From: Candidatus Curtissbacteria bacterium
Lineage (GTDB): Bacteria; Patescibacteriota; Microgenomatia; Curtissbacterales; GWA2-41-24
Length of the DNA stretch: 64,000 nucleotides
NCBI GenBank assembly: GCA_024654445.1
Contig: JANLHP010000022.1
Coordinates: 15,332-79,331, forward strand
Reading direction: 5' to 3'
Shown here: piece after piece, positions 1 through 64,000 of the stretch
Layout of the letters: each line of letters opens with the position of its first letter
Numbering within the stretch: the stretch's first letter is position 1
Position numbers and translations under genes: made by a program
Notes under the pieces: generated by a model
The model's database searches: none
What the model saw: the letters and a program-made list of their open reading frames with translations, nothing else
Told to the model about the DNA's origin: nothing

Positions 1-1
1 A

Positions 2-1039
2 ATCTCTACAAAATCCAAATTTAAATCAGGTATTTCTATTAGGATAGAAGGCGTTTCATCTTATCTCAAGTCTCAAGGAATACAAACTGTAATTGTCGAC
101 AAAATAAGGACGCCTAGAAAAGCAGATTATACGTACTTGTTGGTAAGTACCAAAAAAGACTCTATTAGCTACTCCGCGGCTCGTAACATTGAAGACAAAA
201 GTAAGGTGATCGTCGATCTTTACACTCCGCTAATCTTAGAAAAAGAGTTAACCTTTTCAAAATACAAACCTTTTGATTGGGTTAAAAAAAATAGCCAAAA
301 AGACAATATTAAACTAATACTTTCAAAAGGGTCTCATTTTTTCGTTGCAAACAAACGACAAAAGGAATATTGGTTAACTTTTTCCGAACAAGAAAGTTTG
401 AACTTAACCAACAGACAGATCTCAGTTATCCCTACGGGTTATTCACAAAAAAGTATTAAACCCTCACCCCAAAAGAAAATTCTCTGGTTCGGAGGAATTT
501 ACCCTTGGATGAATCCTTATCCTTTAATTGAAGCATTCAAAAAAATAACGGACAGCGATCAAGAGTGGAAGTTAAAAATTCTAGGAGGCTTTCATCCAGA
601 AACTGGTTATCAAAAGATATACAAAGACGTAACTTCAAAATTAAAAACAATCCCTAAAAACCGTCTAGAAATTCTTCCTTGGCTTCCTGCAAAAGACCTT
701 AACAAGAATCTCGCAGATGTTTCTTTCTGTGTTAACCTAGTAAAGGAGTCGAAAGAGGATTTCTACTCGCATCGCGTCAGGCTCCTTACAGTTCTTAACG
801 CTGGAATACCAATATTGACGAATGGTAAAGATACGATAAGTGACCTTGCTGTTGAAAAACTAGCAGGGGAGAAAGTGCATGCTAGAGTCAATGAACTCTA
901 CGAAAAAATGAGTAGTCTAATCAACAATAAGAGACTGGTCAAAAAAATGCGAGACAATGCCCTGAAAGTCCAAAATGATTTTATTAAGGAAAATTTATCA
1001 GATAAAAATTTTAAATCATTTGTCAAAAAAAGTGCCTGA
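2..1039 (+). CDS. GT-B (GT4-like) glycosyltransferase, 5'-truncated at the window edge. The reading frame is open from position 2, and the ORF-track start at 137 is only the first TTG.
   Basis: C-terminal GT4-type motif region (ILWFGGIYPWMNPYPLIEAF...). There is no in-frame stop between position 2 and 137, so the N-terminal domain lies upstream of the window. Confidence 0.5.
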   Translation: MSTKSKFKSGISIRIEGVSSYLKSQGIQTVIVDKIRTPRKADYTYLLVSTKKDSISYSAARNIEDKSKVIVDLYTPLILEKELTFSKYKPFDWVKKNSQKDNIKLILSKGSHFFVANKRQKEYWLTFSEQESLNLTNRQISVIPTGYSQKSIKPSPQKKILWFGGIYPWMNPYPLIEAFKKITDSDQEWKLKILGGFHPETGYQKIYKDVTSKLKTIPKNRLEILPWLPAKDLNKNLADVSFCVNLVKESKEDFYSHRVRLLTVLNAGIPILTNGKDTISDLAVEKLAGEKVHARVNELYEKMSSLINNKRLVKKMRDNALKVQNDFIKENLSDKNFKSFVKKSA

Positions 1040-2621
1040 GGTTTCTAAAGAAAACCTTATTATCTTAACATTCGGGCTTCTAATTGGCTTCGTAGTCTCG
1101 CTCCCCCACATTTTAGGCAGTATTGATAATAAAGGAGCTTATCAGCCCTTTTCCGTCAATTCTGCGGTTTCCTACTCCAAAGAGGAAGCCTATACTTATG
1201 CTGCCCAAGTACAGCACCTTGTCAAAGGTTATTTGATTGGAGACCCATATATATGGGAATACAGAAACGGGCTCTCTCCCTATCTTGGAGAACTAGGTAG
1301 TATTGTTCCTGTATCCATCCTCTCAATACTTTTATCTAGCGTCCCCAAGGGATTTATGGCATCAGACTTTGTCTTTCCGTTTACTCTTTTCTTATTAATC
1401 TCGAAAAATTTAAAAAATTTAGGATTTAATTTAAGTTTCACCCTTTTTGCCGCAAGCGCAGTTCTAGTAATCCCCTTTTTGTCTGTGCTGATACCGAAAA
1501 TCACAAGTTATGGAACTGTTTTAACCGGGATAGAAAATGGGCCGTTGCTCTTTACGAGAACACCTCACCCACAAATATCTGATGTTTACCTTTTTTGCGC
1601 CATCTTCACGTCAATTTGGTTTTTGAAGTCAAAAAATCCCAAAAGAGTAATAATTCTACCAATAATCCTTGGGCTCTCGCTTTACTCTTCTGTCTATGTC
1701 GCATCAACAATTATCTTAGCATCGCTGATCATCGCACCTTTTGCCGCAAAAAACTTGGACAAAAAGCAAATAACAAAAATCTTAATTATTGGGGCGATAG
1801 TTTCGCTGCCTCTGCTTTTAAATTTTTACCTGACACGGGAAATTCTCTCGAAGGAGTTCATTCTACGGTTTTCTCAAGAAAAAAATTTTCTCTTCCCAAT
1901 CCAAATTAGGTACCTTTTAATTGCATTCCTTCTGTATAAATTTAGGCCTCGCGACCCCATCTACAAAGTTTTATTTATATATGTAGTTTGCGCTGCAGTT
2001 CTTATTGATTTTCACCAAATTATTCTCGGAAGAGATTTACAAGGAGACCACTGGATAACAAGAGTTATAGCTCCTTTGGCTACGCTCTCTCTTTTATTAA
2101 TCACCTATACTTTTTTCAAAAAGGCAAATTACCGACTTTGGACTTTGGCTACGCTCTCGATTTTAATTTTTGGCTTTTACGTCCAGAATAACTGGTATCA
2201 GAACAACAAAAGTTATTTAACGCAAGACACCAGAACTGCGTCATTGATAATGCAAATAAACACAATGGGCAACAATTACGTAGTGGGCACTTTGAACACC
2301 AGCCTAGGAGACGAAATTAGAGCAACTACGGGAATCTGGACTTATCTTTCACCCGGGGATAGGTCTTATATAAGTACCGCAGAACAAATCCAGAGAGCTT
2401 GCGACCTTTTAGTTTTACAAAAGGGTACATCAACTCTAGAAGAAGCAAACGAAGCGCTACTATATGAGTTAGGTCTCGAGGCTAAGAATAAAAAAACTGT
2501 GGAAAAAGTGCAAAGAGAATTATCGCAGTGTGCACAAAAAAACAATACAACGCCCTCCTTTAAACTAGACTACTTAATAGTCGAAAGCGAAAATGGAGAG
2601 TACTCCTTAAAAAAGATCTAG
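975..2621 (+). CDS. Polytopic integral membrane protein with a C-terminal soluble domain; putative GT-C-type glycosyltransferase or polymerase. The start is uncertain (ATG at 975 or GTG at 1032).
   Basis: Ten or more predicted hydrophobic helices followed by a roughly 150 aa hydrophilic tail. It sits next to other GT-C-like genes. Confidence 0.4.
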   Translation: MILLRKIYQIKILNHLSKKVPEVSKENLIILTFGLLIGFVVSLPHILGSIDNKGAYQPFSVNSAVSYSKEEAYTYAAQVQHLVKGYLIGDPYIWEYRNGLSPYLGELGSIVPVSILSILLSSVPKGFMASDFVFPFTLFLLISKNLKNLGFNLSFTLFAASAVLVIPFLSVLIPKITSYGTVLTGIENGPLLFTRTPHPQISDVYLFCAIFTSIWFLKSKNPKRVIILPIILGLSLYSSVYVASTIILASLIIAPFAAKNLDKKQITKILIIGAIVSLPLLLNFYLTREILSKEFILRFSQEKNFLFPIQIRYLLIAFLLYKFRPRDPIYKVLFIYVVCAAVLIDFHQIILGRDLQGDHWITRVIAPLATLSLLLITYTFFKKANYRLWTLATLSILIFGFYVQNNWYQNNKSYLTQDTRTASLIMQINTMGNNYVVGTLNTSLGDEIRATTGIWTYLSPGDRSYISTAEQIQRACDLLVLQKGTSTLEEANEALLYELGLEAKNKKTVEKVQRELSQCAQKNNTTPSFKLDYLIVESENGEYSLKKI

Positions 2622-2622
2622 A

Positions 2623-4119
2623 ATGACAAAGATCGTAAAGATTCAACTCATTTTATTCTCAGCGTTATTGATATTATGGAATATTTTTACACCTATTCTA
2701 GAAGGCGCCGATGAATCCGGACATTTTTGTCACGCTGACTATATTGCGCATAAAGGGAAAATTCCTAACATTAAAATCCAAGACGGTTGCTATCTTTGGC
2801 ACCCACCATTCTATTATTCAATGTTGGCACCAATCATAAAAGTGTTTGGCTTGCCAGAGTATCCCCAAAGCCAATTAGAGATGAATCCCAACTTCAACTT
2901 ACTTAGAAAAGGAGAGTATTCTCAGTTTGTACACACTAAGGAAGAATTGATGCTTGGCTGGGGACGCCTCGAATTCTTAGTCCATACTTTAAGATTATTT
3001 TCTGTACTTTGCGCCATTGGCATCTTTTTGATTGCAGTTCAATTATTAAAATTCACCTTGAAAAACGAAAGCCAAAGAACCCTAAGCCTACTCTTTCTTT
3101 TCAACCCCATGTTTATTCATATTTTTACCACGCTTACAAACGTAACCCTATTAAGTTTTATTTCCGCACTTTTTCTTTTTATTGAATTAAAATACTTCAA
3201 AAGCTTAAAACCTGCAAAAATTCACGTCCTTCAAGGCTTTTTACTGGGTATCGGATTTTTAACTAAAATAACCTTCGTTGCAGCCGGAGCGTTCTATTTA
3301 AGTGTTGCTTTGTTAAAATTAAGAAACAGACCTGAAAGCCTTAGAAGAAGTGCAATAGAAATATTAATCTTTATATCGACTTTCATGATCGTCACTGGAT
3401 GGTACTTGGCAAGAGCTCTCACTCTTTATGACACGCCTCTGGAAATTAACGCGCTCACTCAAGCGCAAGGAGGAGACCACCATTTAGATCTTCTAGAAAA
3501 TATTGGCCCTTTAAATTATTGGAATAGTTTTGCCTTAACACTGTTTAGAACTTTTTGGTCTGGGTATGGAGCGCTGACAGTACGCTTTCCTGAAATATTA
3601 AATTTAGTTTTACTTATCAGCGTTATGCTCGTAATAATAGCAGCAATTAAAAAATGGAAAAGAACAAATGCTTACTTCAAATTGTCAGCACTTTACTTAG
3701 CGGTAACTTTCATAACTCTAATCATCGGAAATTTCACACTATCTGCAATGCATGCAAAGGATCTATTCCCCGCGTACTTACCAATCTCTTTCTTATTCGC
3801 TTATGGGGCGAGCAATTTGACAAAAGTATTTAAAAAAAACGGAAAAATGATTTTTTTGGGAATTCCCGTAGCGATCTATTTTTTTGCACAAAACGAAGTT
3901 GTTGGAATTCTAAAATTACTGTTCTTCCAAGAATCTCAAGGGGCTTACTTAAAACCTCTAATTGTTAAGGTGACGACTGTTCTAGCTCTGTATGGTCTTA
4001 TTTATCAAGGGCTAAAAAAATTAAAGATAAATAACAGGTGGCATATCAAAATTACGTTTACTTTATTTGTCGCCAATATTGTAATTCTAGCAATTTCCAC
4101 CTACTTATTTTACAGCTGA
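2623..4119 (+). CDS. Polytopic membrane protein, DUF2142/GT-C-like putative glycosyltransferase.
   Basis: An acidic DE-x-x-H motif in the first extracytoplasmic loop (ADESGHFCHADYIAH) and many TM helices. It is a paralog of the ORF at 58124..59707 (PDEQAHF). Confidence 0.45.
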   Translation: MTKIVKIQLILFSALLILWNIFTPILEGADESGHFCHADYIAHKGKIPNIKIQDGCYLWHPPFYYSMLAPIIKVFGLPEYPQSQLEMNPNFNLLRKGEYSQFVHTKEELMLGWGRLEFLVHTLRLFSVLCAIGIFLIAVQLLKFTLKNESQRTLSLLFLFNPMFIHIFTTLTNVTLLSFISALFLFIELKYFKSLKPAKIHVLQGFLLGIGFLTKITFVAAGAFYLSVALLKLRNRPESLRRSAIEILIFISTFMIVTGWYLARALTLYDTPLEINALTQAQGGDHHLDLLENIGPLNYWNSFALTLFRTFWSGYGALTVRFPEILNLVLLISVMLVIIAAIKKWKRTNAYFKLSALYLAVTFITLIIGNFTLSAMHAKDLFPAYLPISFLFAYGASNLTKVFKKNGKMIFLGIPVAIYFFAQNEVVGILKLLFFQESQGAYLKPLIVKVTTVLALYGLIYQGLKKLKINNRWHIKITFTLFVANIVILAISTYLFYS

Positions 4120-5045
4120 GGTTTTTTAATAATGTATTCAAGTTTCATCGGAAGAATTCCGACTTCAGAAAACGCAGCGCGCAGCAGCTTCTTCGGTAAA
4201 GAAATTAAAACTAGCAGCAGTTGATTTTTAGACCTTTTTTGGTTCCAGTGCTTTTTAATTTGTCCTGACAAGTCACGGTTGGCCTCGACAGACGACCACT
4301 CAATTTCTAGCTTGTTTGCTCTGCACAACCTTTCAATTAGCCTGTTGTTTGTGTAATTAAGCGAGAAAACAAAGTCTTTTACTACGGAGTAGTCTCTTTC
4401 TCTTACCCAATTAACCTTTCTAATATTTAAAAACTTCAACGCAAAAAGTGCCCACAGCGAAAAAACCCTCTTTGGCATTAAAGGAAAGTATGGTAAATGA
4501 TAATGTTGTTCTACAGGGAAAAAATAATTAGGACAACTCAAATATATAAATCCGCCAGGTTTTAATATTCTCGCAAGTTCCTTCAGAGACTTCTCCGGAT
4601 CTTGAACATGCTCCAAGACCTGAGAAAAGACGCATAGATCAACGACCCCACTTTTTAGAGGTATCTTTTCAGCGGTGCCATCAATTACTTTTAACCGCCC
4701 CTTTTTCTTTCGAAGCTTATTGTAATAGTACTTAATAATTTTTCTATCTTTAGTGCTTGGCTCTATCGCAACGACCTCAAATCCAAGCGATACTAAATTC
4801 AAAGAAAATTGCCCATATCCGGCCCCAATGTCTGCAATCAATCCCGGAGTTTTGTTCGTATTAGATAATATGTGCCTAACAGTCCTTGCCGTCAGCTTAA
4901 AGGACTCCGCGAAAAACTTTTCCAAAGACTCGGTCGACCCATTCCAATATTTGTTATTTAATTCAACCCATAGCTTATCTTTGTCTTCGGCCTTCGAATA
5001 CATTAAGTCGACCGGAAGATTTTTGCGTCGAGTATCAGAAGTCAT
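4110..5045 (-). CDS. Class I SAM-dependent methyltransferase.
   Basis: Motif I DIGAGYG, motif post-I VVAIEPS and motif II LKPGGFIYLS, as in the Methyltransf_11/12 family. Confidence 0.8.
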   Translation of the reverse strand: MTSDTRRKNLPVDLMYSKAEDKDKLWVELNNKYWNGSTESLEKFFAESFKLTARTVRHILSNTNKTPGLIADIGAGYGQFSLNLVSLGFEVVAIEPSTKDRKIIKYYYNKLRKKKGRLKVIDGTAEKIPLKSGVVDLCVFSQVLEHVQDPEKSLKELARILKPGGFIYLSCPNYFFPVEQHYHLPYFPLMPKRVFSLWALFALKFLNIRKVNWVRERDYSVVKDFVFSLNYTNNRLIERLCRANKLEIEWSSVEANRDLSGQIKKHWNQKRSKNQLLLVLISLPKKLLRAAFSEVGILPMKLEYIIKKPQL

Positions 5046-5068
5046 ATTTACTTAAATAAATTATTCAT

Positions 5069-5210
5069 GGACTAAAGCCCATGATTAGGCCCGGAATCAC
5101 ATTTAGTTACATAAATATGACGAGGACCGCATGGCACTGTAGGTTTTGACATTCGCTTAAAGAATCACTCTCAGCCTCAACTTGAAAGCTGGGGCTTCTC
5201 GCTCACAATA
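5069..5210 (+). repeat. Intergenic repeat element, copy A (forward). Its 3' part overlaps the C-terminal codons of the ORF 5177..6709.
   Basis: Shares ggactaaag..ttaggcccgga..GACGAGGACCGCAyGGCAyTGTA..ttttgaYATTCGCT..ctcgctcaYaata with copies at 17461, 35631 and 63582. Confidence 0.8.
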
Positions 5211-6709
5211 ACCTTGTTTATAAATTTGTCGATCTCCATAAAAGATTTGATGCCAAAAGCAGAAACATAATGATTCGAAAATTTATTTTGATAAAATCTC
5301 TGCCTTTTTAGTTTATTTTTGTCGTATAAAATCTTTTTAATGCCAACATCAATATCTTCAAGCTGATCAAATTTTATGTTTATCGAGCTCTTACTTTTAA
5401 CAAAAGGATCCCCGAATTTTCCAGACAGAAATGAATTATCGAAGTAGAGTGTTGGCTTATTTTTCAAAATTGCAATCAGACCCGCAGTTGTCGCGCCTGT
5501 TATTACAACGTCACTCTTATTAATAACATTTTCTACCTTACTTGAATTATCCACCTTTACATTTGCGGGAAGTTCCAGATCGTCAAGGTCGTCCCTTAAA
5601 GAATAAGAAGGGTGGTTTCTCAGAATAATTCTAAATCCCGAATCTAATTTTGAAAGCCCTTTAACTAGCTTTTCAATCGATTGTTTATTCGAGTACCTTA
5701 AAAAAAGAGACAAAGTTCCAAAAATAGGTGCCCATAAAACTAAAACGTTTATGATCTTTTTTTCTTTCAAGTTAACATGATTAATGTGTTTCGGCCTTTT
5801 ATAATACGGACAGCCGGCTATATATGCATTTTTAGGGTGGATCATTTTCGCCAGTCTGCCCCATACCAAATAATAATCAGAAAAGTAAAAATCAGATTCA
5901 ATTATTTCCCAGGTCGCTATTCCATGTTGAATTTCAGCAACCTTTATTCCAAATGACTTCGCCATTAAAGCAAAAGCTGAGCCAAATGTATCATTGCTCG
6001 TTGAAGTTAAAATAACTTGAGGTTTCGCTCGTAAATAAAGATAAAAGGCAAAATTTAAAAAAGAAACAATTTCAGGAAACAAAAAAAGCCTTAAATACCA
6101 TAATCTGAGCGTCCAGGGTCGACCGGCAAGAAGTGCATTCTCATTTTCTACCCGCCATCTTCTAAAGACAAAAAAAGATAAGGCTTTCAACCGCTCGCGT
6201 CGTGATTGGTACCTTTGAGTGTTGGTGAGATTTAAAAATGAAATATTGATACTTTTCAGATATTTTTGATCAACCTCTGTTATTTTCCCGACGACTAAAA
6301 CCTTCCTCCTCTTTGAGAGGTACTTAATGAGTGGCAAAAGACCACTTAGGTGCCTGCCGCTAGCCACTATTAAAACCTCAGATGCCACATGTGGCCATTT
6401 AATTTTTGCCCTTGGCGCCACAATCAATTTAAGAAGGTGAGTAAGCTTTGATGCATATTTAAGTGCCTTTCGGCCGGGACTTAAGGAGTAAGCAAACGTT
6501 TGTGGGTATTGTCCCCAAACGTCATCTATAGGCTGCTTTTGTAAAAGCGACGAAAAAAAATGATGCTGAGAGAAAGCCTGAATTTTTTCCAGTGATATGC
6601 CATAAAACTTATAATTATTATTCGGATAATACTTGGAGATCCAGTTTTTCGACAAATCAACTGAATAGTCGTACAAGTTTTTTGACTTATTAAATGAGGA
6701 AGCAATCAC
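5177..6709 (-). CDS. GT-B-like protein with an HP motif; putative CMP-ulosonic-acid (sialyl/Kdo-type) transferase. A TagF-like glycerophosphotransferase is the alternative.
   Basis: It carries an RNHPSY (HP) motif and a GCPYY motif, and is paralogous to 15055..16371 (RPHPW, GTPRFE). It lies between a methyltransferase and the nonulosonate synthase operon. Confidence 0.35.
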   Translation of the reverse strand: MIASSFNKSKNLYDYSVDLSKNWISKYYPNNNYKFYGISLEKIQAFSQHHFFSSLLQKQPIDDVWGQYPQTFAYSLSPGRKALKYASKLTHLLKLIVAPRAKIKWPHVASEVLIVASGRHLSGLLPLIKYLSKRRKVLVVGKITEVDQKYLKSINISFLNLTNTQRYQSRRERLKALSFFVFRRWRVENENALLAGRPWTLRLWYLRLFLFPEIVSFLNFAFYLYLRAKPQVILTSTSNDTFGSAFALMAKSFGIKVAEIQHGIATWEIIESDFYFSDYYLVWGRLAKMIHPKNAYIAGCPYYKRPKHINHVNLKEKKIINVLVLWAPIFGTLSLFLRYSNKQSIEKLVKGLSKLDSGFRIILRNHPSYSLRDDLDDLELPANVKVDNSSKVENVINKSDVVITGATTAGLIAILKNKPTLYFDNSFLSGKFGDPFVKSKSSINIKFDQLEDIDVGIKKILYDKNKLKRQRFYQNKFSNHYVSAFGIKSFMEIDKFINKVIVSEKPQLSS

Positions 6710-8250
6710 TTTTCTATTAGGTCCCAGGAAAGGGGGGTGCCGAGCTCTATATCGTAGAGTGCCCGACTGCCTATAATATCATCCCACTCTCGAGGAGGCA
6801 ATCCATTACTAGGTCTTACCGTTTTAATATTTCTTGAAGAGAATTTCTCACCCTTCTTAATATCCTTAGAGACAAAAATAGAAGGCCTAAACCGCATGTT
6901 ATATTCCTCGGCACTATTTAACGGGCCATATTTAACCTCGCCCTTCGCCCCTTCATTTCTTCTTATCTTTTTCACCATTTGCCCAAATTCTTCTGGCTCT
7001 AATGAAAATCTGGAGTCCGGCCCTCCGCGAGAGCGTTTTGTAATTAAATGCTTTTCAATGATTGAAGCACCCATAGTTGCCGCAATCGTTGGGGCTATGA
7101 TTCCCGCGTTGTTGTCGGAGAAACCGCTAACCACCCCAAACTTCTCCTGAAGGTCACCTATTGTCCTAAGATTCATGCTGGAAAGTAGGGGACTGGCAGA
7201 ATACTGAGTTACGCAATGCAAAAGAGCAATTTCACCAGAACCATATTTTTTTAACGTATCAACTGCAAGCTCAATTTCCCAAAGGGCCGCAAAACCAACA
7301 GACATAATGACGGGTTTTTTAGTTTGAGCAACCTTTCTTATTAAAGGAATGTCTACAACTTCATAAGAGGCGATCTTATAACAGGGAACCTTCAACTTTT
7401 CCAAAAAATCCACAGCGGTCTCGTCAAAGGGAGTTGAAAAAAAAATTAGGCCTAACTCTTCCGCAACTTTTTTGAGCTTAGTGTGCCACTCCCAGGGAGT
7501 ATAGGCAGTCTTATAAAGGTCGTAAAGCGTTTCATTCTTCCAAGCCTCAGGAGTCTTTTTGCCTCTGACAATAAACCATTCCTTATTCGACTTAAGTGTT
7601 ATTGTGTCAGGCGTGTACGTCTGAATCTTCACCGCGTCCGCTCCCGCTTCTGCGGCTGCTTTAATTAACCTTACAGCCTCCTCAAATTTTTGGTTATGAT
7701 TACCCGAAATTTCGGCAACGACAAAACAAGGGAATTGAGAACCAATACTCCTAGTTCCAAGTTTTATAAACGGTTTTTTAATATTTCCATATTTCTTTTT
7801 AAATAAAACCATTTCAATCGCCTTTTCTTTTTCCCTAGACTTCAGGCCCGTGCTCACAAAACCGGCGTCTAAAAAACTCTTTTTCGAGCTAATATTTATG
7901 GGCTTTATATATGCTCTGATTTCACGAAGAGCTGCGGAATTTTCAAAAGCATAATCACATGCTTTCTGAATTAAAACAGGACCGTATCCACGGCCGCGGT
8001 ACTTATTAACCAGAGAGATACTAATTTCGCCAACGTCTCTATTTAAATCAACTCTGACCTGACCGGCAGGAAGGCCGTCAACCTCCGCGACAAATAAGTA
8101 AGTATTTTTATCACCTAACTTACCCATAAACCACTTAGTGTGATCATCAAGCTTAACTGGGCTACTATTAAAGCTGTTTTCCTTGACAGTTGGATCATTC
8201 CTTAAGCTGTAAAAAAAGGCAAGATCAAATTTATTCGCTTTTCGCAGCAT
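6706..8250 (-). CDS. Fusion of a GNAT N-acetyltransferase and a NeuB-family nonulosonic acid synthase (PseH-PseI-like), with a C-terminal SAF domain. The ORF-track start at 8358 is probably too far upstream; the likely start is MLRKANKF.
   Basis: The N-terminus has GNAT motifs (RGRGYG). The middle section FVVAEISGNHNQKFEEA...AGADAVKIQTY is the NeuB/PseI TIM-barrel signature. The C-terminal SAF domain is present. Confidence 0.8.
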   Translation of the reverse strand: MLRKANKFDLAFFYSLRNDPTVKENSFNSSPVKLDDHTKWFMGKLGDKNTYLFVAEVDGLPAGQVRVDLNRDVGEISISLVNKYRGRGYGPVLIQKACDYAFENSAALREIRAYIKPINISSKKSFLDAGFVSTGLKSREKEKAIEMVLFKKKYGNIKKPFIKLGTRSIGSQFPCFVVAEISGNHNQKFEEAVRLIKAAAEAGADAVKIQTYTPDTITLKSNKEWFIVRGKKTPEAWKNETLYDLYKTAYTPWEWHTKLKKVAEELGLIFFSTPFDETAVDFLEKLKVPCYKIASYEVVDIPLIRKVAQTKKPVIMSVGFAALWEIELAVDTLKKYGSGEIALLHCVTQYSASPLLSSMNLRTIGDLQEKFGVVSGFSDNNAGIIAPTIAATMGASIIEKHLITKRSRGGPDSRFSLEPEEFGQMVKKIRRNEGAKGEVKYGPLNSAEEYNMRFRPSIFVSKDIKKGEKFSSRNIKTVRPSNGLPPREWDDIIGSRALYDIELGTPLSWDLIEK

Positions 8251-8260
8251 TAGCTTGCTG

Positions 8261-9388
8261 TCAATTTTTTTCTTCATCCCAAATATTATCTTTTTCCCAC
8301 TTCCCTTTGTTTTTTCTCCATACTCTCGCATCTCGAAATTGGTCAGCAGTTTTATCAAACTCTTTTTCCTTCATTCCGACATATTGCAACCATCGTTTGA
8401 GATCACGAGGTTTGACATGATCATATTTTCTTACCAAATCTATGGCTTTTTTTCTTGTAATATAACCGCTCCTTATATCTTTACATGCATGATCAGTAGC
8501 TCTTCCATAACCAAATTTGACAAACTTTAAATAGTCATGCACACCATTTTCATGCATGTCGTCAAGATTGGAAAATCTACGGTAAGTTCTGTCAAATGGC
8601 TTCTTAGATTGTTGCCAATTGTATAATCTTTGCATCAATTTGTATTGCTTATTTGCGTCCCAGTCAACGTAATTTCCTAAATATATACCTCTAACTTCAG
8701 ATTCCTCGAGTTCTTCTTCGGTCGGATATTTGGCCCAAAGCAAGTCTTGCTCCTTCAAACCTTCTTCACCTACCATATCGTACCAATCAAAGCCCCTTAA
8801 GGCGTGTTCAAACCTATACTTCGCTGTCATCTCGGGAAATTCATCTGCTCTATACATTCCCCCCAGGTCGGTATATCCATGTTCTCCCCAGACGATTAAC
8901 TTAATTTTAAATTTAACCGCAATTTGCACCGGATATGTAAAGATGCCGCAATGAGCATGCCAGTTCATGTCGCCCATCTTCTTGAAACAAATACGGTTCA
9001 GTTTAACCAAAACGTCAACATTAGGTTTGAATATGATGTGATCCACGTTAAACACATGATGCATACGATTCAAGTTATATTCTCCCTCAGGAAGATAATT
9101 ATTTCCGTGGTAAGTGACAAGAAGCGGTTTTAATTTTAATACCTTTGTAACATAGTGAGTTTGAAAGTAACTATCTTTCCCTCCGGAAACGGGAATAATG
9201 CAATCATAATTTGAGCCGTTAGAAACACGAGAGTCTTCTGCTAAACTCTCAAGTAATTTAGCCCTTTTTCTCCAATTAATTTTTTTCCGTGCTTCTGAAA
9301 CTCGGCAACCAGAACAAACTCCGTCATTGTCGAAAGTTAATTTAACAGCAGAGGAAATTGGGTAAACACATTTAGTACAGTACTGCAT
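8261..9388 (-). CDS. N-acetyl sugar amidotransferase (PseA/WbuX/LpsA family, PP-loop ATP pyrophosphatase).
   Basis: PP-loop SGGKDS and an N-terminal CxxC...C zinc-ribbon-like start (MQYCTKCVYP...GVCSGC). It is adjacent to HisH/HisF paralogs. Confidence 0.85.
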   Translation of the reverse strand: MQYCTKCVYPISSAVKLTFDNDGVCSGCRVSEARKKINWRKRAKLLESLAEDSRVSNGSNYDCIIPVSGGKDSYFQTHYVTKVLKLKPLLVTYHGNNYLPEGEYNLNRMHHVFNVDHIIFKPNVDVLVKLNRICFKKMGDMNWHAHCGIFTYPVQIAVKFKIKLIVWGEHGYTDLGGMYRADEFPEMTAKYRFEHALRGFDWYDMVGEEGLKEQDLLWAKYPTEEELEESEVRGIYLGNYVDWDANKQYKLMQRLYNWQQSKKPFDRTYRRFSNLDDMHENGVHDYLKFVKFGYGRATDHACKDIRSGYITRKKAIDLVRKYDHVKPRDLKRWLQYVGMKEKEFDKTADQFRDARVWRKNKGKWEKDNIWDEEKN

Positions 9389-9397
9389 AACTTATGT

Positions 9398-10192
9398 CTA
9401 AAACCTAACGTCCAGCCCAGCATCTACCATGAATTTTTTAGCGTGCCTTGTCGATTGCTCTGTGAAGTGAAAAATATTAGCTGCAGACACAGCACTCGCA
9501 CCGCCAATTTTTATACCGTCTACTAGATTTTGCCAGTTTCCAACGCCCCCGCAAGCAATCACAGGAACGTTAACTTTATTCGTAATTTGTTTTAAAAGAG
9601 GTAGATCATAACCCTTTAGAGTCCCATCTCTATCGATAGAATTCAAGAATATCTCGCCAGCTCCTAGTCTTTCTGCCCTTATCGCCCAAGACTTTGGGTC
9701 CAGACCGGTTGCTTCTGTGCCGTGATTTATAAAAACCTCATATTTATCCTTGCCAATAGTCTTCGCGTCAATAGAAACTACAACCGCTTGACTGCCAAAT
9801 AGCCTAGCCGCTTCGGTAATTAAAGAAGGATTTCTAACAGCCATAGTGTTGATAATAATTTTATCAACACCACTTTTAAATAAAATATGCATATCGTCAA
9901 CAGACTTGATACCTCCGCCCGCCGCCAGGGGAACGAAACAGGTTTTCGCGCACTCTTTTATAATTTCTACAAAATCCTCAAGCATCTTAAAGTTATAGTC
10001 AGTCCTAATCAACTTTTGATATTCCTTTGTTTTACTGATGTCCAAAAAAATTATTTCATCGACGGACCAAGCATTGAAGTATTGAATCGCAACCTTTGGA
10101 TTGCCGACGATCTGGTATTCAGAAAACTTCAGGCTCTTAACAAGCTGCCCATTCTGGAGAAGTAAGCATGGAGCGAGTCTCTTTTTAAGCAT
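9398..10192 (-). CDS. Imidazole glycerol phosphate synthase cyclase-subunit paralog (HisF-like, WbuZ-type).
   Basis: HisF (beta/alpha)8 signatures (LDISKT..., GGGIKS, ACGGVG). No other his genes are present, and it is coupled to the amidotransferase. Confidence 0.85.
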   Translation of the reverse strand: MLKKRLAPCLLLQNGQLVKSLKFSEYQIVGNPKVAIQYFNAWSVDEIIFLDISKTKEYQKLIRTDYNFKMLEDFVEIIKECAKTCFVPLAAGGGIKSVDDMHILFKSGVDKIIINTMAVRNPSLITEAARLFGSQAVVVSIDAKTIGKDKYEVFINHGTEATGLDPKSWAIRAERLGAGEIFLNSIDRDGTLKGYDLPLLKQITNKVNVPVIACGGVGNWQNLVDGIKIGGASAVSAANIFHFTEQSTRHAKKFMVDAGLDVRF

Positions 10193-10802
10193 CCTTAAAA
10201 TTTAGAAAATTTTCAAGAATTCTAAGACCACTTTTTTGACTACGCTCGGGGTGAAATTGGACTCCAAACAAATTATCCACCGCAACAGATGCTGTAAATT
10301 CCTCTCCGTATTCACAAGTTGCTGTCACTACGCCGCTTTCGTCAGGAGCTAAGCAGTAACTATGTATAAAATAAAAAACACTGGGTTTAACATTTTCAAA
10401 AAGAAGAGAGTTATCGGCGGGGTAAACGTCATTCCATCCAATGTGGGGTAGCCTGAAGTGTTTTTTGCTCACGCTCAATTTTCGAGTTTTACCCTTAACC
10501 CAACCCAAACCTTTATGCAATCCACCTTCTTCGCCGACTTCCGCCAGAAGTTGCATGCCTAAACATATACCCAAGAAGGCCTTTTTATTCTTCAGGACCT
10601 GCCCTTCCAATGTTTTTATAAGACCTCTCTCCGCCAGCTTATTCATGCCGTCACTAAAAGTTCCCACCCCGGGTAAAATTATATGAGTCGCTCTGTCAAA
10701 ATCTTTCGATTCCCTTGAAATTTTGCTCTCTGCACCTAAAGCATCCAAAGCGTTTTTTACCGAAGCTACATTCCCCATGTCATAGTCAACAATAATCACC
10801 AT
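10185..10802 (-). CDS. Glutamine amidotransferase HisH paralog (WbuY-type).
   Basis: Class I GATase catalytic triad region (GICLGMQLL, HPE near the C-terminus). Its start overlaps the HisF-like gene by 8 nt. Confidence 0.85.
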   Translation of the reverse strand: MVIIVDYDMGNVASVKNALDALGAESKISRESKDFDRATHIILPGVGTFSDGMNKLAERGLIKTLEGQVLKNKKAFLGICLGMQLLAEVGEEGGLHKGLGWVKGKTRKLSVSKKHFRLPHIGWNDVYPADNSLLFENVKPSVFYFIHSYCLAPDESGVVTATCEYGEEFTASVAVDNLFGVQFHPERSQKSGLRILENFLNFKDA

Positions 10803-11581
10803 TTGCGCAAGACCTTCCAAGACTGCTGTTCGAGTTTTATATTCAACATCGCGAGTTCTTGATTTTGGTCCAAATATCTAAGAACCTTTTTAACATCAAC
10901 AATCGCATTTTCCCTGAAGAAGTTATCATAAATTTTCCTCATTAACAATAAATCTTTTTCCCAGTCAACCGTCAGTCTGTAATTTCGGTAGTAGTTTGGA
11001 TCTAATTTTGGCGTCTTTCCTATAATAAACTCTCGATTTCGGTTAAACCACATATAAGGGGTCACATGTTCTTTCTCGTAGGAAGTTTTAGCGGCCCTAT
11101 AAGCCTTAAAAAGCGCATTAGAAGAAAATACTTCGACATCTAGGCCAATAGGCAAACTCCTTGTTACGTGGTCTGTGGTACTTAAATAATCAACTTTACC
11201 TCTTATAAATTCTCGAATACATACATCAATAATCTGGGGATCAATCAAGGGATTGTCGGCAGTTATCCTTACAATAATCCCGCAATCAAATTTTTTTGCG
11301 GTATTGTAAAATCTTGATAAAACGTTTTTCTTATTGCCACGAAAACATTGCAATTGTTCTTCTTTTGCGAACTTTTCTAGAATATCATTGTCTTTTGATC
11401 TAGGAATTGAAACAATAATATGCTTTATCCTTTTAGAATATTTTAATCTATTACAAATATGCCAAAGTAGAGGCTTTCCGGCTAATTCTGCCAAAATCTT
11501 GCCCGGTAGCCTCTCCGAATCAAATCTCGCTTGAATTATCGCACAAACGCTTTGTATATTATCCGTTCGTCCCCTCACCAT
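10796..11581 (-). CDS. Cytidylyltransferase of the CMP-nonulosonate synthetase type (PseF/SpsF-like).
   Basis: N-terminal AIIQARFDSERLPGKIL nucleotide-binding motif, typical of the acylneuraminate cytidylyltransferase/SpsF family. Confidence 0.7.
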   Translation of the reverse strand: MVRGRTDNIQSVCAIIQARFDSERLPGKILAELAGKPLLWHICNRLKYSKRIKHIIVSIPRSKDNDILEKFAKEEQLQCFRGNKKNVLSRFYNTAKKFDCGIIVRITADNPLIDPQIIDVCIREFIRGKVDYLSTTDHVTRSLPIGLDVEVFSSNALFKAYRAAKTSYEKEHVTPYMWFNRNREFIIGKTPKLDPNYYRNYRLTVDWEKDLLLMRKIYDNFFRENAIVDVKKVLRYLDQNQELAMLNIKLEQQSWKVLRKW

Positions 11582-12372
11582 GAAGTCCAGCCCCCATCAA
11601 CAACGAAATTCTCTCCTGTGATAAAACCGGAAGCATCACTTGAGAGCAGCGCAAACAAGCCTTTCAAGTCCTCGGGATTACCCAACTTATCAAGCATTGT
11701 CTTGCTTTTTAGCCTCTCACCGAATTTCTTGTCCCGAGCCACGTTTTCTTTAGGAAAAGGCCCTGGAGAAATTGAATTTACACGGATACCATACCTACCC
11801 CAGTAAGAAGCCAGATATTTTGTAAGCTGAATAATCCCCGCTTTGGCGATTGTGTACGTCGGTGGAATATTGAAATTATTGTCAGTGTATAGCCTCCAAT
11901 CCGGCGATTGAAGTCCGTACATTGAAGATATATTAATAATTGAACCTTTCGCCTCTCTCTTCATAAGAGGGAAAACAAGCTGGCTGCACCTCAGTGTACT
12001 CCAAAGAACACCGTTTAAACTACTCTCAAATTCGTCATAAGCTAAGTTGGTGGATACCTTTTCCTGATGAATAGCGTTATTTATAAGAATGGCTATGGAC
12101 GGGAGCCCTTTTATTTCATTGGAAAACTTAAGAAAAGAATTGCTGCTTGTAAAATCCAAGTCTTTAACAATAACTCTGGATTCTCCAAATTCCTTGAGCA
12201 ATCCACGAGCGACGGTAGCTCTTTTTTTAGCAGTCTTCTGCGTTGTAGTTACAACAACAGTTGCTCCTAATTCAAGAAGTGTTTCTGTCGCGGCTAAGCC
12301 TAAATGTCCCAAACCACCCGTCACAATCGCTGTCCTATTTTCTAAACTGATTAAGTCCGCCAGGCTTCTCAT
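11575..12372 (-). CDS. Short-chain dehydrogenase/reductase (SDR).
   Basis: TGGLGHLG Rossmann motif, NAIH, and YTIAKAG (YxxxK) active site. Confidence 0.75.
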   Translation of the reverse strand: MRSLADLISLENRTAIVTGGLGHLGLAATETLLELGATVVVTTTQKTAKKRATVARGLLKEFGESRVIVKDLDFTSSNSFLKFSNEIKGLPSIAILINNAIHQEKVSTNLAYDEFESSLNGVLWSTLRCSQLVFPLMKREAKGSIINISSMYGLQSPDWRLYTDNNFNIPPTYTIAKAGIIQLTKYLASYWGRYGIRVNSISPGPFPKENVARDKKFGERLKSKTMLDKLGNPEDLKGLFALLSSDASGFITGENFVVDGGWTSW

Positions 12373-13274
12373 AGCTGCAAGTTCCAACAGGCAGGGTTTG
12401 TGTACTTCTCTTCCAAAATGGGAATGCGTTGTGCAAGTTTATCAAATACTACTTGATCAATGTGAGCCTCAAAAGCAGACACGTCCGTCTCTAACTGTTT
12501 TGGCGAGGTTATCCCTATTACTAAAGGACCAAAGTTCTTGTTTGCAATGAATTGAATAAGTAACTCTTCGCGCGGTACTTTATATGAGTCCAAATATTTA
12601 TAGAACGTGTTCAGCTTACCCTTTACGTCCCCAAAGTATTCCGGTAAATTTTTAGTGCTCATCAGTAGCACTCCTTGAAGAAACACACTCCTTTGAACAA
12701 TGAGCTTACCCTTTTTCTGCAGTAATTTCATTTTGCCTTGGCTTTCAAAGTCCCGACTTAGGATATTATGGGGGATTTGATAAACATCAATCTCATCATA
12801 TTTAAGCGCTCTGTCCACATCTCCTGGATCATATAAGGAGATACCGATATATCTGATTAGACCCCGCTTTTTATAGTCATATAAAATATCCAAAAAAATA
12901 TCAGGATTTGCAAAAAAACCTTCGAAATCGTGGATATAAATAATATCCAAATGCTTTCTGTGAAGTCGACCCAGAGAAGTCTTCAACGAGTCCAAAATTT
13001 CCTTAGAGGAATCTTTAGATTTAAACGCAGTCAGCTTAGTGGCAATTATTACATTTCGTCTTCCAAGAACTTCCCCTATTATTTTTTCACTCCCCCCGTA
13101 GCTACTCGCAGTGTCAAAAAAGTTAATTCCGCGGTCAAGTGCAGCGTTTAGTATACACTTGGTTGTGTTCGTTGAAACTTGGTTCTTATTGGCGATACCG
13201 TATTGTTGTCCAAATTGAGCGCATCCCAAACAAAAGGAAGAAAGCTCTAAATCTTTGTATTTAAATACATTCAT
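12369..13274 (-). CDS. Aldo/keto reductase.
   Basis: AKR TIM-barrel signatures (FFDTASSYGGSE, IGISLYDP). Confidence 0.8.
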   Translation of the reverse strand: MNVFKYKDLELSSFCLGCAQFGQQYGIANKNQVSTNTTKCILNAALDRGINFFDTASSYGGSEKIIGEVLGRRNVIIATKLTAFKSKDSSKEILDSLKTSLGRLHRKHLDIIYIHDFEGFFANPDIFLDILYDYKKRGLIRYIGISLYDPGDVDRALKYDEIDVYQIPHNILSRDFESQGKMKLLQKKGKLIVQRSVFLQGVLLMSTKNLPEYFGDVKGKLNTFYKYLDSYKVPREELLIQFIANKNFGPLVIGITSPKQLETDVSAFEAHIDQVVFDKLAQRIPILEEKYTNPACWNLQL

Positions 13275-13933
13275 GTTAAATCTTTTTTCATAAAATATTT
13301 TATAATTTTACCAATTTCGGATTTAATTTCCTCTGGATTCATTCCTCTTCTGTCTAGTAGAAAAAATTCGTAATCTTTTTTACCCAAATACTTTCGCGCA
13401 TATCTTGCAGATCGCGGGCCGTGGTATGCATGAGTGACAATGGCCAACTTTTTAAAATTTAATTTACCCAACTCTTTAAATTGGTCAAGCGTTGAAATTA
13501 GAGGGACTGGGGGCATATTAGACAACTTTATTACGTTTGAAGAATCAATGTTTTTTGCCAGTTTTCTCATCAAATCATTTTGTGCTTCAGTGCCTGTTAA
13601 AACTAACTTTGGGCCCCGGCTACTAAAACTTGCTAGCTTCTTATAGATCGTAAGCCCGTAAGCTGTTCGTTGTTCTGTGTCTCTTAAATTTGTTTTAAGT
13701 GCCGGATCACCGCTTTCACCCGAAAGTATAGCAACAGCTTCAATTCCAGCATCGATTTTGGGATCAACAGAGTTTCTTACTGATTCGAATTCTTGCTTTA
13801 ATTTATTTTCGACTTCAAGAAAATCCAGGCCTATCAGGCCTCGGATGAATTGAAGAGAAAACATACTTTTGAGCCTGAAAGGCGAATATCGAGGGCTTTT
13901 AGCCCTCGGAAGTTTATCTCGAATATTCACCAA
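13271..13933 (-). CDS. DUF218/YdcF-like protein.
   Basis: LAIVTHAYHGPRSARYARK resembles the conserved DUF218 motif. Confidence 0.4.
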   Translation of the reverse strand: MVNIRDKLPRAKSPRYSPFRLKSMFSLQFIRGLIGLDFLEVENKLKQEFESVRNSVDPKIDAGIEAVAILSGESGDPALKTNLRDTEQRTAYGLTIYKKLASFSSRGPKLVLTGTEAQNDLMRKLAKNIDSSNVIKLSNMPPVPLISTLDQFKELGKLNFKKLAIVTHAYHGPRSARYARKYLGKKDYEFFLLDRRGMNPEEIKSEIGKIIKYFMKKDLT

Positions 13934-15071
13934 TCACATCCTTAAAAGTTTTTATTACATAATCTATTTGTTTTTTTGACAAATCCGGAAAAAGCGGTAA
14001 CGAGATTTCCGATTCATAAACAGATTCGGAAATTGGAAAATCACCTCTTTTAAATCCAAATTTTTTTCGATAATATGGCTGAAGATGGACGGGAATATAA
14101 TGGACCTGAACACCGAGCCCTCGATCCTTCAGCTCGTCAAAAATCCTCTTCCTTGAAACTTTAATCTCGTCCAGCTTTAAAAGCGCAGTAAACAAATGCC
14201 AAACGGCAAAACTAGAATTGTTTTCCTTCGGCACATCAATAGGCAAGTCACTAAATGCTTTCCTATACACATCAACGACCAATCTACGCGCTCCAATGAA
14301 CCTTTCTATCCTCGAGAGTTGTGACACACCAAGGGCGGCTTGAAAATCGGTTAGTCGAAAATTTAAACCAAGTTCCTGCATCTCATAATACCAACCGCCA
14401 ACATTATTTTGTAAATTCTTTCTTGTGATCCCATGGTTTCTAAAAATAAGAAGCTTTTCCCATAACTTTTTGTCGTTTGTGACCGCCATACCTCCTTCAC
14501 CAGTCGTTATTGTTTTAACAGGATGGAAAGAAAAACATGTTATATCAGCAATTGTTCCTATCATCCTCCCTTTATATTTAGAGCCGATCGAGTGAGCCGC
14601 GTCATCAATTGTTACAAGGCCATAATTTTTAGCGATTCTTTTGATTCTATCCCAATCACAGGGATTACCGGCGAAATCAACCGCCAAAATCGCCTTTGTC
14701 TTCTTATTTATCGCCTGCTCAATCCGATCAGCATTAATGTTTAAGGTTGCAAAGTCAATGTCGACGAATTTGGGAATTCCTCCGAACCAGACAAAACAAT
14801 TGCTTGATGCTGCGAATGTGTAAGGTGTGGTTATTACTTCATCGCCCGAACCGATTCCGGAGGCGAAACAACTTGCAACAAGAGCGGATGCGCCGGAATT
14901 AAACGCTACAGCGTATTTTGCTCCGACGTAATTCGCAACCGCATTTTCAAATTCAAGAACCTCGGGTCCTTGGGTAATAAAATCAGATTTTAAAACTCTG
15001 GTCACTGCCTCGATATCTTTCTGGTTAATCGATTGGTGAGAGTAGGGGATCAGCTTAAGCGGTCTTTTCAT
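13914..15071 (-). CDS. DegT/DnrJ/EryC1-family PLP aminotransferase (PseC-like UDP-4-keto-sugar transaminase).
   Basis: SFHPVKTITTGEGGMAVTN contains the PLP Lys and is typical of the sugar aminotransferase class. Confidence 0.85.
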   Translation of the reverse strand: MKRPLKLIPYSHQSINQKDIEAVTRVLKSDFITQGPEVLEFENAVANYVGAKYAVAFNSGASALVASCFASGIGSGDEVITTPYTFAASSNCFVWFGGIPKFVDIDFATLNINADRIEQAINKKTKAILAVDFAGNPCDWDRIKRIAKNYGLVTIDDAAHSIGSKYKGRMIGTIADITCFSFHPVKTITTGEGGMAVTNDKKLWEKLLIFRNHGITRKNLQNNVGGWYYEMQELGLNFRLTDFQAALGVSQLSRIERFIGARRLVVDVYRKAFSDLPIDVPKENNSSFAVWHLFTALLKLDEIKVSRKRIFDELKDRGLGVQVHYIPVHLQPYYRKKFGFKRGDFPISESVYESEISLPLFPDLSKKQIDYVIKTFKDVIGEYSR

Positions 15072-16371
15072 TCTCCTTCTGGATAATTGTCTCGCATAAC
15101 CTTTTCAGATTTAAAGAATAATTCCTTGTATCTTCCGAAAGATAATAGTTGAGATTGCTATATTTACTCTTAGAATTAACCTTTGCATTAGAAATGTTGG
15201 GATTATTAAATATGTACTTCAACTTTTCTATTTTGTCGACAATTATGACATTTGGTAACTGTTCGATTTTCCGGAAATGTTCATAATATTTAAAAGCGTT
15301 TTTCGGCGATGTTAGATGAATTCCATCATCGTAAGTAATAACAAAAACTTTTTTATTAAAAATTAGCCCTTCAATCAGCATTGTAGATAGGGGACATATC
15401 ATAAACTCCATATTAGAAAGAAGCCTTGGATAATAATCCAAGCCCGGGATAATATTGTTCTGCTCCCTTTTGTAATAAGCTCTGGCATCAGTGTCTAAAA
15501 TAACATTTTTAAAATCCCAATCAAAAAATGTATCAAAAGATTTTCGTGGATGTCTCCAAGGATGTGGCCTGTAAACGATCTTAATTTGATCCTCTAAATG
15601 ACTTATTATTCCATCAAGCTCCCTCAAAGTTGAAATCTCGTCAAAAGGAATTGCATTGCCCGAAAAAAGAGCAAAGCGGAATGGGTAAGGAGAAGGTAGC
15701 TTTTCACTCCTTTGCCGAAAATAGCTTTCAAATCTCGGCGTCCCAAGAACAAAGACTCTCTCGCGGTCGACGTTATGAATTCTCATAGTATGTTCGACCG
15801 ACTGTTTTCCCCAAACAGCCAAGTAATCCGGACGTCTTGTAAATATCGTCTTGCTGCAAAGATTGTCCCAATTATCAATTAAAAGGCATACCGGAATTTG
15901 ATACTTTTTTGCAATCCTAATAAACTCAAAAGTGACACCTTCAAATCCGCTTGATGGGATTAAAATTAAGGATGGTTTAGTTTTTTCAATTAACTCTTCC
16001 AATTCTTTATCTTTAGTACCAAGAAAAACGTAAAGTTTAAATAAGTCATAAATAACAGGAAATGAGAGCAGTGAGTATTTAATCTTAAGAAATTTAGGCA
16101 GCCTCATAAAACGGAACTTAAAAGTTAAACTCCTATTTCCGTATCTTCGGGTATTTGTGTTGAATAAGTGAAAATGTAGTCTTGCCTTTTCTTTTGAGTA
16201 AGAGAATTCTAAAACTCTATCCCTTTTAGCCTGAGGAATTTGCTTTCGTGTCAAATCCTTATTTAAAAGAAAAGTGCAGTCGGCTTTAATTTCAGAAAGG
16301 CAATTAGAAGTTATATAGTTTCTATAATACTCGTTCGTATTTATAACAAAGACAATGTTATTTTTAGACAT
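15055..16371 (-). CDS. GT-B-like protein with an HP motif, paralogous to 5177..6709; putative CMP-ulosonate transferase or TagF-like transferase.
   Basis: RPHPWRHP and GTPRFE motifs. It is embedded in the Pse-type operon between the aminotransferase and the 4,6-dehydratase. Confidence 0.35.
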   Translation of the reverse strand: MSKNNIVFVINTNEYYRNYITSNCLSEIKADCTFLLNKDLTRKQIPQAKRDRVLEFSYSKEKARLHFHLFNTNTRRYGNRSLTFKFRFMRLPKFLKIKYSLLSFPVIYDLFKLYVFLGTKDKELEELIEKTKPSLILIPSSGFEGVTFEFIRIAKKYQIPVCLLIDNWDNLCSKTIFTRRPDYLAVWGKQSVEHTMRIHNVDRERVFVLGTPRFESYFRQRSEKLPSPYPFRFALFSGNAIPFDEISTLRELDGIISHLEDQIKIVYRPHPWRHPRKSFDTFFDWDFKNVILDTDARAYYKREQNNIIPGLDYYPRLLSNMEFMICPLSTMLIEGLIFNKKVFVITYDDGIHLTSPKNAFKYYEHFRKIEQLPNVIIVDKIEKLKYIFNNPNISNAKVNSKSKYSNLNYYLSEDTRNYSLNLKRLCETIIQKENEKTA

Positions 16372-16380
16372 AAAACGAAG

Positions 16381-17376
16381 TTAATAACCTGCGCCATCTG
16401 AAGCTATATCAGAAATAAGTGTTTTAATCTTCTCCGCGCTAAGCCATTTGTTATTGTTGTCGCTGCTATACATAAATCCGTCAACTGGCTTCTTTTTAAC
16501 TTTACTGCTACCGGCCCACCAGTCGAATTCCGGTTCAATTAAAAAATAGTTCTTAAATTCCCTTGTATGTCTTGATTCGTCAAAACTAATCAACGCTTCG
16601 TGGAGCTTTTCACCGGGTCTTATTCCAACAATTCTAATTTTAGAATTTGGAGAAATAGCCTTTGCAACTTCAGTAATCCTGACACTTGGAATTTTTGGTA
16701 CGAATATCTCTCCGCCCTTCATTTTTCCAAGTGTATTTATAACCAGCTCAACCCCCTGCTCCAAGGTAATCCAGAATCTTGTCATTCTAATGTCGGTTAT
16801 CGTAATGTGATTATTTTTCGCTTGAGAAATAAAAACAGGAACAACACTACCACGCGAGCCCATTACATTTCCGTACCTTACAACACTAAACTTCGTACTC
16901 TTTTCCCCTCCATAAGAATTCGCTTGAATGAAAATTTTCTCGGCAACCATTTTAGTGGCACCGTATAAGTTTACTGGAGAAACTGCTTTATCTGAAGAAA
17001 TTAAAATAACTTTTGAAACATTTTCATCAAGCGAAGCCTCAATGACATTCTCACTCCCCATAATGTTTGTGTGAATTGCTTCAAAAGGGTTATACTCTAA
17101 AAGAGGCACCTGCTTAAGGGCCGCGGCGTGTATTACATAATCTACGCCAACAATTGCTCGCTTTAATCTTCTTAAGTCCCTTACATCTCCCAATAAAAAT
17201 CTTAACCTTTTGTCTCCCTGATATTTCGCCATAAGTGCGTGTTGCTTAAATTCATCCCTGGAATAAATTCTAATAACACCCTTAAAAGTTTTTTGCGAAA
17301 GTAGATGAGCGATAAATGCTTTTCCAAATGATCCAGTGCCGCCTGTTAGAAGAATTGTTTGTTTTGTTAAATTCAT
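16381..17376 (-). CDS. pseB: UDP-N-acetylglucosamine 4,6-dehydratase (PseB/FlaA1/CapD family).
   Basis: LLTGGTGSFGKAF Rossmann motif and YGATKMVAEK catalytic YxxxK. Length and domain order match PseB/FlaA1. Confidence 0.8.
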   Translation of the reverse strand: MNLTKQTILLTGGTGSFGKAFIAHLLSQKTFKGVIRIYSRDEFKQHALMAKYQGDKRLRFLLGDVRDLRRLKRAIVGVDYVIHAAALKQVPLLEYNPFEAIHTNIMGSENVIEASLDENVSKVILISSDKAVSPVNLYGATKMVAEKIFIQANSYGGEKSTKFSVVRYGNVMGSRGSVVPVFISQAKNNHITITDIRMTRFWITLEQGVELVINTLGKMKGGEIFVPKIPSVRITEVAKAISPNSKIRIVGIRPGEKLHEALISFDESRHTREFKNYFLIEPEFDWWAGSSKVKKKPVDGFMYSSDNNNKWLSAEKIKTLISDIASDGAGY

Positions 17377-17460
17377 GAAGTCAAAAGTCTCCGTATTTTA
17401 TGCGAATTGTTGCCACATTTACAAGGTGATCACATAAAGTACAGCTCAGAAGTTACTTTA

Positions 17461-17701
17461 TTATGAGCGAGAATTCCTCGGCCTTTAAAGCCGAGGATGA
17501 GAGTGAGCGAATATCAAAATATGCACTGCCCTGTGGTCCTTATCAAGTCAGACTCGACTCCAGGCTTAATCGTGGACGAAAATCCGCATGTAGTTTATCG
17601 ACTTACCAGAAGACCACGGCTTCCAGCCGTGGATGAATGGCAGGAGGCGATTCAGACCAAGCGAAGCTTGAATTGAGTTGAAAGAGGACCACGGGCTATG
17701 C
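17461..17701 (-). repeat. Intergenic repeat element, copy B (inverted, 17461-17600), plus an additional forward core-like segment at 17681-17701.
   Basis: The reverse complement of 17461-17600 aligns nearly base-for-base with copy C, including the perfect hairpin CCTCGGCC-TTTAAA-GGCCGAGG. Confidence 0.8.
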
Positions 17702-17711
17702 CTGTGGGAAT

Positions 17712-19394
17712 CTATTTTATCTTTAAAACATCAAAATATGGACCGGGTCTATCCACCAAAAATAGCGGAAAGTTATAAGGCGCGTCAAAGAAAGCTTCAG
17801 GTATTTTGTAATTATAAACAATTTCTCCGGTTGGAGAAAAATGAACAATTAATTCGAAATCAAAACTACTTGAGTTAAATAATAATCGATCATAAGAGCC
17901 AAGATAAGAATCGACTACATATTTGACAGGGTAAACAGACGATGCCCTTTGAAGATCTTCCTCTTTTGATCGTGTTTGAAATTCGTTTATATAAACCACA
18001 TTTCTAACGTTTGGCGGATATGTTTCACCCGTTAACTCCGCCGCCCGCGAGTAGAAACCTGGCCGGAATTCTCTAATTGGGGCTGACGCTCTAGCATTAG
18101 GAACGTGACCAAAATTTCTTCTAATTGTATACGCAATTGGAACTTCACTCCTTATGTTTTTATCAACCCATTCATGGACTTGAGAAAAAGTAGGTGTTTT
18201 TAAAATAAGAATATTCCAGTAAATGGAGTTAAGTGAAGCAAGCAAAAGGAGGATAGAGGCAAATATAACCGATGTAAAATTCAAATGAAGCACACGCGAT
18301 AAAACGAAACCCGAAAAAATAGGTAAAAGGGAAAAACTAATCAAAAAGTATCTAACAAAAGGAGGAAAGACTGTCACCACTAAAAGAAAGTTTAAGAAAA
18401 TAAATAAAAAAAACGGCAAATATTCCCGCCGCCAATTAGTTCTTTTGGTGAAAAATAACATTGCGCTTCCCACGATAATACCGTCGGTTTTAATTAAGTC
18501 TCCAAAAACCTTTTGCACGTTTCCTTCATTTATATAAAACCGCAAAACGTCAAATAAATTGTCCGATGCGTGGGGAAGTTTAATAAGTCCGACATTAGGA
18601 TTTCCCGGGGAAACTATTTTAAAAAAATCTCCACCAACACTCAGAAAATTAAAAACAAGAATTAAAAAAGCCCAAAGTAGCAAAGCTGATAAATTAGTAA
18701 GAATAACTTTTTTCTCAAAAAGATTTCTACTTGAAATTAACCTAAGAAGAATGATCAAAATAATAACCATGCCGCTAATCTGATGAAATCCAAATGAGAT
18801 TGCAGAAAAGATGAAGGCAAAAGTTACATTCTTGAATTCCGAATCATGCTTCTTAATACTTTTATAAGCAAACAACACGGAAAGGAGTGCGAAGAAAATA
18901 GCCGGGGACCAAGCCCTCGCTAAATGAGAAACATGAACTAAATTAAATGAAATCGCAAAAAGCGCGCTTGCCCACAAAGCGGCTTTTTTACTTTCAAAAA
19001 TTTCAACAGTTAGCTTGTAAATAACAAGCACACTTAAAACCCCAAAAAGTGCGGAAATTACGCGAGGAATAAACGTCAGGTAACCTTCTTGCGTTACGAG
19101 TAAAAATTCAAAATCGCGGATGTTGTGTACTTTTCCAGATAAAAACATAACAACAAAGGAAAGAAGAATAAATGGAATTTGCGCGTAAGATCCTAAAGGG
19201 CCGTAGTTGCCAATGCTAAAAATAGATTTTGTGGCAAGCATATTTAACGCGCTCAAATGGTAAATCGCCTCGTCGTTTGACATGTAAAGAATTGGGAATC
19301 CAACCGTAAGGTTATTGAAGCGGAGTAAAAACCCCATCAAAAGTATTAGAAGCAAAAAATATTTAGGAGATATATTTCTTAAGAAACTCATCAA
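17712..19394 (-). CDS. GT-C-fold membrane glycosyltransferase (GT39/GT83, PMT/ArnT-like).
   Basis: An acidic motif in the first loop (YMSNDEAIY), 11-13 TM helices, and a C-terminal periplasmic domain. Confidence 0.6.
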   Translation of the reverse strand: MMSFLRNISPKYFLLLILLMGFLLRFNNLTVGFPILYMSNDEAIYHLSALNMLATKSIFSIGNYGPLGSYAQIPFILLSFVVMFLSGKVHNIRDFEFLLVTQEGYLTFIPRVISALFGVLSVLVIYKLTVEIFESKKAALWASALFAISFNLVHVSHLARAWSPAIFFALLSVLFAYKSIKKHDSEFKNVTFAFIFSAISFGFHQISGMVIILIILLRLISSRNLFEKKVILTNLSALLLWAFLILVFNFLSVGGDFFKIVSPGNPNVGLIKLPHASDNLFDVLRFYINEGNVQKVFGDLIKTDGIIVGSAMLFFTKRTNWRREYLPFFLFIFLNFLLVVTVFPPFVRYFLISFSLLPIFSGFVLSRVLHLNFTSVIFASILLLLASLNSIYWNILILKTPTFSQVHEWVDKNIRSEVPIAYTIRRNFGHVPNARASAPIREFRPGFYSRAAELTGETYPPNVRNVVYINEFQTRSKEEDLQRASSVYPVKYVVDSYLGSYDRLLFNSSSFDFELIVHFSPTGEIVYNYKIPEAFFDAPYNFPLFLVDRPGPYFDVLKIK

Positions 19395-20664
19395 ATTTTA
19401 AAACGACATATTTTAACTGAATCCGATCGATACCGGGATATACACCTATCCAAAAACCAGAATCCATAACGGCATTGCTGTTTGCAAGATCACCTATTAC
19501 TCTGTATTTTATCTTTGAATAAGCAGGATGTTTTAATAAATTGCCGGCAAAAAGACTTCGAGTTTCAATCATATTTGCTTGTAAGAAATTCACAATATCG
19601 AGTCTGGCAAAAGGCGCTTCCTTTCGAACAGTCAGCATAAAACCAAACCAGCAAGGAGCAGACTTTTCCAGCCATTGTGGAAAAACAAAAAACTCCTCGT
19701 ACCTTTTTAACTTTCTATATAGATAATCAAAATTACTTCTTCTTTTTTCTATAAACTTAGGCAGTTTGTCCAATTGAGCTAGACCGATAGCAGCTTGAAT
19801 GTCTGTAGCTTTTAAGTTGTAGCCAATATGAGAATATGTATACTTATGATCGTAGCCATAAGGCAACTTGCCTAACTGAAAGGAAAATCTTCGTCCACAA
19901 CGGTTGTCCTGTCCTGTCCTGCACCAACAGTCACGACCCCATTCACAAAAAGAATTGACAAGAACGTAAAGGTCCGGATTACTAGTGACAACTGCTCCTC
20001 CTTCACCCATTGTAATCTGGTGAGCAGGATAAAAGGAAAAAGTAGCAAGATCTCCAAAGGTCGAAACGTACTTCCCCTTATACTTTGACCCCAACGCATC
20101 GCAACAGTCCTCAATAATCCAAAGATTATTCTTTTTAGCAATAGAGATAACCTTGTCAATATCAAAAGGATTACCAAGCGTATGAGCAATCATAATCGCT
20201 TTAGTTTTTTTCGAAACCGCTTTCTCAATAAGCTCTGGGACAGCATTCCTACTTTGCAAATCGATGTCTACAAAAACTGGAATTGCTCCAAACTGAATGA
20301 TTGGGTTTACTGTTGTTGGAAAAGAGCAAGCAACTGTAATCACCTCGTCGCCCTTCCTGATACGTCTTGCGCCTAGCTTAGGGGAAGTTAGAGCGCTAAA
20401 AGCCGCTAAGTTAGCGCTGGAGCCGCTATTGGTGATAGTTACATATCGAACACCCAAAAATTTCGCAAGCTTTTTAGAAAACTCTTCCGCGAAGTGCCCC
20501 TCAGTCAACCAAAACTCGAGTGATGCCAGAACTGCCTTTTCAATTTCTTTCTCGTCAAAAACCCTGCCCGACACCTTAACTTGGGTTACACCGGGAATGA
20601 AAGCTTTTTTAAAATGAAATTTAGAAAAATAATCAGAAACGAGCGACTCAATTTTCCTTTGCAT
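19363..20664 (-). CDS. rfbH: CDP-6-deoxy-D-xylo-4-hexulose-3-dehydrase (E1, RfbH/DdhC-type PMP/Fe-S enzyme).
   Basis: A DegT fold, but His replaces the PLP Lys (FSFYPAHQITMGEGG), and it carries the C-x1-C-x7-C cluster motif (CWCRTGQDNRC) diagnostic of E1. Confidence 0.8.
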   Translation of the reverse strand: MQRKIESLVSDYFSKFHFKKAFIPGVTQVKVSGRVFDEKEIEKAVLASLEFWLTEGHFAEEFSKKLAKFLGVRYVTITNSGSSANLAAFSALTSPKLGARRIRKGDEVITVACSFPTTVNPIIQFGAIPVFVDIDLQSRNAVPELIEKAVSKKTKAIMIAHTLGNPFDIDKVISIAKKNNLWIIEDCCDALGSKYKGKYVSTFGDLATFSFYPAHQITMGEGGAVVTSNPDLYVLVNSFCEWGRDCWCRTGQDNRCGRRFSFQLGKLPYGYDHKYTYSHIGYNLKATDIQAAIGLAQLDKLPKFIEKRRSNFDYLYRKLKRYEEFFVFPQWLEKSAPCWFGFMLTVRKEAPFARLDIVNFLQANMIETRSLFAGNLLKHPAYSKIKYRVIGDLANSNAVMDSGFWIGVYPGIDRIQLKYVVLKFDEFLKKYIS

Positions 20665-20706
20665 TTTCTTCTTAAGGCCATTATTATAGCAATACTGCTC
20701 TCGTGC

Positions 20707-21651
20707 ATGAAAAAATCCAAAAAGTTAATAAGTATTGTTATTCCACTCTTTAACGAAGAACAAAACGTAAAAGAACTCCACAGACGATTTAAGCAACTAT
20801 TTACCAGAGAAAAAAAGTATGATTTCGAAATCATAGCTGTCGAGCATGGGTCAACAGATTCTACATTTGAAAAACTAAACAAGTTACGTCAAATCGATAA
20901 AAGAGTAAAGATTCTTCAACTCTCCAAAAATTTTGGTAACGCGGATGCGGGAATTGTCGCTGGTCTTCACTTTGCAAACGGTGACGCCGTTGTCATTACA
21001 ACGGCCGATTTACAGGATCCGCCGGAAGTTATTCCAAAATTTCTGAGAAAATGGGAGCAAGGCTATGAGATTGTTTACGGAGTAATTAAACAAAGGGCAG
21101 ATACTAATTTCTCCAGAAAGTTTTTGTCAATTTTATTTTATAAGATACTCAATCTATCCACAGGAAATATATTTCCTGAAAACGTTTCAGACTTCAGATT
21201 GATTGATAAAAAAGTCACCGAAACCGTTAAAGGAATGCCCGAACGAAACAAGTTTTTAAGAGGAATCATAATTTGGACAGGTTTTTCTCAAACTGGAGTT
21301 AATTACGAAAGGGCAACGAGATTCGCGGGGGAGTCAAAAGCCGACTTCCTAACAGTTTTGAAAGTTGCGGCAAACGGAATTTTTTCATTTTCTTACGCAC
21401 CGTTAAAATTGGTTACATTTCTTGGTTTTTGCCTGTCGCTAGTTTCTTTTTTGTTAATCTTGTACCAAATAAGCCTATTTTTAATTGTTGGTAGGGGGCA
21501 GCCCGGCGTCACAACGATAGTCGTTCTGATGGGATTTTTATTCGGGATGCTATTTTTAATATTGGGCGTGATAGGGGAGTACTTATCCAGGATTTATGAC
21601 GAAGTAAAACAGCGTCCGACTTTTATTGTTAGGAAAAAAATCGGTCTTTAA
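20707..21651 (+). CDS. GT2 polyprenyl-phosphate sugar synthase (DPM1/GtrB/ArnC-like) with C-terminal TM helices. The ATG at 20707 is preferred over the track start at 20581.
   Basis: ISIVIPLFNEE, DAD/TADLQD (DXD) and two C-terminal TM segments. It is transcribed divergently from rfbH. Confidence 0.75.
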   Translation: MKKSKKLISIVIPLFNEEQNVKELHRRFKQLFTREKKYDFEIIAVEHGSTDSTFEKLNKLRQIDKRVKILQLSKNFGNADAGIVAGLHFANGDAVVITTADLQDPPEVIPKFLRKWEQGYEIVYGVIKQRADTNFSRKFLSILFYKILNLSTGNIFPENVSDFRLIDKKVTETVKGMPERNKFLRGIIIWTGFSQTGVNYERATRFAGESKADFLTVLKVAANGIFSFSYAPLKLVTFLGFCLSLVSFLLILYQISLFLIVGRGQPGVTTIVVLMGFLFGMLFLILGVIGEYLSRIYDEVKQRPTFIVRKKIGL

Positions 21652-22535
21652 AAATAATCCTTGATCAAATCTTTGTTTTTAATCTTGTCTTTACGCTTAA
21701 AGTACCATTCATACAGCATGTTTATTGCTTCATTAATGTCTGTAAACTTTATATCCCTAAACTCATTTCTGAGTCGCAAATTGGAAGCCGTATATTCGGG
21801 GGATAAGCCAGTCTTACGTACTCTTATTGGAACTTCGCCTTTTGAGATCGAATTAATTTTTTTGGCAACAGTTATCAAGTCTGTACCCTTCCCAGATGTT
21901 ATGTTGTAAGTTTTATATTTGAGTTTAGTTTTCAAAAATAGCTCTAAAATTCTGACTAGATCATCGATATACAGATAGTCCATAATAATATTCTGATTAA
22001 CATCAATCGGCATATTTAAAATACTTTTGCATATAGAATTAGAAATAAACCTAATTCTGTAGTCTTCATATTTCCCGAAAACCCCAAACAATCTCAAATT
22101 CACAAACTTGTTAGAATCTTCTACATACTTTGCGCAAATATATTTGTACAACCCCCAATTACTCGCGGGAACTAGTTTTCCAAAATCGACTTCACCAGCG
22201 CGCCTGATAGGTTTCTCTTTACCGTATTCAATTCCCGAGCCAAAGTAAAAAAAACGTTTAAAATACTTATCCTGTGATGCAAGGTTAAAAAACATCCTGA
22301 GACTATCCAGCGCAAACTCTCTCGAGTCACCAGTCATTCTATTACCGCCAATTATTGCTGTGTGCAAAACCGCATCAAACGGCCCGTATTTAGAAAAATA
22401 TTTATTTACCAACTCGAAATCTAAAAGATTAAGTTGCTTGTGAGAAGGTGAATAGAAATTATATTTGCCACCAAGACCTCCCAAAACATTTTTCCCAATA
22501 AACCCGCTGCCGCCACTCAAAAAAATTTTCCGCAT
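21648..22535 (-). CDS. NAD(P)-dependent epimerase/dehydratase-family reductase (candidate side-chain or 4-keto reductase, YerF-like by context).
   Basis: GGSGFIGKNV Rossmann motif and YxxxK (YKYICAK). Confidence 0.65.
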   Translation of the reverse strand: MRKIFLSGGSGFIGKNVLGGLGGKYNFYSPSHKQLNLLDFELVNKYFSKYGPFDAVLHTAIIGGNRMTGDSREFALDSLRMFFNLASQDKYFKRFFYFGSGIEYGKEKPIRRAGEVDFGKLVPASNWGLYKYICAKYVEDSNKFVNLRLFGVFGKYEDYRIRFISNSICKSILNMPIDVNQNIIMDYLYIDDLVRILELFLKTKLKYKTYNITSGKGTDLITVAKKINSISKGEVPIRVRKTGLSPEYTASNLRLRNEFRDIKFTDINEAINMLYEWYFKRKDKIKNKDLIKDYF

Positions 22536-22546
22536 AACGCTAGTTT

Positions 22547-24331
22547 TTAAACCTTCTTTGAAGAAGACATATTTTGGAGAAGCTCGTCTTTTTCTAAGAA
22601 AGGAAAAAGATCTTCATAAGGTCTTGACACAAAAGAACCGTCTGGCCTTCTTTCAGAAGCGACCCTCGGTATGATTAATTGCCAATGTGGCGACATAACT
22701 TCGCATAAAACAGGATCATCTCCCTCGAGCGCCATTTTTATCTTTTCATCTACTGCAGTAGTCGACGGAATCTTAACAAAACGCAAGCCATAAGCTTGCG
22801 CAATTTTTTCTAAGTCTGGACACAACAAACCACTCTTCGGACTCTCACCCATAAACCTCCCGCCTAAATGCGTTTTTTGCGTATGCCTAATTAAAAGATA
22901 ACCGCCGTTATTTATGACAAATATTTTGATTGGCAATTTATTTTGCTTGACTGTCGCCAGCTCCTGAATATTCATCTGCAAACTACCGTCACCCGTAATG
23001 ATTATGGTTCTCTTGCCGCTACCTATGCATGCTCCAATTCCGGCGGGCCAATAACCCATTGTCGAAATTCCGCCTGTCGTTAAAAATCTTTGACCAGACT
23101 TGATCATCCATGTTTGGGAAGCAACGTGGAAAATAGAACTTGTGTCAACAACTACGACATCCCCACGAGAAGCTAAGTCCGAAAGCTTCTCTGTAAAATA
23201 ATATGAGTTTACCAGCTTTTGTTTTTTGTAACTTGGTAAAACCATAGGATATTTTTTTCGCCACGCCTGACATGTTTTTCGCCACGCCTCGTGTTTTCCA
23301 GGCTCGTTAAATTTGCCAATTTGCAAAAACTCGCTCAAAAATTTCTTGGCATCAGTGTTTACCGTAATGTCTATATCTGCCCCTGGCTTTTCCAGTTCTT
23401 TTTTATCAACATCAACTGAAACTTTAAAAGCATTTCTTCCCCAGTCACCTGCATCGTATCCCACAATGCCGGTATCCAACCTCGCCCCAATAGAAATTAT
23501 AAAATCAGCATTCTGTACCGCAAAATTTGCCGCTCGATCGGCGTAAAGACCTGGCCTCCCAACAAAAAGTGGATTATCGCTTTCGATAAGGTCGATACCC
23601 AACCTTGTGGTTACTACCGGCACACCAAGCTTTTCATATAAAATTCTCAATTCTTCCTCAGCCCCTGCTATTCTGACCCCCTGCCCAACAAGTAAAAGGG
23701 GCCTTTTGCTTTGGCTGAAAACGGAGTAAATCTTTTTAAGCTCAGAGCTTGTGACTTGAGATATCATATTGGTGCTTTGTTCGTATTGCTTGAGTAGTTT
23801 TACAGGTACTTCCATGCGTTGAATGTCGAGAGGAACTTCAATCCAGACAGGCCCTTTTCTTCCTGACGTTGCTGCCAGGTAAGCTTCCTCCAGATTATAT
23901 CTGACATCTGAAGGATCATCTAACGTTTTAAAGTATTTGGTAACGTTCTTAACAATCGGTTCTATATTTATTCCCTGAAGGCCTAATTGTCTAATTTTAG
24001 TTTTTTGCATATAGGAAACATTGGCAAGCGAAGACTGGCCGGAGATGACCATCATTGGTGCAGAATCGACCCAGGCGCCAACAACGCCGTTTAATGCGTT
24101 TATCGCGCCAGGCCCGGCTGTAACCATAGCAACTCCAAGTTTACCGGTAATACGACCGTACGCTTCGGCTGCCATGCCGGCTGCCTGTTCATGATGGACA
24201 AAAATCCCATCAATCTTTTTATTTTTATACACGGCATCATTTAAGAACATAGCCTGACCGCCCGTTATCATAAAAACGTGTTTAACTAGTAAATCTGACA
24301 AGAATTTTACGATATAATCGGCAACCGTCAT
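22547..24331 (-). CDS. Thiamine-diphosphate-dependent enzyme of the acetolactate-synthase large-subunit family (YerE-like candidate).
   Basis: Three-domain ALS architecture with the TPP-binding GDGS...NNGGY motif region (ITGDGSLQMNIQEL...NNGGY). Confidence 0.75.
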   Translation of the reverse strand: MTVADYIVKFLSDLLVKHVFMITGGQAMFLNDAVYKNKKIDGIFVHHEQAAGMAAEAYGRITGKLGVAMVTAGPGAINALNGVVGAWVDSAPMMVISGQSSLANVSYMQKTKIRQLGLQGINIEPIVKNVTKYFKTLDDPSDVRYNLEEAYLAATSGRKGPVWIEVPLDIQRMEVPVKLLKQYEQSTNMISQVTSSELKKIYSVFSQSKRPLLLVGQGVRIAGAEEELRILYEKLGVPVVTTRLGIDLIESDNPLFVGRPGLYADRAANFAVQNADFIISIGARLDTGIVGYDAGDWGRNAFKVSVDVDKKELEKPGADIDITVNTDAKKFLSEFLQIGKFNEPGKHEAWRKTCQAWRKKYPMVLPSYKKQKLVNSYYFTEKLSDLASRGDVVVVDTSSIFHVASQTWMIKSGQRFLTTGGISTMGYWPAGIGACIGSGKRTIIITGDGSLQMNIQELATVKQNKLPIKIFVINNGGYLLIRHTQKTHLGGRFMGESPKSGLLCPDLEKIAQAYGLRFVKIPSTTAVDEKIKMALEGDDPVLCEVMSPHWQLIIPRVASERRPDGSFVSRPYEDLFPFLEKDELLQNMSSSKKV

Positions 24332-24351
24332 TATTTCTTTTTTCGAACCTG

Positions 24352-24384
24352 CTTGCCTCGCTCCGCTTGCGAAGCGGGTCGAGA
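24352..24384. terminator. GC-rich hairpin (CCGCTT-GCGA-AGCGG) in the short gap between the ALS-like and DmpG-like genes; a possible attenuator or terminator.
   Basis: Perfect 6-bp stem flanked by A/T runs. Both flanking genes are on the minus strand. Confidence 0.25.
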
Positions 24385-24398
24385 AAAAACGAACTTTT

Positions 24399-25469
24399 TC
24401 AAATTAGTGCCTCGATCAAATCTATTTGTTTTTTCAATACCCTTTTTTGCTTAAGAAGCATTGCGACCTCAATAATGATATCTTCTTGCCCCGCAACTAC
24501 CTTACGTTTTCCAAGCTCAATTAGTATATCCCTTGGGTCAACCCCAAACCTTTCAGCTACCCTTTTTGCGTGTGGCGCAAAGCCCGAAAAAACCCCAGCT
24601 AAGCCGCTTGTTAGGGAAATCGAACTAATTATTTGAGGCTTTTTCATAATTTTTGCAATTATGTCCTCGCTGTTGTCCATTAACTTATAAAGGTCGAGAT
24701 CTATGGGATAACCCATTTTGAAAAGCACTGCAACCAAGACTTCCAATTGACAGTTTCCTGCTCCGGCGCCGAGTCCCCGCGAACATGTATCAAGAATTTT
24801 AGCGCCAGCTAGAAGAGCCGTCACGGTATTCCATACAGCAAGTGAAAGATTATTGTGTGCATGAAATCCGACGTCTATTTTAAGACCGCTAGCTAAAGTT
24901 TTTACCTTCTCGCTAACGTCGCCCGGCAGATAAGCCCCCGCCGAATCCATAAGCAAAACGCCAGATGCACCATACTCCTGCATCAAAAGGGCTTGCGCAA
25001 GGAGTTCTTTGGCGCTGATCATGTGCGACATCATTAAAACTCCATAAACAGTAATTCCACGTCCACAGATGTATTCAATATGTTGCCTCGTAACTGTAGC
25101 TTCCGTGCAGTGGCAGGCAACCATCATTACGTCAACTCCAACAGAAATGGCAGGTTCAACATTTTCCTTGATCGTTCCAAACCCTGGTATCAAAAAAGCG
25201 CCGAGTTTTGTATTTTTGAGTTGCTTGCGTGCGACCCTTAACATTTCATTATCCGAAAGAAGCGAGATACCCAACTGAAGACTCGAGGCGCCCAAACCGT
25301 TTCCGTGGCCAACCATCAAAATTGGTATTTTTGCGTCTTCCGCACCTTTTGAATAATTCGAAATGTCTTCTGCCGTAAACTGGTGAGAAACAGCATGCGA
25401 ACCATCTCTTAGTGTTGAATCTACAATAATCGGGCTAAGTTTCTTTTTGTCAGATCTTGCGTTTGGCAT
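24399..25469 (-). CDS. 4-hydroxy-2-oxovalerate aldolase-like class II pyruvate aldolase (DmpG/BphI family).
   Basis: N-terminal DSTLRDGSHA, HxH metal site (GFHAHNN), and the C-terminal communication domain typical of DmpG. Confidence 0.85.
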   Translation of the reverse strand: MPNARSDKKKLSPIIVDSTLRDGSHAVSHQFTAEDISNYSKGAEDAKIPILMVGHGNGLGASSLQLGISLLSDNEMLRVARKQLKNTKLGAFLIPGFGTIKENVEPAISVGVDVMMVACHCTEATVTRQHIEYICGRGITVYGVLMMSHMISAKELLAQALLMQEYGASGVLLMDSAGAYLPGDVSEKVKTLASGLKIDVGFHAHNNLSLAVWNTVTALLAGAKILDTCSRGLGAGAGNCQLEVLVAVLFKMGYPIDLDLYKLMDNSEDIIAKIMKKPQIISSISLTSGLAGVFSGFAPHAKRVAERFGVDPRDILIELGKRKVVAGQEDIIIEVAMLLKQKRVLKKQIDLIEALI

Positions 25470-26316
25470 ATTCTTCGGCGACTAAAACAGCAGCGCTGTT
25501 TATAATATCCAAATTACCCGCATAAGTTGGTAAAAAATCTCCTCTCCCTAAAACCTCGTTCATAAACGTAAGACGGCCATTTTCAGTTACTGGCTTCATC
25601 GTTAGTTTGTATCCGGGTACGTACTTCCTTATTTCGAAAATAAATTTATTAAGTTCTTTCTCGATTAATTTTATTTTCGGTTTTGCGACTTTTGCAAAAA
25701 TCGTGTTATGCATCACAATCGGCGGCTCGGAAGGGTTAAGGATAATAATCGCTTTCGCGCCTTTAACATGTGTAAATTTTTGGATCGCGTCGCTTGTCGT
25801 TTGCGTATATTCATCAATATTATTTCTAGTGCCAATTCCAGCGGATCTTGACGCAATACTGGCAACAATTTCTACATATTCAATTTCCGGATGTATCTTC
25901 ATTAGGGCGGTAACCAATGGGGTAGTAGCTTGTCCTCCACACGTGACCATATTTACGTTTTTTTCCCTCAGACCTTCTTCTAAATTTAAAATCGGAATAC
26001 ACATTTTGCCTACCCTTGAAGGTGTCATATCGATCGTGAATTTACCGAGCTTTGCAAGAATTGGTGCGTGAACTTTATGTGCCTCCGCGCTTGTTGCATC
26101 AAAAACTATCTCACAAAAGTCAGGATTTTTAACAATCGAGTTAATCGAGTCGTAAGAAGTATTAACTCCCATCGCCTTTGCTCTCTTTATTCCTTCGGAC
26201 ATCATATTGTGTCCGGCAAAAATCCCACAATCCAAAAGTTTGGACCTCCTAATCTTCATTAAAAGATCTGATCCGATGTTTCCTGTACCAATTATTCCGA
26301 CCTTAATCCGCTTACT
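25450..26316 (-). CDS. Acetaldehyde dehydrogenase (acylating), DmpF/MhpF family.
   Basis: VGIIGTGNIGSDL NAD-binding motif and catalytic Cys region (MVTCGGQAT). Its start overlaps the DmpG-like gene, as in dmpFG operons. Confidence 0.85.
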   Translation of the reverse strand, partial: SKRIKVGIIGTGNIGSDLLMKIRRSKLLDCGIFAGHNMMSEGIKRAKAMGVNTSYDSINSIVKNPDFCEIVFDATSAEAHKVHAPILAKLGKFTIDMTPSRVGKMCIPILNLEEGLREKNVNMVTCGGQATTPLVTALMKIHPEIEYVEIVASIASRSAGIGTRNNIDEYTQTTSDAIQKFTHVKGAKAIIILNPSEPPIVMHNTIFAKVAKPKIKLIEKELNKFIFEIRKYVPGYKLTMKPVTENGRLTFMNEVLGRGDFLPTYAGNLDIINSAAVLVAEEYAKRKI

Positions 26317-26365
26317 CATCGACTTTGTAAAACTCGGGAAAACTATTGTACACCTCAAAAGGAAA

Positions 26366-27322
26366 CTAATGAAGATCGAAATACTCTCGATACCATGTTA
26401 ATATGTCTCCCATTGAAGTTTTAAAGTTGTGATTTGGCTTCCAGCCAAAAGCTTTTCTTATTTTATTAAAATTTACAGATTGGGTCGGTATTTCGTTTAC
26501 AGCGGTAGAAAGAATCCTATATTTGATTTTCTCACCAAGAATGTTTTCGACACGCTTTACAACGTCAATAACAGAAAGGTTTTCAAGGGAAGAAACATTA
26601 AAAGCTTCTCCTTGTACCTTTGATATATTGTTCGCAAGAGTCAATGTGGCGTCAACAACGTCTTTTACGTAAACATAGTCACGAATATACTTTCCATTGC
26701 TTCTTATTTTTAACTCTTTATTTTTAACAACAGACTCCATTATTCCCGGAATTAGTCTGTTGAAATTTAAATCACCCTCGCCGTAGACATTCCCAAAACG
26801 CGTGACAACAACCGGCAAGTTGTAAGTTTTAAAATAAGACCTTGCAATTAAATCTGCTGAGGACTTAGACACTTCATAAGGATGATCGCCCGAGATGGGA
26901 TTTTTCTCACTTACCCTCGGCAGCTTGCCGTATGCCTTGTCTGTTGACGTAAACAAGACGCCCTCCACCTTTCCATACAGCCTGCAAGACTCAAGAACAT
27001 TTGTGGTACCAACAACATTCGAAATAACAGTTTGCCGGGGGTTATGAAAGGCGGCATCAACTGTAGTTACGGCAGCAAGATGAAAAACCAAATCGATTTC
27101 ATTTTTGGTGATGACGGAATTTATATGATCAAAATTCCCAATATCACAATATTCAAAAACTACTTTCTCGTCAAGCTTTTGTTGAAGGAAATAAGATTTT
27201 GGGTGTATCAGCAAATCTGTTACAAAAACATTGCACCCCAGATTCACCAACCGTTCTACTAAATGTCCTCCGTAAAAACCGCAGCCTCCGGTGACTAATA
27301 CATTTTTCCCCCTTAGCGCCAT
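26366..27322 (-). CDS. rfbG: CDP-glucose 4,6-dehydratase (RfbG/DdhB-like SDR).
   Basis: VLVTGGCGFYGGHL Rossmann motif and YEVSKSSAD catalytic motif. It is adjacent to rfbF. Confidence 0.7.
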   Translation of the reverse strand: MALRGKNVLVTGGCGFYGGHLVERLVNLGCNVFVTDLLIHPKSYFLQQKLDEKVVFEYCDIGNFDHINSVITKNEIDLVFHLAAVTTVDAAFHNPRQTVISNVVGTTNVLESCRLYGKVEGVLFTSTDKAYGKLPRVSEKNPISGDHPYEVSKSSADLIARSYFKTYNLPVVVTRFGNVYGEGDLNFNRLIPGIMESVVKNKELKIRSNGKYIRDYVYVKDVVDATLTLANNISKVQGEAFNVSSLENLSVIDVVKRVENILGEKIKYRILSTAVNEIPTQSVNFNKIRKAFGWKPNHNFKTSMGDILTWYREYFDLH

Positions 27323-28083
27323 ATTTTCCAGGCAGGATTTTCCCTCCACATCTCGTTTAAATCGTTCATGTCCTGGTAAGTATCCATCGCGTGGAAAAAT
27401 CCGCGATGCTCATACAAAGCTAATTGTCTCTTACTAACAAGTGGCTCAAAAACTTCTTCAATCATCGAATCTGGTTTTATGTAGTTGAACACACCCTTTT
27501 TAAAAACCATAAACCCTCCGTTGATCAATTGTCTTATCTTGGCCTTTTTCTCAAAATCGCTAACTAGGCCGTCTCCGTTGGCATCCAGACCTCCATATTT
27601 GAGTTGCGGATAAACACCAGTCACGGTCCCAAGTGTTTTTTTACGCATATGAAATTTAACTAAATCGCGGATGTTGATGTCGGAAAGCCCGTCACCATAA
27701 GTCACCATAAAATAATTCCCATCTATATAATTCTTAACTCTTCTTAACCTCTCACCTGTCTTCGATTCAAGGCCAGTGTCGACAAAGGTAATATTCATTT
27801 TCTCCAGCAAACCGTTCTTGTGCTTTACCTTATGCGTTGAAGTATTTATCGTGAAGTCGTTATCGTAGTATTTCTTATTTATAAAATAATCTTTTACTAA
27901 GTTACCTTTGTATCCCAGGGCAATGATAAAATCATTAAACCCCCAGTGTGAGTACATTTTCAAAATGTGCCAGAGAATTGGCCTTCCGCCGACTTCGACC
28001 ATAGGCTTTGGTTTAAATTCTGTTTCCTCTTTTAACCTGTAACCTATGCCTCCGCAAAGAATAACCGTTTTAATTTTTGCCAT
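27313..28083 (-). CDS. rfbF: Glucose-1-phosphate cytidylyltransferase.
   Basis: ILCGGIGYRLKEETEFKPKPMVEVGGRPILWHI is the classic RfbF N-terminal signature. Confidence 0.9.
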   Translation of the reverse strand: MAKIKTVILCGGIGYRLKEETEFKPKPMVEVGGRPILWHILKMYSHWGFNDFIIALGYKGNLVKDYFINKKYYDNDFTINTSTHKVKHKNGLLEKMNITFVDTGLESKTGERLRRVKNYIDGNYFMVTYGDGLSDINIRDLVKFHMRKKTLGTVTGVYPQLKYGGLDANGDGLVSDFEKKAKIRQLINGGFMVFKKGVFNYIKPDSMIEEVFEPLVSKRQLALYEHRGFFHAMDTYQDMNDLNEMWRENPAWKIWR

Positions 28084-30007
28084 TCTTGTCTAAAACTTTT
28101 TTAACTAATTTCGCTATCGAGCCAGAATCTAATTGGTGGTGTTTCAAAACATCCAAATTTTGGCCGCACACGGGAACTTCTTTCAAGCCAAGTGAAATTA
28201 ACTTTTCAGGCCGCACCTTAAGTTTTAAAATCGCAGAAGCAATCATGTCCCCCTGACCCATTTTCAAATAGTGATTATCTATTGTAAAAATTACCGGGAA
28301 TTTTGCAACAACCTTTTTCAGCCAGTTGCTATCAATCTCATTTAGCCAGGGTAAATTATACACGCCAACAGACAAATTTTGAGCAACAACGCTACGGGCA
28401 GCTTTATATGCTTCACTAAGCATCACAGGACCATAAGAAATAATAGCGACATCGTGGCCCTTCAAAATCTCAACTCCACGACCTTTTTGGAGATGATAAT
28501 TTGCACGTAGACTGTAAGGAATTTGACAAGGGACGCTGACGAGCCTTATATAGGTGCTTCCGCTATTTTTTTCGACCGCCCACCTTATGGCGATTCGAGC
28601 CTCTTGCTCACACGAAGGTTCAATGATTGTAAGATTAGGTATGCTTCCGAGAGTTGAAATATCTCTCACACTTTGATGGGAGTGACCGGGACCACCGGGA
28701 ACAAGACCAGCAAGCGACCCAACATAAATAATTTTTGTATTTTCCGTCGCATTGTTGTAAATTTGCTCATTCGGTCTTGTAGATAAAAAACAAGCAAAAG
28801 AGTGAACAACGGGCAACTTCCCTGACAACGCAAGTCCTCCGGCCATAGAAGCCATATGTTGTTCCGCGATTCCGCACTCAATATACCTTTGCGGGAATTT
28901 ATTTTTAAACGGTATAAGTCCGGTGTCTAAAACCAGATCCGCGTCCATGGCTATGATGTTTTTATTTCTTCTTGAAATTTTTACAAGTTCATCCCCATAC
29001 GCTGTAACTAACCTTTGTGGTTTTTCAAAAACAGTTCTTACGGGCAGATCTGTTGTGTCAAATTTAATTGCCTTCAGCCCAAATTTCTCCAGTTTCAAAT
29101 TTATTCTTTTTGCGATTTCCTTTTGCGCACTCAAATAAATTTCAATAGCAGGCGCCCCGCTGTGAAATTTGTAATATCCGTCTTCTCCCACCTTTTCCAT
29201 AAACGAAACACCCTTGCCTTTTACCGTATCGGCAATTAGGATTTGTGGTTTATTCTTGACCTTTGCAAATTTATCAAACACTCTCTTAAGCTGGCCAAAA
29301 TCATGACCGCTGCATCTTTCAACTTCCCAACCAAACGCTTTTAATTTACCTTCTAGGTCTCCAAGATCACTAACGTCTCTAACCCAGGTATCGGATTGGA
29401 TTTTATTGTGGTCGACAATTACCGTGATCTCATTAAATTTTCCGTTTACGGCAGGTTGAAGCGATTCCCAAAAAGCGCCTTCTTGCAATTCTCCATCGCC
29501 ACACATAACGTAAACCTTCCCGGATTTACCGTCCATTCTCCTTGCCTTCACCATTCCCATCGCTTTCGAAACACCCATCCCCAAAGAACCAGTATTTGCA
29601 GCAATATAAGGCGTATTCACATCTGGATGACCTGGAAGGCCATCAACCTCCCTTAATTTATGGATAAAATTAAAAGAAATTCGTTCACTGCCAATCAATA
29701 TACTGTATAGAGCAGGAACGTCGTGACCTTTCGAGGAAAAATAAATATCAAAATTGTTCCTCTGCCATTCGTTTGGAAACTTAAGTTGATGAAGCCACAA
29801 CCAAGTTGCTATATCTATTGAGCTAAAACTGGTTCCGACGTGCCCAGATCCAGCTCTCTCTATCATATAAAGAGTATTTATTCTAAAAATATCAGAAAGT
29901 ATCTGGCAAAAATGTTTGGGATTTTTTACTCGCGATTTTATTCGCTTAATTTCACCTATTGGAGTATATGATAATTTTCTATTATATTTCGAATCCTTTT
30001 TTGGCAT
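28070..30007 (-). CDS. Transketolase-like TPP enzyme (N- and C-terminal halves fused).
   Basis: N-terminal TPP-binding domain (GSGHVGTSFS, GDGELQEG) plus a Pyr domain and the transketolase C-terminal domain. Confidence 0.8.
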   Translation of the reverse strand: MPKKDSKYNRKLSYTPIGEIKRIKSRVKNPKHFCQILSDIFRINTLYMIERAGSGHVGTSFSSIDIATWLWLHQLKFPNEWQRNNFDIYFSSKGHDVPALYSILIGSERISFNFIHKLREVDGLPGHPDVNTPYIAANTGSLGMGVSKAMGMVKARRMDGKSGKVYVMCGDGELQEGAFWESLQPAVNGKFNEITVIVDHNKIQSDTWVRDVSDLGDLEGKLKAFGWEVERCSGHDFGQLKRVFDKFAKVKNKPQILIADTVKGKGVSFMEKVGEDGYYKFHSGAPAIEIYLSAQKEIAKRINLKLEKFGLKAIKFDTTDLPVRTVFEKPQRLVTAYGDELVKISRRNKNIIAMDADLVLDTGLIPFKNKFPQRYIECGIAEQHMASMAGGLALSGKLPVVHSFACFLSTRPNEQIYNNATENTKIIYVGSLAGLVPGGPGHSHQSVRDISTLGSIPNLTIIEPSCEQEARIAIRWAVEKNSGSTYIRLVSVPCQIPYSLRANYHLQKGRGVEILKGHDVAIISYGPVMLSEAYKAARSVVAQNLSVGVYNLPWLNEIDSNWLKKVVAKFPVIFTIDNHYLKMGQGDMIASAILKLKVRPEKLISLGLKEVPVCGQNLDVLKHHQLDSGSIAKLVKKVLDKNGKN

Positions 30008-30745
30008 TTACAAGTTATTTTTTAAAACTAGCTCTGCGAGCTGAAAATCAATTTCATTATCTATATCAACAGAACTGTTCTCATCAAGCATCACAAACCT
30101 TATGCGTTTACCAGTTAACAATTTATCTTTCATTAAAGTTTCGTATCTTACGGCAATAACGTCTACATGGGCAAACGCCTGCGGCAAGAGTTGTCTGGCA
30201 ATATTAGAAGGCTCATTAAAACCTGTTAATTCTTTCGGCACAAAAGGTTTTAATTCCACGCCGTCAACACGCCAGAGCTTGTAAGGATGTTTAGGGGCAG
30301 TTTTAATAGTTCTTGCGGAAGTTGCTTTTTTGTCATTTAACAAAAGCTCGATACATGCGTCAATAGAGTCTGTCCTACAAAGTGGAGCAGTAGGGGGGAG
30401 ACGCAAAATAATATTAGGGATCCAACCCTCATTTTTTTCAAGCCATCGAACCGCATGAGTAAGATAGGTAATATCATCCGCCCGATCGCCGGCGTACTTC
30501 TTCGGTCTTAAAAATGGGACCTCGGCCCCATAATTTTTCCCAATTTTTGCGTACTTATGACTATCAGTAGAAAGTACCAAGCGTGTAATATACTTTGATC
30601 TTTTAGCGGCCTCAATAATCCAAGCCATAAGCGGTTTTCCCAAAAGTGGTTTAATGTTTTTATTCGGAATACTTCTCGACCCGCTTCTGGCGCCGACAAC
30701 TCCAAGCACTTTTAAATTTTTGCCTTTAGATATTTTCTGGGTCAT
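30008..30745 (-). CDS. CMP-ulosonic acid synthetase (acylneuraminate cytidylyltransferase/KdsB family).
   Basis: GVVGARSGSRSIPNKNIKPLLGKPLMAW P-loop-like motif of NeuA/KdsB. Confidence 0.8.
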   Translation of the reverse strand: MTQKISKGKNLKVLGVVGARSGSRSIPNKNIKPLLGKPLMAWIIEAAKRSKYITRLVLSTDSHKYAKIGKNYGAEVPFLRPKKYAGDRADDITYLTHAVRWLEKNEGWIPNIILRLPPTAPLCRTDSIDACIELLLNDKKATSARTIKTAPKHPYKLWRVDGVELKPFVPKELTGFNEPSNIARQLLPQAFAHVDVIAVRYETLMKDKLLTGKRIRFVMLDENSSVDIDNEIDFQLAELVLKNNL

Positions 30746-32189
30746 GTTTTATATAAACAGTTTTCCATTCCGAATAAACATCCAGTGCCTCCGTTCCAGG
30801 TTCCCGGAACCCATTGCCGGAATTTTTAAATCCGCCAAAAGGCATGTGAGGCTCGCTACCATGAGTTGGCCCATTTATCGAAATAACACCCGCTTGTATT
30901 TCGCTTCTGAAAACTTCAGCACGATCAATGCTTTTAGTGTGAATTGCAGCAGTCAAACCATAAACTGAATTGTTTGCAAGCTTTAGGGCCTCTGCAAAAT
31001 CTTTCACCCTAAAAAGAATGGTGATGGGCCCAAAAAGCTCGTCTTGCGAAATACTAGCTCTCTCATTCGCGTTTTCAATAATCGTTGGCACCATATAATA
31101 CCCATTTTTATGACTGGAATCGACAAGTCGTAATCCTCCGCATAAAACTCTTACGCCTTCACTTCTAGCCTTCTCTACGGCAAGCAGCATTTGTTCTAGC
31201 TGTCCGCTATTTATAACAGGGCCTAAATCATCACTATCAGAGTTCCCTAATTTCAAATTCTTAGTTTTTACAACCAACATCTTCTTAAACTTTTCATAAA
31301 CATTGTCAAAAACAATAATCCTGCTTCCGGAGGCACACCTTTGGCCTGCATTCGAAAAAGCGGAAAGAACAGCAGCATCGCAGGCTGCGTCAAGGTCAGC
31401 GTCATCGCAAACTACAAAAGGATTTTTTCCTCCAAGCTCAAGACAAACCTTTGCAAGTCTTTCTCCAGCAGTACTTTGAATATACTTTCCGACAGGAACA
31501 GAACCTGTAAAACTTACAAGGTCGACTCGGCTATCCTCAACTAAAGCTACACCGGCTTCCTCACCAAATCCCAGTATTACATTGAAAATACCTAATGGTA
31601 ACCCCGCCTCTTTTAGCACCCTTGCAAACCAAATAGCGGTATATGGGGTATCTTCCGATGGTTTCATAACAGCGGCATTTCCACACAGAAGAGCGGGGTA
31701 AGCCTTCCATGCGACATTAGCAATGGGGGTGTTGGCGGCAACTATGAGGGCGCAAACCCCAATAGGGGAACGTACTGTCATCGCGAAACGATTTAAGACC
31801 GCGCTTGTTGTAGTCCTCCCGTAAAATCTTCGCCCCTCACCGCTTATAAAAAAACCAAGCTCAACTGCAGCCAATACTTCCCCCAAAGCATCTTTCAAAG
31901 ATTTGCCTGTTTCAACAGACACGATCTGCGCAATCTCTTTTCTCCTCTGACCCATAATTACAGTCGCGTTTCTTAAAATTAATGATCTTTCGACAACTGA
32001 AATTTTTCTCCAACCATCAAGTGCCTTTGATGCTACAGTAATAGCCTTATCAACATCCTGACCATTTCCTCTTGCAACATCCGCAATAACTCTTCCAGAA
32101 TCTGGGTTTATCTTTGAAAAAAAACGTTCTGAAGCAGAAGTAATTTCCTTATTACCTACAAAGTGAAAGATTTTCTTGGGATAAACCAT
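30726..32189 (-). CDS. NAD(P)+-dependent aldehyde dehydrogenase.
   Basis: ALDH signatures (LELGGKNP, FSNAGQRCASGSR with catalytic Cys, and the EELFGPI glutamate site). Confidence 0.85.
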   Translation of the reverse strand: MVYPKKIFHFVGNKEITSASERFFSKINPDSGRVIADVARGNGQDVDKAITVASKALDGWRKISVVERSLILRNATVIMGQRRKEIAQIVSVETGKSLKDALGEVLAAVELGFFISGEGRRFYGRTTTSAVLNRFAMTVRSPIGVCALIVAANTPIANVAWKAYPALLCGNAAVMKPSEDTPYTAIWFARVLKEAGLPLGIFNVILGFGEEAGVALVEDSRVDLVSFTGSVPVGKYIQSTAGERLAKVCLELGGKNPFVVCDDADLDAACDAAVLSAFSNAGQRCASGSRIIVFDNVYEKFKKMLVVKTKNLKLGNSDSDDLGPVINSGQLEQMLLAVEKARSEGVRVLCGGLRLVDSSHKNGYYMVPTIIENANERASISQDELFGPITILFRVKDFAEALKLANNSVYGLTAAIHTKSIDRAEVFRSEIQAGVISINGPTHGSEPHMPFGGFKNSGNGFREPGTEALDVYSEWKTVYIKHDPENI

Positions 32190-32202
32190 ACTTTAAAAAA
32201 GA

Positions 32203-33018
32203 CTATAAAGCGGTAAAGCCACCATCAACTTTAATATTTTCTCCTGTGATGTAACGAGATGCGTCAGAGGCCATAAAAACTAATGGGCCTGCGATATCTT
32301 CACTTCGAGCCATGCGACGCAAGGGAACCCGAGCGTTAAATTTTTTAACAAAACGTCTGTCTTGATTATTGAAAACCCCACCTGGAGAAATCACATTTAC
32401 CCTGACGTTATATTTGCCCCACATCACAGCAACATATTTTGTCAAATTCAAAAGAGCCGCCTTAGAGGGGCCATACATAGGTGGTTTCAAAAATGGAGGA
32501 TCCACATCTATATGATCATAAAAATGTGGATCAGGGGAAACCGAAGCGTACAGCGAACCAACATTAATTATTGATCCTTTTTTTGCCCTCGCCATTTCGC
32601 TTCCAAAAACTTGAATCATTAAAAAAGCGCCGAGGACATTAACTGTCAATATTTTTTCACCTATCTCGTATGGTATATCTTCAAATTTGTATCCCTCCTG
32701 AACTTTCGTCGGAGGTTGGTCAATTCCTGCGTTATTAACAAGAATTAAAGGAAGACCGAACTTTGTCTTGCAATCTAAAAATGCTTTTTCAACTTGTTTT
32801 CTGTTTAAAACGTCTGCCCTTAAAAGACCTAACTTATTGCCATATTCTTCCTGTAGGAGCGAAAAAGTTTTTGGAATCACCGCATATTTCTGATCCACAC
32901 CAACAACTGTTGCCCCAGCTTCCAGAAGGGCCCTCGACCAAACAGGCCCCAAAAGCCCAAGGGCCCCAGTAACAACGGCCACTTTCCCTTCCAGATTAAA
33001 AAGATTAAGAACTGCCAT
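32203..33018 (-). CDS. Short-chain dehydrogenase/reductase (SDR).
   Basis: VVTGALGLLG, NNAG, and YGPSKAA (YxxxK). Confidence 0.8.
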   Translation of the reverse strand: MAVLNLFNLEGKVAVVTGALGLLGPVWSRALLEAGATVVGVDQKYAVIPKTFSLLQEEYGNKLGLLRADVLNRKQVEKAFLDCKTKFGLPLILVNNAGIDQPPTKVQEGYKFEDIPYEIGEKILTVNVLGAFLMIQVFGSEMARAKKGSIINVGSLYASVSPDPHFYDHIDVDPPFLKPPMYGPSKAALLNLTKYVAVMWGKYNVRVNVISPGGVFNNQDRRFVKKFNARVPLRRMARSEDIAGPLVFMASDASRYITGENIKVDGGFTAL

Positions 33019-33511
33019 TTTTAGAAGTGACTATCAAATCGCATATTTCCCTAACCGCACCCAAACCCCCGGCTTTTTGCGTGATGTAAAGAGAAACAGC
33101 CTTTACTTCTTCGTATGCGTCTGAGACGCTAATTGGAAGTCCAACTGCAGTCATACACTCCAGATCATTAATATCATTTCCGACATAAGCAGTATTTTTG
33201 TGTTCTATGTTTAACCTTTTCAATAATTGTTCGAGAGCTAATCTTTTTTCATCTACACCGGTCAAGCATGGTATCTTTAGCTTTCTGCACCTCAACCTAA
33301 CTACAGGATTTTTCTCTTTTGAAATAACCCAGGACAATATCCCTGCCTTGCGTAGCTTAGAAAGGCCGATTCCGTCGCATCTATTACACCTAACCGCCTC
33401 GCTGCCGTCTTCAAATACCCAAACAGTGTTGTCTGTAAAAACGCCATCAAAATCGAAAACTACAAGTTTGACTTCCCGGGCCCTTACACCAACAAGCTGT
33501 CGTTTAGACAT
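33005..33511 (-). CDS. HAD-IIIA KdsC-type phosphatase (ulosonate-phosphate phosphatase).
   Basis: LVVFDFDGVFTDN motif I and GND motif IV. The size (168 aa) is typical of KdsC/Kdn-9-P phosphatases. Confidence 0.85.
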   Translation of the reverse strand: MSKRQLVGVRAREVKLVVFDFDGVFTDNTVWVFEDGSEAVRCNRCDGIGLSKLRKAGILSWVISKEKNPVVRLRCRKLKIPCLTGVDEKRLALEQLLKRLNIEHKNTAYVGNDINDLECMTAVGLPISVSDAYEEVKAVSLYITQKAGGLGAVREICDLIVTSKNGSS

Positions 33512-34571
33512 ACTCGAGCGTAAGTTCTTGATCAGGTCTCAAATTTACTTTCAATACTTTTCCGTAAAATTCTTCGGCGAGGTAAGGCGGAATACCTGTT
33601 CCAGGGGATTTAAATGCAAGATCGTCCTGTTTTATTTTCTGTCCCGCCAAGAGTTTTCGTGCGGCAACGACACTTTTACCCATTTTTTGCTTGCCCCCTT
33701 CCTCTTCTTCATACGCCTTCTTTATCCCGTCACCTAAAGCCTCTCTAACTCTTTTCAGATCCCTGACCAATTTTTTCATGCCAACGGGTTCCAAAGAAAA
33801 AGCATGATCTGTTCCCCTCATCGATCTGTCAAGCGTGAAATGCTTTTCAATAATTCTCGCTCCCATCGTATAAGCGACGGGGTCAACAGAAATACCATTA
33901 AAATGGTTTGAAAAACCAATAACGATATCTGGGAATTCTCTCCGGTAAGTTTCTATAACTTTTAGGTTCAATAAGTGAGCCGGAGCGGGGTAAACAGCAG
34001 TGCAATGTAGAATTGCTAGTTTTTTATTGTATTTGACAATTGTCTCGTAAGCCCGTCTGACGTCATCAAGTGTGCCCGTTCCCGTACTGACAATCATAGG
34101 TTTTTTAAACTTGGCGACGTATGAAAGTAGGGGAGTATTTGTAATATCGCCTGAAGCTATCTTAAAGCAGTCGACGTCGATGTCTTCGAGAAAGTCAGCG
34201 CTTTTGTGGTCGAATGCCGTCGCGAAAAAAATTAGTCCAAGTTTTTTTGCATGTCTTTTTAAATGGAGATACTGACGTTTACCGAACTCTAGTGCCTGTC
34301 TGTGTAAACCATAAGTCGGACCGAAGGCATTTTCGCTATTATAAGGGGAGTTAAAAAATTTTTGAGTGTATAAAAATCTATTATTTCTCTTTTGAAGTTT
34401 TACCGCATCGACCCCACAGAATTTCGCCATCTCGAACATTCTTTCACAAGTTTCGATGTCTCCTTGATGGTTATTCCCAATTTCTGCAACAACAAAACAA
34501 TCCGAGCCGTCCGAAATTAATCTATCGCCGATCTGTAGTTTTCTGTTTGAGGTTACTGAAGCTTTCGGCAT
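33504..34571 (-). CDS. neuB: NeuB-family (sialic acid/Kdn-9-P-type) synthase with a C-terminal SAF domain.
   Basis: FVVAEIGNNHQGD...GVDAVKLQK TIM-barrel signature plus a SAF antifreeze-like C-terminus. Confidence 0.85.
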   Translation of the reverse strand: MPKASVTSNRKLQIGDRLISDGSDCFVVAEIGNNHQGDIETCERMFEMAKFCGVDAVKLQKRNNRFLYTQKFFNSPYNSENAFGPTYGLHRQALEFGKRQYLHLKRHAKKLGLIFFATAFDHKSADFLEDIDVDCFKIASGDITNTPLLSYVAKFKKPMIVSTGTGTLDDVRRAYETIVKYNKKLAILHCTAVYPAPAHLLNLKVIETYRREFPDIVIGFSNHFNGISVDPVAYTMGARIIEKHFTLDRSMRGTDHAFSLEPVGMKKLVRDLKRVREALGDGIKKAYEEEEGGKQKMGKSVVAARKLLAGQKIKQDDLAFKSPGTGIPPYLAEEFYGKVLKVNLRPDQELTLEYV

Positions 34572-34718
34572 TGAAGTATGAAGTTGTAAACTTTACTTAC
34601 AATAGTACAGAGGCAATTAAAATGCAATATGGCAACTTTATTTAGTCTGTTGATCCTAACAAAAATACAAAAAAGTAATTAAAATTAGTAAATTTGCAAA
34701 AAATAAGTTTTGAAGAAA

Positions 34719-35630
34719 TTAACTAAAATCCCCATCCCAGCGTAAAATAGGCATTTTCGTTCCGAGGTTTTTCTTTATCATAACTACCCTGATTGGGAAC
34801 AATAGAACCCTTAAAAGAGGACTTCTTTCGACACTCGATCTAAACATTCTAAATCTTGACTTTAAATAGTTTTTAATCCGAAATGTATAATAAAACTTAG
34901 CCGAACAATATTGTTTCATCAGTTCATAAGAATCACGCTCTGCAAATTTTGAATTCTTAATTATTGTGCTGTTCGCCTTTACTTTATGCACAAAAAGGTT
35001 AACCCTGCAAAATCTAACTTTCCCTCCTCTCTCTAAGGATTGGAGGGCGTAAGCGACGTCAGAACTTACTCTTGATGGATATAAGCCGATTAAGGGGATG
35101 GAACTTCGCCTCGTTATAAACCCAACTCCGCATGCACCATAATTGAAAAAGTCCTCGTAATTTTTGCCGTATTCAATACCCGGAGGAACATAAACTTGTC
35201 TTATGTTTCTGCCGATCATTTTTGATCCACCGCAGATTAATAGATCGATATCCTTATTTTTTCCCAGAACCTTAATGGCTTTTTCCATCGCCTCCGGATA
35301 AATAATATCGTCGTCGCTTATATTTTTGATATATTTTCCTCTCGCTAGCATGATCCCCTTGTTGAAGGCATGTGTAGGGCTTATATCAGGTTCGGAAATA
35401 TACACATTTACAAGTTTTCTGTATTTTTTCATAAATGCAGCAGGATCAATTTTAGACAAGCTATCAACAACTATTAACTCATCTGATGAGTTCAAAAGCC
35501 CCTCGATATTTTTAAGTATTGCCTCGATCGATTTTCCTCTATTTTTAATTGTCAAAATATAGGAGATTCTTTTTTTTGAGTAGGAATCAAAACTTGGGCG
35601 CCCTTGCATCAGTGGAAATAAACTACACAC
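34719..35630 (-). CDS. GT2-family glycosyltransferase (GTG start).
   Basis: ISYILTIKNRG and SDDDIIYPE (DXD) GT-A motifs. Confidence 0.65.
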   Translation of the reverse strand: MCSLFPLMQGRPSFDSYSKKRISYILTIKNRGKSIEAILKNIEGLLNSSDELIVVDSLSKIDPAAFMKKYRKLVNVYISEPDISPTHAFNKGIMLARGKYIKNISDDDIIYPEAMEKAIKVLGKNKDIDLLICGGSKMIGRNIRQVYVPPGIEYGKNYEDFFNYGACGVGFITRRSSIPLIGLYPSRVSSDVAYALQSLERGGKVRFCRVNLFVHKVKANSTIIKNSKFAERDSYELMKQYCSAKFYYTFRIKNYLKSRFRMFRSSVERSPLLRVLLFPIRVVMIKKNLGTKMPILRWDGDFS

Positions 35631-35763
35631 GGACTAAAGTCCGTGGTTAGGCCCGGAGTCGAGTCTGACTCGACGAGGACCGCACGGCATTGTATATTTT
35701 GATATTCGCTCATAGATTCACCCTCGTCCGGGTTTAAAAGCCGAGGTTTTCTTGCTCATAATA
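35631..35763 (+). repeat. Intergenic repeat element, copy C (forward). It lies in the divergent region between the GT2 gene and gmhA, directly abutting the GTG start of the GT2 gene.
   Basis: Contains GACGAGGACCGCACGGCATTGTATATTTTGATATTCGCT and the ggactaaagtcc and gtcgag..ctcgac hairpins. Confidence 0.8.
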
Positions 35764-35789
35764 ATATCAGATCTTACTAGAAATTAAAA

Positions 35790-36395
35790 TTGATTTATGC
35801 AAAAATAGACTTCCTGTCCTCGCTAATGTCCGACCCAGATTTTTTTCATGACATAATCTCAGATCACGTTAAGGTTGTTCTCGAACTGCCAACAGAAGAG
35901 ATTAACGATTTAGCAGCCGACATTCAAGAAACTCTTAGGCGAGGCGGCAAAGTAATTTTCTTTGGTAATGGCGGTTCGGCTACTCAAGCTGCCCATTGGG
36001 CAGAGGAATTTGTCGGAAGATTTGTTAAAAAAAGAAAACCTCTCGCTTGCTTGGCACTTGGAACAAGCTCCGCCAACTTAACAGGAATCGCTAATGATTT
36101 CGGGTTCGATGAGGTATTCGCAAGAGAGTTGGAAGTTTTAGGAAACAAAAAAGACCTAGCAATAGGCGTATCAACATCTGGAAACTCGCCAAATATTTTA
36201 AACGGATTGCAAACTGCTAAGAAAAAGGGAATAAAATCCTGGATATTAACAGGCAAAAGTAAAAACAAAGCAAAAAAATTAGCAGACAAATCTCTTTCGG
36301 TCGCCTCGGACAAAACGGCAAGAATTCAAGAAATTCATGCTCTTGTAATCCACATGGTTTGCGAAAAGATTGACGAAAAAGTAAAAGCAAATTAA
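35790..36395 (+). CDS. gmhA: Sedoheptulose-7-phosphate isomerase (SIS domain).
   Basis: KVIFFGNGGSATQAAHWAEEF and STSGNS SIS motifs. Length is about 200 aa. Confidence 0.85.
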   Translation: MIYAKIDFLSSLMSDPDFFHDIISDHVKVVLELPTEEINDLAADIQETLRRGGKVIFFGNGGSATQAAHWAEEFVGRFVKKRKPLACLALGTSSANLTGIANDFGFDEVFARELEVLGNKKDLAIGVSTSGNSPNILNGLQTAKKKGIKSWILTGKSKNKAKKLADKSLSVASDKTARIQEIHALVIHMVCEKIDEKVKAN

Positions 36396-37699
36396 AGCAG
36401 CATCGAAACAGCTCTGTACAGATTTCTCGTCACAACTGTATCTTCCGGCACAGCGTATCGCCCGTCAGATAATCCGTAACCGGTTTCCACTGCAATGAAC
36501 TTCAAGCCTGCTCTCTTTGCGCACTCTGCATCCACAGTCGAATCTCCGATAAAATAGCTCGAATTAAGATCAATATTAAAATCTCTTACAGCCTGTCTTA
36601 TCATCCCAATTTTAGGCTTTCTGCAACTGCAGTTTATTTTCAGTTCTGCCAACTCCCGATAAAAACCTTTTTCCGGATGATGCGGGCAGTAATAAATGGC
36701 ATCCACTTTTATCCCTTCTCGTCCAAGTTCCGTCTCCATTTTTTTATGGATTCTATCTAGCTCTTCCACTCTGATAAAACCTTTTGCGATAGCTGGCTGA
36801 TTAGTGATTACTATCGCTAAAAAATCCGATTTATTAATCTTTTTAATAGCCTGAGCCGTAAATGGGTATAATTTAAAACTGGAAAACCTCACATTATGAG
36901 TCCCATCATGCTCATTTATTGTTCCGTCTCTGTCTAAAAAAATTGCTTTTCTTTTGTTTTTCAAATTTAATCTAGTGATCTTTCCAGAAGAATAGTCCGC
37001 TCTTACCCTTTTAAGCCTTGCGATAGTACCCACATCTTTAAGGTACTCAGGAGTGTTGTAGGCGAAGATCTTACCGCCACTCTTTAATACTGCCTCAAAT
37101 ATATCTTTTTCAAGATCAGATTTCTCCTTCTTCTTAATATATTTAAAGATCTCTGGCGAAAAGATGAAAATACCGGCATTAGTTAAGTTTTTAAACAACA
37201 GGCTTTTCGGATGAACTTTGTCCTTTCTTACCAGAAAAGAAATTACTTGATTGTTGGTGTCAGTCTCGACTAAATCAGAATCAAATGGGTGATCGTTCGG
37301 ATGGACGACAATTGTCGCGACAGAACCTTTATGGGCTTTATGGAATTTAGTCAGGCGATAAAGATCGATATCAAGCATTACATCGCCGGAAAATAAAACA
37401 AAATCATCTTTAACAAGCAATTCGAGTTGTTTCATAGCCCCAGCCGTACCCAGTGGTACCGCTTCTGTTAAATGGTGAATCCTTAACCCCCACCTTTCAC
37501 CGTCTTCGAAGTAATCTTCAATTTGGTCTCCTAAATGGCCTGAAAGAATCCAGAGGTTTTTTACCCCAGATCTTTTTAATAGAAAAATTTGATGCTCAAG
37601 AAGAGGTTTGTTACCAATTTTAATAAGAGGTTTAGGTGTATTGGATGTTAGCCTCCCTAACCTTTCACCCTTACCCCCTGCAAGTATTACAGCATCCAT
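36392..37699 (-). CDS. Bifunctional D-glycero-alpha-D-manno-heptose-1-phosphate nucleotidyltransferase (HddC-like) fused to HAD D,D-heptose-1,7-bisphosphate phosphatase (GmhB-like).
   Basis: N-terminus AVILAGGKGERLG...KPLI (NTP_transferase). C-terminus AIFLDRDGTIN and the CSCRKP zinc motif of GmhB. Confidence 0.8.
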   Translation of the reverse strand: MDAVILAGGKGERLGRLTSNTPKPLIKIGNKPLLEHQIFLLKRSGVKNLWILSGHLGDQIEDYFEDGERWGLRIHHLTEAVPLGTAGAMKQLELLVKDDFVLFSGDVMLDIDLYRLTKFHKAHKGSVATIVVHPNDHPFDSDLVETDTNNQVISFLVRKDKVHPKSLLFKNLTNAGIFIFSPEIFKYIKKKEKSDLEKDIFEAVLKSGGKIFAYNTPEYLKDVGTIARLKRVRADYSSGKITRLNLKNKRKAIFLDRDGTINEHDGTHNVRFSSFKLYPFTAQAIKKINKSDFLAIVITNQPAIAKGFIRVEELDRIHKKMETELGREGIKVDAIYYCPHHPEKGFYRELAELKINCSCRKPKIGMIRQAVRDFNIDLNSSYFIGDSTVDAECAKRAGLKFIAVETGYGLSDGRYAVPEDTVVTRNLYRAVSMLL

Positions 37700-37701
37700 G
37701 T

Positions 37702-38700
37702 TTAAAAATCATTCGGCATCTTGTAGATTATTTGACTACCATTGCTCTCGAATTTAAATGGCACAAATAGTAGCCTCTTAAGTTTTGCCCTTACCTTTTC
37801 CTGCTCTTCAGGCTTTACAAAAAGAAGCATAAAGCCACCCCCCCCCGCTCCTAACAGTTTGCCTCCCAAAGCTCCGGCTTCTTTTGCACTCAGATAAAGG
37901 TCGTCGATAACTTTATTAGAAATTTTAGTCGTTAGGCTCCTCTTAATTGCCCACGATTCATCAAGAAGCCGACCAAAGTCCTCAATTGGCGCTTTTGTGC
38001 TAACCAATATTTTTTGAGCATCATCAACAAGTCGAAGCATTTTTTTAAGCTCTCTTTTTTTCTTCGATGTTGCCTTAATCTGGCTTTTGGCTACATCGGA
38101 AGCATTCCTGGAAAACCCGGTAAAAAAAAGCATCAAGTGGTCAAGAAGTAAATTTTGTCTACCCTGGTTCATCATAATTGGAGTCACCTTTATTGTGGGA
38201 CCAGCAGAAAATTCAATTCTGTTCAAACCTCCAAAAGCTGCGATTGTTTGATCTTGAGAACCGACGTTTTCTTTTATCAATTTTTGCTCAACATATATAG
38301 CATCCTGCGCAAGTTGAAGTTTATCCACCATTTTTCCTTCGAGGCCATAGAGAGAATTCAAAAAACCAACCGTAAAAGAAGAGCTTGACCCCAATCCGGA
38401 CATTGCTGGAAGGTCCGCATTGTGTTGCATTTCCAGCCCCGACTCATGGCCTACAAACTTTAGGCACTCGCGAACCGAAGGATGATTTATTTGACTAATA
38501 TTCCTTTTATGCTCCTGTTTTGTATACCTAATTCTATAGTTGTATTTGAAAAAAGGCGGCAAGTGACGGCATGTAACGTAACAATATTTATTAATCGAAG
38601 CGGCAATAACAGCACCGCCGCCATTTTTTTCATACCACGCCGGATAATCAGTACCACCGCCGAAAAATGAAATCCTAAAAGGAGTTCTTGAAATTACCAT
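37702..38700 (-). CDS. hddA: GHMP sugar kinase (D-glycero-alpha-D-manno-heptose-7-phosphate kinase HddA-like).
   Basis: ISRTPFRISFFGGGTDYP N-terminus and the GHMP motif PAMSGLGSSSS. Confidence 0.8.
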   Translation of the reverse strand: MVISRTPFRISFFGGGTDYPAWYEKNGGGAVIAASINKYCYVTCRHLPPFFKYNYRIRYTKQEHKRNISQINHPSVRECLKFVGHESGLEMQHNADLPAMSGLGSSSSFTVGFLNSLYGLEGKMVDKLQLAQDAIYVEQKLIKENVGSQDQTIAAFGGLNRIEFSAGPTIKVTPIMMNQGRQNLLLDHLMLFFTGFSRNASDVAKSQIKATSKKKRELKKMLRLVDDAQKILVSTKAPIEDFGRLLDESWAIKRSLTTKISNKVIDDLYLSAKEAGALGGKLLGAGGGGFMLLFVKPEEQEKVRAKLKRLLFVPFKFESNGSQIIYKMPNDF

Positions 38701-39661
38701 TTTGCTTGTACCATTCTACAGTCTTCTGCAACCCTTCCCTCAAAGTAGTATTTGATTTAAAGCCTACCAGCCTCCTCGCAAGGGAAACATCAATCAGTCT
38801 CTTTTTTATCATCGTCGGTTTAGTTTTATCAAAAACAATCTTGGCGTCATCAAAATTTTCAACTTCTATTAGAATTTTCAAAACATCCCTAACGCTCACC
38901 GGAATACCCGTGCCGATATTGAGCGGCTTAAACTTTTTAAGTTTCGTGACTACGAGCATTACTCCTTCGATAAAATCGTCAACATACATTAAGTCCTTCA
39001 CATCTCGTCCGTCACCCCAAACTTCGATCGGATTATGCCTCTCGATAACCTTTCTCACAAGAGCCGGGACTACATGCGACGTTTCCCAAGCAAAGTCGTC
39101 ATAAGGACCATAAAGATTTGCGGGTCTGACAACAACAACATTCATCGGATCCTTTATTTTAGTTGCGTAAATCTCGCAAAGAATCTCACTATATCTCTTC
39201 ATCCAGGCAACCGGAAAATATTTGAAAAAAGGCTCTCCGTTCATCATTTCACTTTCGCGAACTGGGTGATTAGTTACAGGGTAAACGGTATTACTGCTTA
39301 TAAAAAGAAACTTCTTGGCTTTTGCTTCATAAGCGGCTTCGAGCATTAGGGAGTTCATTATGATATTCCCGGTAACATGAACAAGTGGGGTCTTTTCGAT
39401 AACCGCGGCACCCGACGTGTTTGCAGCACACATAAAAACATAATCAGCCCCACGAACTATCTTTCTGCAAAAATCCCCTTTTGTTAAATCGCCTCTTACA
39501 TAATCGATTTTAGAATTAATTATTTGTGGAGATTTTTTATGAACCGTAGCTTTAATCGTTGCTCCTTCACTCAATAACCTATTGATCAAATTTGATCCTA
39601 CAAAGCCAGCTCCGCCAGCAATGACAACTCTTTTATTTTTAAACAATCCTGCCCTCCTCAT
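38675..39661 (-). CDS. NAD(P)-dependent epimerase/reductase of the GDP-L-fucose-synthase type (candidate GDP-4-keto-heptose reductase). The start is trimmed to MRRAGLF.
   Basis: VVIAGGAGFVGSNL Rossmann motif and YPVTNHP...YxxxK-like site. It is paralogous to 41223..42242. Confidence 0.65.
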   Translation of the reverse strand: MRRAGLFKNKRVVIAGGAGFVGSNLINRLLSEGATIKATVHKKSPQIINSKIDYVRGDLTKGDFCRKIVRGADYVFMCAANTSGAAVIEKTPLVHVTGNIIMNSLMLEAAYEAKAKKFLFISSNTVYPVTNHPVRESEMMNGEPFFKYFPVAWMKRYSEILCEIYATKIKDPMNVVVVRPANLYGPYDDFAWETSHVVPALVRKVIERHNPIEVWGDGRDVKDLMYVDDFIEGVMLVVTKLKKFKPLNIGTGIPVSVRDVLKILIEVENFDDAKIVFDKTKPTMIKKRLIDVSLARRLVGFKSNTTLREGLQKTVEWYKQNGNFKNSF

Positions 39662-40205
39662 CTCTCCTGGAAATAATGGGGTTTTTGACAGGCCACCAAA
39701 TATTATATTTAGGATCATTCCATTTTATTGTGAACTGATTTTTTGGGTCGTAGTAAGAAGATTGTTTATAGTGATAAATGTCGTAAGTTGAAAGAACTAG
39801 ATGGCCATTGCCATATAGAGGGGGAATTAAAATTTGAACCCTATTTTTATCGGAAAGTGTAAAGCCTTCCCATTTGCCGAAGTCTTTTGAGTTTTTGTTA
39901 CAGTTAACAACTACAATGTAGAATTTTCCATAAAGACACGAGATCAACTTCCAAGTACGACGATCGCCATGAATCCCTTTCAATACCCCTCGAGATCCAG
40001 TCGAAATATCATCCTCCACAAACTTCAACTTTGAAGCATCTTTTTCGTAGATAGTTCCTTTTAAGTTTTTTTTAATTTCACGAATATACAAATTCTCGTT
40101 GAACAACTCTACATACTCTCCACGAAAATCTTCAAAGGGGTCAAGGTTAAAGAGCAAAAGTCCCTCAAGTTTCGTTTTTAAAATCTTCATTTTCGTAAAA
40201 TTCAA
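39639..40205 (-). CDS. RmlC-like cupin sugar-nucleotide 3,5-epimerase (GDP-heptose epimerase candidate).
   Basis: dTDP-4-dehydrorhamnose 3,5-epimerase fold motifs (FEDFRGEY, GVLKGIHGD). Length is 188 aa. Confidence 0.75.
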   Translation of the reverse strand: MNFTKMKILKTKLEGLLLFNLDPFEDFRGEYVELFNENLYIREIKKNLKGTIYEKDASKLKFVEDDISTGSRGVLKGIHGDRRTWKLISCLYGKFYIVVVNCNKNSKDFGKWEGFTLSDKNRVQILIPPLYGNGHLVLSTYDIYHYKQSSYYDPKNQFTIKWNDPKYNIWWPVKNPIISRRDEEGRIV

Positions 40206-40212
40206 TTTCGAA

Positions 40213-41223
40213 TTATATCAGCTCTCGCTTCGCTCGCCTGATGTAATCTCTCGCTTCGCTCGGAATTATACTACTTAAAATATCCTTAATGGTCCTGTTA
40301 GTCTCGGACTTCTTTTTTTGATTATCTGCTACTTTTACTAAGAATTCTCCCGTGTCTTTATCACCAACAAGCTTTAAACGTCTGGCGGTTTGAAGAACTT
40401 CAATTGAACAGTCAATCAAACCAAAAATCTCCATGAACGACGCAAGCTTTAAAAGTCTTACCTCGTTCCAGAATTTGCTTCTCGAGTTTTTGGCTTTTAG
40501 AATTTCACCAACAGCGTCTCTGAAATAGAGAACATGAGCCGAGATTACTTGCCCACTATCTTGAATGCCTGGTGATTTAAATATTGATTTTCTGCCCAAT
40601 CTAATCGGTGAAAGATCAAAAAGCTCAAATCCTAGGTTCCTCAGAAATACATCAAGATCGCTAAATAAAGGTTGCGACTCGAGGGTTCTTGAAAAAGCAA
40701 TTTCTGCAGAAACACCCAGCACATTTTTTGAAAGCGTTTCTACTGCACCTTTTAAAGCAAAAAGCTCTCCACCCTCTATGTCCAATTTAATAAAATCTAC
40801 ATAGGGAACCTCGTTATCTTTTGCAAATGTGTCAAGAGTTGTAGTTTGCACTTCGATGACCTTTTTAACCCTGAGATTCACTTCGTCCGGGAATCTTTGC
40901 AAAAAAAATGACCTGGCTTTTAGAAATGAGGAGGATGGTAAATTTTTTGTAACGTAAAATTTCTTCTTTTGTGCAGTCTCCCATAAAGCGTAAGGGAAGT
41001 AAGTAGTTTTATTGTCGGAGTATTTATTTAAACGTAAGCATTCCGCCCTGTCAGGGTCAAAGCCGATTATCTCTATATAAGGCTTATAAGCCTCCCAAAA
41101 ATATTCACGTCCGCCCCTTGCCCCAACGTCTACCAAGCGAACCGGTTCATCTTTCAGGATCTTTTTCCTCAGTAAGTATTGAACCAAAAGGGGATTTGAA
41201 TTAATTTTTTCGAATGAACTCAT
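40213..41223 (-). CDS. FkbM-family SAM-dependent methyltransferase (sugar O-methyltransferase candidate).
   Basis: VDVGARGG...IGFDPD and LDIEGGE motifs of the FkbM domain. Confidence 0.7.
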   Translation of the reverse strand: MSSFEKINSNPLLVQYLLRKKILKDEPVRLVDVGARGGREYFWEAYKPYIEIIGFDPDRAECLRLNKYSDNKTTYFPYALWETAQKKKFYVTKNLPSSSFLKARSFFLQRFPDEVNLRVKKVIEVQTTTLDTFAKDNEVPYVDFIKLDIEGGELFALKGAVETLSKNVLGVSAEIAFSRTLESQPLFSDLDVFLRNLGFELFDLSPIRLGRKSIFKSPGIQDSGQVISAHVLYFRDAVGEILKAKNSRSKFWNEVRLLKLASFMEIFGLIDCSIEVLQTARRLKLVGDKDTGEFLVKVADNQKKKSETNRTIKDILSSIIPSEARDYIRRAKRELI

Positions 41224-42242
41224 TAATTAGATTTAAAGTAATTTTTTCTCTTCAAAAACTCTTCCGTGTTTTTCAAATACCAGTTCCATGTTTCCTTAAG
41301 CCCCTCATTAAGTGTCGTAGTGGGATTGTAGTGAATTATTTCTCTTGCAAGGGAAATGTCCATAACTCGTTTTGGAAAACCTGCCGGTTTAGAAGAATCA
41401 AATCGAAAGTTAAAATCAACAACGGTTCGCATGGTCGCAACTAGTTTTTTAATTGTTACTCCTTTACCACTGCCCAAATTTACAAAGCCTCCTTTTGTAC
41501 CAAAGTGAAGCGCTAAAATTACACCTTCGGCGACGTCTCGACTATAAGCAAAATCGCGTATAGCACTTCCGTCACCCCAAACAACAACAGGATCTTCTCC
41601 ATTGTGAATCCTGCTCATGAGGGAAGGGATAACCATTGCGTTCTCCGGGTCAAAGTTATCTCCCGGTCCGTAAACATTGCAAGGCCTGACAACGGCAAAG
41701 CTATCTAGGCCATACTGAGTTTTATAAGCTTTTATTTGTAATTCAGCCATTCGTTTTGCCCATCCCGGATACATGTCCATAGGGGGACCCTCGAATTCTT
41801 CACTTTCATTTTTTTCTTTAAAAACCGACGCGCTTGAATACGCCCCAATAGAACTTGTATACACAACCTTCTTAACACCATTAACTCTACAGGCTTCAAG
41901 AATATTAGTATTCATCATAAGAAGCGGTACGAAAAAACTTGCTGGCTTCGACTTTGTTACTTCGATTGATCCCTTAATCCCGGCAAGGTGAAAGGCAAAA
42001 TCTACTCTCTTTGCTATTTTTTTACAAAATTCAAAACTACTTAAATCTCCGTAAATATGGCGAGCATGTTTATTCACATTAATTTTATCGAGAGAAACAA
42101 TATTCACTTGAGCGCCTGCTCCAACTAAAATATCGACAACTTGTCTGCCTATTAGTCCCGTACCCCCGGTAACCAAGACCCTCCTGTTCCTAAAATTATT
42201 TAATACTTTTTTTTCTAACATGTTGCCCTTCTGTCCTCTCAA
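41223..42242 (-). CDS. NAD(P)-dependent epimerase/reductase of the GDP-L-fucose-synthase type, paralog of 38675..39661.
   Basis: VLVTGGTGLIGRQV and YTSSIGAY motifs, and a C-terminal substrate-binding domain. Confidence 0.65.
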   Translation of the reverse strand: MRGQKGNMLEKKVLNNFRNRRVLVTGGTGLIGRQVVDILVGAGAQVNIVSLDKINVNKHARHIYGDLSSFEFCKKIAKRVDFAFHLAGIKGSIEVTKSKPASFFVPLLMMNTNILEACRVNGVKKVVYTSSIGAYSSASVFKEKNESEEFEGPPMDMYPGWAKRMAELQIKAYKTQYGLDSFAVVRPCNVYGPGDNFDPENAMVIPSLMSRIHNGEDPVVVWGDGSAIRDFAYSRDVAEGVILALHFGTKGGFVNLGSGKGVTIKKLVATMRTVVDFNFRFDSSKPAGFPKRVMDISLAREIIHYNPTTTLNEGLKETWNWYLKNTEEFLKRKNYFKSN

Positions 42243-42263
42243 AAATGCGTGGGAAAATTACCT

Positions 42264-43037
42264 TTATTCAAATACAAAATACGAAGTTCTCGATGTAATG
42301 GGAAGCCTTCTTAATTTAATGTTGTTAAGGCCCAGTACTTCTTTTAGTGCGAGCGTTTCTCCCGGGGAATCATGATCATTAAGTTCGTCAAACGCCACTA
42401 CGCTTCCTTTTACAAGGTGGGGTAAAATTGCCTGCAGACAGTTTTTTGTTGGTTCATATATGTCGAAATCAAAATAGGCGAGCGCGACTATCGTCTCCGG
42501 ACGCTCTTTGAGATATTTAACTGTTTCGACCGAAGCATCTCCTTTTCGTAGCTCATATTTTTTAATATGTGAAAGAGGATTAGAGCCTTCTTGAAATTTC
42601 ATTACCCTGTCAAGATAGTCTTCATAGTTTTTAGTAACAGAAATATTGCCGGCAGTCATCAAGTCCGACCGTCCATCTTTCCTCGATATTCTTGGAAATC
42701 CGCTAAACGTATCAAAACCAACAATCAATTTGTGTCTATTAAAGGGTTCGTAAATTCCTCGCAGTGCTGAAAATATCGCCATATTGTGTCCCCACCTAGT
42801 GCCAAAATCCATAACCACTCCCTGCAGGTCAATTATCTGACGGTACAAAAAATCCATAAAAAGAATTCTGGACAAATCTTTAGAATTTAAAAATAATCCT
42901 AGATTTGAAAAAATTTGATCGTCCGGAATAGGGGAGCTCTTAAAGAGGTCGACAGCCCCCTCGTAGTTAACCGCCTCCTCGCCGCTTAAGTATCTTTTAA
43001 TTCCGACTTTCCCACTCATTCTGTAAATTTTTCGCAT
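42264..43037 (-). CDS. TylF/MycF-family SAM-dependent O-methyltransferase.
   Basis: GVVMDFGTRWGHN and FDTFSGFP motifs characteristic of the macrocin-O-methyltransferase family. Confidence 0.7.
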   Translation of the reverse strand: MRKIYRMSGKVGIKRYLSGEEAVNYEGAVDLFKSSPIPDDQIFSNLGLFLNSKDLSRILFMDFLYRQIIDLQGVVMDFGTRWGHNMAIFSALRGIYEPFNRHKLIVGFDTFSGFPRISRKDGRSDLMTAGNISVTKNYEDYLDRVMKFQEGSNPLSHIKKYELRKGDASVETVKYLKERPETIVALAYFDFDIYEPTKNCLQAILPHLVKGSVVAFDELNDHDSPGETLALKEVLGLNNIKLRRLPITSRTSYFVFE

Positions 43038-43062
43038 TATATCAAAGAGAGTAAAAAGAGAG

Positions 43063-44172
43063 TTAAATATATTCCCTTACATGCGCCGGTATTGGCCTTT
43101 TTCCCTCATACGCAATTACCCAGGCCCAATAACGTATCCTTCCACTAATCAAATCAAAATCATATTTATTCGAACCTTTGGCACGTACCAGCCTTACTGG
43201 TTTCAACAAACCTCCTTCTTTGATGACATCAGCAAGTTCCTTTGGGCTCGGATTAAAGTTGAGTTTATTCTCGAGGGCTTCATCAATAGTTTGGTAAACC
43301 CGACTATCCCGTTCACCATGCGCAGACACCCTTATCTTTTCAACCGGAACGCTCAGAAGCTTAGCAAAAAATGCTTTATCTATTTTGTCGTATTCACTTT
43401 TAGTCATTACAAACGAAGCAGCAAGAGAATTTTCGATAAGGTGACTTTCATTAAGCGTCATTGGTACTCCTGTGACGTAGCGATTTTTTGTTAACCAATT
43501 AAGAATTATTTGGGACCCGGATTTTCCGTATTTAATCGCCAACCCTTCAATTAATTCTTTCTGAAGAGGGCTCATAGAGCCAATTCGTCCCTGGTCCAAA
43601 GGACTAAAAGCAACAAGCTGCAAATTATTTTGTTGGCAATAATCGAAGACCCCGTTATATTCGACGGATCTCTCGAAAATATTATATTCCGATTGGATCG
43701 AAGCGAGCTTGATTTTTCCGAGTAACTTGCTTGCTCTTTGAAGCTCAGTTTGCGAGAAGTTACCAACACCAATATATCTTACCTTCCCGTCACCAACTAA
43801 ATCGGAAAGCGCCCTAAAGGTCTCCTCAAAAGATACAGAATAGTTCGGCCAGTGAACCTGATATAAGTCAATATAGTCTGTACTAAGCCTCTCAAGGCTC
43901 GCGTTGCAAGCCGCAATTACAGAGCCATAAGAACTGTGTTCTGGAGAAAATTTAGTACCAACAATTACGTGAGCTCTATTTTTTTTAATTGCGGCTCCAA
44001 CAAGCTTTTCGGCAAGTCCGTCTCCATAGCTCTCTGCCGTATCGATAAAAGTCATTCCAAGTGAAACCCCTTTCTGGAGTAAATAGATAAATTTCTTTTG
44101 GGAAACTTTACTAAAATCAAAACCCGTTCCTTGTCCAATTGGGGGAAGTTTTAAAAAACTACTCTTTTGCAT
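43063..44172 (-). CDS. Aldo/keto reductase fused to a C-terminal ParB/sulfiredoxin-like (ParBc) domain. The start is trimmed to MQKSSFLKL.
   Basis: An AKR barrel (FIDTAESYGDG...) followed by GLLKPVRLVRAKGSNKYDFDLISGRIRYWAWVIAYEGKRPIPAHV, which matches the ParB N-domain GxRR box. Confidence 0.65.
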   Translation of the reverse strand: MQKSSFLKLPPIGQGTGFDFSKVSQKKFIYLLQKGVSLGMTFIDTAESYGDGLAEKLVGAAIKKNRAHVIVGTKFSPEHSSYGSVIAACNASLERLSTDYIDLYQVHWPNYSVSFEETFRALSDLVGDGKVRYIGVGNFSQTELQRASKLLGKIKLASIQSEYNIFERSVEYNGVFDYCQQNNLQLVAFSPLDQGRIGSMSPLQKELIEGLAIKYGKSGSQIILNWLTKNRYVTGVPMTLNESHLIENSLAASFVMTKSEYDKIDKAFFAKLLSVPVEKIRVSAHGERDSRVYQTIDEALENKLNFNPSPKELADVIKEGGLLKPVRLVRAKGSNKYDFDLISGRIRYWAWVIAYEGKRPIPAHVREYI

Positions 44173-45094
44173 ATCTAGAAATTTCCTTGGTGAGGCTTCG
44201 GTTGTCAAGACCGTTTTGTAAAAGCAGCCATTCTCGGCTACCGAAAACGGAAAATTGTTTGTCTGCAACTGCTAGTTTGTTCAAAGTTATTTTATTTTTT
44301 GCTTGTGAAATTATGTCAGCAACTATAGTTCCTAAACCGCCGATTTCCGAGTTCTCTTCAATAGTTATTAATTTTGAGGATTTTTTTAAAATGTCAGCAA
44401 GCTCCATACTTACTGGTTTAAGTCTGAAAACATCGATAAGGCCAACATCTATGCCGCGAGTTACCAATTCCTCGCAGACTTCAAAAGCCCTCGACGTCAT
44501 ATAACCTGTGCTTATAACATTTACACTCCTGAGCCCTCTTAAAATACTAAAACCATTTTTGAAATCTCTACTGTTTTTATAAAAATTCGGAAAGCATCCT
44601 TTGTCGAGTCTTATATACGAAGGCCCATTCATTTTATATGAACTTTGAACACTAAATGCCGCCGTTTTATTATCACAAGGATTATAAATAGTAATTTCCG
44701 GAAGTATCCTCATCGCTCCAATATCCATAACTCCGTGGTGCGTTGGTCCGTCAAAGCTGAATGAAAAACCTGCGCCGACGCCAATAATGGTAACGGGCAA
44801 ATTCATACTACAGACGCTGAACTTTATCTGCTCGAAGCACCTCAGCGTAACGTATGAGCAAATACCGTAGCAAAAAACCTTTTTCCCGGAAGCAGCAAGC
44901 CCCGCCGAAACGTCAATCATATTTTGTTCAGCAACACCGATATTAATAAATTGCTCGGGGAAGTCTTTTTTGAATTTTCTTAAAACGAATGCGTCCAAAT
45001 CATCCGATATAAACAGAACGTTCTTGTCTCTTTTACCCAGATTGTATATTTCTTCAAAAAAAGCGTCACGGATGTCAACTTTAGAAACCTTCAC
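44159..45094 (-). CDS. Transketolase C-terminal subunit (Pyr plus C-terminal domains).
   Basis: Split-transketolase C-terminal section motifs (NIGVAEQNM, EDGPTHHG-like FDGPTHHG). Confidence 0.85.
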   Translation of the reverse strand: MKVSKVDIRDAFFEEIYNLGKRDKNVLFISDDLDAFVLRKFKKDFPEQFINIGVAEQNMIDVSAGLAASGKKVFCYGICSYVTLRCFEQIKFSVCSMNLPVTIIGVGAGFSFSFDGPTHHGVMDIGAMRILPEITIYNPCDNKTAAFSVQSSYKMNGPSYIRLDKGCFPNFYKNSRDFKNGFSILRGLRSVNVISTGYMTSRAFEVCEELVTRGIDVGLIDVFRLKPVSMELADILKKSSKLITIEENSEIGGLGTIVADIISQAKNKITLNKLAVADKQFSVFGSREWLLLQNGLDNRSLTKEISRYAKE

Positions 45095-45095
45095 A

Positions 45096-45965
45096 TCATC
45101 CCTCTATAATTTCTTTTCTCGCCGCCCTTAGCTCTTCTTCGGAAAGCGCCGCGTTATGCCACCTTAAATTATTTTCCATAAACGAAACACCCTTACCCTT
45201 TATTGTGTTAGCGATAACAACTACCGGCTTTTTAGAAAGTTCAATCTTGCCAAATGTGCCCAGAATCTCACCAAAATCGTGACCGTTAATTTCAAAAATA
45301 TTCCACCCAAAGCTCATCATTTTCTCCTTAAAGTTTTTATACAGTCCTTCGTCATCGATGACATCAGTTACCATTAATCTGTTTCTGTCTATAATTACGA
45401 CTAAATTATTGAGTTTGTAATCACTTGCGAAAATAACCGATTCCCAAATAGAACCCTCGAAAGGCTCAGAATCGCCGATAATAGTATATGCTCTGTAATT
45501 TTCCCCGTTTTTTTTAGCAGCGAGAGCAATGCCGGCAGCAACCCCAACCGAATGACCAATTGAACCCGTGTTAAAATCCACCCCGTTTATCCATGTTTCC
45601 AGCTGACCTCCAAGTCCACCATTTTCGCCGTAAGAGCTATACATCTCTTTTGAAATTATTCCTAAATCTAAAAAGATTGCGTAAAGAGCGGTACAGGCAT
45701 GTCCCTTACTTAAGATAAACCGATCCCTATTTTCCCAGTTCAAATTATTCGTTTTATAACGTAAAATTTTTCCGTAATACAAAGCCACCAGTAATTCGAC
45801 GCAAGAATAAGTTCCTCCAAGATGAGCCTTACCGCTTTTCGCGGCCGCGTTTAAAACCTCGAGTCGTACCCACCTTGATTTATCTTTAAGATCGGCTTTT
45901 AGGCCCGCAGTCGAAGACGAGGACCGCAAGCCCCGCTTCTTCGCAGAAAGGCTTTGCTTCTTCAT
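45096..45965 (-). CDS. Transketolase N-terminal subunit (TPP-binding).
   Basis: GHxG...GDSE...ESV TPP-binding motif (TIIGDSEPFEGSIWES). Confidence 0.85.
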   Translation of the reverse strand: MKKQSLSAKKRGLRSSSSTAGLKADLKDKSRWVRLEVLNAAAKSGKAHLGGTYSCVELLVALYYGKILRYKTNNLNWENRDRFILSKGHACTALYAIFLDLGIISKEMYSSYGENGGLGGQLETWINGVDFNTGSIGHSVGVAAGIALAAKKNGENYRAYTIIGDSEPFEGSIWESVIFASDYKLNNLVVIIDRNRLMVTDVIDDEGLYKNFKEKMMSFGWNIFEINGHDFGEILGTFGKIELSKKPVVVIANTIKGKGVSFMENNLRWHNAALSEEELRAARKEIIEG

Positions 45966-47683
45966 ATTTGCATGTCATTTGGACTAATAGGCTCGATAAG
46001 CTTTTGCTTACTGTCGCAAACTACTTCGACAAAAATTGGGTTGTCGTCAGCCATGATTTTTTTAAGTTTTTCACTAATATCCTGCCACCTGTCGATGATT
46101 TCATAGTTCAGGTCAAAAGCCTCGGCAACTCGCCTTAAATTTAAAACCGCTATCCCCGTTTTATCATCCGAGCCGATACGCCTCCCTTCAAAAAAAGTAT
46201 CCTGCCATCTCCTCATAGAAACATAGCCGCCATTATTGATTACAAAGACCTTTACATTAAGTCCATAATAAGAAATTGTCTTCAATTCCTGAATATTGAG
46301 CTCAAGTGAACCATCTCCCGTCACCGCAAGAATTTGAGAATTCTTATCTTCGACACTCGCGCCGATTGCCAAAGGAATACTAAGCCCCATGGCCCCAAAA
46401 GTGCCGGATGTTATTTCTCTTTGGCCGCTATTAAATTGCCACACCTGACCGCCTATGTAATAATTCGACCCTGAATCTGTCACCATAACGTGGTTTTTAT
46501 TGGCCATCTGATCCAATTTGTACATGAAGTAATAAAGATCAATTGGATTCCTTTTCATACTCTTGTCAACTGCCGGATATTTAGCTTTCAGTTCCTGACA
46601 ACTTTTGAGCCAAGCTCGTCTCTCAACTGAAATTTTCCTTGGAAGTTTTAGGTAAAGGTGCTCGATAAAATCTTTGACATCGTAGTTCAAAGAAATATCA
46701 ATTTTGACACCAGGTTTTTTCAGTTCATCGCCCTCTATGTCAACGACTGCTATTTTTGCGCGCCTGTCAAAGCAATCCAAGTTAGGACCGACAAAAGGAA
46801 TTGCGAGTCTGCTTCCAAGAACAAAAACAAAATCGGCCTGTTTCATAACTTGATTGGAAAAACGATTTCCCCTAATCCCCGCGAGCCCCATATTGTGCTC
46901 ATCACTATAAGGAAGAATATCTATACCCAGCCTGGAAAAAGCAACAGGCGCACCGCAGGAGTCGACAAGTTTTTTAAAAGATCCAATTGCTTTTCCTTGT
47001 CTAATTCCGTGTCCGGCGACAATTAGAGGCCTCTTTGATTTGCCAAACATCGTCAGTACTCTTGAAACATCTCTTTGGAGATTCCTGTTTAAATTGTTCT
47101 TGGGCACCTTAAAACCCTTAAGGCTGAGGGGGTCAACAAGGGCACTCTGGACATCGTGGGGAATGTCGAGCCAAACCGGGCCGGGTCTTCCACTTGTTGC
47201 CAAATAAAGCGCTTTTTCTAAATGATATCTGATTGAAGTTGGGTTTGTGATTATTTGTGCGTATTTTGTCATAGGTTTTACAACCGGGATAATATTAATT
47301 TCTGCCGTACCGAAACTCCTCAAGCTCTTAAGGTTAACCTTATGAGTTGTGTGTCTTAATTCCACTTGTCCTGAAATCACTAAAACAGGAGCAGCGTCTA
47401 CCCAAGCTTCTGCAAGACCGGGAATTGCGTTCGTTGCTCCCGGCCCCGCTGTTAGGCAAACCACGCCTGGGGACTGTTTTAACCTCGCATACGCTTCGGC
47501 CATCATCGGAGATGCTGCCTCATTTCGTACGCAATAGTAATTAATTTTTTTCTCCTTTGCTATCGCATCGTTCAAATACATAGCGCCGTAACCGGTCAAG
47601 AGAAAAATGTCTCTCATCCGGTTCTTGACTAAAAATTGCACGACATAATCGGCAACTCTAATTTTTTTGGGAGAATGCTTCAC
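45962..47683 (-). CDS. Thiamine-diphosphate-dependent enzyme of the acetolactate-synthase family (second copy).
   Basis: ALS three-domain layout with the TPP motif VTGDGSLELNIQEL...NNGGY. Confidence 0.8.
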   Translation of the reverse strand: MKHSPKKIRVADYVVQFLVKNRMRDIFLLTGYGAMYLNDAIAKEKKINYYCVRNEAASPMMAEAYARLKQSPGVVCLTAGPGATNAIPGLAEAWVDAAPVLVISGQVELRHTTHKVNLKSLRSFGTAEINIIPVVKPMTKYAQIITNPTSIRYHLEKALYLATSGRPGPVWLDIPHDVQSALVDPLSLKGFKVPKNNLNRNLQRDVSRVLTMFGKSKRPLIVAGHGIRQGKAIGSFKKLVDSCGAPVAFSRLGIDILPYSDEHNMGLAGIRGNRFSNQVMKQADFVFVLGSRLAIPFVGPNLDCFDRRAKIAVVDIEGDELKKPGVKIDISLNYDVKDFIEHLYLKLPRKISVERRAWLKSCQELKAKYPAVDKSMKRNPIDLYYFMYKLDQMANKNHVMVTDSGSNYYIGGQVWQFNSGQREITSGTFGAMGLSIPLAIGASVEDKNSQILAVTGDGSLELNIQELKTISYYGLNVKVFVINNGGYVSMRRWQDTFFEGRRIGSDDKTGIAVLNLRRVAEAFDLNYEIIDRWQDISEKLKKIMADDNPIFVEVVCDSKQKLIEPISPNDMQI

Positions 47684-48726
47684 TAGAAAGGTCCCCTAAA
47701 CTTATTTTCGTAAGTGAAAAACTCTTCGCCTTTCAGGTTAGTGGATTTAAGTCCTAATTTCTCCTCAACCGACCGTACTATCACCTCGGCATTTGGATAA
47801 AAAAGATTTTCCAAAGGTCTCGTGCACGGTGCCGGCGCGAAAGCGAACCCGAGGCGTTTTACTGGAGATTTTAAACTTGAAAAACTTTTTTCAGAAATGA
47901 TTGCCGCCACCTCGGCGCTAAAACCACAAAAAGTCCAGTCATAGTCAGCAACAATTACATGTCCTGTTTTTTCGACCGATTTTAGAATCGTCTCGCTGTC
48001 AAAAGGATAAATCGACCGGGCGTCTACTACTTCTGCACTAATTCCTCGCTTCTTCAAAATATTTGCGGCGTGGATTGCCTCCACATTCATATAAGATGTA
48101 GCAACAATCGTGATGTCACCTCCGCGCCTCAACACATTCGCTTTACCAAGCGGAACTAGCTTATTTTCATCGTCAACTTTATCCACAACGTCATAAAGCA
48201 TGCGATGCTCAAGAACGATAACCGGATTTTCGTCTCTTATTGCAGAGATCAAAAGCCCTTTCGCGTCATGGGGAGTAGTTGGCATCACAACTTTAAGTCC
48301 CGGTAAATGGGCAAAATATGATTGAAGGCTTTTACTGTGTTGATAAGCCTGACCCCACCCTTTTCCGATAATCGCCCTGATAACAAGCGGCACCTTAAGC
48401 TTACCCCCGGAACCGTAATGGAAACTCGACACCATATTTGCAAGCTGGTTCATTGCAAGCAGCAAAAAATCAACCCTTATGTGGACATTTATAGGTTTAA
48501 GTCCTGACACTGCTGCGCCTAGCCCAAAACCCACAAGGGAATCTTCACAAAGAGGAGTGCTAAAAACCCTATCGCCGAATTCCTCTTTCAGTCCAATCGT
48601 TGAACCGAAAATGCCTTTAAAGTCAGCAACATCTATTCCGTAAATAAAAACGTTTTTATCGCGCTTCATTTCTTCCTGAAGCCCTTCCCTTATTGCATCT
48701 CTATAACTGATTCTTCTACTTTTCAT
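47683..48726 (-). CDS. 2-oxoacid dehydrogenase E1 component beta-subunit homolog (transketolase-like Pyr and C-terminal domains). The start is trimmed to MKSRRISY.
   Basis: YRDAIREGLQEEM N-terminus typical of E1-beta, and a C-terminal TKC domain. Confidence 0.8.
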   Translation of the reverse strand: MKSRRISYRDAIREGLQEEMKRDKNVFIYGIDVADFKGIFGSTIGLKEEFGDRVFSTPLCEDSLVGFGLGAAVSGLKPINVHIRVDFLLLAMNQLANMVSSFHYGSGGKLKVPLVIRAIIGKGWGQAYQHSKSLQSYFAHLPGLKVVMPTTPHDAKGLLISAIRDENPVIVLEHRMLYDVVDKVDDENKLVPLGKANVLRRGGDITIVATSYMNVEAIHAANILKKRGISAEVVDARSIYPFDSETILKSVEKTGHVIVADYDWTFCGFSAEVAAIISEKSFSSLKSPVKRLGFAFAPAPCTRPLENLFYPNAEVIVRSVEEKLGLKSTNLKGEEFFTYENKFRGPF

Positions 48727-49684
48727 GAAATACGTTTTTATAAAGTTCCGCAGGATTAGGGAAAGCTGAATTCCTGGCTTTTTTAAAGGATCTTTCGACC
48801 GCAAGATCAATGTCCTTGCAAATTTTATCCAGTTCCCCCTTGCCGACCCCCAGCTTTTTGAGTTTTGACGCCAGAATTTTTAAAGGATCGACTTTAAGCC
48901 ATTTCTGGTACTCCTCTTGTGATCTGTAACCGGCACTAAAATCTTCGTGGGTACCTACATGTTCCAGATATCTATAGTACTTTAGGTAAATAAATGCTGG
49001 GGTCTGTTTTGCAAAAATTGCATTTTTAGCACGGCTTGCAAGATTAAAGACGACTTCAGCGTCCGTCGAAGTGGAAGAAAAAACGGAACAGTTAAACCTT
49101 GAAACAATAGCCGAAATCGATTTATATCCATGTCTAAGCGCGGGTGGCGTATGAACGGCAAAACCATTGTCTTCGCAAACAAAGAGAACAGGAAGCTTAA
49201 AAAGGCTTGCCATATTTAAACTCTCCCAAAAACTACCTTCATCTATTGCCCCATCCCCAAAAAAAACGGCGCTTACGCCTCTTGTTCCTTTCTTTTTCAG
49301 CGCATAAGCTGACCCAACCGCAACAGGAATAGTGCTTGCAACAACCGCAGAAGTTGCAACCAAACCCCGATCCGGATCAGACAGATGCATCGAACCACCT
49401 TTACCGCGAACAACCCCGCTCTCCCGCCCAAACATTTCAGAAAAAAACCTAAAAGTATCTCCGCTTCTTGCCAGATAAAGGCCATGACTTCTATAAGTTC
49501 CAAAAAGAAGATCAAGGCCGGATAGGGCGCTGGCTACCCCAGAAACAATTGCCTCTTCACCCATAGACATGTGCATGGGTGTTTTCATTTCATTACTATC
49601 GTAGACTTCTATAATTTTTTCCTCAGCTCTTCTGATAAGATAGGCTTTTTCGAAGAGTTTAAGGTTTAAATTTTTGCGAGTCAT
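48716..49684 (-). CDS. 2-oxoacid (pyruvate) dehydrogenase E1 component alpha-subunit homolog (TPP-binding).
   Basis: GDGAIDEGSFWESLNMA TPP motif and the YRSHG... E1-alpha motifs. Confidence 0.8.
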   Translation of the reverse strand: MTRKNLNLKLFEKAYLIRRAEEKIIEVYDSNEMKTPMHMSMGEEAIVSGVASALSGLDLLFGTYRSHGLYLARSGDTFRFFSEMFGRESGVVRGKGGSMHLSDPDRGLVATSAVVASTIPVAVGSAYALKKKGTRGVSAVFFGDGAIDEGSFWESLNMASLFKLPVLFVCEDNGFAVHTPPALRHGYKSISAIVSRFNCSVFSSTSTDAEVVFNLASRAKNAIFAKQTPAFIYLKYYRYLEHVGTHEDFSAGYRSQEEYQKWLKVDPLKILASKLKKLGVGKGELDKICKDIDLAVERSFKKARNSAFPNPAELYKNVFHEK

Positions 49685-50674
49685 TTATCTTGCATAGTAA
49701 TCTCTCCAGTAATCGAGCATATCAAGAAGCGTTTTTTCAAAGGGAATTTCAGCCTTCCAACCGGTTTCGCGACTAAACTTACCAACAGCAGGAATTTGAA
49801 GTGTGACATCAGAAGGCCTCAACCTTTTTTTGTCAACTATGATTTTTATATCATCTCGCGTCGACATTTTTATTAGCTTATTTAACATCTGCCCAATAGT
49901 CATCGTTTCAACTCCGCCAATATTATAAACTTCGCCTGCTCTACACCTGGTAACCAAAAGCCAGTAAGCGCGAACAGCATCCCTCACGTCCATAAAAGTT
50001 CTGACGCTTTTTAAATTTCCGACATACACAGTTGGCTTTTGTTTGCCAGCCTCGATGGCTGCAACTTGCTTTGCGAAATTCGAGGGCGCAAAAACTTCAC
50101 CCCTTCTTGGACCCTCGTGTGTAAACATGCGTGTTCTTATCGCCCTAATTTTCCAAGACGACCAATACTGAAAACCCAACATGTCCTCTGCAACTTTAGA
50201 AACCGCGTAAGGCGATGCCGGCCTAAAAGGATTAGTTTCGACAATAGGTATTTCGCTTTTCAAAACCTGTCCGTAAACTTCGGAAGAGCTGCAAACATGA
50301 ATAATTGGGTCATAACCCTTTTCATCTTTTAGCTGTTTAACATTCTCCAAAAGATTGCCCGTTCCAATAACATTCGCTTCAAGCGTCCCAATTGGAGCGA
50401 TAAAACTAAAATCTACATAAGATTGCGCGGCAAGATGAAAAATAACGTCGGGCTTATGTTTTAAAAGTACACCGCGAGTGGAAAAGGGATCAACCAAATC
50501 GCCGTATTCTAAAATTACACGATCCAAAACGTGCTTTATGTTATCTTTTGGAGATCTCCACCTGACGAATCCGACAACTTCAACTCCCGGCTGGTTCTCT
50601 AGAATATAATCCACCATATGACTTCCCACAAATCCGGTTATACCCGTAATTAATACTTTTTTGATTTGTCCCAT
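49685..50674 (-). CDS. GDP-mannose 4,6-dehydratase family enzyme (Gmd/Rmd/GDP-heptose dehydratase type).
   Basis: ITGITGFVGSH, SSSEVYG, and SPYAVSK...THEGPRRGE motifs of the GMD family. Confidence 0.75.
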   Translation of the reverse strand: MGQIKKVLITGITGFVGSHMVDYILENQPGVEVVGFVRWRSPKDNIKHVLDRVILEYGDLVDPFSTRGVLLKHKPDVIFHLAAQSYVDFSFIAPIGTLEANVIGTGNLLENVKQLKDEKGYDPIIHVCSSSEVYGQVLKSEIPIVETNPFRPASPYAVSKVAEDMLGFQYWSSWKIRAIRTRMFTHEGPRRGEVFAPSNFAKQVAAIEAGKQKPTVYVGNLKSVRTFMDVRDAVRAYWLLVTRCRAGEVYNIGGVETMTIGQMLNKLIKMSTRDDIKIIVDKKRLRPSDVTLQIPAVGKFSRETGWKAEIPFEKTLLDMLDYWRDYYAR

Positions 50675-50747
50675 TGTCTAAAGATTTGAAAGGCAGAAAG
50701 TGATCTTGCTAACATTAGTTTTAAAAACTAAATATATACCCATTTTG

Positions 50748-52031
50748 TTAATCATTCAATGAATGTCTCTGCCATTTAAGCATGGGCCTTACGACGCCAG
50801 GATAAAATCCTGTTGAGTGTCCGCGAACCGAGTTTCCTTCAGTCGGATCAACTACATCAAAAACAACCGCGTCAGGAACATCGACCTCTCGCGTCTTGCC
50901 ACTCTCCTCATCAACGACAGTAACCCTAGCAGAAAAAACTCCTTCAGATAAAAAATTTCCCGGAATCACACATCTACTTTTATATTTTCCACTTTTTTTC
51001 ATTCTGATTTTCCTGTCTATATCCTCAGCAGAATTAAAAATGGTTAGGCCTTCACTATTTATAATTTGTAAATTGCATCCGACCCAGCGGTCCCCATTCG
51101 CAGAAAAGCTCTGCTTATTTTTCAAAACCTCAAATTCGACTTCTACGGTTATAGGTTTTCGTATATCAAAAGTATTAGACAAGCGATTATGCTTATCCAA
51201 GGCTTTGACGTTGATAAGCCGCACAACATTATTCGCAAACATACGGCTCGCAACCCTTTTTTTAAGTGAAGCATTGCTCCTTGTTTCTTCCAAATACCTC
51301 GAGACTATTTTTTCAGCGTTGCCGTCTGCAACAATTTTTCCGTCTTTTAAATAGATAACGCGCCGACAGATATTTATAACTGCAGGCAGATTATGAGAAA
51401 CAAAAAGGACAGTTCTGCCCTGCTTACTTACATCCTGCATTTTCCCCAGACTTTTCGATTGAAACGCTGCATCACCCACCGAAAGAACCTCATCGACAAT
51501 AAGTATTTCGGGTTCCAAATGAGCAGCCACAGCAAAAGCCAGCCTTGTATACATTCCAGAAGAATAATGTTTAACCGGCAGATCTAAAAATTTCTCCATC
51601 TCGGCAAAAGAAACAATCTCGTCAAATTTAGACTTTATTTCCAATCGAGTCATGCCCAAAATGGAACCATTTAAAAAAATATTCTCTCGTCCTGTCAGCT
51701 CCGGATGAAATCCGGTCCCAACTTCAAGCAAACTCGCAGTACGCCCCCTGAGTGTAATTTTTCCTTTTGTGGGAGGAGTAATCTGAGAAAGAATCTTCAG
51801 TAGCGTGCTTTTGCCGGCGCCATTTTTACCGATAATACCGACAACTTCGCCAGCGCCAACGTTGAAAGAAACGTTCTTTAGAGGCCAGAACTCATCTTCT
51901 CTTTTTGAACTAAAAACAGATAAAGGGTTTTTGGCAATTTGAGCAATCGAGTCACGAAGTGAATAATATTGTTGTCTTTCCGCAACCCTATATTTTTTAG
52001 AAACCGATTTAACTTCGATAATCGAACTCAT
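50748..52031 (-). CDS. wzt: ABC transporter ATP-binding protein of polysaccharide exporters (Wzt-like) with a C-terminal glycan-binding extension.
   Basis: Walker A GKNGAGKST, signature YSSGM, Walker B LIVDE, and a roughly 180 aa C-terminal beta-rich domain. Confidence 0.85.
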   Translation of the reverse strand: MSSIIEVKSVSKKYRVAERQQYYSLRDSIAQIAKNPLSVFSSKREDEFWPLKNVSFNVGAGEVVGIIGKNGAGKSTLLKILSQITPPTKGKITLRGRTASLLEVGTGFHPELTGRENIFLNGSILGMTRLEIKSKFDEIVSFAEMEKFLDLPVKHYSSGMYTRLAFAVAAHLEPEILIVDEVLSVGDAAFQSKSLGKMQDVSKQGRTVLFVSHNLPAVINICRRVIYLKDGKIVADGNAEKIVSRYLEETRSNASLKKRVASRMFANNVVRLINVKALDKHNRLSNTFDIRKPITVEVEFEVLKNKQSFSANGDRWVGCNLQIINSEGLTIFNSAEDIDRKIRMKKSGKYKSRCVIPGNFLSEGVFSARVTVVDEESGKTREVDVPDAVVFDVVDPTEGNSVRGHSTGFYPGVVRPMLKWQRHSLND

Positions 52032-52894
52032 GCAATATCGGCAAAGAATCTTTCTGTCACCCTAAAATAAGTGAGACCAATAACAAACACGATTAACGAA
52101 AAAACTGAGGATATAAAAAGCACGCCCAAGTCTACCCTGCCTGATCCGGAAAGGACTATCCTCATGGTCTCAATTACACCAGTCATTGGGTTGAAGGCTA
52201 AAATAGGTCTAAAAGAATCCCTTACAACCGCAGAGGGATAAATAACGGGAGTCAAAAAAAGCATAGATTGAATAAAAAAAGGCAAAATGTATCTAACGTC
52301 CCTGTACCTCACATTAAATGAAGCAAGAAAAAGGCCAATTCCGGAAGAAGTCAAAAAAATAATCAGAATTACAATTGGCAAATAAATAAAAATGGTAGGC
52401 GAAGGAACGAACCCAAAATAAAAAGTAACAATCAAAACAACCAAAAACGCAATCGCAAAATCAACAAACGAGGTAATGATTGCTGAAATTGGAAGTATTT
52501 CCCTCGGAAAATAAACCTTCTTTATTATATTGACATTTTCGACCATCGAATTACTCGCTGCAGTTACACTTGCGGAAAAAAATATCCAAAATACAAGACC
52601 AATAAATACAAATAATTCATAAGGCAAATTTCCGGAAGGAATATTGGCAAGCCTGCCAAAAAAAATAGTAAATATTCCTGTCGTTGCCAGGGGTTGGAAA
52701 ATAACCCAAATTATTCCAAGGAAAGTCTGCTTATAGCGTACTTTGATGTCTCTCCAGGAAAGAATAAAAAAAAGTTCTCTATATCGCCACAATTCTTTTA
52801 AACTTACCAAATGCCATTTTTGTTTTGGTGCAATTGTAAGCTCATAATTTTTCATTGTCGGTGTTAGCCTTCTTGTTATTGTGCTCTTAACCAT
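52028..52894 (-). CDS. wzm: ABC-2 type polysaccharide export permease (Wzm-like).
   Basis: Six TM helices and the WRDIKVRYKQTFLGIIW N-terminal signature of Wzm/KpsM. It overlaps wzt by 4 nt. Confidence 0.85.
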   Translation of the reverse strand: MVKSTITRRLTPTMKNYELTIAPKQKWHLVSLKELWRYRELFFILSWRDIKVRYKQTFLGIIWVIFQPLATTGIFTIFFGRLANIPSGNLPYELFVFIGLVFWIFFSASVTAASNSMVENVNIIKKVYFPREILPISAIITSFVDFAIAFLVVLIVTFYFGFVPSPTIFIYLPIVILIIFLTSSGIGLFLASFNVRYRDVRYILPFFIQSMLFLTPVIYPSAVVRDSFRPILAFNPMTGVIETMRIVLSGSGRVDLGVLFISSVFSLIVFVIGLTYFRVTERFFADIA

Positions 52895-53823
52895 TCAACA
52901 TATTTTGTAAGGCCCGCAGTAAACTGAACTTTTGGCTCCCACCCCAAAAGTTTTTTAGCTTTTACAATATTTGCCCATGTATTTTCAACATCACCGTTTT
53001 GCATAGGCATATTTTTAATAACAGCTTTTAAAGAAAGCAACTTTTCTAAAGTTTCAATAAACTCATTTAATGAAACCGGGTTACTGTTTCCCAAATTTAT
53101 GATCTCAAAATCCAAGTCAGTTTCGAGAGTTTTTACTATGCCGTCAATAATATCATCAATGTACGTATAATCTCGACTGCTATCTCCCTCGCCAAACTTT
53201 ATAATGGGTTTGTCTTCAAGTATGGCGTTAGTAAAAAGTGAAGGCGCCATGTCAACTCTACCCTTCGGACCATAGACCGTAAAAAATCGCAAAATTACAA
53301 TTTTAAGGCCGAAATTTTTATGAAAGCTCCTAGCAAAAAACTCTGCAGCTCTCTTAGAAGCTCCGTATGGAGAAACAATATTTTCGCAAAGATCATCTTC
53401 GGTGAACGGAATTTGCTTGCTGTTTCCATAAACGGAAGAAGAAGAGCCGAATATAAACTGCTTCACGTTCATGTCGCTAGCTGCCTTTAGAAGATTTGTT
53501 GTTCCCAAAACATTCACTTGTGAATACAGAAGCGGGTCCTCTATTGAAGGACGAACACCGGCCCTCGCCGCCAAATGGATAATCTTGTCAAATTTTTCGA
53601 CTTTAAATATCTCAGTAAGCTTTTTAAAGTCCAATATGTCAGCGCGAAACAATTTAAAATTTTTAGAACCAAGAACGTGATCAAGATTCCTCTCTTTAAT
53701 TTGTGGGTCGTAATAATTATTAAAGTTGTCAATTCCAACTACAGCATGTCCATCGCCAAGGAGTCTCTCAACAAGAGTCGAACCGACAAAACCTGCACAA
53801 CCTGTTACTAATATTTTGTGCAT
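52876..53823 (-). CDS. NAD-dependent nucleotide-sugar epimerase (UDP-glucuronate 4-epimerase-like).
   Basis: ILVTGCAGFVGS and YGASKRAAE catalytic motif. Confidence 0.65.
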   Translation of the reverse strand: MHKILVTGCAGFVGSTLVERLLGDGHAVVGIDNFNNYYDPQIKERNLDHVLGSKNFKLFRADILDFKKLTEIFKVEKFDKIIHLAARAGVRPSIEDPLLYSQVNVLGTTNLLKAASDMNVKQFIFGSSSSVYGNSKQIPFTEDDLCENIVSPYGASKRAAEFFARSFHKNFGLKIVILRFFTVYGPKGRVDMAPSLFTNAILEDKPIIKFGEGDSSRDYTYIDDIIDGIVKTLETDLDFEIINLGNSNPVSLNEFIETLEKLLSLKAVIKNMPMQNGDVENTWANIVKAKKLLGWEPKVQFTAGLTKYVEWLRAQ

Positions 53824-53825
53824 AT

Positions 53826-54782
53826 TTACGAAGTTGATCTGAAGTATTCGATGGTTTTCTGAAGACCTTCCTCAAGCGGTATTTTTGGTTGCCACCCGAG
53901 GTCTCTTTTCGCTTTGTTCGTATTAGGCTTCCTGATAAGAGGGTCATCTTCAGGTAAAGGCTCGGAAAAAATAATTTCGCTGGAGCTATTAGTAAGCGCC
54001 TTTATCATTTGCGCAAACTGTAAAATTGTTTTTTCGTCGTCATTACCAAGATTATATATCTCTCCACTACTGCCTTCTTCCATTGCGGCAATTTGTCCCT
54101 CTATTTGATCGTCAACGTAACAAAAAGATCTCGTCTGTTTTCCGTCGCCATATATAGTAATTCGTTCCCCAGAAAGTGCCTGATTTATAAAATTAACAAC
54201 CGCTCTCCCTTCGCTTGGATTCATCCTTGGGCCATAAGTATTAAAAATTCTGGTGATTCGCCCATCAAGTCCTTTCTTTCTCACAAAAGCGGAAACAATT
54301 GTCTCCCCAAATCTTTTTGCCTCATCGTAAACCGATCTTGGGCCAATCGTTGAAACATTTCCCCTGTAATCCTCACCCTGAGGAGACCTTTCCGGGTCGC
54401 CATACACCTCGCTCGTCGAGGCAAAACTTAATTTAGCGCCATGACGAGCGGCAAGCTCACACATATTCCAAGTTCCCGTTGTGTTTACGAGCATCGTTTC
54501 AAAAGGATGAGCCAAATAAGAAAATGGCGAGTTGGAATTTGGATCAGCCGGGGAAGCGAGGTGGTAAATCTTATTAAATTTAAATTTACGATTCGAAAAA
54601 GGTTTTATTACATCATGGTTTATGAAAGTAAAGTTCTTATCGTTAAGAAGATGCGCAATATTCTTTTGAGAACCTGTTATCAAATTGTCAACGCAAACAA
54701 CTTCGCTTCCCTCACCAAGCAATTTTTCAGAAAGGTGACTTCCTAAAAATCCAGCCCCACCAGTTACAAGCACCGTCTCCAT
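53826..54782 (-). CDS. UDP-glucuronate decarboxylase (UXS/ArnA-C-terminal-domain type; UDP-xylose or UDP-4-keto-pentose synthase).
   Basis: VLVTGGAGFLGSHL...VVCVDNLITGSQKNIAHLLNDKNFTFINHDV closely matches the UXS consensus. Confidence 0.85.
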   Translation of the reverse strand: METVLVTGGAGFLGSHLSEKLLGEGSEVVCVDNLITGSQKNIAHLLNDKNFTFINHDVIKPFSNRKFKFNKIYHLASPADPNSNSPFSYLAHPFETMLVNTTGTWNMCELAARHGAKLSFASTSEVYGDPERSPQGEDYRGNVSTIGPRSVYDEAKRFGETIVSAFVRKKGLDGRITRIFNTYGPRMNPSEGRAVVNFINQALSGERITIYGDGKQTRSFCYVDDQIEGQIAAMEEGSSGEIYNLGNDDEKTILQFAQMIKALTNSSSEIIFSEPLPEDDPLIRKPNTNKAKRDLGWQPKIPLEEGLQKTIEYFRSTS

Positions 54783-54817
54783 GTAATCATATTTTAACAG
54801 GATGAATTAACTTTTTA

Positions 54818-55954
54818 CTAAACAACTTTTTCAAGAACTGCGGCAATGTAATCCATTTCAGACTTTTTAAGTTTGGGATACATTGGAAGCCTTATCAATG
54901 TTGCCGCGATCTCTTCCGTCACTGGCAAGTCTCCCGCTTTATATCCCATCTTCCTACCCATCACAGAAGTATGAAGTGGTAAATAATGGAAAGAGGCTTC
55001 AATTCCATACGACCTAAGAGATTTTATAACTCGAGCCCTTGCTAGCCTTGGAACGCGAATTGCGAAAATATGCCAATCACACTCAAGATTCTCATCCCTG
55101 AACGGAAGAATCAGTTTAGACGATAATGGTTCCAACTTTTTTAAAAAGTACTCTGCATTCTTTCTTCTCATTTCAGTAATTGTGTCTAATTTTTTGATTT
55201 GTTCAAGCGCAATCGCGCTCAGGATATCGGAAAGAACAAGACTTCTGCCAACACTTACCCAGGAATATTTTTTCTTCTCCCCCCTCATAAACGAAGATCT
55301 ATCCGTCCCTTTTTCTCTTATAATTTCCGCCATTCTGTGAAGCTTCAAATCGCCCGTTACAAAAATACCCCCTTCGCCGCTCGCCGCGTTTTTTGTTCCA
55401 TGAAAAGAATAACAACCCACTTTACCTATCGTTCCTAAAAATTTACCATTATATTTTGATCCGAGCGCATGAGCAGCATCTTCCACAACATACAAATTAT
55501 GTTTTTTTGCGATTTGGTTAATTTTGTCCATGTCGCACGCGAGCCCCGCGTAGTGGACTACCATAATTGCTTTAGTCTTTTTTGTAATAAGTTTTTCAAT
55601 TTCTAGTGGGTTAATATTGTAAGTATTTATATCGATGTCACAAAAAACCGGTTTTGCTCCCGCAAGCAAAACAGCGTTAGCACAAGAAGAAAATGTAAAA
55701 CTTGGCAAAATGACTTCATCTCCACTCTTCAGTAAGCAAGCACACGCAAGCTCTAGCGCTGCTGTTCCAGAGTTTGTGGGGAGGACAAACTTTATACCAA
55801 ATTTATCAGAAATAGTTTTAGCCAGAACCTCGCCAAAAGAAAGGTCGCCAACGCCGGTGCCACTTCTCATCGCGGAAATTGCGGCTCTTTCTTCCTCTCT
55901 TCCCCAAAATGGCTTGTGAAGGGGAATGGTATAAGGAGTTGGCGTTAAATTCAT
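54818..55954 (-). CDS. DegT-family PLP aminotransferase (ArnB-like UDP-4-keto-pentose transaminase). The start is trimmed to MNLTPTPY.
   Basis: SFHGTKNAASGEGG PLP-Lys motif. The trimmed start overlaps the ArnC-like gene by 4 nt. Confidence 0.85.
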   Translation of the reverse strand: MNLTPTPYTIPLHKPFWGREEERAAISAMRSGTGVGDLSFGEVLAKTISDKFGIKFVLPTNSGTAALELACACLLKSGDEVILPSFTFSSCANAVLLAGAKPVFCDIDINTYNINPLEIEKLITKKTKAIMVVHYAGLACDMDKINQIAKKHNLYVVEDAAHALGSKYNGKFLGTIGKVGCYSFHGTKNAASGEGGIFVTGDLKLHRMAEIIREKGTDRSSFMRGEKKKYSWVSVGRSLVLSDILSAIALEQIKKLDTITEMRRKNAEYFLKKLEPLSSKLILPFRDENLECDWHIFAIRVPRLARARVIKSLRSYGIEASFHYLPLHTSVMGRKMGYKAGDLPVTEEIAATLIRLPMYPKLKKSEMDYIAAVLEKVV

Positions 55955-56670
55955 CTCAAATCTTGGGAGAATTTTTGCCTGAATTGAACAAGTTTTCTCA
56001 TATACTCGATTGAATCGGGAATTAATCTCACCGTCGATTTCTTGTCTGGTCTTTTTATAAACAGGACCGGAATCTCCGTTATTTTCAGATTTGCAACCAG
56101 TGCCCTTGCGCAAATTTCGGTATCAAAAAACCAACCATGGTCGCGAGTTTTTGAAAGAACGGGCAAAATTTTCTTCCTATTAAAAAATTTGTATCCCGCC
56201 TCTGTATCCTTAAACGGAAGGCTGATTATTTTAGAAACTAGTGCGCAGTATGATTTCGACGCCACAACTCTCATTACACTTCCAGAGCTTATTTCGTAAT
56301 AGCGAGTGGCAATCGCCATATCACTCCCATTTTCAATTTCTTCAATAAACAGAGGAATATAACTTGGGGAAATTTCACAGTCAACGTCAATAAAGCCACA
56401 TATAGTCCCATCTGCAGCCTTTATTCCATCGCTAACAGACTTACCTCTGCCTTGATTTTTCTTGTGATATATCGCTTTAAAGTTTTTATCAGACGCGACA
56501 AATTTTTCAATAGACCTTTTTGTTTCGTCGACGCTTTTGTCTTCGACAAAAATAATTTCCCAGTTGATTTTTAACAATTTAAGGACCAAAAAGATTGACT
56601 GGACGCTTTCTTCAAAAGTAGGGCCTTCGTTATAGCAGGCAAGAATTAAAGAGAAGTCAACTTTTACCAT
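55951..56670 (-). CDS. GT2 polyprenyl-phosphate aminosugar transferase-like (ArnC/DPM1-like catalytic domain with no C-terminal TM helices).
   Basis: FSLILACYNEG, FVEDKSVD and IDVDCE motifs of the GT-A fold. Confidence 0.7.
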   Translation of the reverse strand: MVKVDFSLILACYNEGPTFEESVQSIFLVLKLLKINWEIIFVEDKSVDETKRSIEKFVASDKNFKAIYHKKNQGRGKSVSDGIKAADGTICGFIDVDCEISPSYIPLFIEEIENGSDMAIATRYYEISSGSVMRVVASKSYCALVSKIISLPFKDTEAGYKFFNRKKILPVLSKTRDHGWFFDTEICARALVANLKITEIPVLFIKRPDKKSTVRLIPDSIEYMRKLVQFRQKFSQDLR

Positions 56671-56688
56671 ATCAACTGATCTTGTATT

Positions 56689-58089
56689 CTAAGGTAATTC
56701 GGGGCAGTTCTCAAATTCAACAAAACAGTACTTATAATTTTTTTCCCTGAACCAGAAATCTATTGCCTTTCCGGTACCTAAAGAAATGTACTGATCCTGT
56801 GAAGATGCATTATTCGCACCATCAAAAATTAACATAGAACCACTTGGTAAATTTTTGTCTTTTACATTTTTAATCGCTTCTTTTGCGACGATACTTCTTG
56901 CAATAACCCAGCTGTTTTTCATCGCAAGTGTTTGTCCATAAGTTGCAATAATCAAAAATAAAAGAGCAAGAGAAACTAAGTGAGATGACTTCAGTTTTTG
57001 AACAGCAAAGCCGATAATCCCGCTCAACCCAAATGCGCTGATTACCATGTAATGCGCACCCAGGTGACTCGGTATCAAAACAAACGGGAAAAGGCCAACA
57101 ACTGTTATAAAACAAAGAAATATAAATGTTCGTAAGTCGTCTTTGTTTCTAAACCCCCGAATATATATAAGGCAAATCACAAAAAGGTATGAAATAAGAG
57201 CAAGCGAAAAAAGACTCTTCCCTTGGCCTTCAACAAAACCGAGTATCCTTAACAGATAAAATCTAAAAGTGAAAATTGTCCTTTGCGAAATCTCGAGGAC
57301 GTAAACATTCAAAGTATCGGGGGGAGTAAAAAATAAAAGCTTTACTCCCGAAAAGAGAACAGTCAACGCAAAAAGTGCTGATAAAAAAGAAAAGTCACTC
57401 TTTATTCCGAGCGAAAAATTCCGGCTTTTAAGCCGGGGATGAAGCGAATCTTTGAGCGAGGAAGAGAGAACCACGGCCGAAAGAACGTGGGAATCTATCC
57501 TTTTAAGAAAAACAGAAGTCGCGACAAATATTAAAATACCAACAACTATCGCTTCCGTTGCAAGCAATGAAAGAAAATAAAATAAAAATGCCCCAAGCTT
57601 TCTTTTTATAATAAAAAGATAAAGGCTAAGAGAAAAGAACAGAAATCCAATATTCACCGCTCCTCCGGAAATCCAGAATAGGGAAGTGAAGTGCAAGGGG
57701 TGAGTAGCGTAAACAACAGACGCGAAAAAACCAGAAATATTATTTTTGAAAAGTTTTCCAAAAACCAAAAAAACCATAAATGCGCAAAGAGTGTGAATGA
57801 GAAGAATTACTACGTGGTAAGCAGGGTAAAATTTCCCAAAAAGATTACCTGTTATAAGAAAAAACAAGTTATGTATAGGTCGCCAGTGAGTAACTTCTGG
57901 AGGACCGAATACATTTTGTAAATCCACCAAAAAGGAATTTTGAGAAAAATTATTTATTAAAATAAAATCATCTTGAGCGAAGAAATTAAAAAGAGATCTA
58001 AACCATACTACGACAATAACTAAAGTTAAAATCAAAAAAACAACCGAGTTTTTACTCACAGTTTTAATTCTATCATCGAAGAATGGCAA
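56689..58089 (-). CDS. GT-C-fold membrane glycosyltransferase (ArnT/PMT-like).
   Basis: An acidic first-loop motif (FAQDDFIL) and more than 10 TM helices. It sits downstream of the ArnB/ArnC-like genes. Confidence 0.6.
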   Translation of the reverse strand: MPFFDDRIKTVSKNSVVFLILTLVIVVVWFRSLFNFFAQDDFILINNFSQNSFLVDLQNVFGPPEVTHWRPIHNLFFLITGNLFGKFYPAYHVVILLIHTLCAFMVFLVFGKLFKNNISGFFASVVYATHPLHFTSLFWISGGAVNIGFLFFSLSLYLFIIKRKLGAFLFYFLSLLATEAIVVGILIFVATSVFLKRIDSHVLSAVVLSSSLKDSLHPRLKSRNFSLGIKSDFSFLSALFALTVLFSGVKLLFFTPPDTLNVYVLEISQRTIFTFRFYLLRILGFVEGQGKSLFSLALISYLFVICLIYIRGFRNKDDLRTFIFLCFITVVGLFPFVLIPSHLGAHYMVISAFGLSGIIGFAVQKLKSSHLVSLALLFLIIATYGQTLAMKNSWVIARSIVAKEAIKNVKDKNLPSGSMLIFDGANNASSQDQYISLGTGKAIDFWFREKNYKYCFVEFENCPELP

Positions 58090-58123
58090 AAATATGAATT
58101 CTGCCTGATATAATCAAGTTTAA

Positions 58124-59707
58124 GTGAATGGACTCCTTAAACTACTTATCGCGGCTGCTCTTTTAAACTCTTTGTCGTGGATTATTTTAACTCCCGTTTG
58201 GCAATACCCGGATGAACAAGCGCATTTTTCTCAAGTACAGGATATGGCGGAAATTGGATATGTACCAACAAGCCTAAACACGTCCCAAGAAGTTTCCCTC
58301 TCTGAACAAATACTTGAAACCGAAAGAAACAACCTTGGAAACAACAAATTCACGTATCACCCGGAATATAAAATTAATTATGGCAACGGTTGGTATGGCC
58401 CCAGAGAACGGGAGCTTGCGCAATTACAAGAGTCAGAGCGCACAAACTTTGTAAAAAATGAAGCAACTCAAAACCCTCCTTTTTACTACACGCTCGCATC
58501 TATTTTTTATAACATCTTTGACGGTGGCAGTATCCTCAATCGCGTGTACGCGGTAAGGTTTATGTCTGCATTACTTTTTGTCGCAAATATTTATGTCGCG
58601 GCAAAAATTGGAAACATTGTCTTCCCTAAAGAGAAAATTTTAGCTTTCACAATTCCCACGCTTGTTGCTTTCAAGCCAATGCTTGTCCATGCGTCAACCG
58701 GAGTACTTCCCGACACGCTCACGAATCTCCTATTCAGCGCAGTACTGCTCGTTTGTTTAAAGATCATGACAGTTGGATTAAAAACAAAGTTCCTCCTTAT
58801 AGGGATTGTGCTCATAACAGCAGGAGTTTTTACTAGGCAGCAATTTCTTCTCGCAGTTCCAATTTTGGCAATAAGCGCCGCATTTAGCGTTTGGAAAAAG
58901 AAGAAGGTTCTTTCCTTGACAATCGCCTCAATTCTAATTATTGCAATTTGCCTTCTTGAAGCAGGTTACAGGTTTGCGTCAACCCCTTTTATTTCTTATT
59001 TTCGAATCCCGGAATTAAGTCTTATCAAAGTAGAATCTCTCGCAAGCGAATCAATTATCGATTATTTGAAATGGTCAATAAGGCAAACCATAGCTCAAAC
59101 TCTGCCTTGGTATTGGGGAGTCTACAAATGGCTGTCTTTAACAGTGCCGCATTTAAATTATCAAATTATAAATAGAATCATAATAGTCTCAGTCGTAGGA
59201 GTACTTCTAAGGTATTTCTTAGCCTTCCGTAACCGAAAATTTACCCAACAAGACGTATTGTTGACGTTTTTGATTATCGCAAGCCTTGTTTACTTTGCCC
59301 TCTTTTTAGTCTGGGATTACTTTTTCGTTCAAACTCACAATTTCCCATTTGGTTTTCAGGGAAGATATTTTTTTCCGCTCGTAGTTGCACATATAACGAT
59401 TCTATTGCTTGGGCTTATGGAAATTGCCCGATTAATTTTAAAAGACAGGGCGTGGCTTTTGGCACCTTTACTTGTCGCGGCGATGATTATTTTTAATTGG
59501 GTTTCTCTGTTTACCGTTGCTTCCTCATACTACGGCACATCAAATCTTAACCTTTTTATAGATCAGGCCAGTCAGTACAAACCCGAAATCGTAAAGGGTA
59601 ATGCAATCCTTCTTATACTGCTGCTATCAATTGTGTCCCAAATAATCCTCGTTTTAAATTTTTCTAAATTTACTCTCAAGCATCCTAAATGGCAAACAGA
59701 AAGGTAA
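58124..59707 (+). CDS. DUF2142/GT-C-like polytopic membrane protein (GTG start).
   Basis: YPDEQAHF motif near the N-terminus and many TM helices. It is a paralog of 2623..4119. Confidence 0.45.
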   Translation: MNGLLKLLIAAALLNSLSWIILTPVWQYPDEQAHFSQVQDMAEIGYVPTSLNTSQEVSLSEQILETERNNLGNNKFTYHPEYKINYGNGWYGPRERELAQLQESERTNFVKNEATQNPPFYYTLASIFYNIFDGGSILNRVYAVRFMSALLFVANIYVAAKIGNIVFPKEKILAFTIPTLVAFKPMLVHASTGVLPDTLTNLLFSAVLLVCLKIMTVGLKTKFLLIGIVLITAGVFTRQQFLLAVPILAISAAFSVWKKKKVLSLTIASILIIAICLLEAGYRFASTPFISYFRIPELSLIKVESLASESIIDYLKWSIRQTIAQTLPWYWGVYKWLSLTVPHLNYQIINRIIIVSVVGVLLRYFLAFRNRKFTQQDVLLTFLIIASLVYFALFLVWDYFFVQTHNFPFGFQGRYFFPLVVAHITILLLGLMEIARLILKDRAWLLAPLLVAAMIIFNWVSLFTVASSYYGTSNLNLFIDQASQYKPEIVKGNAILLILLLSIVSQIILVLNFSKFTLKHPKWQTER

Positions 59708-60849
59708 CCCTCGACGTTAAAAGAAATTTAGCAGTCATACTGCTTTTAGTTTTCGCAACTGCCCAATTCATTTTAATCCTGCGCCACAAAAATCCATACG
59801 TTTCAGACAGTTATTTTTATAAGCATACATACTATCAACTTAAAGGTTTAAGCTACGACGAGGCCCAAGCAAAAATCATTAGCGAAGTAGACCTGATAGC
59901 AGCGGACGAAATTACCAGAAATTTTTTTCAAAACAAGGAAACTTACGCTAATTCGTATTCATTTTTCCAAAAAAGACCCTTTTACCCTCTTACCGCGTAT
60001 TTGGCAAGCCTATTTAATCTCAACGATTATTTATCTTTTCAAATACCCGTATTTACCGCTTATATCTTAAGCGTTATTCTTGTGTTCCGCCTGTCAAAAG
60101 AAGGACTGGGCTACTTTTTTGCTATCATTTCAACTGCACTTTTTGTTTCTTTCTATCCGTTTCTTGACAGTTCAACTTATTTTTTAACAGACACAATCGG
60201 TTTTGCCTTTTGGTTAAGCCAGATATTCACGATTTACAATTACATCAAAAGTAAAAAGAGCAAATGGCTTATATTCTTCTTTATCTCTCTCTCAATCTCC
60301 CTCTTAAACAGAGAGCAAAGCGTTCTCATGGCGCCACTACTTATGAGCGCTTTAGTCCTTCAAAAACTCCTCTTACTAAAAGGCGCGAGTCAAATTAAAA
60401 AATTGCTCTTTGTTTCCTTCATCCCAATAATCTTATTCATCACTGTCTCCTTTATGTTAAAACTCCCAAATATATACGACACCATCAGCTACACTCAAAA
60501 TAATTACGGCTTGCGTTCAAACAAATTTACAGCGGAAGAAACTTTTAGGTATATGGCAAACGCGATTAAGATATCACATTATGTTTTTATAAGAGACATC
60601 GTCAGTCACCACTGGTGGTTACTCTTGTCCGCGCTGGCAGCAGTTAGTGCTTTGAGGTCTTTGGTAAAAGGGAAAAGAAATAATTTGGACATCCTTATTG
60701 TAAGCTCGGCCCTAGCTTCGTATCTGGCTATTTTTATCTATCCCGTTTTAAGTTACAGATATTTCTTGCCAATAGTTTTCGCTGTTTCATACTTCAGCGT
60801 AAAAATACTCCGAGATTATAATAAGGAAGTTATGTCAAAAAACAAATGA
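59689..60849 (+). CDS. Polytopic membrane protein of unknown function (polymerase, ligase or GT-C-like).
   Basis: Ten or more hydrophobic helices. It lies in an operon with a GT-C and an acetyltransferase. Confidence 0.35.
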   Translation: MANRKVTLDVKRNLAVILLLVFATAQFILILRHKNPYVSDSYFYKHTYYQLKGLSYDEAQAKIISEVDLIAADEITRNFFQNKETYANSYSFFQKRPFYPLTAYLASLFNLNDYLSFQIPVFTAYILSVILVFRLSKEGLGYFFAIISTALFVSFYPFLDSSTYFLTDTIGFAFWLSQIFTIYNYIKSKKSKWLIFFFISLSISLLNREQSVLMAPLLMSALVLQKLLLLKGASQIKKLLFVSFIPIILFITVSFMLKLPNIYDTISYTQNNYGLRSNKFTAEETFRYMANAIKISHYVFIRDIVSHHWWLLLSALAAVSALRSLVKGKRNNLDILIVSSALASYLAIFIYPVLSYRYFLPIVFAVSYFSVKILRDYNKEVMSKNK

Positions 60850-61385
60850 AAGCCAGGGAAGAGCTAGGCACTAAAAAAATTCTAGAGTTTGCGTTTTTTT
60901 CCTTTCTCCAACTGATTTATTGCCTCCTGTTTTTACCGCCTTTAAAAAAGATTTCCCTGGAGCTTTTGGGCGCCCGAATAGGGCAGGGGACAGTCATCAT
61001 GAATGCCAAATTTTTCAACTTGCACCACAATGGACTTAAAGGGTTCAAAACGGGAAGAGATTGTTTTATTGCCGATGATGTCCTTATCGATCTTTACGAC
61101 AACGTAACTCTCGAAGACCAAGTAACTCTGGCACAAAGAGTAACTGTGCTTACACATCTAAATGTGGGGTACAAAGATCATCCGCTTCAAAAGTATTTCC
61201 CGAAAAGATCAGAACCTGTAGTCTTTAAAAACGGTTGTGTAGTTGGCGCAAGTTCAACAATTCTCAGTGGCGTGACAATTGGAGAAAAATCCTTTGTTGC
61301 TGCCGCAAGCCTTGTAACAGAAAATGTGCCACCAAATACATTAGTTGGCGGAGTACCCGCGAAAATAATTAGGAAAATTAAATGA
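60846..61385 (+). CDS. Hexapeptide-repeat (left-handed beta-helix) acetyltransferase, sugar O-acetyltransferase type.
   Basis: Tandem hexapeptide repeats near the C-terminus (GCVVGASSTILSGVTIGEKSFVAAASLV). Confidence 0.8.
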   Translation: MKAREELGTKKILEFAFFSFLQLIYCLLFLPPLKKISLELLGARIGQGTVIMNAKFFNLHHNGLKGFKTGRDCFIADDVLIDLYDNVTLEDQVTLAQRVTVLTHLNVGYKDHPLQKYFPKRSEPVVFKNGCVVGASSTILSGVTIGEKSFVAAASLVTENVPPNTLVGGVPAKIIRKIK

Positions 61386-61945
61386 TGATTCCATTCTATG
61401 AATCATTAAGGCCACTCATCCTGCCTTTAAGTCAGATAGACAGCCTTCTGCCAAAGCAAGGAACAATCGTTGAGCTTGGATGTGGTCAAGCAGTAATTGC
61501 AATCTATCTGGCAAAAAACAAAAAAAGAAAAGTAATTGGAGTCGACCAAGACACTTCGAGGCTTCCAAAAAATTCCACAAAAAATCTAAAGTTTATAAAT
61601 GCCGATATCAGAACTTACAAATTGGAAAAAGCGGACGGGGTAGTAATATCAGATGTCCTTCATCATATCAGTTCAAAAGACCAAGAAAAAATCCTCCAAA
61701 ACATTGCAAATTCTTTAAGAAAGGGCAAGATATTGATTATAAAAGAGATCGACACGGAAGAGAAAGTTAGAAGCAAGTTATCACGTCTCTGGGATTTTAT
61801 CCTTTACCCTAGGGACCACATCGACTACTGGAGCTCGAGCGCCCTTAAGTCTCAGCTTGAGCGGTTAGGCTTCAGGGTTGAAATAAAAAGAACTATAAGA
61901 CCGTTTCCGGCGTCAACCACCCTATTTATTTGTATAAAAATGTAA
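61382..61945 (+). CDS. Class I SAM-dependent methyltransferase.
   Basis: TIVELGCGQAV motif I and the acidic post-I VIGVDQD. Confidence 0.75.
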   Translation: MMIPFYESLRPLILPLSQIDSLLPKQGTIVELGCGQAVIAIYLAKNKKRKVIGVDQDTSRLPKNSTKNLKFINADIRTYKLEKADGVVISDVLHHISSKDQEKILQNIANSLRKGKILIIKEIDTEEKVRSKLSRLWDFILYPRDHIDYWSSSALKSQLERLGFRVEIKRTIRPFPASTTLFICIKM

Positions 61946-61982
61946 TTTTTCCTAATAAATATGTGAGAAACTCATTTTTCAT

Positions 61983-63581
61983 ATGTACAAAAATTTAATC
62001 CGACATTGGCCACTATTGCTGATTGTAATTCTGGCATTTGTCTTAAGAGTTGTAAATCTAGAAAAACTTTTTTACTTCACATACGATGAATCTATACCTG
62101 CCTTCGTCGGAAGGAGACTGATTCTCACAAACCACATACCACTTATCGGGGGAGTAACACCCTTTGGATTCCACCTTGGACCATACTTTTACTGGCTCTT
62201 GGCACTGCTCTTATATATTGGCAAGTTAAATCCAATCGTGTGGGGAATTGCGGGGGCTCTTTTAGGAAGCGCCACAACTTTTATGGCGTATGTTGCGGGA
62301 CAAAAGTTCCTGAACAAAAAAGCCGGCGTAACGGCTGCCGTGTTTTGGGCATTTTCTTTTCTTGCGAATCTGTACGACAGACACTTTTGGGCTTTGTCTT
62401 GGGGTCCAATTATTTCACTGATCGTGTTGTTTTCTCTTCATGGAATAATCAAAGGAAATTCAAGATTTGTTTATCCACTCGCTGTCTCTGTCGCTTTTGG
62501 TATCCACGCCGACCCTTCCAACCTCGTATTTGTATTGCTCGTTGGGCTGGTGTGGGCAATCTACAAGTTGCCAATTACAAGACACACGCTTCTTGCCACG
62601 AGCTTAATTATTTTCTCATTCCTTCCCCTTGTCGCTTTCGACCTTAGACATGATTTTGCAAATACTCGACCTATGATTTCTCATTTCAAAAACTTTTCAA
62701 ACCGGCAGCCAGATCAAAAAACACTTTCACAAAGAGCGACTGACAACGCTATCATATTTCCCGCGGCCTTCGCGAGACTCGTTTATACTCTTGGAGACAA
62801 CGAAGTCTCTAAACAATACTCATACTGTGGAAATTACGTCGCCGAAAAAACAAGAATTATTCCAGTGTATTTGATACTACTGGCATCATCCCTCCTTACC
62901 GGCTTTGCGCTTTGGGGATTCAACCAAAAAACCAAAAACCCCGCCATCTTTATATCAGCCCTTCTTCTCGTAGTTTATTTTCTTGGCATCCAACTTTATG
63001 GAACCCTTGCAAAAGCGGATATTTTTGAACATTACATTTCAGGGACTTTCGCGATTTTTCTTTTAATTTTGGCAAAGGTTGTAAGCAAATTACCAAGAAA
63101 GCTTTGGCTCGTCGTACTGGCAATCTTTGTTGGCGCTAATCTCTACAAGCTGTTAATTGCCACCAACTCGCATGGGCTAACACAAAAGAGAGAGGCAATA
63201 GAATATGTTAATTCCAGAGTAGGGGACGCGCCTTTCTCCCTAGAATCAGTTTCTACGTGCTGGAAATACAATGGCTACAGATACCTGTTTACAGTTTTTG
63301 GCAAAGAACCCGTCAAAAGTTACGTCGACCCAAATTTCGCTTACCTTTATGGAACGACGACAGTTTGGGAAACCCACCCCGGCACGGTAATCGCTTTTGT
63401 TACTCACGACTTTTCTGAGGAGACCGAAGAGTTTTATAAAAGATATGCGCTTTTAAAATCCCACGAGGTGAGTTCGGGAATCTTCGGTAATATAGAAGTT
63501 ATAATGATGGATAACCAGATAAAATGGTTCGATGACATTAACACTAGTGTTAAACCGCCTTCTTTTGAACAACAGCGCTAA
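61983..63581 (+). CDS. GT-C-fold membrane glycosyltransferase (GT39/GT83-like).
   Basis: First-loop YDESIPAFVGRR acidic motif, more than 11 TM helices, and a C-terminal soluble domain. Confidence 0.6.
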   Translation: MYKNLIRHWPLLLIVILAFVLRVVNLEKLFYFTYDESIPAFVGRRLILTNHIPLIGGVTPFGFHLGPYFYWLLALLLYIGKLNPIVWGIAGALLGSATTFMAYVAGQKFLNKKAGVTAAVFWAFSFLANLYDRHFWALSWGPIISLIVLFSLHGIIKGNSRFVYPLAVSVAFGIHADPSNLVFVLLVGLVWAIYKLPITRHTLLATSLIIFSFLPLVAFDLRHDFANTRPMISHFKNFSNRQPDQKTLSQRATDNAIIFPAAFARLVYTLGDNEVSKQYSYCGNYVAEKTRIIPVYLILLASSLLTGFALWGFNQKTKNPAIFISALLLVVYFLGIQLYGTLAKADIFEHYISGTFAIFLLILAKVVSKLPRKLWLVVLAIFVGANLYKLLIATNSHGLTQKREAIEYVNSRVGDAPFSLESVSTCWKYNGYRYLFTVFGKEPVKSYVDPNFAYLYGTTTVWETHPGTVIAFVTHDFSEETEEFYKRYALLKSHEVSSGIFGNIEVIMMDNQIKWFDDINTSVKPPSFEQQR

Positions 63582-63672
63582 GACCGCATGCCACGGCCCT
63601 GAGTAATCGAAGGGGCTCTATATTAGGCCCGCAGTGTTTTGACGAGGACCGCAAGCTTTGCTTATACTCAAC
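63582..63672 (+). repeat. Intergenic repeat element, copy D (forward, shortened), upstream of the Wzx-like gene. Internally it forms a sigma70-like TTGACG-17nt-TTATAC arrangement.
   Basis: ttaggcccg...ttttGACGAGGACCGCAagc core, plus a second degenerate gaccgcatgccacggcc half-copy. Confidence 0.6.
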
Positions 63673-63679
63673 GAAGTAA

Positions 63680-64000
63680 ATGCTGACAAAGTTTAAAAAC
63701 CTTCTTTTCACAAAAACCGGCAAAGATACAGGCATAGTGTTAGCAGGAACAGTAATAAATGTTATCGCCGGAGGTTTATTCTTTGTGATTGCCCCTAGAC
63801 TCCTTGGCCCGGGAGATTTCGGAATATTTTCAACTGTAGTCGGAACTTGCTTGCTCGCAGTTTCAATTTCAAGCTTTGGAATAGACACCGGCATATTAAA
63901 ATTTGCTACCCGAACATCACCGAATGCGCCTTTCATCTTATCCGTTGCTCTGAAATCATATTTAGTTATCGGAGCGACAGTCGCGATCGTCGGGGTGTCT
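63680..64000 (+). CDS. Polysaccharide biosynthesis protein/flippase (Wzx/MOP family), 3'-truncated at the window edge.
   Basis: The N-terminus MLTKFKNLLFTKTGKDTGIVLAGTVINVIAGGLFFVIAPRLLGPGDFGIF is typical of MOP-flippase TM1-TM2. The reading frame is open to the window end. Confidence 0.5.
   Translation, partial: MLTKFKNLLFTKTGKDTGIVLAGTVINVIAGGLFFVIAPRLLGPGDFGIFSTVVGTCLLAVSISSFGIDTGILKFATRTSPNAPFILSVALKSYLVIGATVAIVGVS

Follow-up and report, generated by a model that had tools for sequence, protein, structure and literature searches.

The adjoining acetaldehyde dehydrogenase and pyruvate aldolase genes at 24399..26316 of a 64-kb stretch of Candidatus Curtissbacteria DNA (the window, here meaning the whole stretch analysed) are probably part of an erwiniose-type route to an acyl-branched deoxy sugar in this member of the Candidate Phyla Radiation (CPR/Patescibacteria), as judged by analogy from the observed gene identities, conserved synteny and residue patterns. 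Such a pair normally serves the breakdown of aromatic compounds. An earlier reading, made from the sequence alone, had proposed that the pair works in the biosynthesis of a sugar side chain rather than being a catabolic fragment; this agrees with the contiguity of the dehydrogenase, aldolase and ThDP-dependent carboligase genes in all six independent related cassettes examined, with the ordinary codon usage of the pair, and with the grouping of the aldolase with aldolases of sugar clusters. The accompanying claim of a new use for this enzyme pair is not supported, as Steitz et al. (2022, PMC9306805) had already demonstrated such a biosynthetic role for erwiniose in Pectobacterium. The window cassette would therefore be a further example of an established type of pathway. 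What is new here is the CPR host, the lack of an E3 gene, the attached polyprenyl-phosphate-type GT2 and GT-C glycosyltransferases, and Phe at both residues that enforce 4S stereospecificity in BphI.

Both members of the pair lie on the minus strand and score above their NCBIfam equivalog cut-offs, in line with the sequence-only assignment: a CoA-acylating acetaldehyde dehydrogenase of the DmpF/BphJ/ErwJ type (25450..26316; TIGR03215, 374 bits, cut-off 282) and a class II pyruvate aldolase of the DmpG/BphI/ErwI type (24399..25469; 356 aa; TIGR03217, 390 bits, cut-off 286). The dehydrogenase ORF spans 25450..26358, with a mechanical start at the TTG at 26358; the start was set by homology at the ATG at 26316 (MSKRIKVGIIGTGNIG, compared with MNQKLKVAIIGSGNIG in DmpF). 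The enzyme contains the AcetDehyd-dimer domain (PF09290, 162.7 bits), matches 7Z3S (290 bits) and 1NVM_B (246 bits) in the PDB, and keeps the GxGxxG motif and Cys132, Asn171, Ile172, Ile196 and Asn290 (DmpF numbering), its catalytic Cys being located in NMVTCGGQAT. The aldolase consists of an HMGL-like domain (PF00682, 120.7 bits) and the C-terminal communication domain DmpG_comm (PF07836, 95.8 bits). Its metal-ligand and catalytic set of Arg, Asp and three His is complete: Arg21, Asp22, His25, His203 and His205 correspond to Arg17, Asp18, His21, His200 and His202 of DmpG. At about 40% identity to 1NVM, the predicted fold of the two enzymes is not in doubt.

The dehydrogenase gene precedes the aldolase gene in the direction of transcription, as in dmpFG, bphJI and mhpFE, and the two overlap by 20 nt (25450-25469), both as described earlier; the ATG at 25469 is the sole canonical aldolase start upstream of the conserved IVDSTLRDG block. 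Because the spacing is not conserved across the related cassettes, where the two genes lie up to 10 nt apart or overlap by up to 26 nt, the overlap carries little weight by itself and is no evidence for substrate channelling. Aldehyde channelling is plausible from the residues that are kept, namely the communication domain, the catalytic Cys and the hydrophobic tunnel-exit residues; the positions that we take to form the tunnel exit of DmpF (Ile172, Ile196 and Met198 in 1NVM) are Ile, Ile and Leu in the window dehydrogenase. The likeness to the DmpG-DmpF, BphI-BphJ and MhpE-MhpF complexes of meta-cleavage pathways (PDB 1NVM) thus comprises the two protein families, the gene order, the catalytic residues and the communication domain. 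In contrast to these complexes, the direction proposed for the window pair is reversed, so that the hydroxy-keto acid would be made from acetyl-CoA and pyruvate.

The Pectobacterium atrosepticum SCRI1043 cluster for erwiniose comprises ErwE, ErwF, ErwJ and ErwI together with ddh genes. In it, the BphI/BphJ-like pair ErwI/ErwJ adjoins ErwE, a ThDP enzyme, and the reductase ErwF; the pair makes 4-hydroxy-2-oxopentanoate, which is joined by ErwE to CDP-3,6-dideoxy-4-keto-glucose (Steitz et al. 2022, PMC9306805). This pathway logic is published and was partly tested in vitro, where ErwE took 4-hydroxy-2-oxopentanoate, preferring the (4R) form, and rejected pyruvate (PMC9306805). The Erw cluster and the window have in common a BphJ-like dehydrogenase, a BphI-like aldolase, a YerE-like ThDP enzyme, an SDR, a cytidylyltransferase, a 4,6-dehydratase and E1. 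A Pectobacterium versatile locus with the same gene order (L013) served as a stand-in for the P. atrosepticum Erw proteins (WP_011093010-13); P. atrosepticum was not among the matches listed in the genome scan seeded with Yersinia E1, from which the proteobacterial E1 loci were taken. The P. versatile locus is 51% identical to the window in the aldolase, 51-52% in the dehydrogenase and 41% in the ThDP enzyme, and additionally has an HpcH aldolase. The gene order is DmpF-DmpG-ThDP-SDR in the window, whereas it is ThDP-SDR-DmpF-DmpG in Pectobacterium.

The scheme that we infer for the window, down to the direction in which the enzymes run, their substrates, the stereochemistry and the final acceptor, would begin with the cytidylyltransferase and the 4,6-dehydratase forming CDP-4-keto-6-deoxyglucose, from which E1 (RfbH) and some reductase would remove the 3-hydroxyl to yield a CDP-3,6-dideoxy-4-keto-hexose. 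In parallel, the DmpF-type enzyme, working in the reductive direction, would convert acetyl-CoA and NADH to acetaldehyde, which is probably handed straight to the DmpG-type aldolase for condensation with pyruvate to 4-hydroxy-2-oxopentanoate, probably the 4R form. The YerE-like ThDP enzyme would then decarboxylate this acid and transfer the resulting four-carbon acyl anion to the C4 keto group of the sugar, and the adjacent SDR would reduce the new side-chain ketone. The predicted product is a CDP-activated sugar with a dihydroxybutyl-type branch, similar to erwiniose, whose skeleton is 3,6,8-trideoxy-4-C-(1-hydroxyethyl)-octose. Sugar-aldehyde acceptors, which the sequence-only reading had envisaged for the aldolase, would not be needed, because in the published logic acetaldehyde is condensed with pyruvate and the product is then attached to the keto sugar by the ThDP enzyme. 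More speculatively, the ArnC/PgfS-like GT2 may put the sugar on polyprenyl phosphate, and the GT-C enzyme may move it to a cell-surface acceptor.

Metagenomes and records of Curtiss-, Davies- and Shapirobacteria were the sources of the six related cassettes. Among these, the surrounding sugar genes vary, and the arrangement of the triad recurs in many relatives at 67-75% identity. In Proteobacteria, 12 of the 80 E1 loci among the matches listed contain DmpF, DmpG and a non-canonical YerE-like gene, whereas DmpG was found within 10 kb in none of the nine listed loci of the canonical YerE subclade (PpYerE and Yersinia genes). A plasmid search with the aldolase returned catabolic or natural-product contexts; one candidate, an aldolase locus on a Phaeobacter plasmid, was rejected as a sugar cluster, its context being ATP-grasp and aminotransferase genes. 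A literature search on CPR and 4-hydroxy-2-oxovalerate returned nothing relevant.

The residues of the aldolase are consistent with a biosynthetic enzyme. Leu87 and Tyr290 enforce 4S stereospecificity in BphI; this control is abolished by Y290F, and 4R specificity results when Y290F is combined with L87N or L87W (PMC3962088). Leu and Tyr were found at these positions in four solved catabolic aldolases, whereas the window aldolase has Phe92 and Phe294 and lacks the Leu/Tyr signature. At the position of Tyr290, Phe is present in 120 of 120 CPR-type aldolases and in 12 of 12 ErwI-type aldolases among the proteobacterial loci listed; at that of Leu87, 118 of the 120 CPR-type aldolases have Phe, and the 12 ErwI-type aldolases, again among the loci listed, all have His, as in Pectobacterium. 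The window and Pectobacterium aldolases are alike in Phe at Tyr290 and in Ala at the position of Gly322. Because both 4S-enforcing residues of BphI are replaced in the window aldolase, a 4R product is probable; the Phe/Phe combination resembles the engineered 4R-specific variants and is consistent with the preference of ErwE for the (4R) donor. The aldolase is 49-55% identical to ErwI-type enzymes and 38-41% to the solved catabolic ones, and the dehydrogenase is 49-52% identical to ErwJ-type enzymes of proteobacterial loci. In a simple neighbor-joining (NJ) tree of a small sample, the aldolase clustered with sugar-cluster aldolases, separate from the solved catabolic enzymes. Leu87Phe/His together with Tyr290Phe may serve as a simple signature by which to recognise biosynthetic aldolases of the DmpG family, which probably form the 4R product; as a natural counterpart of the engineered BphI variants, this combination may also interest biocatalysis.

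Nucleotide-sugar genes had been placed on both sides of the pair. This holds upstream, where a 4,6-dehydratase-type SDR and a cytidylyltransferase are encoded, but not directly downstream, where the ThDP enzyme follows. The cytidylyltransferase (27313..28083, minus strand) is a DdhA/RfbF-like glucose-1-phosphate cytidylyltransferase scoring just under the model cut-off (TIGR02623, 277 bits, cut-off 300), and is 40-48% identical to DdhA of proteobacterial ddh loci; five of the six related cassettes encode one, and none was found within the 8-kb flanks of the sixth (L090). In each of these five it adjoins the extended-SDR sugar 4,6-dehydratase, which in the window lies at 26366..27349 on the minus strand (Pfam Epimerase and GDP_Man_Dehyd) and scores under the cut-offs of the dTDP- and CDP-glucose dehydratase models. 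This dehydratase is of a different lineage from proteobacterial DdhB, to which it is only 23-32% identical, and keeps the S/T-D-K (TDK) and YxxxK motifs, which it has in common with Pectobacterium DdhB; it is probably a functional analogue of DdhB. Further downstream, CDP-6-deoxy-D-xylo-4-hexulose 3-dehydrase (E1, RfbH/DdhC) is encoded at 19363..20664 on the minus strand (NF011936 RfbH, 677 bits, cut-off 423; 538 bits against Yersinia E1, PDB 3BCX); in this enzyme His replaces the PLP lysine (SFYPAHQITMGEGG), and the C-x-C-x7-C Fe-S motif is present. Pectobacterium has an E3 (DdhD/AscD), whose P. versatile representative consists of Fer2, FAD_binding_6 and NAD_binding_1 domains; a tblastn search with this protein (E<=1e-5) gave no match in the window, and no E3 homologue was found in the related cassettes either. 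The 3-deoxygenation step is therefore without its usual partner.

This bears on the alternative that the same pathway logic leads to another product, an erwiniose relative made from another acyl-CoA or on an acceptor without 3-deoxygenation. We consider this unlikely, though it is the strongest of the competing explanations. In one variant the dehydrogenase would reduce, for example, propionyl-CoA, giving a five-carbon branch; in the other the acceptor would not be 3-deoxygenated, no E3 being present. Beyond the lack of an E3 homologue, this alternative draws on the non-canonical dehydratase, on an ordinary DegT aminotransferase-like gene that replaces E1 in one related cassette (L005), and on the Phe, instead of the ErwI-type His, at the BphI Leu87 position, which adjoins the C4 methyl of the substrate (PMC3962088). 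ErwE also takes 4-hydroxy-2-oxobutanoate and 4-hydroxy-2-oxohexanoate (PMC9306805). Against it, E1 is highly conserved with all its diagnostic motifs, which argues for 3-deoxygenation, and the position of BphI Leu89, which limits aldehyde length (PMC3962088), is occupied by the similar-sized Ile in all biosynthetic aldolases compared.

The gene following the aldolase gene after 67 nt (22547..24331, minus strand) encodes a YerE-like ThDP-dependent carboligase of the ErwE/JanthE type, with 594 aa and three TPP_enzyme domains. The profile search placed it far under every acetolactate synthase cut-off, and its top PDB match was 8RPH (JanthE, YerE-like) at 375 bits, with PpYerE (5AHK) and AHAS at about 230-240 bits. 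Its identity to ErwE-like and JanthE-like enzymes is 34-41%, the P. versatile ErwE-like enzyme being at the upper end, and that to canonical YerE is 28-32%. A small-sample NJ tree placed it in a DmpG-linked, non-canonical YerE-like group that includes the P. versatile enzyme, outside the clade of PpYerE (5AHK) and Yersinia yerE; the loop around V479 of PpYerE differs systematically between canonical YerE and the DmpG-linked group. JanthE from Janthinobacterium, the closest solved structure, groups with enzymes of loci carrying DmpF and DmpG; it has CDG, whereas the window enzyme has a GDG motif at residue 447. Because JanthE is promiscuous for its donor and takes pyruvate, donor specificity cannot be read from clade membership. 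A plasmid tblastn search with the ThDP enzyme returned only ordinary acetolactate synthases at about 30% identity. The next gene (21648..22535, minus strand) encodes a divergent extended-SDR reductase (Pfam Epimerase PF01370, 67.6 bits) in the position of ErwF/YerF. The gene after the P. versatile ErwE-like gene belongs to the same family (65.6 bits), and the two had no mutual tblastn match at E<=1e-5. An SDR homologue of roughly 284-298 aa is present in all six related cassettes, directly after the ThDP gene in three (L001, L003 and L005). These two genes next downstream of the pair, for the carboligase and the reductase, had been missed by the sequence-only reading.

Other systems with such a carboligase differ in the origin of the donor. 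In the YerE/YerF system of Yersinia pseudotuberculosis (yersiniose A), a ThDP-bound acyl anion is likewise transferred to CDP-3,6-dideoxy-4-keto-glucose and the product then reduced, and the precursor genes are of the ddh type; however, YerE takes pyruvate, producing a two-carbon branch, and no aldolase/dehydrogenase pair is involved. In the mycobacterial caryophyllose and gastriose clusters (MMAR_2331/2332, MygI/MygE), a functionalised 2-oxo acid made by an aldolase is attached by a YerE-like enzyme, but these clusters lack an acylating dehydrogenase, form longer side chains and use an aldolase of the HpcH/citrate-lyase family. It is improbable that the window enzyme is an ordinary pyruvate-using YerE forming a two-carbon, yersiniose-type branch, with the pair acting elsewhere, for example in a later extension of the acetyl branch or in balancing the acetaldehyde/pyruvate pool. 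The YerE-like enzymes JanthE and MyGE do take pyruvate, and the order of the aldolase and ThDP steps was raised as an explicit alternative by Steitz et al. (PMC9306805). On the other side stand the rejection of pyruvate by ErwE, the placement of the window enzyme outside the canonical clade with its different V479 loop, and the strict DmpF-DmpG-ThDP adjacency, which fits donor supply. In addition, one related cassette (L088) has a further aldolase (HpcH) paired with a further ThDP enzyme, suggesting modules of one aldolase and one carboligase.

The erwiniose-type assignment also agrees with the context of the pair, as the whole 64-kb window is a glycan island. No meta-cleavage dioxygenase, hydratase, decarboxylase or tautomerase was found when every ORF of 120 aa or more in the window was scanned, confirming that dioxygenase and hydratase genes are absent. 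A check of the pair for recent insertion gave no sign of one from composition: GC3 (0.401 and 0.374) is within the spread of the window, and the codon-usage deviation (0.128 and 0.121) is ordinary against a window mean of 0.134. A recent insertion of a meta-cleavage operon fragment, functionally unlinked to the glycan genes, is a very improbable origin of the pair: the G+C of the aldolase gene is the highest in the window (0.438; mean 0.391, sd 0.024), but the ordinary codon usage, the recurrence of the arrangement in relatives, the lack of the catabolic Leu/Tyr in an aldolase that groups apart from catabolic enzymes, and the lack of any other meta-cleavage gene all speak against it. Tight spacing, with overlaps or gaps of at most 67 nt, suggests co-transcription from 34571 down to 21648. 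Between 17 and 36.5 kb, promoter-like matches were in modest excess (60, against 42.5 expected after shuffling, sd 6.8) and terminator-like matches showed none (16 against 17.3); neither kind marked the intergenic gaps of the cassette in this region, so they are uninformative on transcript boundaries.

If the pathway is as proposed, dmpG and dmpF in these CPR genomes would be no evidence of aromatic-compound degradation or fermentation and would instead mark cell-surface glycan chemistry; the scheme of aldolase plus ThDP enzyme for acyl-branched sugars would then reach from Proteobacteria and mycobacteria to the CPR. CPR bacteria lack LPS, which sets the window host apart from Pectobacterium, and we know of no CPR bacterium with a known glycan structure; their surface glycans probably matter for host-cell attachment. 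The transferase genes also differ, as the P. versatile locus has an ordinary GT2 glycosyltransferase, whereas the window has an ArnC/PgfS-like GT2 and a GT-C. The former, of the polyprenyl-phosphate type (20707..21651, plus strand; mechanical ORF start 20581; Pfam Glycos_transf_2), scores 238 bits with the NCBIfam PgfS model and 154 bits with ArnC, under the cut-offs of both; in related cassettes its counterpart likewise lies in this position and on the opposite strand, with 67-73% identity in L001-L004. The latter is a PMT_2/ArnT-like membrane glycosyltransferase of the GT-C fold (17712..19394, minus strand), with weak Pfam PMT_2 and PMT matches (31 bits); a homologue at 47% identity is found in L003, and PMT_2 genes in L001 and L088. 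It is possibly the final transferase using a lipid-linked sugar, with a putative tie to the sugar of this cassette.

Tentatively, the cassette could be one module of an unusually rich CPR branched-sugar factory. The CDP-sugar may then be delivered by the GT2 and GT-C to a surface protein or cell-wall polymer instead of following an O-antigen route. The aldolase with its Phe/Phe combination may differ from ErwI (His/Phe) as a natural variant in stereochemistry or substrate; if that variant reading is true, it would lead to a branched sugar so far unseen in glycans. Five ThDP-dependent enzymes that form C-C bonds are encoded in the 64-kb island and represent three superfamilies: two are YerE-like, two are transketolases, one fused and one split, and the fifth is a PDH-E1 alpha/beta pair.

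A scan of all ORFs of 120 aa or longer across the 64 kb revealed that the window is a single large glycan island. It contains genes for pseudaminic acid and for a heptose pathway, along with several NDP-sugar SDRs and aminotransferases; glycosyltransferases, an ABC-2 exporter and GT-C proteins are encoded as well. None of these ORFs encodes a dioxygenase, a hydratase or any other meta-cleavage enzyme, so the sequence-only reading was right to place a DmpF/DmpG pair in a sugar-gene setting without catabolic genes. The aldolase (24399..25469, minus strand; 356 aa) matched TIGR03217, 4-hydroxy-2-oxovalerate aldolase, with 390 bits (curated cut-off, 286), and profile searches detected an HMGL-like barrel in it, as well as the DmpG communication domain. 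The DmpF-type acylating acetaldehyde dehydrogenase (ORF 25450..26358, minus strand) matched TIGR03215 with 374 bits (cut-off, 282); comparison with DmpF puts its true start at the ATG at 26316, as had been proposed. The dehydrogenase gene comes first in the direction of transcription, giving the canonical dmpF-dmpG order, and the reported 20-nt overlap is present. However, this overlap is not conserved: in related cassettes, the two genes range from being 10 nt apart to overlapping by 26 nt.

The same reading had flanked the pair with nucleotide-sugar genes on both sides, which, for the immediate neighbours, holds upstream only. There, a glucose-1-phosphate cytidylyltransferase-like gene (277 bits; cut-off, 300) and a 4,6-dehydratase-type SDR are found; the latter keeps the TDK and YxxxK motifs, as in Pectobacterium DdhB, but is not a DdhB orthologue. 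An overlooked gene for a ThDP enzyme of 594 aa (22547-24331) comes immediately after the aldolase gene; next is a divergent SDR (21648-22535), and farther downstream lies RfbH/E1, a 3-dehydrase that depends on PMP and Fe-S (677 bits; cut-off, 423), in which the PLP lysine is replaced by His and the C-x-C-x7-C motif is present. No homologue of its reductase partner E3 (DdhD) was found in the window or in related cassettes. This is a real difference from the known pathway, but it is not fatal to the model, because some E1 homologues, such as SpnQ, run on general cellular reductases.

The ThDP enzyme scored far under every acetolactate-synthase cut-off. Against solved structures, 8RPH was the top match by a wide margin (375 bits), compared with approximately 230-240 bits for AHAS and 5AHK. 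According to the literature, 8RPH (JanthE) and 5AHK (PpYerE) are carboligases of the "YerE-like" kind, which transfer acyl anions onto keto sugars. In a small neighbour-joining tree, which is indicative only, the window enzyme grouped with those of other CPR cassettes inside a non-canonical YerE-like group that also contains ErwE-like and JanthE-like enzymes and in which all members are DmpG-linked; canonical YerE (PpYerE and the Yersinia genes) formed a separate clade without DmpG. The two groups also differ systematically in the active-site loop near PpYerE V479. The donor specificity is not readable from sequence.

The use of such a pair for a sugar side chain had been considered new; however, it has already been published for the erwiniose cluster of Pectobacterium atrosepticum (Steitz et al., 2022; PMC9306805). 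This cluster encodes the ThDP enzyme ErwE, the reductase ErwF, the BphJ-like dehydrogenase ErwJ and the BphI-like aldolase ErwI, together with the CDP-3,6-dideoxy-4-keto-glucose genes. In the proposal of those authors, ErwJ converts acetyl-CoA to acetaldehyde, ErwI condenses acetaldehyde with pyruvate to 4-hydroxy-2-oxopentanoate, and ErwE joins this product to the keto sugar; in vitro, the hydroxy-keto acid was a substrate of ErwE, with a preference for the 4R enantiomer, whereas pyruvate was not (PMC9306805). In place of the P. atrosepticum proteins, a Pectobacterium versatile locus was used as the reference, with the gene order E3, ddhA, ddhB, ddhC, HpcH aldolase, ThDP, SDR, dehydrogenase, aldolase; its last four genes follow the accession order of ErwE, ErwF, ErwJ and ErwI (PMC9306805). 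The window proteins were 51% (aldolase), 51-52% (dehydrogenase) and 41% (ThDP enzyme) identical to their counterparts there. A genome scan seeded with Yersinia E1 gave at least 80 proteobacterial ddhC loci, and 12 of the 80 listed carry a YerE-like gene, DmpF and DmpG together. The proposed biosynthetic role of the pair is supported, and the ThDP enzyme next to it makes this role more specific: the cassette probably belongs to the erwiniose-type acyl-branched sugar pathway and represents its occurrence in a new phylum. It differs from the erwiniose cluster in gene order, in the lack of an E3 gene and in its dehydratase lineage, and its aldolase carries a Phe/Phe signature instead of that of the erwiniose-type enzymes.

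The JanthE sequence fell in the tree among L072, L059, L063 and related loci (Duganella/Janthinobacterium group). Since DmpF/DmpG follow the ThDP gene in all loci of these neighbours, the physiological donor of JanthE, treated in the literature mainly as a promiscuous biocatalyst, may also be 4-hydroxy-2-oxopentanoate. In the P. versatile reference (L013; strain CFBP6051, 7052-16968), the HpcH/HpaI-family aldolase gene, present in addition to DmpF/DmpG, separates ddhC from the ErwE-like gene; an HpcH match also marks L048 and L052.

The window aldolase is 100% identical to an annotated protein of a Candidatus Curtissbacteria MAG, and its named relatives (67-75% identity) belong to Curtiss-, Davies- and Shapirobacteria and further Patescibacteria, except for one record that carries the label Acidoferrales. 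From these matches, the host is read as a CPR bacterium and not an LPS-bearing Gram-negative. DmpF, DmpG and the ThDP enzyme are contiguous and in the same order in all six independent related cassettes, each within a sugar-nucleotide neighbourhood. Most of the six also contain a cytidylyltransferase, a dehydratase, an SDR, an opposite-strand ArnC/PgfS-type GT2 and an RfbH-like gene; ABC-2 exporter and PMT_2 (GT-C) proteins occur in some. In a Daviesbacteria-type contig (L088, 6871-14111), the order is DmpF-DmpG-ThDP-HpcH aldolase-ThDP-SDR, so that two different aldolases are each followed by a YerE-like enzyme. This suggests tandem modular "aldolase + carboligase" units, possibly for two different branched sugars or for one that is doubly modified.

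A recent insertion of a catabolic fragment, for which deviant codon usage had been named as a sign, was not borne out. The G+C content of the aldolase gene (0.438) is the highest in the window (mean 0.391, sd 0.024), but its GC3 (0.401) and codon-usage deviation (0.128; mean 0.134) are unremarkable, as are all three values for the dehydrogenase gene. In the aldolase tree, likewise small and indicative only, CPR-type and proteobacterial ErwI-type enzymes grouped together, apart from the solved catabolic enzymes 1NVM, 8IH7, 4JN6 and 4LRS, to which the window aldolase is 38-41% identical. The insertion was therefore rejected on composition, conserved synteny and this separate grouping.

The DmpG catalytic and metal-binding residues (Arg17, Asp18, His21, His200, His202) are all retained, as are Cys132, the Rossmann motif, Asn171, Ile172, Ile196 and Asn290 of DmpF. 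At BphI Gly322, a tunnel-lining position, Ala was found in 95 of 120 CPR-type and 12/12 ErwI-type aldolases, and Gly in 4/4 catabolic ones. The Tyr290 position of BphI is Phe in all 120 CPR-type and all 12 proteobacterial ErwI-type enzymes and Tyr in the four solved catabolic ones; the Leu87 position is Phe (118/120), His (12/12) and Leu (4/4), respectively. In BphI, Y290F abolishes 4S stereocontrol, and L87N/Y290F or L87W/Y290F is 4R-specific (review, PMC3962088). The natural His/Phe and Phe/Phe pairs resemble these engineered variants and, by our inference, fit the 4R preference of ErwE. Among 150 aldolase representatives (50% identity clustering), the closest have mostly Phe at 290 (87/290 classes H/F, F/F, Y/F, M/F and L/F), and the L/Y class occurs among more distant members. 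Approximately 70 cluster representatives (P0148-P0270) form a large subfamily of long proteins (600-840 aa) with a DmpG-like domain, in which Tyr replaces His21 and Phe/His occupies 87/290. On the Phaeobacter porticola plasmid pP97_e (L007, 4979-13293), a dmpG-dehydrogenase pair in reversed order, with His/Cys at 87/290 of the aldolase, lies between two ATP-grasp genes, an FAD/NAD(P)-binding protein and a class I/II aminotransferase. Sugar genes are absent there, and this further non-catabolic setting might serve to make an amino acid from the hydroxy-keto acid; other Phaeobacter plasmids and those of Leisingera gave similar matches.

The GT2 of the island (ArnC/PgfS-like, below cut-offs; 20707-21651) and a GT-C protein suggest a lipid-linked monosaccharide route. 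Together with two PMT_2 proteins and one DUF2142 protein (17712-19394, 58124-60849), the GT2 may indicate that a lipid-linked monosaccharide is transferred outside the membrane; in an organism that lacks an outer membrane, this would be notable. Directly upstream of the cassette, in the same gene array, a minus-strand sub-operon (28070-34571) encodes a NeuB-like synthase (305 bits; cut-off, 400), a KdsC-family phosphatase, an SDR, an aldehyde dehydrogenase, a PseF-like cytidylyltransferase and a fused transketolase; no specific model reached its cut-off in this sub-operon, whose content suggests a CMP-activated ulosonic acid. On the minus strand at 44159-49684, three ThDP-dependent systems adjoin one another: a split transketolase (44159-45965), a second YerE-like enzyme (45962-47683; 36% identity with the P. 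versatile ErwE-like enzyme) and a PDH-E1-like alpha/beta pair (47683-49684), near an aldo-keto reductase, an FkbM methyltransferase, a 3,5-epimerase and SDRs. With the fused transketolase (28070-30007), each of the three ThDP superfamilies that are known to introduce branches into keto sugars is represented in the island. A pseudaminic-acid-type pathway in this CPR genome (6706-17376) includes PseB (468 bits) and PseC (476 bits), both above their cut-offs, a GNAT-PseI fusion of 550 aa (PseI, 434 bits), a HisF/HisH-like pair and a second cytidylyltransferase.

Follow-up and report, generated by a model that had tools for sequence, protein, structure and literature searches.

A conserved six-gene cassette in a Curtissbacteria glycan locus and its candidate product, a CMP-activated, side-chain-modified 3-deoxy-2-ulosonic acid

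Which sugar is made by a NeuB-type gene set that also encodes a short-chain dehydrogenase (SDR) and an aldehyde dehydrogenase (ALDH) is the question raised by a Curtissbacteria MAG, in which the entire window (as we call the whole 64-kb stretch of DNA analysed) is devoted to glycan biosynthesis. A preliminary description had placed five co-operonic genes at 30008–34571, with synthase, phosphatase and synthetase in a row. All five ORFs lie on the minus strand with exactly these limits, in the order of a NANS-like ulosonate(-phosphate) synthase of the NeuB family with a SAF domain (33504–34571, 355 aa), a KdsC/YrbI-type HAD phosphatase predicted to act on an ulosonate omega-phosphate (33005–33511, 168 aa), a classical SDR predicted to dehydrogenate the free ulosonic acid at its omega-1 carbon, C8 (32203–33018, 271 aa), an NAD(P)-dependent ALDH predicted to convert a new terminal aldehyde to a carboxylate (30726–32189, 487 aa) and a CTP_transf_3 cytidylyltransferase, the predicted CMP-ulosonate synthetase (30008–30745, 245 aa). 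The three enzymes are thus not in a row, as SDR and ALDH intervene. The successive junctions from synthase to cytidylyltransferase (8-nt overlap, 14-nt overlap, 13-nt gap and 20-nt overlap) support the co-operonic position of ALDH and SDR. The unit extends beyond 30008, however. A gene for a transketolase (TK)-like ThDP enzyme with a remodelled pocket and a predicted role in C7–C8 ketol cleavage (28070–30007, minus strand, 645 aa), previously overlooked, abuts the cytidylyltransferase gene, belongs to the same conserved cassette and is the key to the chemistry of the pathway. It adjoins the CDP-glucose genes RfbF and RfbG, and ORFs overlap or abut from 34571 to at least 24399. The AT-rich intergenic stretch of 147 bp upstream of the synthase gene (34572–34718), a candidate promoter region, is the sole gap of more than 70 nt within 24399–35630.

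A pseudaminic acid operon is also present in the window, with PseB (16381–17376), PseC (13914–15071), a GNAT-PseI fusion (6706–8358; 433.9 bits with the PseI model TIGR03586) and WbuX/HisH/WbuZ (8261–10820). It is real and distinct from the pathway discussed here, so that the locus does encode two CMP-ulosonate pathways, as had been proposed.

The synthase has both the NeuB (PF03102, 258.3 bits) and SAF (30.5 bits) domains of Pfam, and its metal-binding histidines H223 and H244 are invariant in an alignment of 25 sequences. Among NCBIfam models, it stays below the cut-offs of both the NeuB/NnaB equivalog TIGR03569 (304.7 vs 399.65 bits) and the PseI model TIGR03586 (231.3 vs 340.25 bits). With the mammalian Neu5Ac-9-P synthase P0123 it shares 38% identity over 340 aa with a single one-residue gap. 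More than 570 relatives were found in genomes, those in the loci listed being 53–72% identical. As to the phylogeny that had been suggested as a check, the synthase groups with the animal Neu5Ac-9-P synthase and not with NeuC-linked NeuB or PseI (bootstrap 90/100), in a crude neighbour-joining tree that does not include the Bacteroides Kdn-9-P synthase. Judging from its sequence, it is a member of the NANS-type clade. The phosphatase exceeds the cut-off of the KdsC/YrbI subfamily (TIGR01670, 119.9 vs 106.95 bits), has the motifs FDFDGV (motif I) and GNDIND, and falls below the models of the KdsC equivalog (NF007019, 126.4 vs 208 bits) and of KDN-9-P phosphatase (NF058599, 96.3 vs 180 bits). 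Its orthologues (48–62% identity) occur in 20 of 54 full-flank loci centred on NeuB, mostly right after the synthase; in the closest relative, L002, a remnant of 63 aa is left. A phosphorylated intermediate, as put forward in the preliminary description, is likely in this pathway, because a synthase of the NANS clade is combined with an adjacent KdsC-type HAD.

The TK-like protein possesses all three domains (Transketolase_N, Transket_pyr and Transketolase_C); its best NCBIfam transketolase model scores 362.3 bits, below the cut-off of 488, and its closest structures are those of human TKT (208 bits). In 40 aligned orthologues, the equivalents of H37, K75, H77, R101, H110, D155, N185, H258 and E366 (numbering of human transketolase) are invariant. 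R318, S345, H416 and R474, which we take to be the residues that bind the sugar phosphate, and D424 are replaced in all 40, except that a single orthologue keeps Ser at 345; D424 has become Pro within an invariant GPGHSHQ motif. The residues described as surrounding the X5P-ThDP adduct of human TK (PMC8016368) are therefore split cleanly, with catalytic and cofactor residues kept and phosphate ligands and Asp424 lost. Such a pocket would fit a dephosphorylated pyranose substrate with O6 as the ring oxygen.

The SDR (adh_short_C2, 148.8 bits; NNAG and YxxxK present) has gluconate 5-dehydrogenase, D-mannonate oxidoreductase and KduD as its top named sugar-acid models in NCBIfam, all of them at scores below cut-off (156.4 vs 279 bits for gluconate 5-dehydrogenase and 124.6 vs 369 for KduD) that indicate resemblance only, lie in the same range as those for uncharacterised oxidoreductase and glucose 1-dehydrogenase models and just modestly exceed those of generic FabG-type models. 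Three of its five closest solved structures are gluconate 5-dehydrogenase or KduD. The ALDH meets the superfamily profile (PF00171, 501.5 bits) and carries the catalytic motifs ELGGKNP and GQRCAS. The alpha-ketoglutaric semialdehyde dehydrogenase GucD (NF042993) is its best NCBIfam model, at 418.4 bits well below the cut-off of 770, and lactaldehyde/glycolaldehyde-type models are also strong (316–328 bits). The substrate of the best-scoring family, 2,5-dioxovalerate (alpha-ketoglutaric semialdehyde) dehydrogenase, is a 2-keto-3-deoxy acid with an omega-aldehyde. The cytidylyltransferase passes the Pfam cut-off (PF02348, 72.4 bits) and scores best with PseF in NCBIfam (120.5 bits, cut-off 205.7), with KdsB models at 44 bits or less.

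The same six genes in the same order were found in CPR, Vampirovibrionales, Chloroflexi, Alphaproteobacteria and Gemmatimonadetes (loci L007/L084, L009, L016, L018, L036, L040, L050, L065, L066 and L085), and carriers of the cassette are also known from Proteobacteria, Chloroflexi and Acidobacteria. With presence and absence scored on stop-to-stop ORFs within 7–10 kb in MAG-dominated samples, the genes accompanying NeuB in the 54 full-flank loci were recorded as patterns of HAD (H), SDR (S), ALDH (A), cytidylyltransferase (C) and TK (T), among them HSACT in 13, -SACT in 11 and --ACT in 7. The SDR, 37–67% identical across phyla, is present in 44 of the 54, and the TK-like gene in 36; 34 of these 36 also have the ALDH (51–66% identity), the exceptions being L001 and L041. 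In most loci the cytidylyltransferase gene lies immediately before that for TK. A reverse search that started from TK gave, in 18 loci with usable flanks, SDR in 17, cytidylyltransferase in 16, and ALDH and a NeuB-family gene in 14 each. Architectures vary: NeuB-SDR alone was seen in five loci, and SDR and HAD are missing from seven loci of the Anaerolineales type. By gene order, the six genes are a conserved unit across phyla, and ALDH and SDR, whose orthologues accompany the synthase across these phyla, belong to the pathway and are not housekeeping genes.

The trio of SDR, TK and ALDH is contiguous, in that order, in seven usable-flank loci centred on TK. In L095, L102, L114 and L117 it is followed by NeuC, a different NeuB and a cytidylyltransferase, with no HAD; a NeuC homologue occurs in 15 of the 80 TK-centred loci, all 15 metagenomic and with the trio next to the NeuC-containing pathway, and the synthase of the window is 32–34% identical to the NeuB of these NeuC-type loci. 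The trio is thus a module found alongside nonulosonate synthases of other kinds as well. Its position beside NeuC/NeuB/NeuA-type genes indicates that it acts on something nonulosonic acids share and not on the precursor, which makes it a tailoring module for these acids.

With a confidence not far short of even, we propose that the six-gene cassette is self-contained and makes, from central metabolites, a CMP-activated, side-chain-modified 3-deoxy-2-ulosonic acid destined for the surface glycan encoded by the rest of the window. The NANS-like synthase would condense PEP with a hexose 6-phosphate, in the simplest case mannose-6-P to give Kdn-9-P (ManNAc-6-P or another is possible), and the KdsC-type HAD would remove the 9-phosphate to release the free acid. 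The SDR would then oxidise the C8 hydroxyl to a terminal ketol, HOCH2-CO-CHOH-; C8 is chosen because in sugar acids the penultimate carbon is the one that the nearest relatives of the SDR oxidise. This unphosphorylated ketol would be the donor for the TK-like enzyme, and going by nomenclature, 8-keto-Kdn read from C9 is 3S,4R D-threo, as transketolase donors need. Cleavage between C7 and C8 would release a two-carbon unit, for which the scheme names no acceptor, and leave a C7 aldehyde, to be oxidised by the ALDH to the carboxylate of a 3-deoxy-hept-2-ulosaric acid (C7H10O8). The cytidylyltransferase would form the CMP-sugar either before or after the SDR, TK and ALDH steps. Together these three steps would amount, in enzymatic form, to shortening sialic acid with periodate and then oxidising it. 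Of the two roles offered earlier for ALDH and SDR, oxidation of a side chain thus came closer, although the TK-like gene had been left out of account. The wider proposal, that in many phyla an omega-1 dehydrogenase, a phosphate-blind transketolase and an ALDH 'periodate-trim' the glycerol side chain of Kdn or Neu5Ac to yield CMP-3-deoxy-heptulosaric acids, we hold with a little less confidence. No description of this side-chain route was found in the literature searched; if true, it would put transketolase chemistry to a new use in the tailoring of glycans.

An unlikely alternative is oxidation without truncation, in which, after dephosphorylation, the SDR would form an aldehyde from the C9 CH2OH, which the ALDH would turn into a carboxylate, giving a CMP-3-deoxy-nonulosaric acid, with TK accessory or unrelated. 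Three alphaproteobacterial loci (L031, L047 and L059) have NeuB-HAD-SDR-ALDH with neither TK nor cytidylyltransferase within 10 kb, and a Moorena locus has NeuB-SDR-ALDH. There is also a precedent in the Kdo8N pathway of Shewanella, where the alcohol dehydrogenase KdnB oxidises the C8 hydroxyl of free Kdo to an aldehyde, which is transaminated by KdnA ahead of CMP activation by KdsB. The route proposed here would likewise oxidise the side-chain end of a free 3-deoxy-ulosonic acid via an aldehyde before CMP activation, but Shewanella employs an Fe-ADH and an aminotransferase instead of SDR, ThDP enzyme and ALDH, without C–C cleavage and with an amine, not a carboxylate, as the product. Oxidation alone, however, leaves unexplained a TK found in two-thirds of the NeuB-centred loci and nearly always together with ALDH, and gives no role to the TK that stands between SDR and ALDH in NeuC-type loci. 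The nearest relatives of the SDR act on secondary, omega-1 alcohols. Furthermore, the cytidylyltransferase, which is indispensable, is missing as well from the loci without TK, and the pair of cytidylyltransferase and TK is therefore probably located elsewhere in those genomes.

Tailoring of the aldose-phosphate precursor, the other role offered earlier, appears improbable. Under this reading TK, SDR and ALDH would make or modify an aldose(-phosphate) before condensation with PEP; sugar phosphates are the usual substrates of transketolases, and the reduced central metabolism of CPR makes a dedicated supply enzyme conceivable. The loss in TK of the four phosphate-binding residues and Asp424 speaks against it, and the ALDH would destroy the very aldehyde required by the synthase. 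Pathways of the NeuC type, in which the sugar comes from UDP-GlcNAc as unphosphorylated ManNAc, have this trio attached as well, and the cassette is also found in Proteobacteria, Chloroflexi and Acidobacteria, which normally carry housekeeping transketolases.

Slightly more doubtful still is a redox-neutral truncation, in which the SDR would oxidise C8 and, after the TK step, re-reduce the C7 aldehyde, with the ALDH turning glycolaldehyde into glycolate and a CMP-3-deoxy-heptulosonic acid as the product. The tight coupling of TK and ALDH would then be explained as a sink for the C2 unit, in line with the matches to lactaldehyde/glycolaldehyde-type models. A single SDR would, however, have to act on two different carbons, the ALDH scores highest with models of 2-keto-3-deoxy semialdehyde dehydrogenases, and we know of no precedent. 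That ALDH, SDR and TK simply happen to lie beside the pathway, as housekeeping genes or as members of the CDP-dideoxyhexose branch downstream, with plain CMP-Kdn or CMP-Neu5Ac as the product, is very improbable and already contradicted by the comparative data: the TK gene does abut RfbF and RfbG here, but the cassette recurs elsewhere without any CDP-sugar genes, stands alone between unrelated flanking genes in L084 and L085, and its orthologues co-occur across phyla.

In its outline (PEP and a sugar 6-phosphate to ulosonate-9-P, free acid and CMP-sugar), the proposed six-gene route resembles the animal NANS-NANP-CMAS pathway and the Kdn route of Bacteroides thetaiotaomicron; as in the latter, a KdsC-type (C0 HAD) phosphatase follows the synthase and a CTP_transf_3 synthetase is present. 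It differs from both in three extra conserved enzymes (SDR, TK-like and ALDH) within the operon, and in that synthase, phosphatase and synthetase are all below NCBIfam equivalog cut-offs. With the classical NeuC-NeuB-NeuA pathway it has the synthase fold and CMP activation in common, whereas the cassette has a phosphatase, and the window has no NeuC. The TK-like enzyme shares with human TKT and E. coli TktA the three-domain layout, ThDP, metal and the catalytic His, Lys and Glu, and the proposed reaction would be the ordinary first half-reaction of a canonical transketolase, cleavage of a ketol donor; unlike these, it has Arg318, Ser345, His416, Arg474 and Asp424 replaced and is encoded inside a CMP-sugar operon. 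Gluconate 5-dehydrogenase, KduD and mannonate oxidoreductase all yield a terminal ketol by oxidising a sugar acid at its penultimate carbon, whereas the substrate of the SDR would here be a nine-carbon 3-deoxy-2-ulosonic acid.

The predicted product is of the same class and has the same formula (C7H10O8) as Dha, 3-deoxy-D-lyxo-hept-2-ulosaric acid, which occurs in plant RG-II, prasinophyte walls and some rhizobial LPS, and whose biosynthesis and activated form are still given as unknown (PMC12168206; PMC3355719). By nomenclature, a product derived from Kdn would be the L-arabino isomer and not D-lyxo, and we found no link between the cassette and Dha-containing organisms. If true, ours would be the first proposed biosynthetic route to this class of sugars, as far as our literature search showed. 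In two loci (L041 and L075), the cassette is adjoined by KpsC/KpsS-like Capsule_synth proteins, candidates for the transfer of the sugar.

The preliminary description had placed genes for a NeuB-like synthase, a phosphatase, a synthetase, an aldehyde dehydrogenase and a short-chain dehydrogenase between 34571 and 30008; our ORF calls agree with these coordinates, and Pfam and NCBIfam confirm each family. On the minus strand are encoded a NeuB-family synthase with a SAF domain (34571–33504), a KdsC/YrbI-type HAD phosphatase (HAD; 33511–33005, DxD motif in the translation), a classical short-chain dehydrogenase (SDR; 33018–32203, NNAG and YxxxK), an aldehyde dehydrogenase (ALDH; 32189–30726, ELGGKNP and GQRCAS) and a CTP_transf_3 cytidylyltransferase (CTP; 30745–30008), with gene ends that overlap or almost touch. 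Synthase, phosphatase and synthetase do not, however, stand in a row as described, since SDR and ALDH lie between the latter two. The cytidylyltransferase gene is abutted by one for a transketolase-like protein of 645 aa (TK; 30007–28070, minus strand), and co-directional overlapping genes run well past 30008, including, besides TK, a glucose-1-phosphate cytidylyltransferase, a 4,6-dehydratase, DmpF/DmpG-like genes and more. Upstream of the synthase there is a single sizeable gap, 147 bp of AT-rich DNA (34572–34718). No operon boundaries could be defined from a consensus promoter and terminator scan of the window.

More than 570 genome matches to the synthase were confirmed, the best 80 being 53–66% identical and originating from CPR, Vampirovibrionales, Chloroflexi, Alphaproteobacteria, Acidobacteria, Gemmatimonadetes, Actinomycetota, Planctomycetes and Moorena. 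ORFs were called in the homologous loci (numbered with the prefix L) and searched with the window proteins, and the arrangement NeuB-HAD-SDR-ALDH-CTP-TK was found again, in identical order, in distant lineages. Among 54 NeuB-centred loci flanked by 7 kb or more on each side, 13 carried all five partners of NeuB, 11 all but HAD, 7 ALDH, CTP and TK only, 5 SDR only and 3 HAD, SDR and ALDH only, alongside rarer patterns; TK and ALDH occurred together in 34 loci and TK without ALDH in two. Judged by gene content, the transketolase-like gene is part of a conserved cassette. In L084 (Vampirovibrionales) and L085 the six genes sit between unrelated ones, and therefore look sufficient to lead from central metabolites to the product.

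Several loci depart from this arrangement. In L002, the nearest relative (64–72% identity to the window in five proteins), HAD is cut to a 63-aa remnant between NeuB and SDR (9043–9234), so that this locus either does without the phosphatase or has a substitute for it. In L001 (Daviesbacteria), where TK is present and ALDH absent, the KdsC-type HAD forms one fusion protein with an N-terminal cupin (9082–10008) weakly matching DUF386 (YhcH/YjgK), a family that in E. coli is associated with the handling of sialic acid. L089 has a gene for a KDPG/KHG-type aldolase between ALDH and TK (5113–5802), and the NeuB of this variant is 37% identical. KpsC/KpsS-like Capsule_synth proteins adjoin the cassette in L041 and L075, which would fit the transfer of a Kdo-like acid.

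Against the NCBIfam equivalog models for NeuB and PseI the window synthase stayed below the cut-offs, and its nearest solved structures were distant only. With a human NANS sequence (mammalian Neu5Ac-9-P synthase) as bait, the database gave Neu5Ac-9-P synthases 96–97% identical to the bait. The window synthase shares 38% identity with a retrieved Neu5Ac-9-P synthase, in an alignment of 340 residues interrupted by one gap of one residue, and 34% with the PseI of the same window, with 15 gaps. In a crude neighbour-joining tree the cassette synthases clustered with vertebrate NANS, apart from NeuC-linked NeuB and PseI (90 of 100 bootstraps), and a KdsC-type phosphatase was found in 20 of the 54 loci, usually directly downstream of the synthase. 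Both results support the phosphorylated intermediate suggested earlier, after the logic of animals and Bacteroides, and the front end of the cassette would thus belong, by phylogeny, with the NANS-type phospho-route. As no gene for making ManNAc-6-P was found in stand-alone cassettes, mannose-6-P, giving Kdn-9-P, would be the simplest substrate. At the back end, the CTP_transf_3 family member is a predicted CMP-ulosonate synthetase.

The association was also approached from the transketolase. An alignment of TK orthologues was used to scan metagenomes and yielded 80 loci, 18 with usable flanks; these contained SDR (17/18), a cytidylyltransferase (16/18), ALDH (14/18) and a NeuB-family gene (14/18). 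SDR, TK and ALDH were contiguous, in that order, in seven of the 18. In four of these seven (L095, L102, L114 and L117) the trio is followed by a NeuC-type UDP-GlcNAc 2-epimerase (Pfam Epimerase_2), another NeuB, 34% identical to that of the window, and a cytidylyltransferase, and HAD is absent; the same NeuC occurred in 15 of the 80 TK-centred loci. By its gene neighbours, the trio thus goes with both the phospho-route synthase and the classical unphosphorylated route, and must then act on their shared product, the nonulosonic acid itself, whose glycerol side chain offers itself as the shared handle. We had also considered that NeuC feeds the cassette synthase in Anaerolineales-type loci; gene maps placed it in a second NeuB-CTP set, and these loci therefore show no unphosphorylated route for the cassette synthase clade.

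The best structural relatives of the TK-like enzyme were human transketolase and split transketolases. We aligned 40 orthologues to human TKT and compared them at the residues given as surrounding the human enzyme's X5P-ThDP adduct (PMC8016368). Equivalents of His37, Lys75, His77, Arg101, His110, Asp155, Asn185, His258 and Glu366 are invariant in all 40; Lys244 is kept in the pairwise alignment and shows no variation in one of 16 sequences. Across the same 40 orthologues Arg318 is replaced by Val, Ser, Ile or Ala, Ser345 by Asp (a single orthologue keeps Ser), His416 by Leu or Tyr, and Arg474 by Ser or Ile, all four being substrate-phosphate ligands in transketolase. Asp424, which recognises the hydroxyl group on donor C4 (acceptor C2), gives way to Pro, in a GPGHSHQ motif that is itself invariant. 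Since the phosphate ligands are lost while the listed catalytic-pocket residues are invariant, the enzyme should not bind sugar phosphates, but it keeps the machinery for cleaving or transferring a ketol. The split transketolase of the window (44159–45965), intended as a canonical control, proved atypical at three of these five sites (equivalents of S345, H416 and R474). A role of TK in supplying erythrose-4-P or another aldose phosphate was rejected in the light of the residue analysis and the NeuC-type loci. The orthologues would form a transketolase subfamily, with GPGHSHQ as a diagnostic motif, that genome annotation currently records as ordinary transketolase.

We propose that the synthase condenses PEP with mannose-6-P, its simplest substrate, to Kdn-9-P, which HAD would dephosphorylate. 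Among named sugar-acid models the top three for the SDR, all sub-threshold in NCBIfam, were gluconate 5-dehydrogenase, mannonate oxidoreductase and KduD, with an uncharacterised oxidoreductase and glucose 1-dehydrogenase scoring in the same range; of the five solved structures closest to it, three were gluconate 5-dehydrogenase or KduD. All three named enzymes act on sugar acids, oxidising the penultimate carbon to give a terminal HOCH2-CO- ketol, the donor used by transketolase. From such sub-threshold similarities we infer that the SDR may oxidise C8 of Kdn; the resulting 8-keto-Kdn would carry a terminal ketol and, read from C9, the 3S,4R arrangement required of donors. With 8-keto-Kdn as a pyranose, its "C4 oxygen" would be the ring oxygen, matching the loss of Asp424. 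The TK-like enzyme would then cut between C7 and C8, leaving a C7 aldehyde. For ALDH the best NCBIfam model was alpha-ketoglutaric semialdehyde dehydrogenase, an enzyme acting on a 2-keto-3-deoxy omega-aldehyde acid; here ALDH would yield 3-deoxy-hept-2-ulosaric acid, to be activated by the cytidylyltransferase. Each enzyme would thereby keep the chemistry typical of its family and all six genes would be used, and the SDR-TK-ALDH order of the NeuC-type loci mirrors the proposed order of reactions.

A simpler model, in which SDR and ALDH turn C9 into a carboxylate without truncation, remains a contender in view of the varied architectures: within 10 kb, CTP and TK are absent beside NeuB-HAD-SDR-ALDH (L031, L047, L059), NeuB-SDR-ALDH (Moorena L049, L061, L077, L080) and NeuB-SDR only (L026, L042, L010, L020, L033), and the Anaerolineales-type loci L012, L017, L011 and L079 have NeuB-ALDH-CTP-TK without classical SDR or HAD. 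It leaves the transketolase without explanation, however, and the indispensable cytidylyltransferase is missing along with TK from the loci concerned, suggesting that CTP and TK, as a pair, are merely unlinked in them; we consider such omega-oxidation less likely than the proposed cleavage. Precursor tailoring by the trio, which occurs with both synthase routes, is less likely still, as are a redox-neutral truncation and mere adjacency of SDR, TK and ALDH. In these four Anaerolineales-type loci a conserved 436–469-aa protein with no Pfam match follows TK directly (at about 15.2–16.8 kb), and in L012 and L017 an extended-SDR gene comes next, which could stand in for the missing dehydrogenase.

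A full-text literature search found no description of the cassette or the trio, the one co-mention being irrelevant. The nearest precedent known to us for the proposed route is Kdo8N synthesis in Shewanella, where the end of the free ulosonic acid is likewise oxidised before activation. The predicted product falls in the same class as 3-deoxy-D-lyxo-hept-2-ulosaric acid (Dha) of plant pectin RG-II, the biosynthesis of which reviews still list as unknown (PMC12168206, PMC3355719). Identity with Dha was rejected on stereochemical grounds, as a NANS-type C4 with mannose-derived C5 and C6 gives the L-arabino isomer, not D-lyxo. The cassette would offer a concrete six-enzyme route to a heptulosaric acid; it is widespread and apparently not annotated as such, and many bacteria of soil, groundwater and the CPR carry the trio. 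On bacterial surfaces, nonulosonic acids serve as decorations that influence how hosts, phages and immune systems recognise the cell. The tailoring known to us comprises acylation, amidination, methylation and epimerisation; we know of no carbon-chain cleavage. That a conserved trio is attached to at least two sugar-making routes implies that a class of acidic surface sugars has gone unrecognised.

Most ORFs of the window, both ends included, match glycan-biosynthesis families, several having no family match, and Wzm/Wzt and several glycosyltransferases are also present; a small-genome Curtissbacteria MAG thus devotes at least 64 kb to several rare sugars. Directly downstream of the cassette lies a CDP-3,6-dideoxy/branched-chain hexose module (19363–28083, minus strand), with RfbF (27313–28083), the 4,6-dehydratase RfbG (26366–27349), an epimerase/reductase (21648–22535), RfbH (19363–20664, 677 bits), an acetolactate-synthase-like ThDP enzyme, YerE-like by analogy (22547–24331), and a DmpF/DmpG-like acetaldehyde dehydrogenase and 4-hydroxy-2-oxovalerate aldolase (24399–26358), unusual in a sugar operon. 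A nucleotide-heptose module (35790–42242) comprises a GmhA-like SIS protein on the plus (opposite) strand (35790–36395), an HddC-GmhB fusion (36392–37699), an HddA-like kinase, two GDP-fucose-synthase-like (Fcl-like) reductases, an RmlC-like epimerase and an FkbM methyltransferase; a modified 6-deoxyheptose would be consistent with this set. A second ThDP-enzyme cluster (43063–50674, minus strand) holds, besides the split transketolase, an acetolactate-synthase-like protein (45962–47683) and PDH-E1 alpha/beta-like subunits (47683–49684), bordered by genes for an aldo-keto reductase and a GDP-mannose-dehydratase-like protein, and suggests another unusual sugar, possibly chain-extended or branched.

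A separate, complete-looking pseudaminic acid operon (4110–17376, minus strand) supports the proposal of the preliminary description that the locus makes two different CMP-ulosonates. It encodes PseB (16381–17376), PseC (13914–15071), a 550-aa GNAT (PseH-like)-PseI fusion (6706–8358), an aldo-keto reductase (12369–13274), a second, PtmA-like SDR (11575–12387), a second cytidylyltransferase (10796–11581) and WbuX/HisH/WbuZ amidotransferase proteins (8261–10820), the last suggesting a 7-acetamidino derivative. Between PseB and PseC, a 438-aa ORF (15055–16371, minus strand) has no Pfam or NCBIfam match; it weakly matches (24–32% identity) several 520–980-aa proteins near other cassettes, among them those surrounding the NeuB-SDR pairs of the Acidobacteria loci L026 and L042, and is possibly a ulosonate transferase.

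Follow-up and report, generated by a model that had tools for sequence, protein, structure and literature searches.

Two kinds of system serve for comparison with the locus described here. On the one hand, Campylobacter jejuni possesses GDP-heptose pathways (DdahA/B/C and MlghB/C) that lead to simple 6-deoxy or O-methyl heptoses, and its MlghC lacks the catalytic Tyr (Phe136; PMC7949155). On the other hand, E1 alpha/beta pairs put C2 branches on NDP-4-keto sugars (PMC4802897, PMC4753412), in paulomycose the C4-acetyl branch is the substrate of the aldo-keto reductase (AKR) Pau7 (PMC4753412), YerE and ErwE work with the ErwI/ErwJ aldolase pair, whose role has been described (PMC9306805), and split-gene transketolases (TKs) have been proposed for the branching of keto-sugars (PMC12247030).

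Extent and architecture of the cassette

The genes treated here are part of a glycan locus that exceeds 50 kb. It belongs to a MAG of Candidatus Curtissbacteria (CPR/Patescibacteria), of which a stretch of 64 kb (the window) was analysed. The initial annotation had recognised a heptose module at 35790-42242 and added to it a dehydratase located further away. All genes that it named are present as intact ORFs at or beside the positions given there, with strong family matches (Table 1), and their functions are indeed GDP-heptose synthesis and tailoring of the Campylobacter kind. The extent of the module, however, had been drawn too small: the interval covers only the 3' half of a cassette that spans about 14.9 kb and 15 genes, namely 14 co-directional genes (36392-50674, minus strand), each junction being an overlap or a gap of at most 25 nt, and a convergent gmhA, which overlaps the last of them by 4 nt. 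These tightly packed genes and gmhA form one operon. The 7.4 kb between the module and the dehydratase is filled by the genes of E1 alpha and beta, a YerE-like enzyme, a split TK-like enzyme, an AKR and a CalS11-like methyltransferase; it belongs to the same cassette and is not unrelated DNA, and the dehydratase is no remote addition, because the intervening genes share its cassette and are kept with it across phyla.

Directly upstream, and in the same direction, are Wzt and Wzm, matched by both TagH- and Wzt-type models; the order Wzm-Wzt-(FkbM)-DH46, in which DH46 denotes the dehydratase, is also found in locus L014. The start of gmhA is uncertain, as the gene called by NCBI is not the longest ORF, the sequence of which is absent from the sequence collection. 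The true starts of E1 beta and of the AKR are probably Met29 and Met33, respectively.

Table 1. Genes of the cassette and further genes of the window discussed in the text
Feature	Coordinates	Strand	Matches and remarks
ErwI/ErwJ-like pair: DmpG-type 4-hydroxy-2-oxopentanoate aldolase (24399-25469), acylating acetaldehyde dehydrogenase (25450-26358)	24399..26358	-	HMGL-like + DmpG_comm; AcetDehyd-dimer domains
YerE-like enzyme of the CDP-hexose pathway	22547-24331		
TK-like gene of the CDP-hexose pathway	28070-30007		
gmhA (sedoheptulose-7-P isomerase)	35790..36395	+	TIGR00441 170.7 bits, 2e-50; SIS_2 domain
HddC-GmhB fusion	36392..37699	-	N-terminal sugar-1-P guanylyltransferase-like, C-terminal HAD-IIIA heptose-1,7-bisphosphate phosphatase-like domain
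HddA-like GHMP kinase (heptose-7-P 1-kinase)	37702..38700	-	GHMP_kinases_N + GHMP_kinases_C domains; HddA 2.7e-37
R1, Fcl-like extended SDR	38675..39718	-	GFS 117 bits; GDP-mannose 3,5-epimerase 114; DdahC (7anh) 96
RmlC-fold cupin, NDP-4-keto-sugar C3 and/or C5 epimerase, C. jejuni GDP-heptose epimerase type	39639..40205	-	
FkbM-family SAM methyltransferase	40213..41223	-	PF05050 2e-18; TIGR01444
R2, Fcl-like extended SDR	41223..42242	-	PDB 6dnt 125 bits; GFS 121 bits
CalS11-like NDP-6-deoxy-sugar 3-O-methyltransferase	42264..43037	-	PDB 4gf5/3tos CalS11, 5e-62, 213 bits, 44% identity
AKR, C-terminal extension of ~100 aa	43063..44268	-	PF00248 4e-56
Split TK-like, C-terminal chain (TKc), non-canonical	44159..45094	-	C. 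hydrogenoformans split TK 6yaj, 2e-45
Split TK-like, N-terminal chain (TKn)	45096..45965	-	Transketolase_N 2e-29; NF004559 3e-67
YerE-like (acetolactate-synthase fold) ThDP carboligase	45962..47683	-	PDB 8RPH 322 bits vs AHAS <=232
PDH-E1 beta-like subunit (alphaKADH2 class)	47683..48810	-	Transket_pyr + Transketolase_C; NF006667 1e-93, just under cut-off
PDH-E1 alpha-like subunit (alphaKADH2 class)	48716..49684	-	E1_dh 3e-50; TIGR03182 242 bits vs 394 cut-off
GDP-D-glycero-D-manno-heptose 4,6-dehydratase (DH46; DdahA/WcbK type)	49685..50674	-	First gene of cassette
Wzt (50748-52031) and Wzm (52028-52894), ABC exporter of polymerised glycan	50748..52894	-	ABC_tran, ABC2_membrane

Heptose synthesis and tailoring enzymes

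The dehydratase had been assigned to the GMD family. It resembles the C. jejuni GDP-D-glycero-D-manno-heptose 4,6-dehydratase (PDB 7US5; 295 bits, 4.4e-87, 47.8% identity over 320 aligned residues) far more than Rmd (199 bits) or E. coli GMD itself (129 bits), and is assigned to the DdahA/WcbK type. This match is important for the synthesis genes as well: GmhA, the HddC domain and the kinase all score under their NCBIfam equivalog cut-offs (HddA is the top NCBIfam match of the kinase, yet with 129 bits against a cut-off of 600), so the specificity for GDP and heptose rests on context and on the dehydratase. Homologs of the kinase occur within the conserved cassette at 52-67% identity. The fusion protein, identical (100%) to MCR4324867.1 of Ca. 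Curtissbacteria, combines an NTP_transferase domain (residues 3-236; mannose-1-P guanylyltransferase 8e-42, HddC 4.5e-25) with a region matched by GmhB models (residues 250-433; NF006506, 1e-43). The fusion is real, as initially annotated, but not unusual: the best 120 database matches are all 427-459 aa long, those with names are all from Patescibacteria or unclassified MAGs, and 119 carry both NTP-transferase and HAD-type Pfam domains, the exception (P0049) having only NTP_transferase, PNK3P and NTP_transf_3.

The eight best PDB matches of the cupin are all C. jejuni GDP-heptose 3- or 3,5-epimerases (109-117 bits; best 7m14, 117 bits, 42% identity), ahead of RmlC structures (at most 99 bits), which supports a C3 and/or C5 epimerase of the heptose type; the cupin also retains His (GIHGD), Lys, Tyr-x-Tyr and the C-terminal Asp. 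R1 and R2 are paralogous to each other, with 32% identity (1e-55). At the positions of Cys109 and His179 of GDP-fucose synthase (GFS), R1 has Thr and His in the HMMER alignment, a pair shared with DdahC and unlike GFS, and Val in place of the catalytic Tyr136, a pattern kept in its cassette homologs. R2 has Gly and Met and no conserved catalytic Tyr, and ranks among the best conserved proteins of the cassette, with 58-73% identity across E1-type and full cassettes, also those of other phyla. Two Fcl-like paralogs are confirmed, but not their clear orthology to DdahC or MlghC, since E. coli GFS scores higher; and as both active sites are non-canonical, the SDR activity is uncertain.

It appears very improbable that the cupin and the SDRs are standard enzymes of dTDP-rhamnose (RmlC/RmlD) or GDP-fucose (Fcl) synthesis, brought beside heptose genes by chance, although Pfam calls the cupin dTDP_sugar_isom, Fcl models are the best NCBIfam matches of the SDRs, and among solved structures E. 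coli GFS ranks first or second for both SDRs. All three proteins remain well under the equivalog cut-offs (122.7 against 155.75 bits for the cupin and RmlC; about 165 against 500 bits for R1 and R2 and Fcl), and neither SDR has the Cys109/His179 dyad on which epimerisation by Fcl depends. Likewise, no RmlA (glucose-1-P thymidylyltransferase), RmlD, GMD or mannose-1-P pathway enzyme was found among the 59 longest ORFs of the window, 52 of which were scanned against Pfam or NCBIfam. In view of the scores under the cut-offs, the C. jejuni-type matches of the cupin and the loss of the dyad, the epimerase and reductases are very probably not of these housekeeping types.

Both methyltransferases had been noticed before. 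The FkbM assignment holds with its two family matches; the gene is a variable member of the cassette: L009, L060 and L063 carry it in the corresponding place, and L002, L056 and L057 lack it. The "TylF-like" gene, which lies just past the end of the initial module, does encode an O-methyltransferase, but its ORF has no Pfam or NCBIfam match and is related to CalS11, with cassette homologs at 55-73% identity. CalS11 is a TDP-rhamnose 3'-O-methyltransferase.

ThDP-dependent enzymes and aldo-keto reductase

The three ThDP systems retain signs of cofactor binding: a GDG...N motif in E1 alpha, GDG...NN in the YerE-like enzyme and a GDS...N variant in TKn. The best solved match of the YerE-like enzyme, 8RPH, is JanthE, a YerE-like carboligase that accepts ketones (PMC12188165). 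Homologs with 45-69% identity are present in L008, L056 and L057, and counterparts in L060 and L063 are recognised by Pfam domains and position. E1 beta follows E1 alpha in eight related loci, and the AKR, a candidate branch ketoreductase, keeps its position in L002, L056, L057, L060 and L063. The ErwI/ErwJ-like pair, the probable supplier of a 2-oxoacid donor to the YerE-like enzymes, lies apart from the cassette in the window, and its homologs (62-65% identity) are located inside the heptose cassette of L057.

These genes might serve precursor supply instead, the split TK providing sedoheptulose-7-P for GmhA and the E1 and acetolactate-synthase-like proteins providing acetyl units or belonging to general metabolism and residing in the island. 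Sedoheptulose-7-P, the substrate of the pathway, is indeed a transketolase product, the best solved match of TKc is a functional split transketolase, and CPR genomes are metabolically sparse. We nevertheless regard this as improbable. In TKc, two residues that bind the sugar phosphate are replaced (Ser385 by Phe, His461 by Gly), as is Arg520 (by Lys); Ser385 and His461 are lost in all nine TKc homologs compared from DH46-linked loci, although the ThDP motif is retained, and Arg520 in most, and His100 is Gln in the TKn subgroup of the window, as tabulated across homologs. Domain scans of the 64 kb window revealed neither E2 nor E3 genes as partners of E1, the acetolactate-synthase-like protein is far closer to JanthE than to AHAS, and the cassette keeps these genes in phyla that are expected to have a housekeeping transketolase and PDH.

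Conserved synteny and the predicted product

Neighbourhoods were collected with two sets of seeds, the dehydratase and the fusion. At 60-73% identity, dehydratase homologs were found in 19 MAG loci, whose labels name Patescibacteria and no fewer than eight further lineages; these labels, here and below, are taken from the titles of MAG records and may include binning errors. The colinear order DH46-E1a-E1b-TKn-TKc-(AKR)-CalS11-R2-(FkbM)-epim-R1-hddA recurs in other Patescibacteria and, at 35-72% identity, in MAGs labelled Dehalococcoidia (L002) and Phycisphaerae (L009, L010). Partial versions extend to five further lineages; loci with such versions include L001 (Patescibacteria), L007 (Bacteroidetes), L008 (Pirellulales) and L003 (Lentisphaerae), and DH46-E1a-E1b is found in L001, L002 and L007 to L010. 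All seven sampled fusion neighbourhoods contain a kinase, a SIS protein, a cupin, two SDRs and a TK-like gene; four show the full order YerE-like-TKn-TKc-AKR-CalS11-R2-epim-R1-hddA-fusion-gmhA-GT2 with the same convergent gmhA, two by tblastn (L056, L057; 46-81% identity) and two by Pfam domains (L060, L063). Judged by gene order, the cassette is conserved in many uncultured bacterial phyla.

As the ThDP, AKR and CalS11-like genes belong to this cross-phylum cassette, the end product is probably not a simple heptose of the Campylobacter type. We lean, if only somewhat, towards a GDP-activated, C-branched, O-methylated 6-deoxyheptose that would be exported via the adjacent Wzm/Wzt; conserved synteny and enzyme class suggest the branching, and the heptose probably receives carbon branches from the ThDP enzymes, to give an undescribed surface sugar. 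The DdahA-type dehydratase would yield GDP-6-deoxy-4-keto-D-lyxo-heptose and the cupin would epimerise C3 and/or C5, two steps supported by homology. The 4-keto intermediate could then receive a carbon unit through at least one of the carboligases: a C2 acetyl unit from pyruvate through E1 alpha/beta, a unit from pyruvate or 4-hydroxy-2-oxopentanoate (the latter from the ErwI/ErwJ-like pair) through the YerE-like enzyme, or possibly a hydroxyacetyl unit through the split TK-like enzyme. The AKR and the two Tyr-less SDRs may act as reductases on the branch carbonyl(s) or on a C4 ketone left unbranched, the CalS11-like enzyme may methylate O3 on the nucleotide sugar, FkbM may add a further methyl, and the branched heptose, of at least nine carbons, would enter a surface glycan exported by Wzm/Wzt.

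The initial annotation had instead proposed 6-deoxy or epimerised, O-methylated heptoses following the DdahA/B/C or MlghB/C logic. On that reading the GDP-heptoses would be unbranched, two reductases would give two C4 epimers, and the ThDP enzymes and AKR would act on a different sugar or substituent within this glycan. C. jejuni enzymes do match the dehydratase, the epimerase and the Thr/His dyad of R1 (PMC7949155), MlghC shows that Tyr-less SDRs can act as C4 reductases, and two such SDRs are not obviously required if C4 becomes quaternary. ThDP enzymes are missing from some relatives that possess the dehydratase, the epimerase and the heptose genes (L005), and other NDP-sugar pathways of the window could use the carboligases. 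However, in the fixed colinear order the ThDP genes follow the dehydratase and precede the tailoring genes, E1 alpha starts immediately past the dehydratase stop codon, and the CDP-hexose pathway already owns a YerE-like enzyme and a TK-like gene. Moreover, E1 alpha/beta and/or TK-like genes accompany 13 of the 15 dehydratase homologs of at least 60% identity with usable flanks, as well as all seven fusion neighbourhoods, across several phyla; they occur in none of the loci with a dehydratase at 49-54% identity. A simple Campylobacter-type end product is a possibility that we consider rather unlikely; a 6-deoxy, epimerised sugar would agree with the dehydratase and epimerase matches.

To our knowledge, there is no precedent for three ThDP systems within one sugar pathway. 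Each of the three classes is, nevertheless, known or proposed to C-branch keto-sugars, namely in paulomycose, yersiniose/erwiniose and miharamycin, to whose enzymes the E1 alpha/beta and TK-like proteins of the cassette are likened by enzyme class. By enzyme class the cassette likewise resembles the paulomycose pathway, which unites a 4,6-dehydratase, a 3,5-epimerase, a 3-O-methyltransferase, E1 alpha/beta and an AKR (PMC4802897, PMC4753412).

Extent of the cassette and the GDP-heptose synthesis genes

Between about 4.1 and 58.1 kb of the window nearly all genes lie on the minus strand, and they encode sugar-nucleotide enzymes, glycosyltransferases and exporters. In this region the initial annotation had delimited a GDP-heptose synthesis and tailoring module at 35790-42242, complemented by a distant 4,6-dehydratase, and the open reading frames (ORFs) it named are all present with strong family matches in Pfam and NCBIfam (see table). 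The extent it proposed is too small, because the genes that separate the module from the dehydratase are tightly packed in the window and keep a colinear order in other loci. All junctions of the 14 co-directional genes, from 50674 down to 36392, are overlaps or gaps of at most 25 nt, and E1 alpha starts directly at the stop codon of the dehydratase. Given these junctions and the conserved gene order in related loci, the functional unit is 35790-50674, including the convergent gmhA, rather than 35790-42242 plus a remote gene. All functional statements made here are in silico, and several of the family scores lie below curated cut-offs. Through the identity of the HddC-GmhB fusion to MCR4324867.1 of a 'Candidatus Curtissbacteria bacterium' MAG, the window is assigned to a CPR (Patescibacteria) genome; five neighbouring proteins are exact matches within MCR4324868-MCR4324880, all of them generically named.

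Coordinates of the features discussed, in window positions
Feature	Coordinates	Strand	Match or remark
GNAT-NeuB fusion (nonulosonic set 1)	6706-8358	-	
HisH/HisF-like amidotransferase pair (set 1)	9398-10820	-	
CMP-transferase (set 1)	10796-11581	-	
PseC-like aminotransferase (set 1)	13914-15071	-	
PseB-like dehydratase (set 1)	16381-17376	-	
DegT-family protein	19363-20664	-	may be 3-dehydrase
ErwF-like SDR	21648-22535	-	
Second YerE-like ThDP enzyme	22547-24331	-	38% identical to cassette copy
ErwI-like DmpG aldolase	24399-25469	-	
ErwJ-like acetaldehyde dehydrogenase	25450-26358	-	
CDP-glucose 4,6-dehydratase-like SDR	26366-27349	-	
Glucose-1-P cytidylyltransferase	27313-28083	-	TIGR02623, 1e-82
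Transketolase/DXS-like protein	28070-30007	-	645 aa, full-length
PseF-like cytidylyltransferase (set 2)	30008-30745	-	
Aldehyde dehydrogenase (set 2)	30726-32189	-	set also has an SDR
Phosphatase (set 2)	33005-33511	-	
NeuB (set 2)	33504-34571	-	
GT2 glycosyltransferase	34719-35630	-	
Divergent intergenic region	35631-35789		159 nt
gmhA	35790-36395	+	TIGR00441, 2e-50
HddC-GmhB fusion	36392-37699	-	435 aa; 100% identical to NCBI MCR4324867.1
HddA-like GHMP kinase	37702-38700	-	
R1, Fcl-like SDR	38675-39718	-	
Cupin/epimerase	39639-40205	-	
FkbM methyltransferase	40213-41223	-	
R2, paralog of R1	41223-42242	-	
CalS11-like methyltransferase	42264-43037	-	
Aldo-keto reductase (AKR)	43063-44268	-	
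Split transketolase-like chain TKc	44159-45094	-	
Split transketolase-like chain TKn	45096-45965	-	
ALS-like ThDP protein	45962-47683	-	
E1 beta	47683-48810	-	
E1 alpha	48716-49684	-	
4,6-dehydratase	49685-50674	-	
Wzt ATPase	50748-52031	-	427 aa

All four activities of GDP-heptose synthesis are co-encoded in adjacent positions, an arrangement that is conserved in related loci. Besides gmhA, they comprise the fusion, whose NTP-transferase domain matches mannose-1-P guanylyltransferase (8e-42) and HddC (4.5e-25) and whose HAD-IIIA domain matches a GmhB-type phosphatase (1e-43), and the GHMP kinase, for which HddA is the top NCBIfam match (3e-37). All scores lie below the equivalog cut-offs, so the specificity of these enzymes is predicted; a GDP-linked alpha-heptose as their product is indirectly supported by the dehydratase, which matches the GDP-heptose-specific enzyme. 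The fusion itself had been regarded as unusual, but this is ruled out by the wide occurrence of its architecture and by the presence of the same cassette beside fusion homologs: its best 120 matches are 427-459 aa long, 119 of the 120 carry NTP-transferase and HAD-type Pfam domains, and their identities range from 53 to 68%, plus one 100% self-match. Those of the 120 with a named source belong to Patescibacteria lineages (Nealson-, Staskawicz-, Azam- and Pacebacteria) or to unclassified MAGs.

The divergent region between the GT2 gene and gmhA is locally rich in G+C and has two hairpins (e.g. CACGGACTAAAGTCCGTG), with a fold that is only marginally stable (z = -1.95). It has no match in Rfam, and a promoter and terminator scan of this region yielded nothing above the shuffled expectation.

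Tailoring enzymes and ThDP-dependent enzymes

The module had been likened to the capsule heptose modification of Campylobacter, and this likeness is borne out by the dehydratase, which aligns over its full length with the C. jejuni GDP-D-glycero-D-manno-heptose 4,6-dehydratase (PDB 7US5; 4e-87, 295 bits, 47.8% identity), compared to 199 bits for the GDP-6-deoxy-4-hexulose reductase Rmd and 129 bits for E. coli GMD. Its SSSE and YxxxK motifs align and are conserved. The cupin points in the same direction: its top eight solved matches are C. jejuni GDP-4-keto-heptose 3- and 3,5-epimerases (109-117 bits), with RmlC structures at no more than 99 bits, which is a modest margin. It is 42% identical to Cj1430, and the His, Lys, Tyr-x-Tyr and C-terminal Asp of DdahB/MlghB, whose catalytic residues have been described (PMC7949155), align with it. 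We assigned it to the heptose epimerases on the retention of His67, Tyr132, Tyr134 and Asp173 together with its greater closeness to these enzymes than to RmlC; with 122.7 bits against an equivalog cut-off of 155.75 it does not qualify as RmlC.

The two reductase-like SDRs, R1 and R2, are paralogs (32% identity, 1e-55) for which Fcl (GDP-fucose synthase, GFS) is the top NCBIfam model, with 165-166 bits against an equivalog cut-off of 500. Among solved structures they score 117-121 bits with E. coli GFS and 56-96 bits, over the N-terminal half only, with DdahC, MlghC and Cj1428. At the positions of GFS Ser107, Cys109, Tyr136, Lys140 and His179, R1 possesses Ser, Thr, Val, Lys and His, and R2 possesses Ser, Gly, Pro, Lys and Met, as read from HMMER alignments to GFS and from an alignment with cassette homologs, in which the E. 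coli GFS reference, compiled in part from the HMMER alignments, agrees with them in these five columns. The Cys109/His179 epimerisation pair of GFS is therefore absent from both proteins, neither of which can be identified as a GDP-L-fucose synthase. The Thr/His of R1 is the dyad of DdahC, and R2 has an upstream Phe/Tyr at which the Tyr is not conserved; a precedent for a Tyr-less SDR is MlghC, in which the catalytic Tyr is missing (Phe136; PMC7949155).

A rhamnose or fucose role of the epimerase and the SDRs, to which the top rank of Fcl might be held to point, has little probability. As the cupin and both SDRs stay below the RmlC and Fcl equivalog cut-offs, and no RmlA, RmlD or GDP-mannose pathway genes were found among the window ORFs scanned, these proteins do not group with the housekeeping enzymes of rhamnose and fucose synthesis, which would have spoken against the Campylobacter likeness.

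The methyltransferase described as TylF-like is a real ORF, but it starts 22 nt beyond the end of the proposed module and is a homolog of CalS11 over its full length (5e-62, 213 bits, 44% identity over 235 residues in a PDB sequence search); a Pfam/NCBIfam scan of it gave no match. CalS11 is the TDP-rhamnose 3'-O-methyltransferase of calicheamicin biosynthesis and acts at the nucleotide-sugar stage.

Three ThDP-dependent systems and an AKR, whose position is conserved across cassettes, lie between the module and the dehydratase. E1 alpha and E1 beta are similar to pyruvate dehydrogenase (PDH) E1, at or below the family cut-offs, and have an intact GDG...N ThDP motif; no E2 or E3 gene was found within the 64-kb window. 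Free E1 alpha/beta pairs of this kind (alphaKADH2) attach C2 branches to NDP-keto-sugars (PMC4802897, PMC4753412), and the window pair, which is free-standing, has kept its ThDP motif and is encoded next to a 4,6-dehydratase for NDP-sugars, is predicted to belong with them. The ALS-like protein has as its top solved match 8RPH (322 bits, vs at most 232 bits for AHAS), which is JanthE, a YerE-like ketone-accepting carboligase. Its closeness to JanthE and its context of deoxy-keto-sugar and reductase genes place it among predicted YerE-like ThDP carboligases.

The split transketolase (TK)-like pair keeps the ThDP motif as GDS...N, and at the sugar-phosphate-binding positions Arg358, Ser385, His461 and Arg520 (E. 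coli numbering) it shows Arg, Phe, Gly and Lys, which is not the canonical transketolase pattern. None of the nine homologs compared from loci linked to the dehydratase retains Ser385 or His461, both of which are kept in the functional split transketolase of C. hydrogenoformans and in the human enzyme. These losses bear on the possibility that the ThDP enzymes merely supply precursors: a transketolase could provide sedoheptulose-7-P, but the lost phosphate-binding residues disfavour it as the supplier, and we give little credence to such a role.

Conservation, neighbourhood and proposed pathway

A search of 185,579 species-representative genomes seeded with the dehydratase returned 55 loci, which were then compared by tblastn with all window proteins. 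In 19 of them the dehydratase is 60-73% identical, and the labels of these loci, which are MAG record titles, span Patescibacteria, Dehalococcoidia, Lentisphaerae, Verrucomicrobiota, Actinomycetes, Planctomycetota/Phycisphaerae, Bacteroidetes, Omnitrophota and Syntrophales. The order dehydratase-E1 alpha-E1 beta-TKn-TKc-(AKR)-CalS11-R2-(FkbM)-epimerase-R1-hddA is found in the related loci L002 (Dehalococcoidia), L009 and L010 (both Phycisphaerae), and its first three genes are in this order in at least six loci. Partial cassettes occur in L001 (Patescibacteria), L007 (Bacteroidetes), L008 (Pirellulales) and L003 (Lentisphaerae), and variants with the TK-like genes only in L006, L012, L013, L015 and L030. 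Fifteen loci combine usable flanks with a dehydratase identity of 60% or more; in 13 of these it is accompanied by E1 alpha/beta and/or TK-like genes, which none of the loci at 49-54% carry.

Neighbourhoods of fusion homologs, which were sampled independently, give the same picture: each of the seven encodes a TK-like enzyme along with a kinase, a SIS isomerase, a cupin and a pair of SDRs. Four of the seven (L056, L057, L060, L063) have the order YerE-like-TKn-TKc-AKR-CalS11-like-R2-(FkbM)-epimerase-R1-kinase-fusion, followed by a convergent gmhA and a GT2 gene; L056 and L057 were checked by tblastn (46-81% identity), L060 and L063 solely through the order of their Pfam domains. Not every cassette has the YerE-like gene, which is limited to the window, L008, L056, L057, L060 and L063.

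Other cassettes vary in content. A PanB-like gene (ketopantoate hydroxymethyltransferase, PF02548) lies between R1 and the kinase in L056 (8055-8984) and L063 (8071-9006), a hint that an additional C1 unit is transferred to a keto intermediate. In L058/L059 (1-3794), L061 (1-372) and L062 (1725-3200) the E1 alpha/beta and YerE-like genes are replaced by a B12-binding radical SAM enzyme, and the tailoring chemistry differs there; L058 and L059 also encode a TK-like protein (>637 aa) that bears a faint methyltransferase signal. Cross-phylum identity is unusually high (60-73% for the dehydratase and, in the E1-type cassettes, 58-73% for R2; L001-L015, L027 and L030 vs the window). This high identity between MAGs of different phyla suggests that the cassette spread laterally and relatively recently, and mis-binning may contribute as well.

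The cassette is flanked by further sugar pathways. An apparently complete erwiniose/yersiniose-type pathway occupies 19363-28083 (-), and R1 and R2 were considered as homologs of its ErwF-like reductase, but the identity of 22-23% is uninformative. The transketolase/DXS-like protein adjoining the CDP-glucose genes keeps its ThDP motif and has Val, Asp, Leu and Ser at transketolase Arg358, Ser385, His461 and Arg520; like the split pair, it is non-canonical and accompanies a 4,6-dehydratase. Two apparent nonulosonic-acid gene sets lie at 5177-17376 and 30008-34571 (-), and the HisH/HisF-like pair of the first suggests an acetamidino modification.

The Wzt ATPase next to the dehydratase exceeds a nucleotide-binding domain alone by about 170 aa, and because of this extra length it may carry a C-terminal glycan-cap-binding module, in which case one of the methyltransferases could serve to end chains instead of tailoring monomers. 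The order Wzm-Wzt-FkbM-dehydratase recurs in a Dehalococcoidales MAG (L014, 4947-7937). Three large membrane proteins of GT-C/PMT_2/DUF2142 types, at 17712-19394 (-) and 58124-60849 (+), are candidates for glycan transferases or ligases acting outside the cytoplasm, in keeping with glycosylation of proteins or of the cell wall in an organism that lacks LPS.

Synteny and enzyme class suggest a pathway in which one or more carbon units would be added to the keto-sugar in ThDP-dependent steps, followed by reduction by the AKR and/or R1 and R2. The CalS11-like enzyme would then act in 3-O-methylation and FkbM in further methylation, and the sugar would become part of a glycan that the neighbouring Wzm/Wzt transporter exports. 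That the cassette makes a branched heptose is the reading we slightly favour. It is unlikely, in our estimate, that the product is a simpler one of Campylobacter type and that the ThDP genes serve something else; the close matches of dehydratase and cupin to C. jejuni enzymes would suit it, and the recurrence of E1 and TK-like genes beside the dehydratase speaks for branching. Two C4-reductase-like SDRs are unexpected in a pathway that may render C4 quaternary.

For the branched heptose a more far-reaching proposal can be made, which we put forward tentatively and hold to be somewhat less probable than its contrary: that a conserved operon, apparently laterally transferred, builds a GDP-activated, multiply C-branched higher sugar of at least nine carbons from a 6-deoxy-4-keto-heptose with up to three classes of ThDP carboligases, and that it is common in Patescibacteria and present also in MAGs labelled Chloroflexota, Planctomycetota, Bacteroidota and Lentisphaerota.

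Significance and comparison with known systems

The GDP-heptose steps and the idea of ThDP-dependent keto-sugar branching are already known chemistry. In the searchable literature we found no ThDP branching on a GDP-heptose scaffold (an earlier listing of some of these genes in enzyme-mining work is possible), no three carboligase classes in one operon, no split TK-like genes from outside the streptomycetes in a comparable setting, and no report of the prevalence of such a cassette in CPR (Patescibacteria) genomes or of a link between CPR and GDP-heptose; one paper mentions ADP-heptose genes in Paceibacteria. If the multiply branched reading is true, these would be the first keto-sugar-branching split transketolases outside Streptomyces, GDP-heptose would be the first such acceptor for any sugar-branching ThDP enzyme, and some CPR 'transketolase' and 'pyruvate dehydrogenase E1' calls in metabolic reconstructions would be glycan-tailoring enzymes. 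For enzymology, the cassette offers candidates for ThDP-dependent tertiary alcohol formation on a new acceptor, GDP-6-deoxy-4-keto-heptose, among them split transketolases, for which a sugar-branching role is unproven anywhere.

Automatic calls of 'transketolase N-/C-terminal section' and 'pyruvate dehydrogenase E1' lie in glycan cassettes in the window (44159-45965) and in homologous loci (L002-L063). Reconstructions may err where they assign the TK-like and E1 genes of the cassette to the pentose-phosphate pathway or to PDH, and E1 alpha/beta, 'transketolase' and 'acetolactate synthase' in these genomes need a check of context and active site before they receive a central-metabolism label. 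CPR are seen as biosynthetically minimal, yet more than 50 kb of this MAG is devoted to exotic surface sugars. Many CPR genomes, and other uncultured phyla as well, carry the heptose cassette, so that its product may be a surface determinant of wide occurrence, not yet described chemically, of a kind that matters for attachment to hosts and for recognition by phages and the immune system.

The gmhA-hddA-gmhB-hddC logic of the cassette is that of the S-layer glycan of Aneurinibacillus thermoaerophilus, where the GDP-heptose pathway is likewise used outside the LPS core. The 6-deoxy-manno-heptose of B. pseudomallei and Y. pseudotuberculosis is made by a 4,6-dehydratase and then a reductase (WcbK/DmhA). 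In contrast to the cassette, hddC and gmhB are separate in all three pathways; we know of no ThDP enzymes in them, nor of an epimerase in the 6-deoxy-manno route. To our knowledge, CPR bacteria possess neither an outer membrane nor LPS.

Several features are shared with GDP-heptose modification in C. jejuni: the dehydratase (48% identical) and the cupin (42%, Cj1430/MlghB), separate Fcl-like SDRs without the Cys/His dyad of GFS, with R1 of the DdahC Thr/His type and R2 Tyr-less as MlghC, and co-encoded O-methyltransferases (DdahA/B/C, MlghB/C, Cj1427-Cj1430; PMC10680097, PMC7949155). However, orthology of R1 and R2 to DdahC and MlghC is unproven (56-96 bits, N-terminal half only), HddC and GmhB are fused, and the cassette stands beside a Wzm/Wzt exporter in a CPR host. 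It also adds three ThDP carboligase systems, an AKR and a CalS11-type methyltransferase, none of which is among the 20 listed C. jejuni heptose-pathway enzymes (PMC10680097, PMC7949155).

By enzyme set, the cassette resembles the alphaKADH2 systems of paulomycose, eurekanate and aldgarose (Pau11/12 = Plm8/9, AviB1/B2, KbDH) in its 4,6-dehydratase, 3,5-epimerase, 6-deoxy-L-sugar 3-O-methyltransferase, E1 alpha/beta without E2/E3, and AKR. The paulomycose set comprises a 4,6-dehydratase, a 3,5-epimerase, a 3-O-methyltransferase, Plm8/9 = Pau11/12 and the AKR Pau7, which reduces the acetyl branch (PMC4802897, PMC4753412). Those systems act on dTDP-/UDP-hexoses and pentoses in actinomycete antibiotics, whereas the window holds a GDP-heptose, cell-surface glycan locus of uncultured bacteria. 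The YerE/ErwE scheme of yersiniose, erwiniose and caryophyllose (PMC9306805) likewise combines a YerE-like ThDP enzyme, NAD(P)H reductases and an ErwI/ErwJ-like pair; such a pair lies at 24399-26358 of the window, and its L057 homologs (62-65% identity) are inside the heptose cassette. YerE and ErwE branch CDP-3,6-dideoxy-4-keto-glucose, the ErwE donor being 4-hydroxy-2-oxopentanoate from the ErwI/ErwJ aldolase and dehydrogenase (PMC9306805), whereas the co-encoded keto-sugar in the window is GDP-6-deoxy-4-keto-heptose.

The split-gene transketolases of miharamycin and amipurimycin likewise lie in a sugar-tailoring cluster beside a keto-sugar-generating enzyme; they are proposed, not proven, to add a hydroxyacetyl branch, and streptomycetes are the source of all 13 examples reported (PMC12247030). 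In contrast, the split TK-like enzymes of the cassette come from Patescibacteria and other phyla and have consistently lost the Ser and His that bind phosphate.
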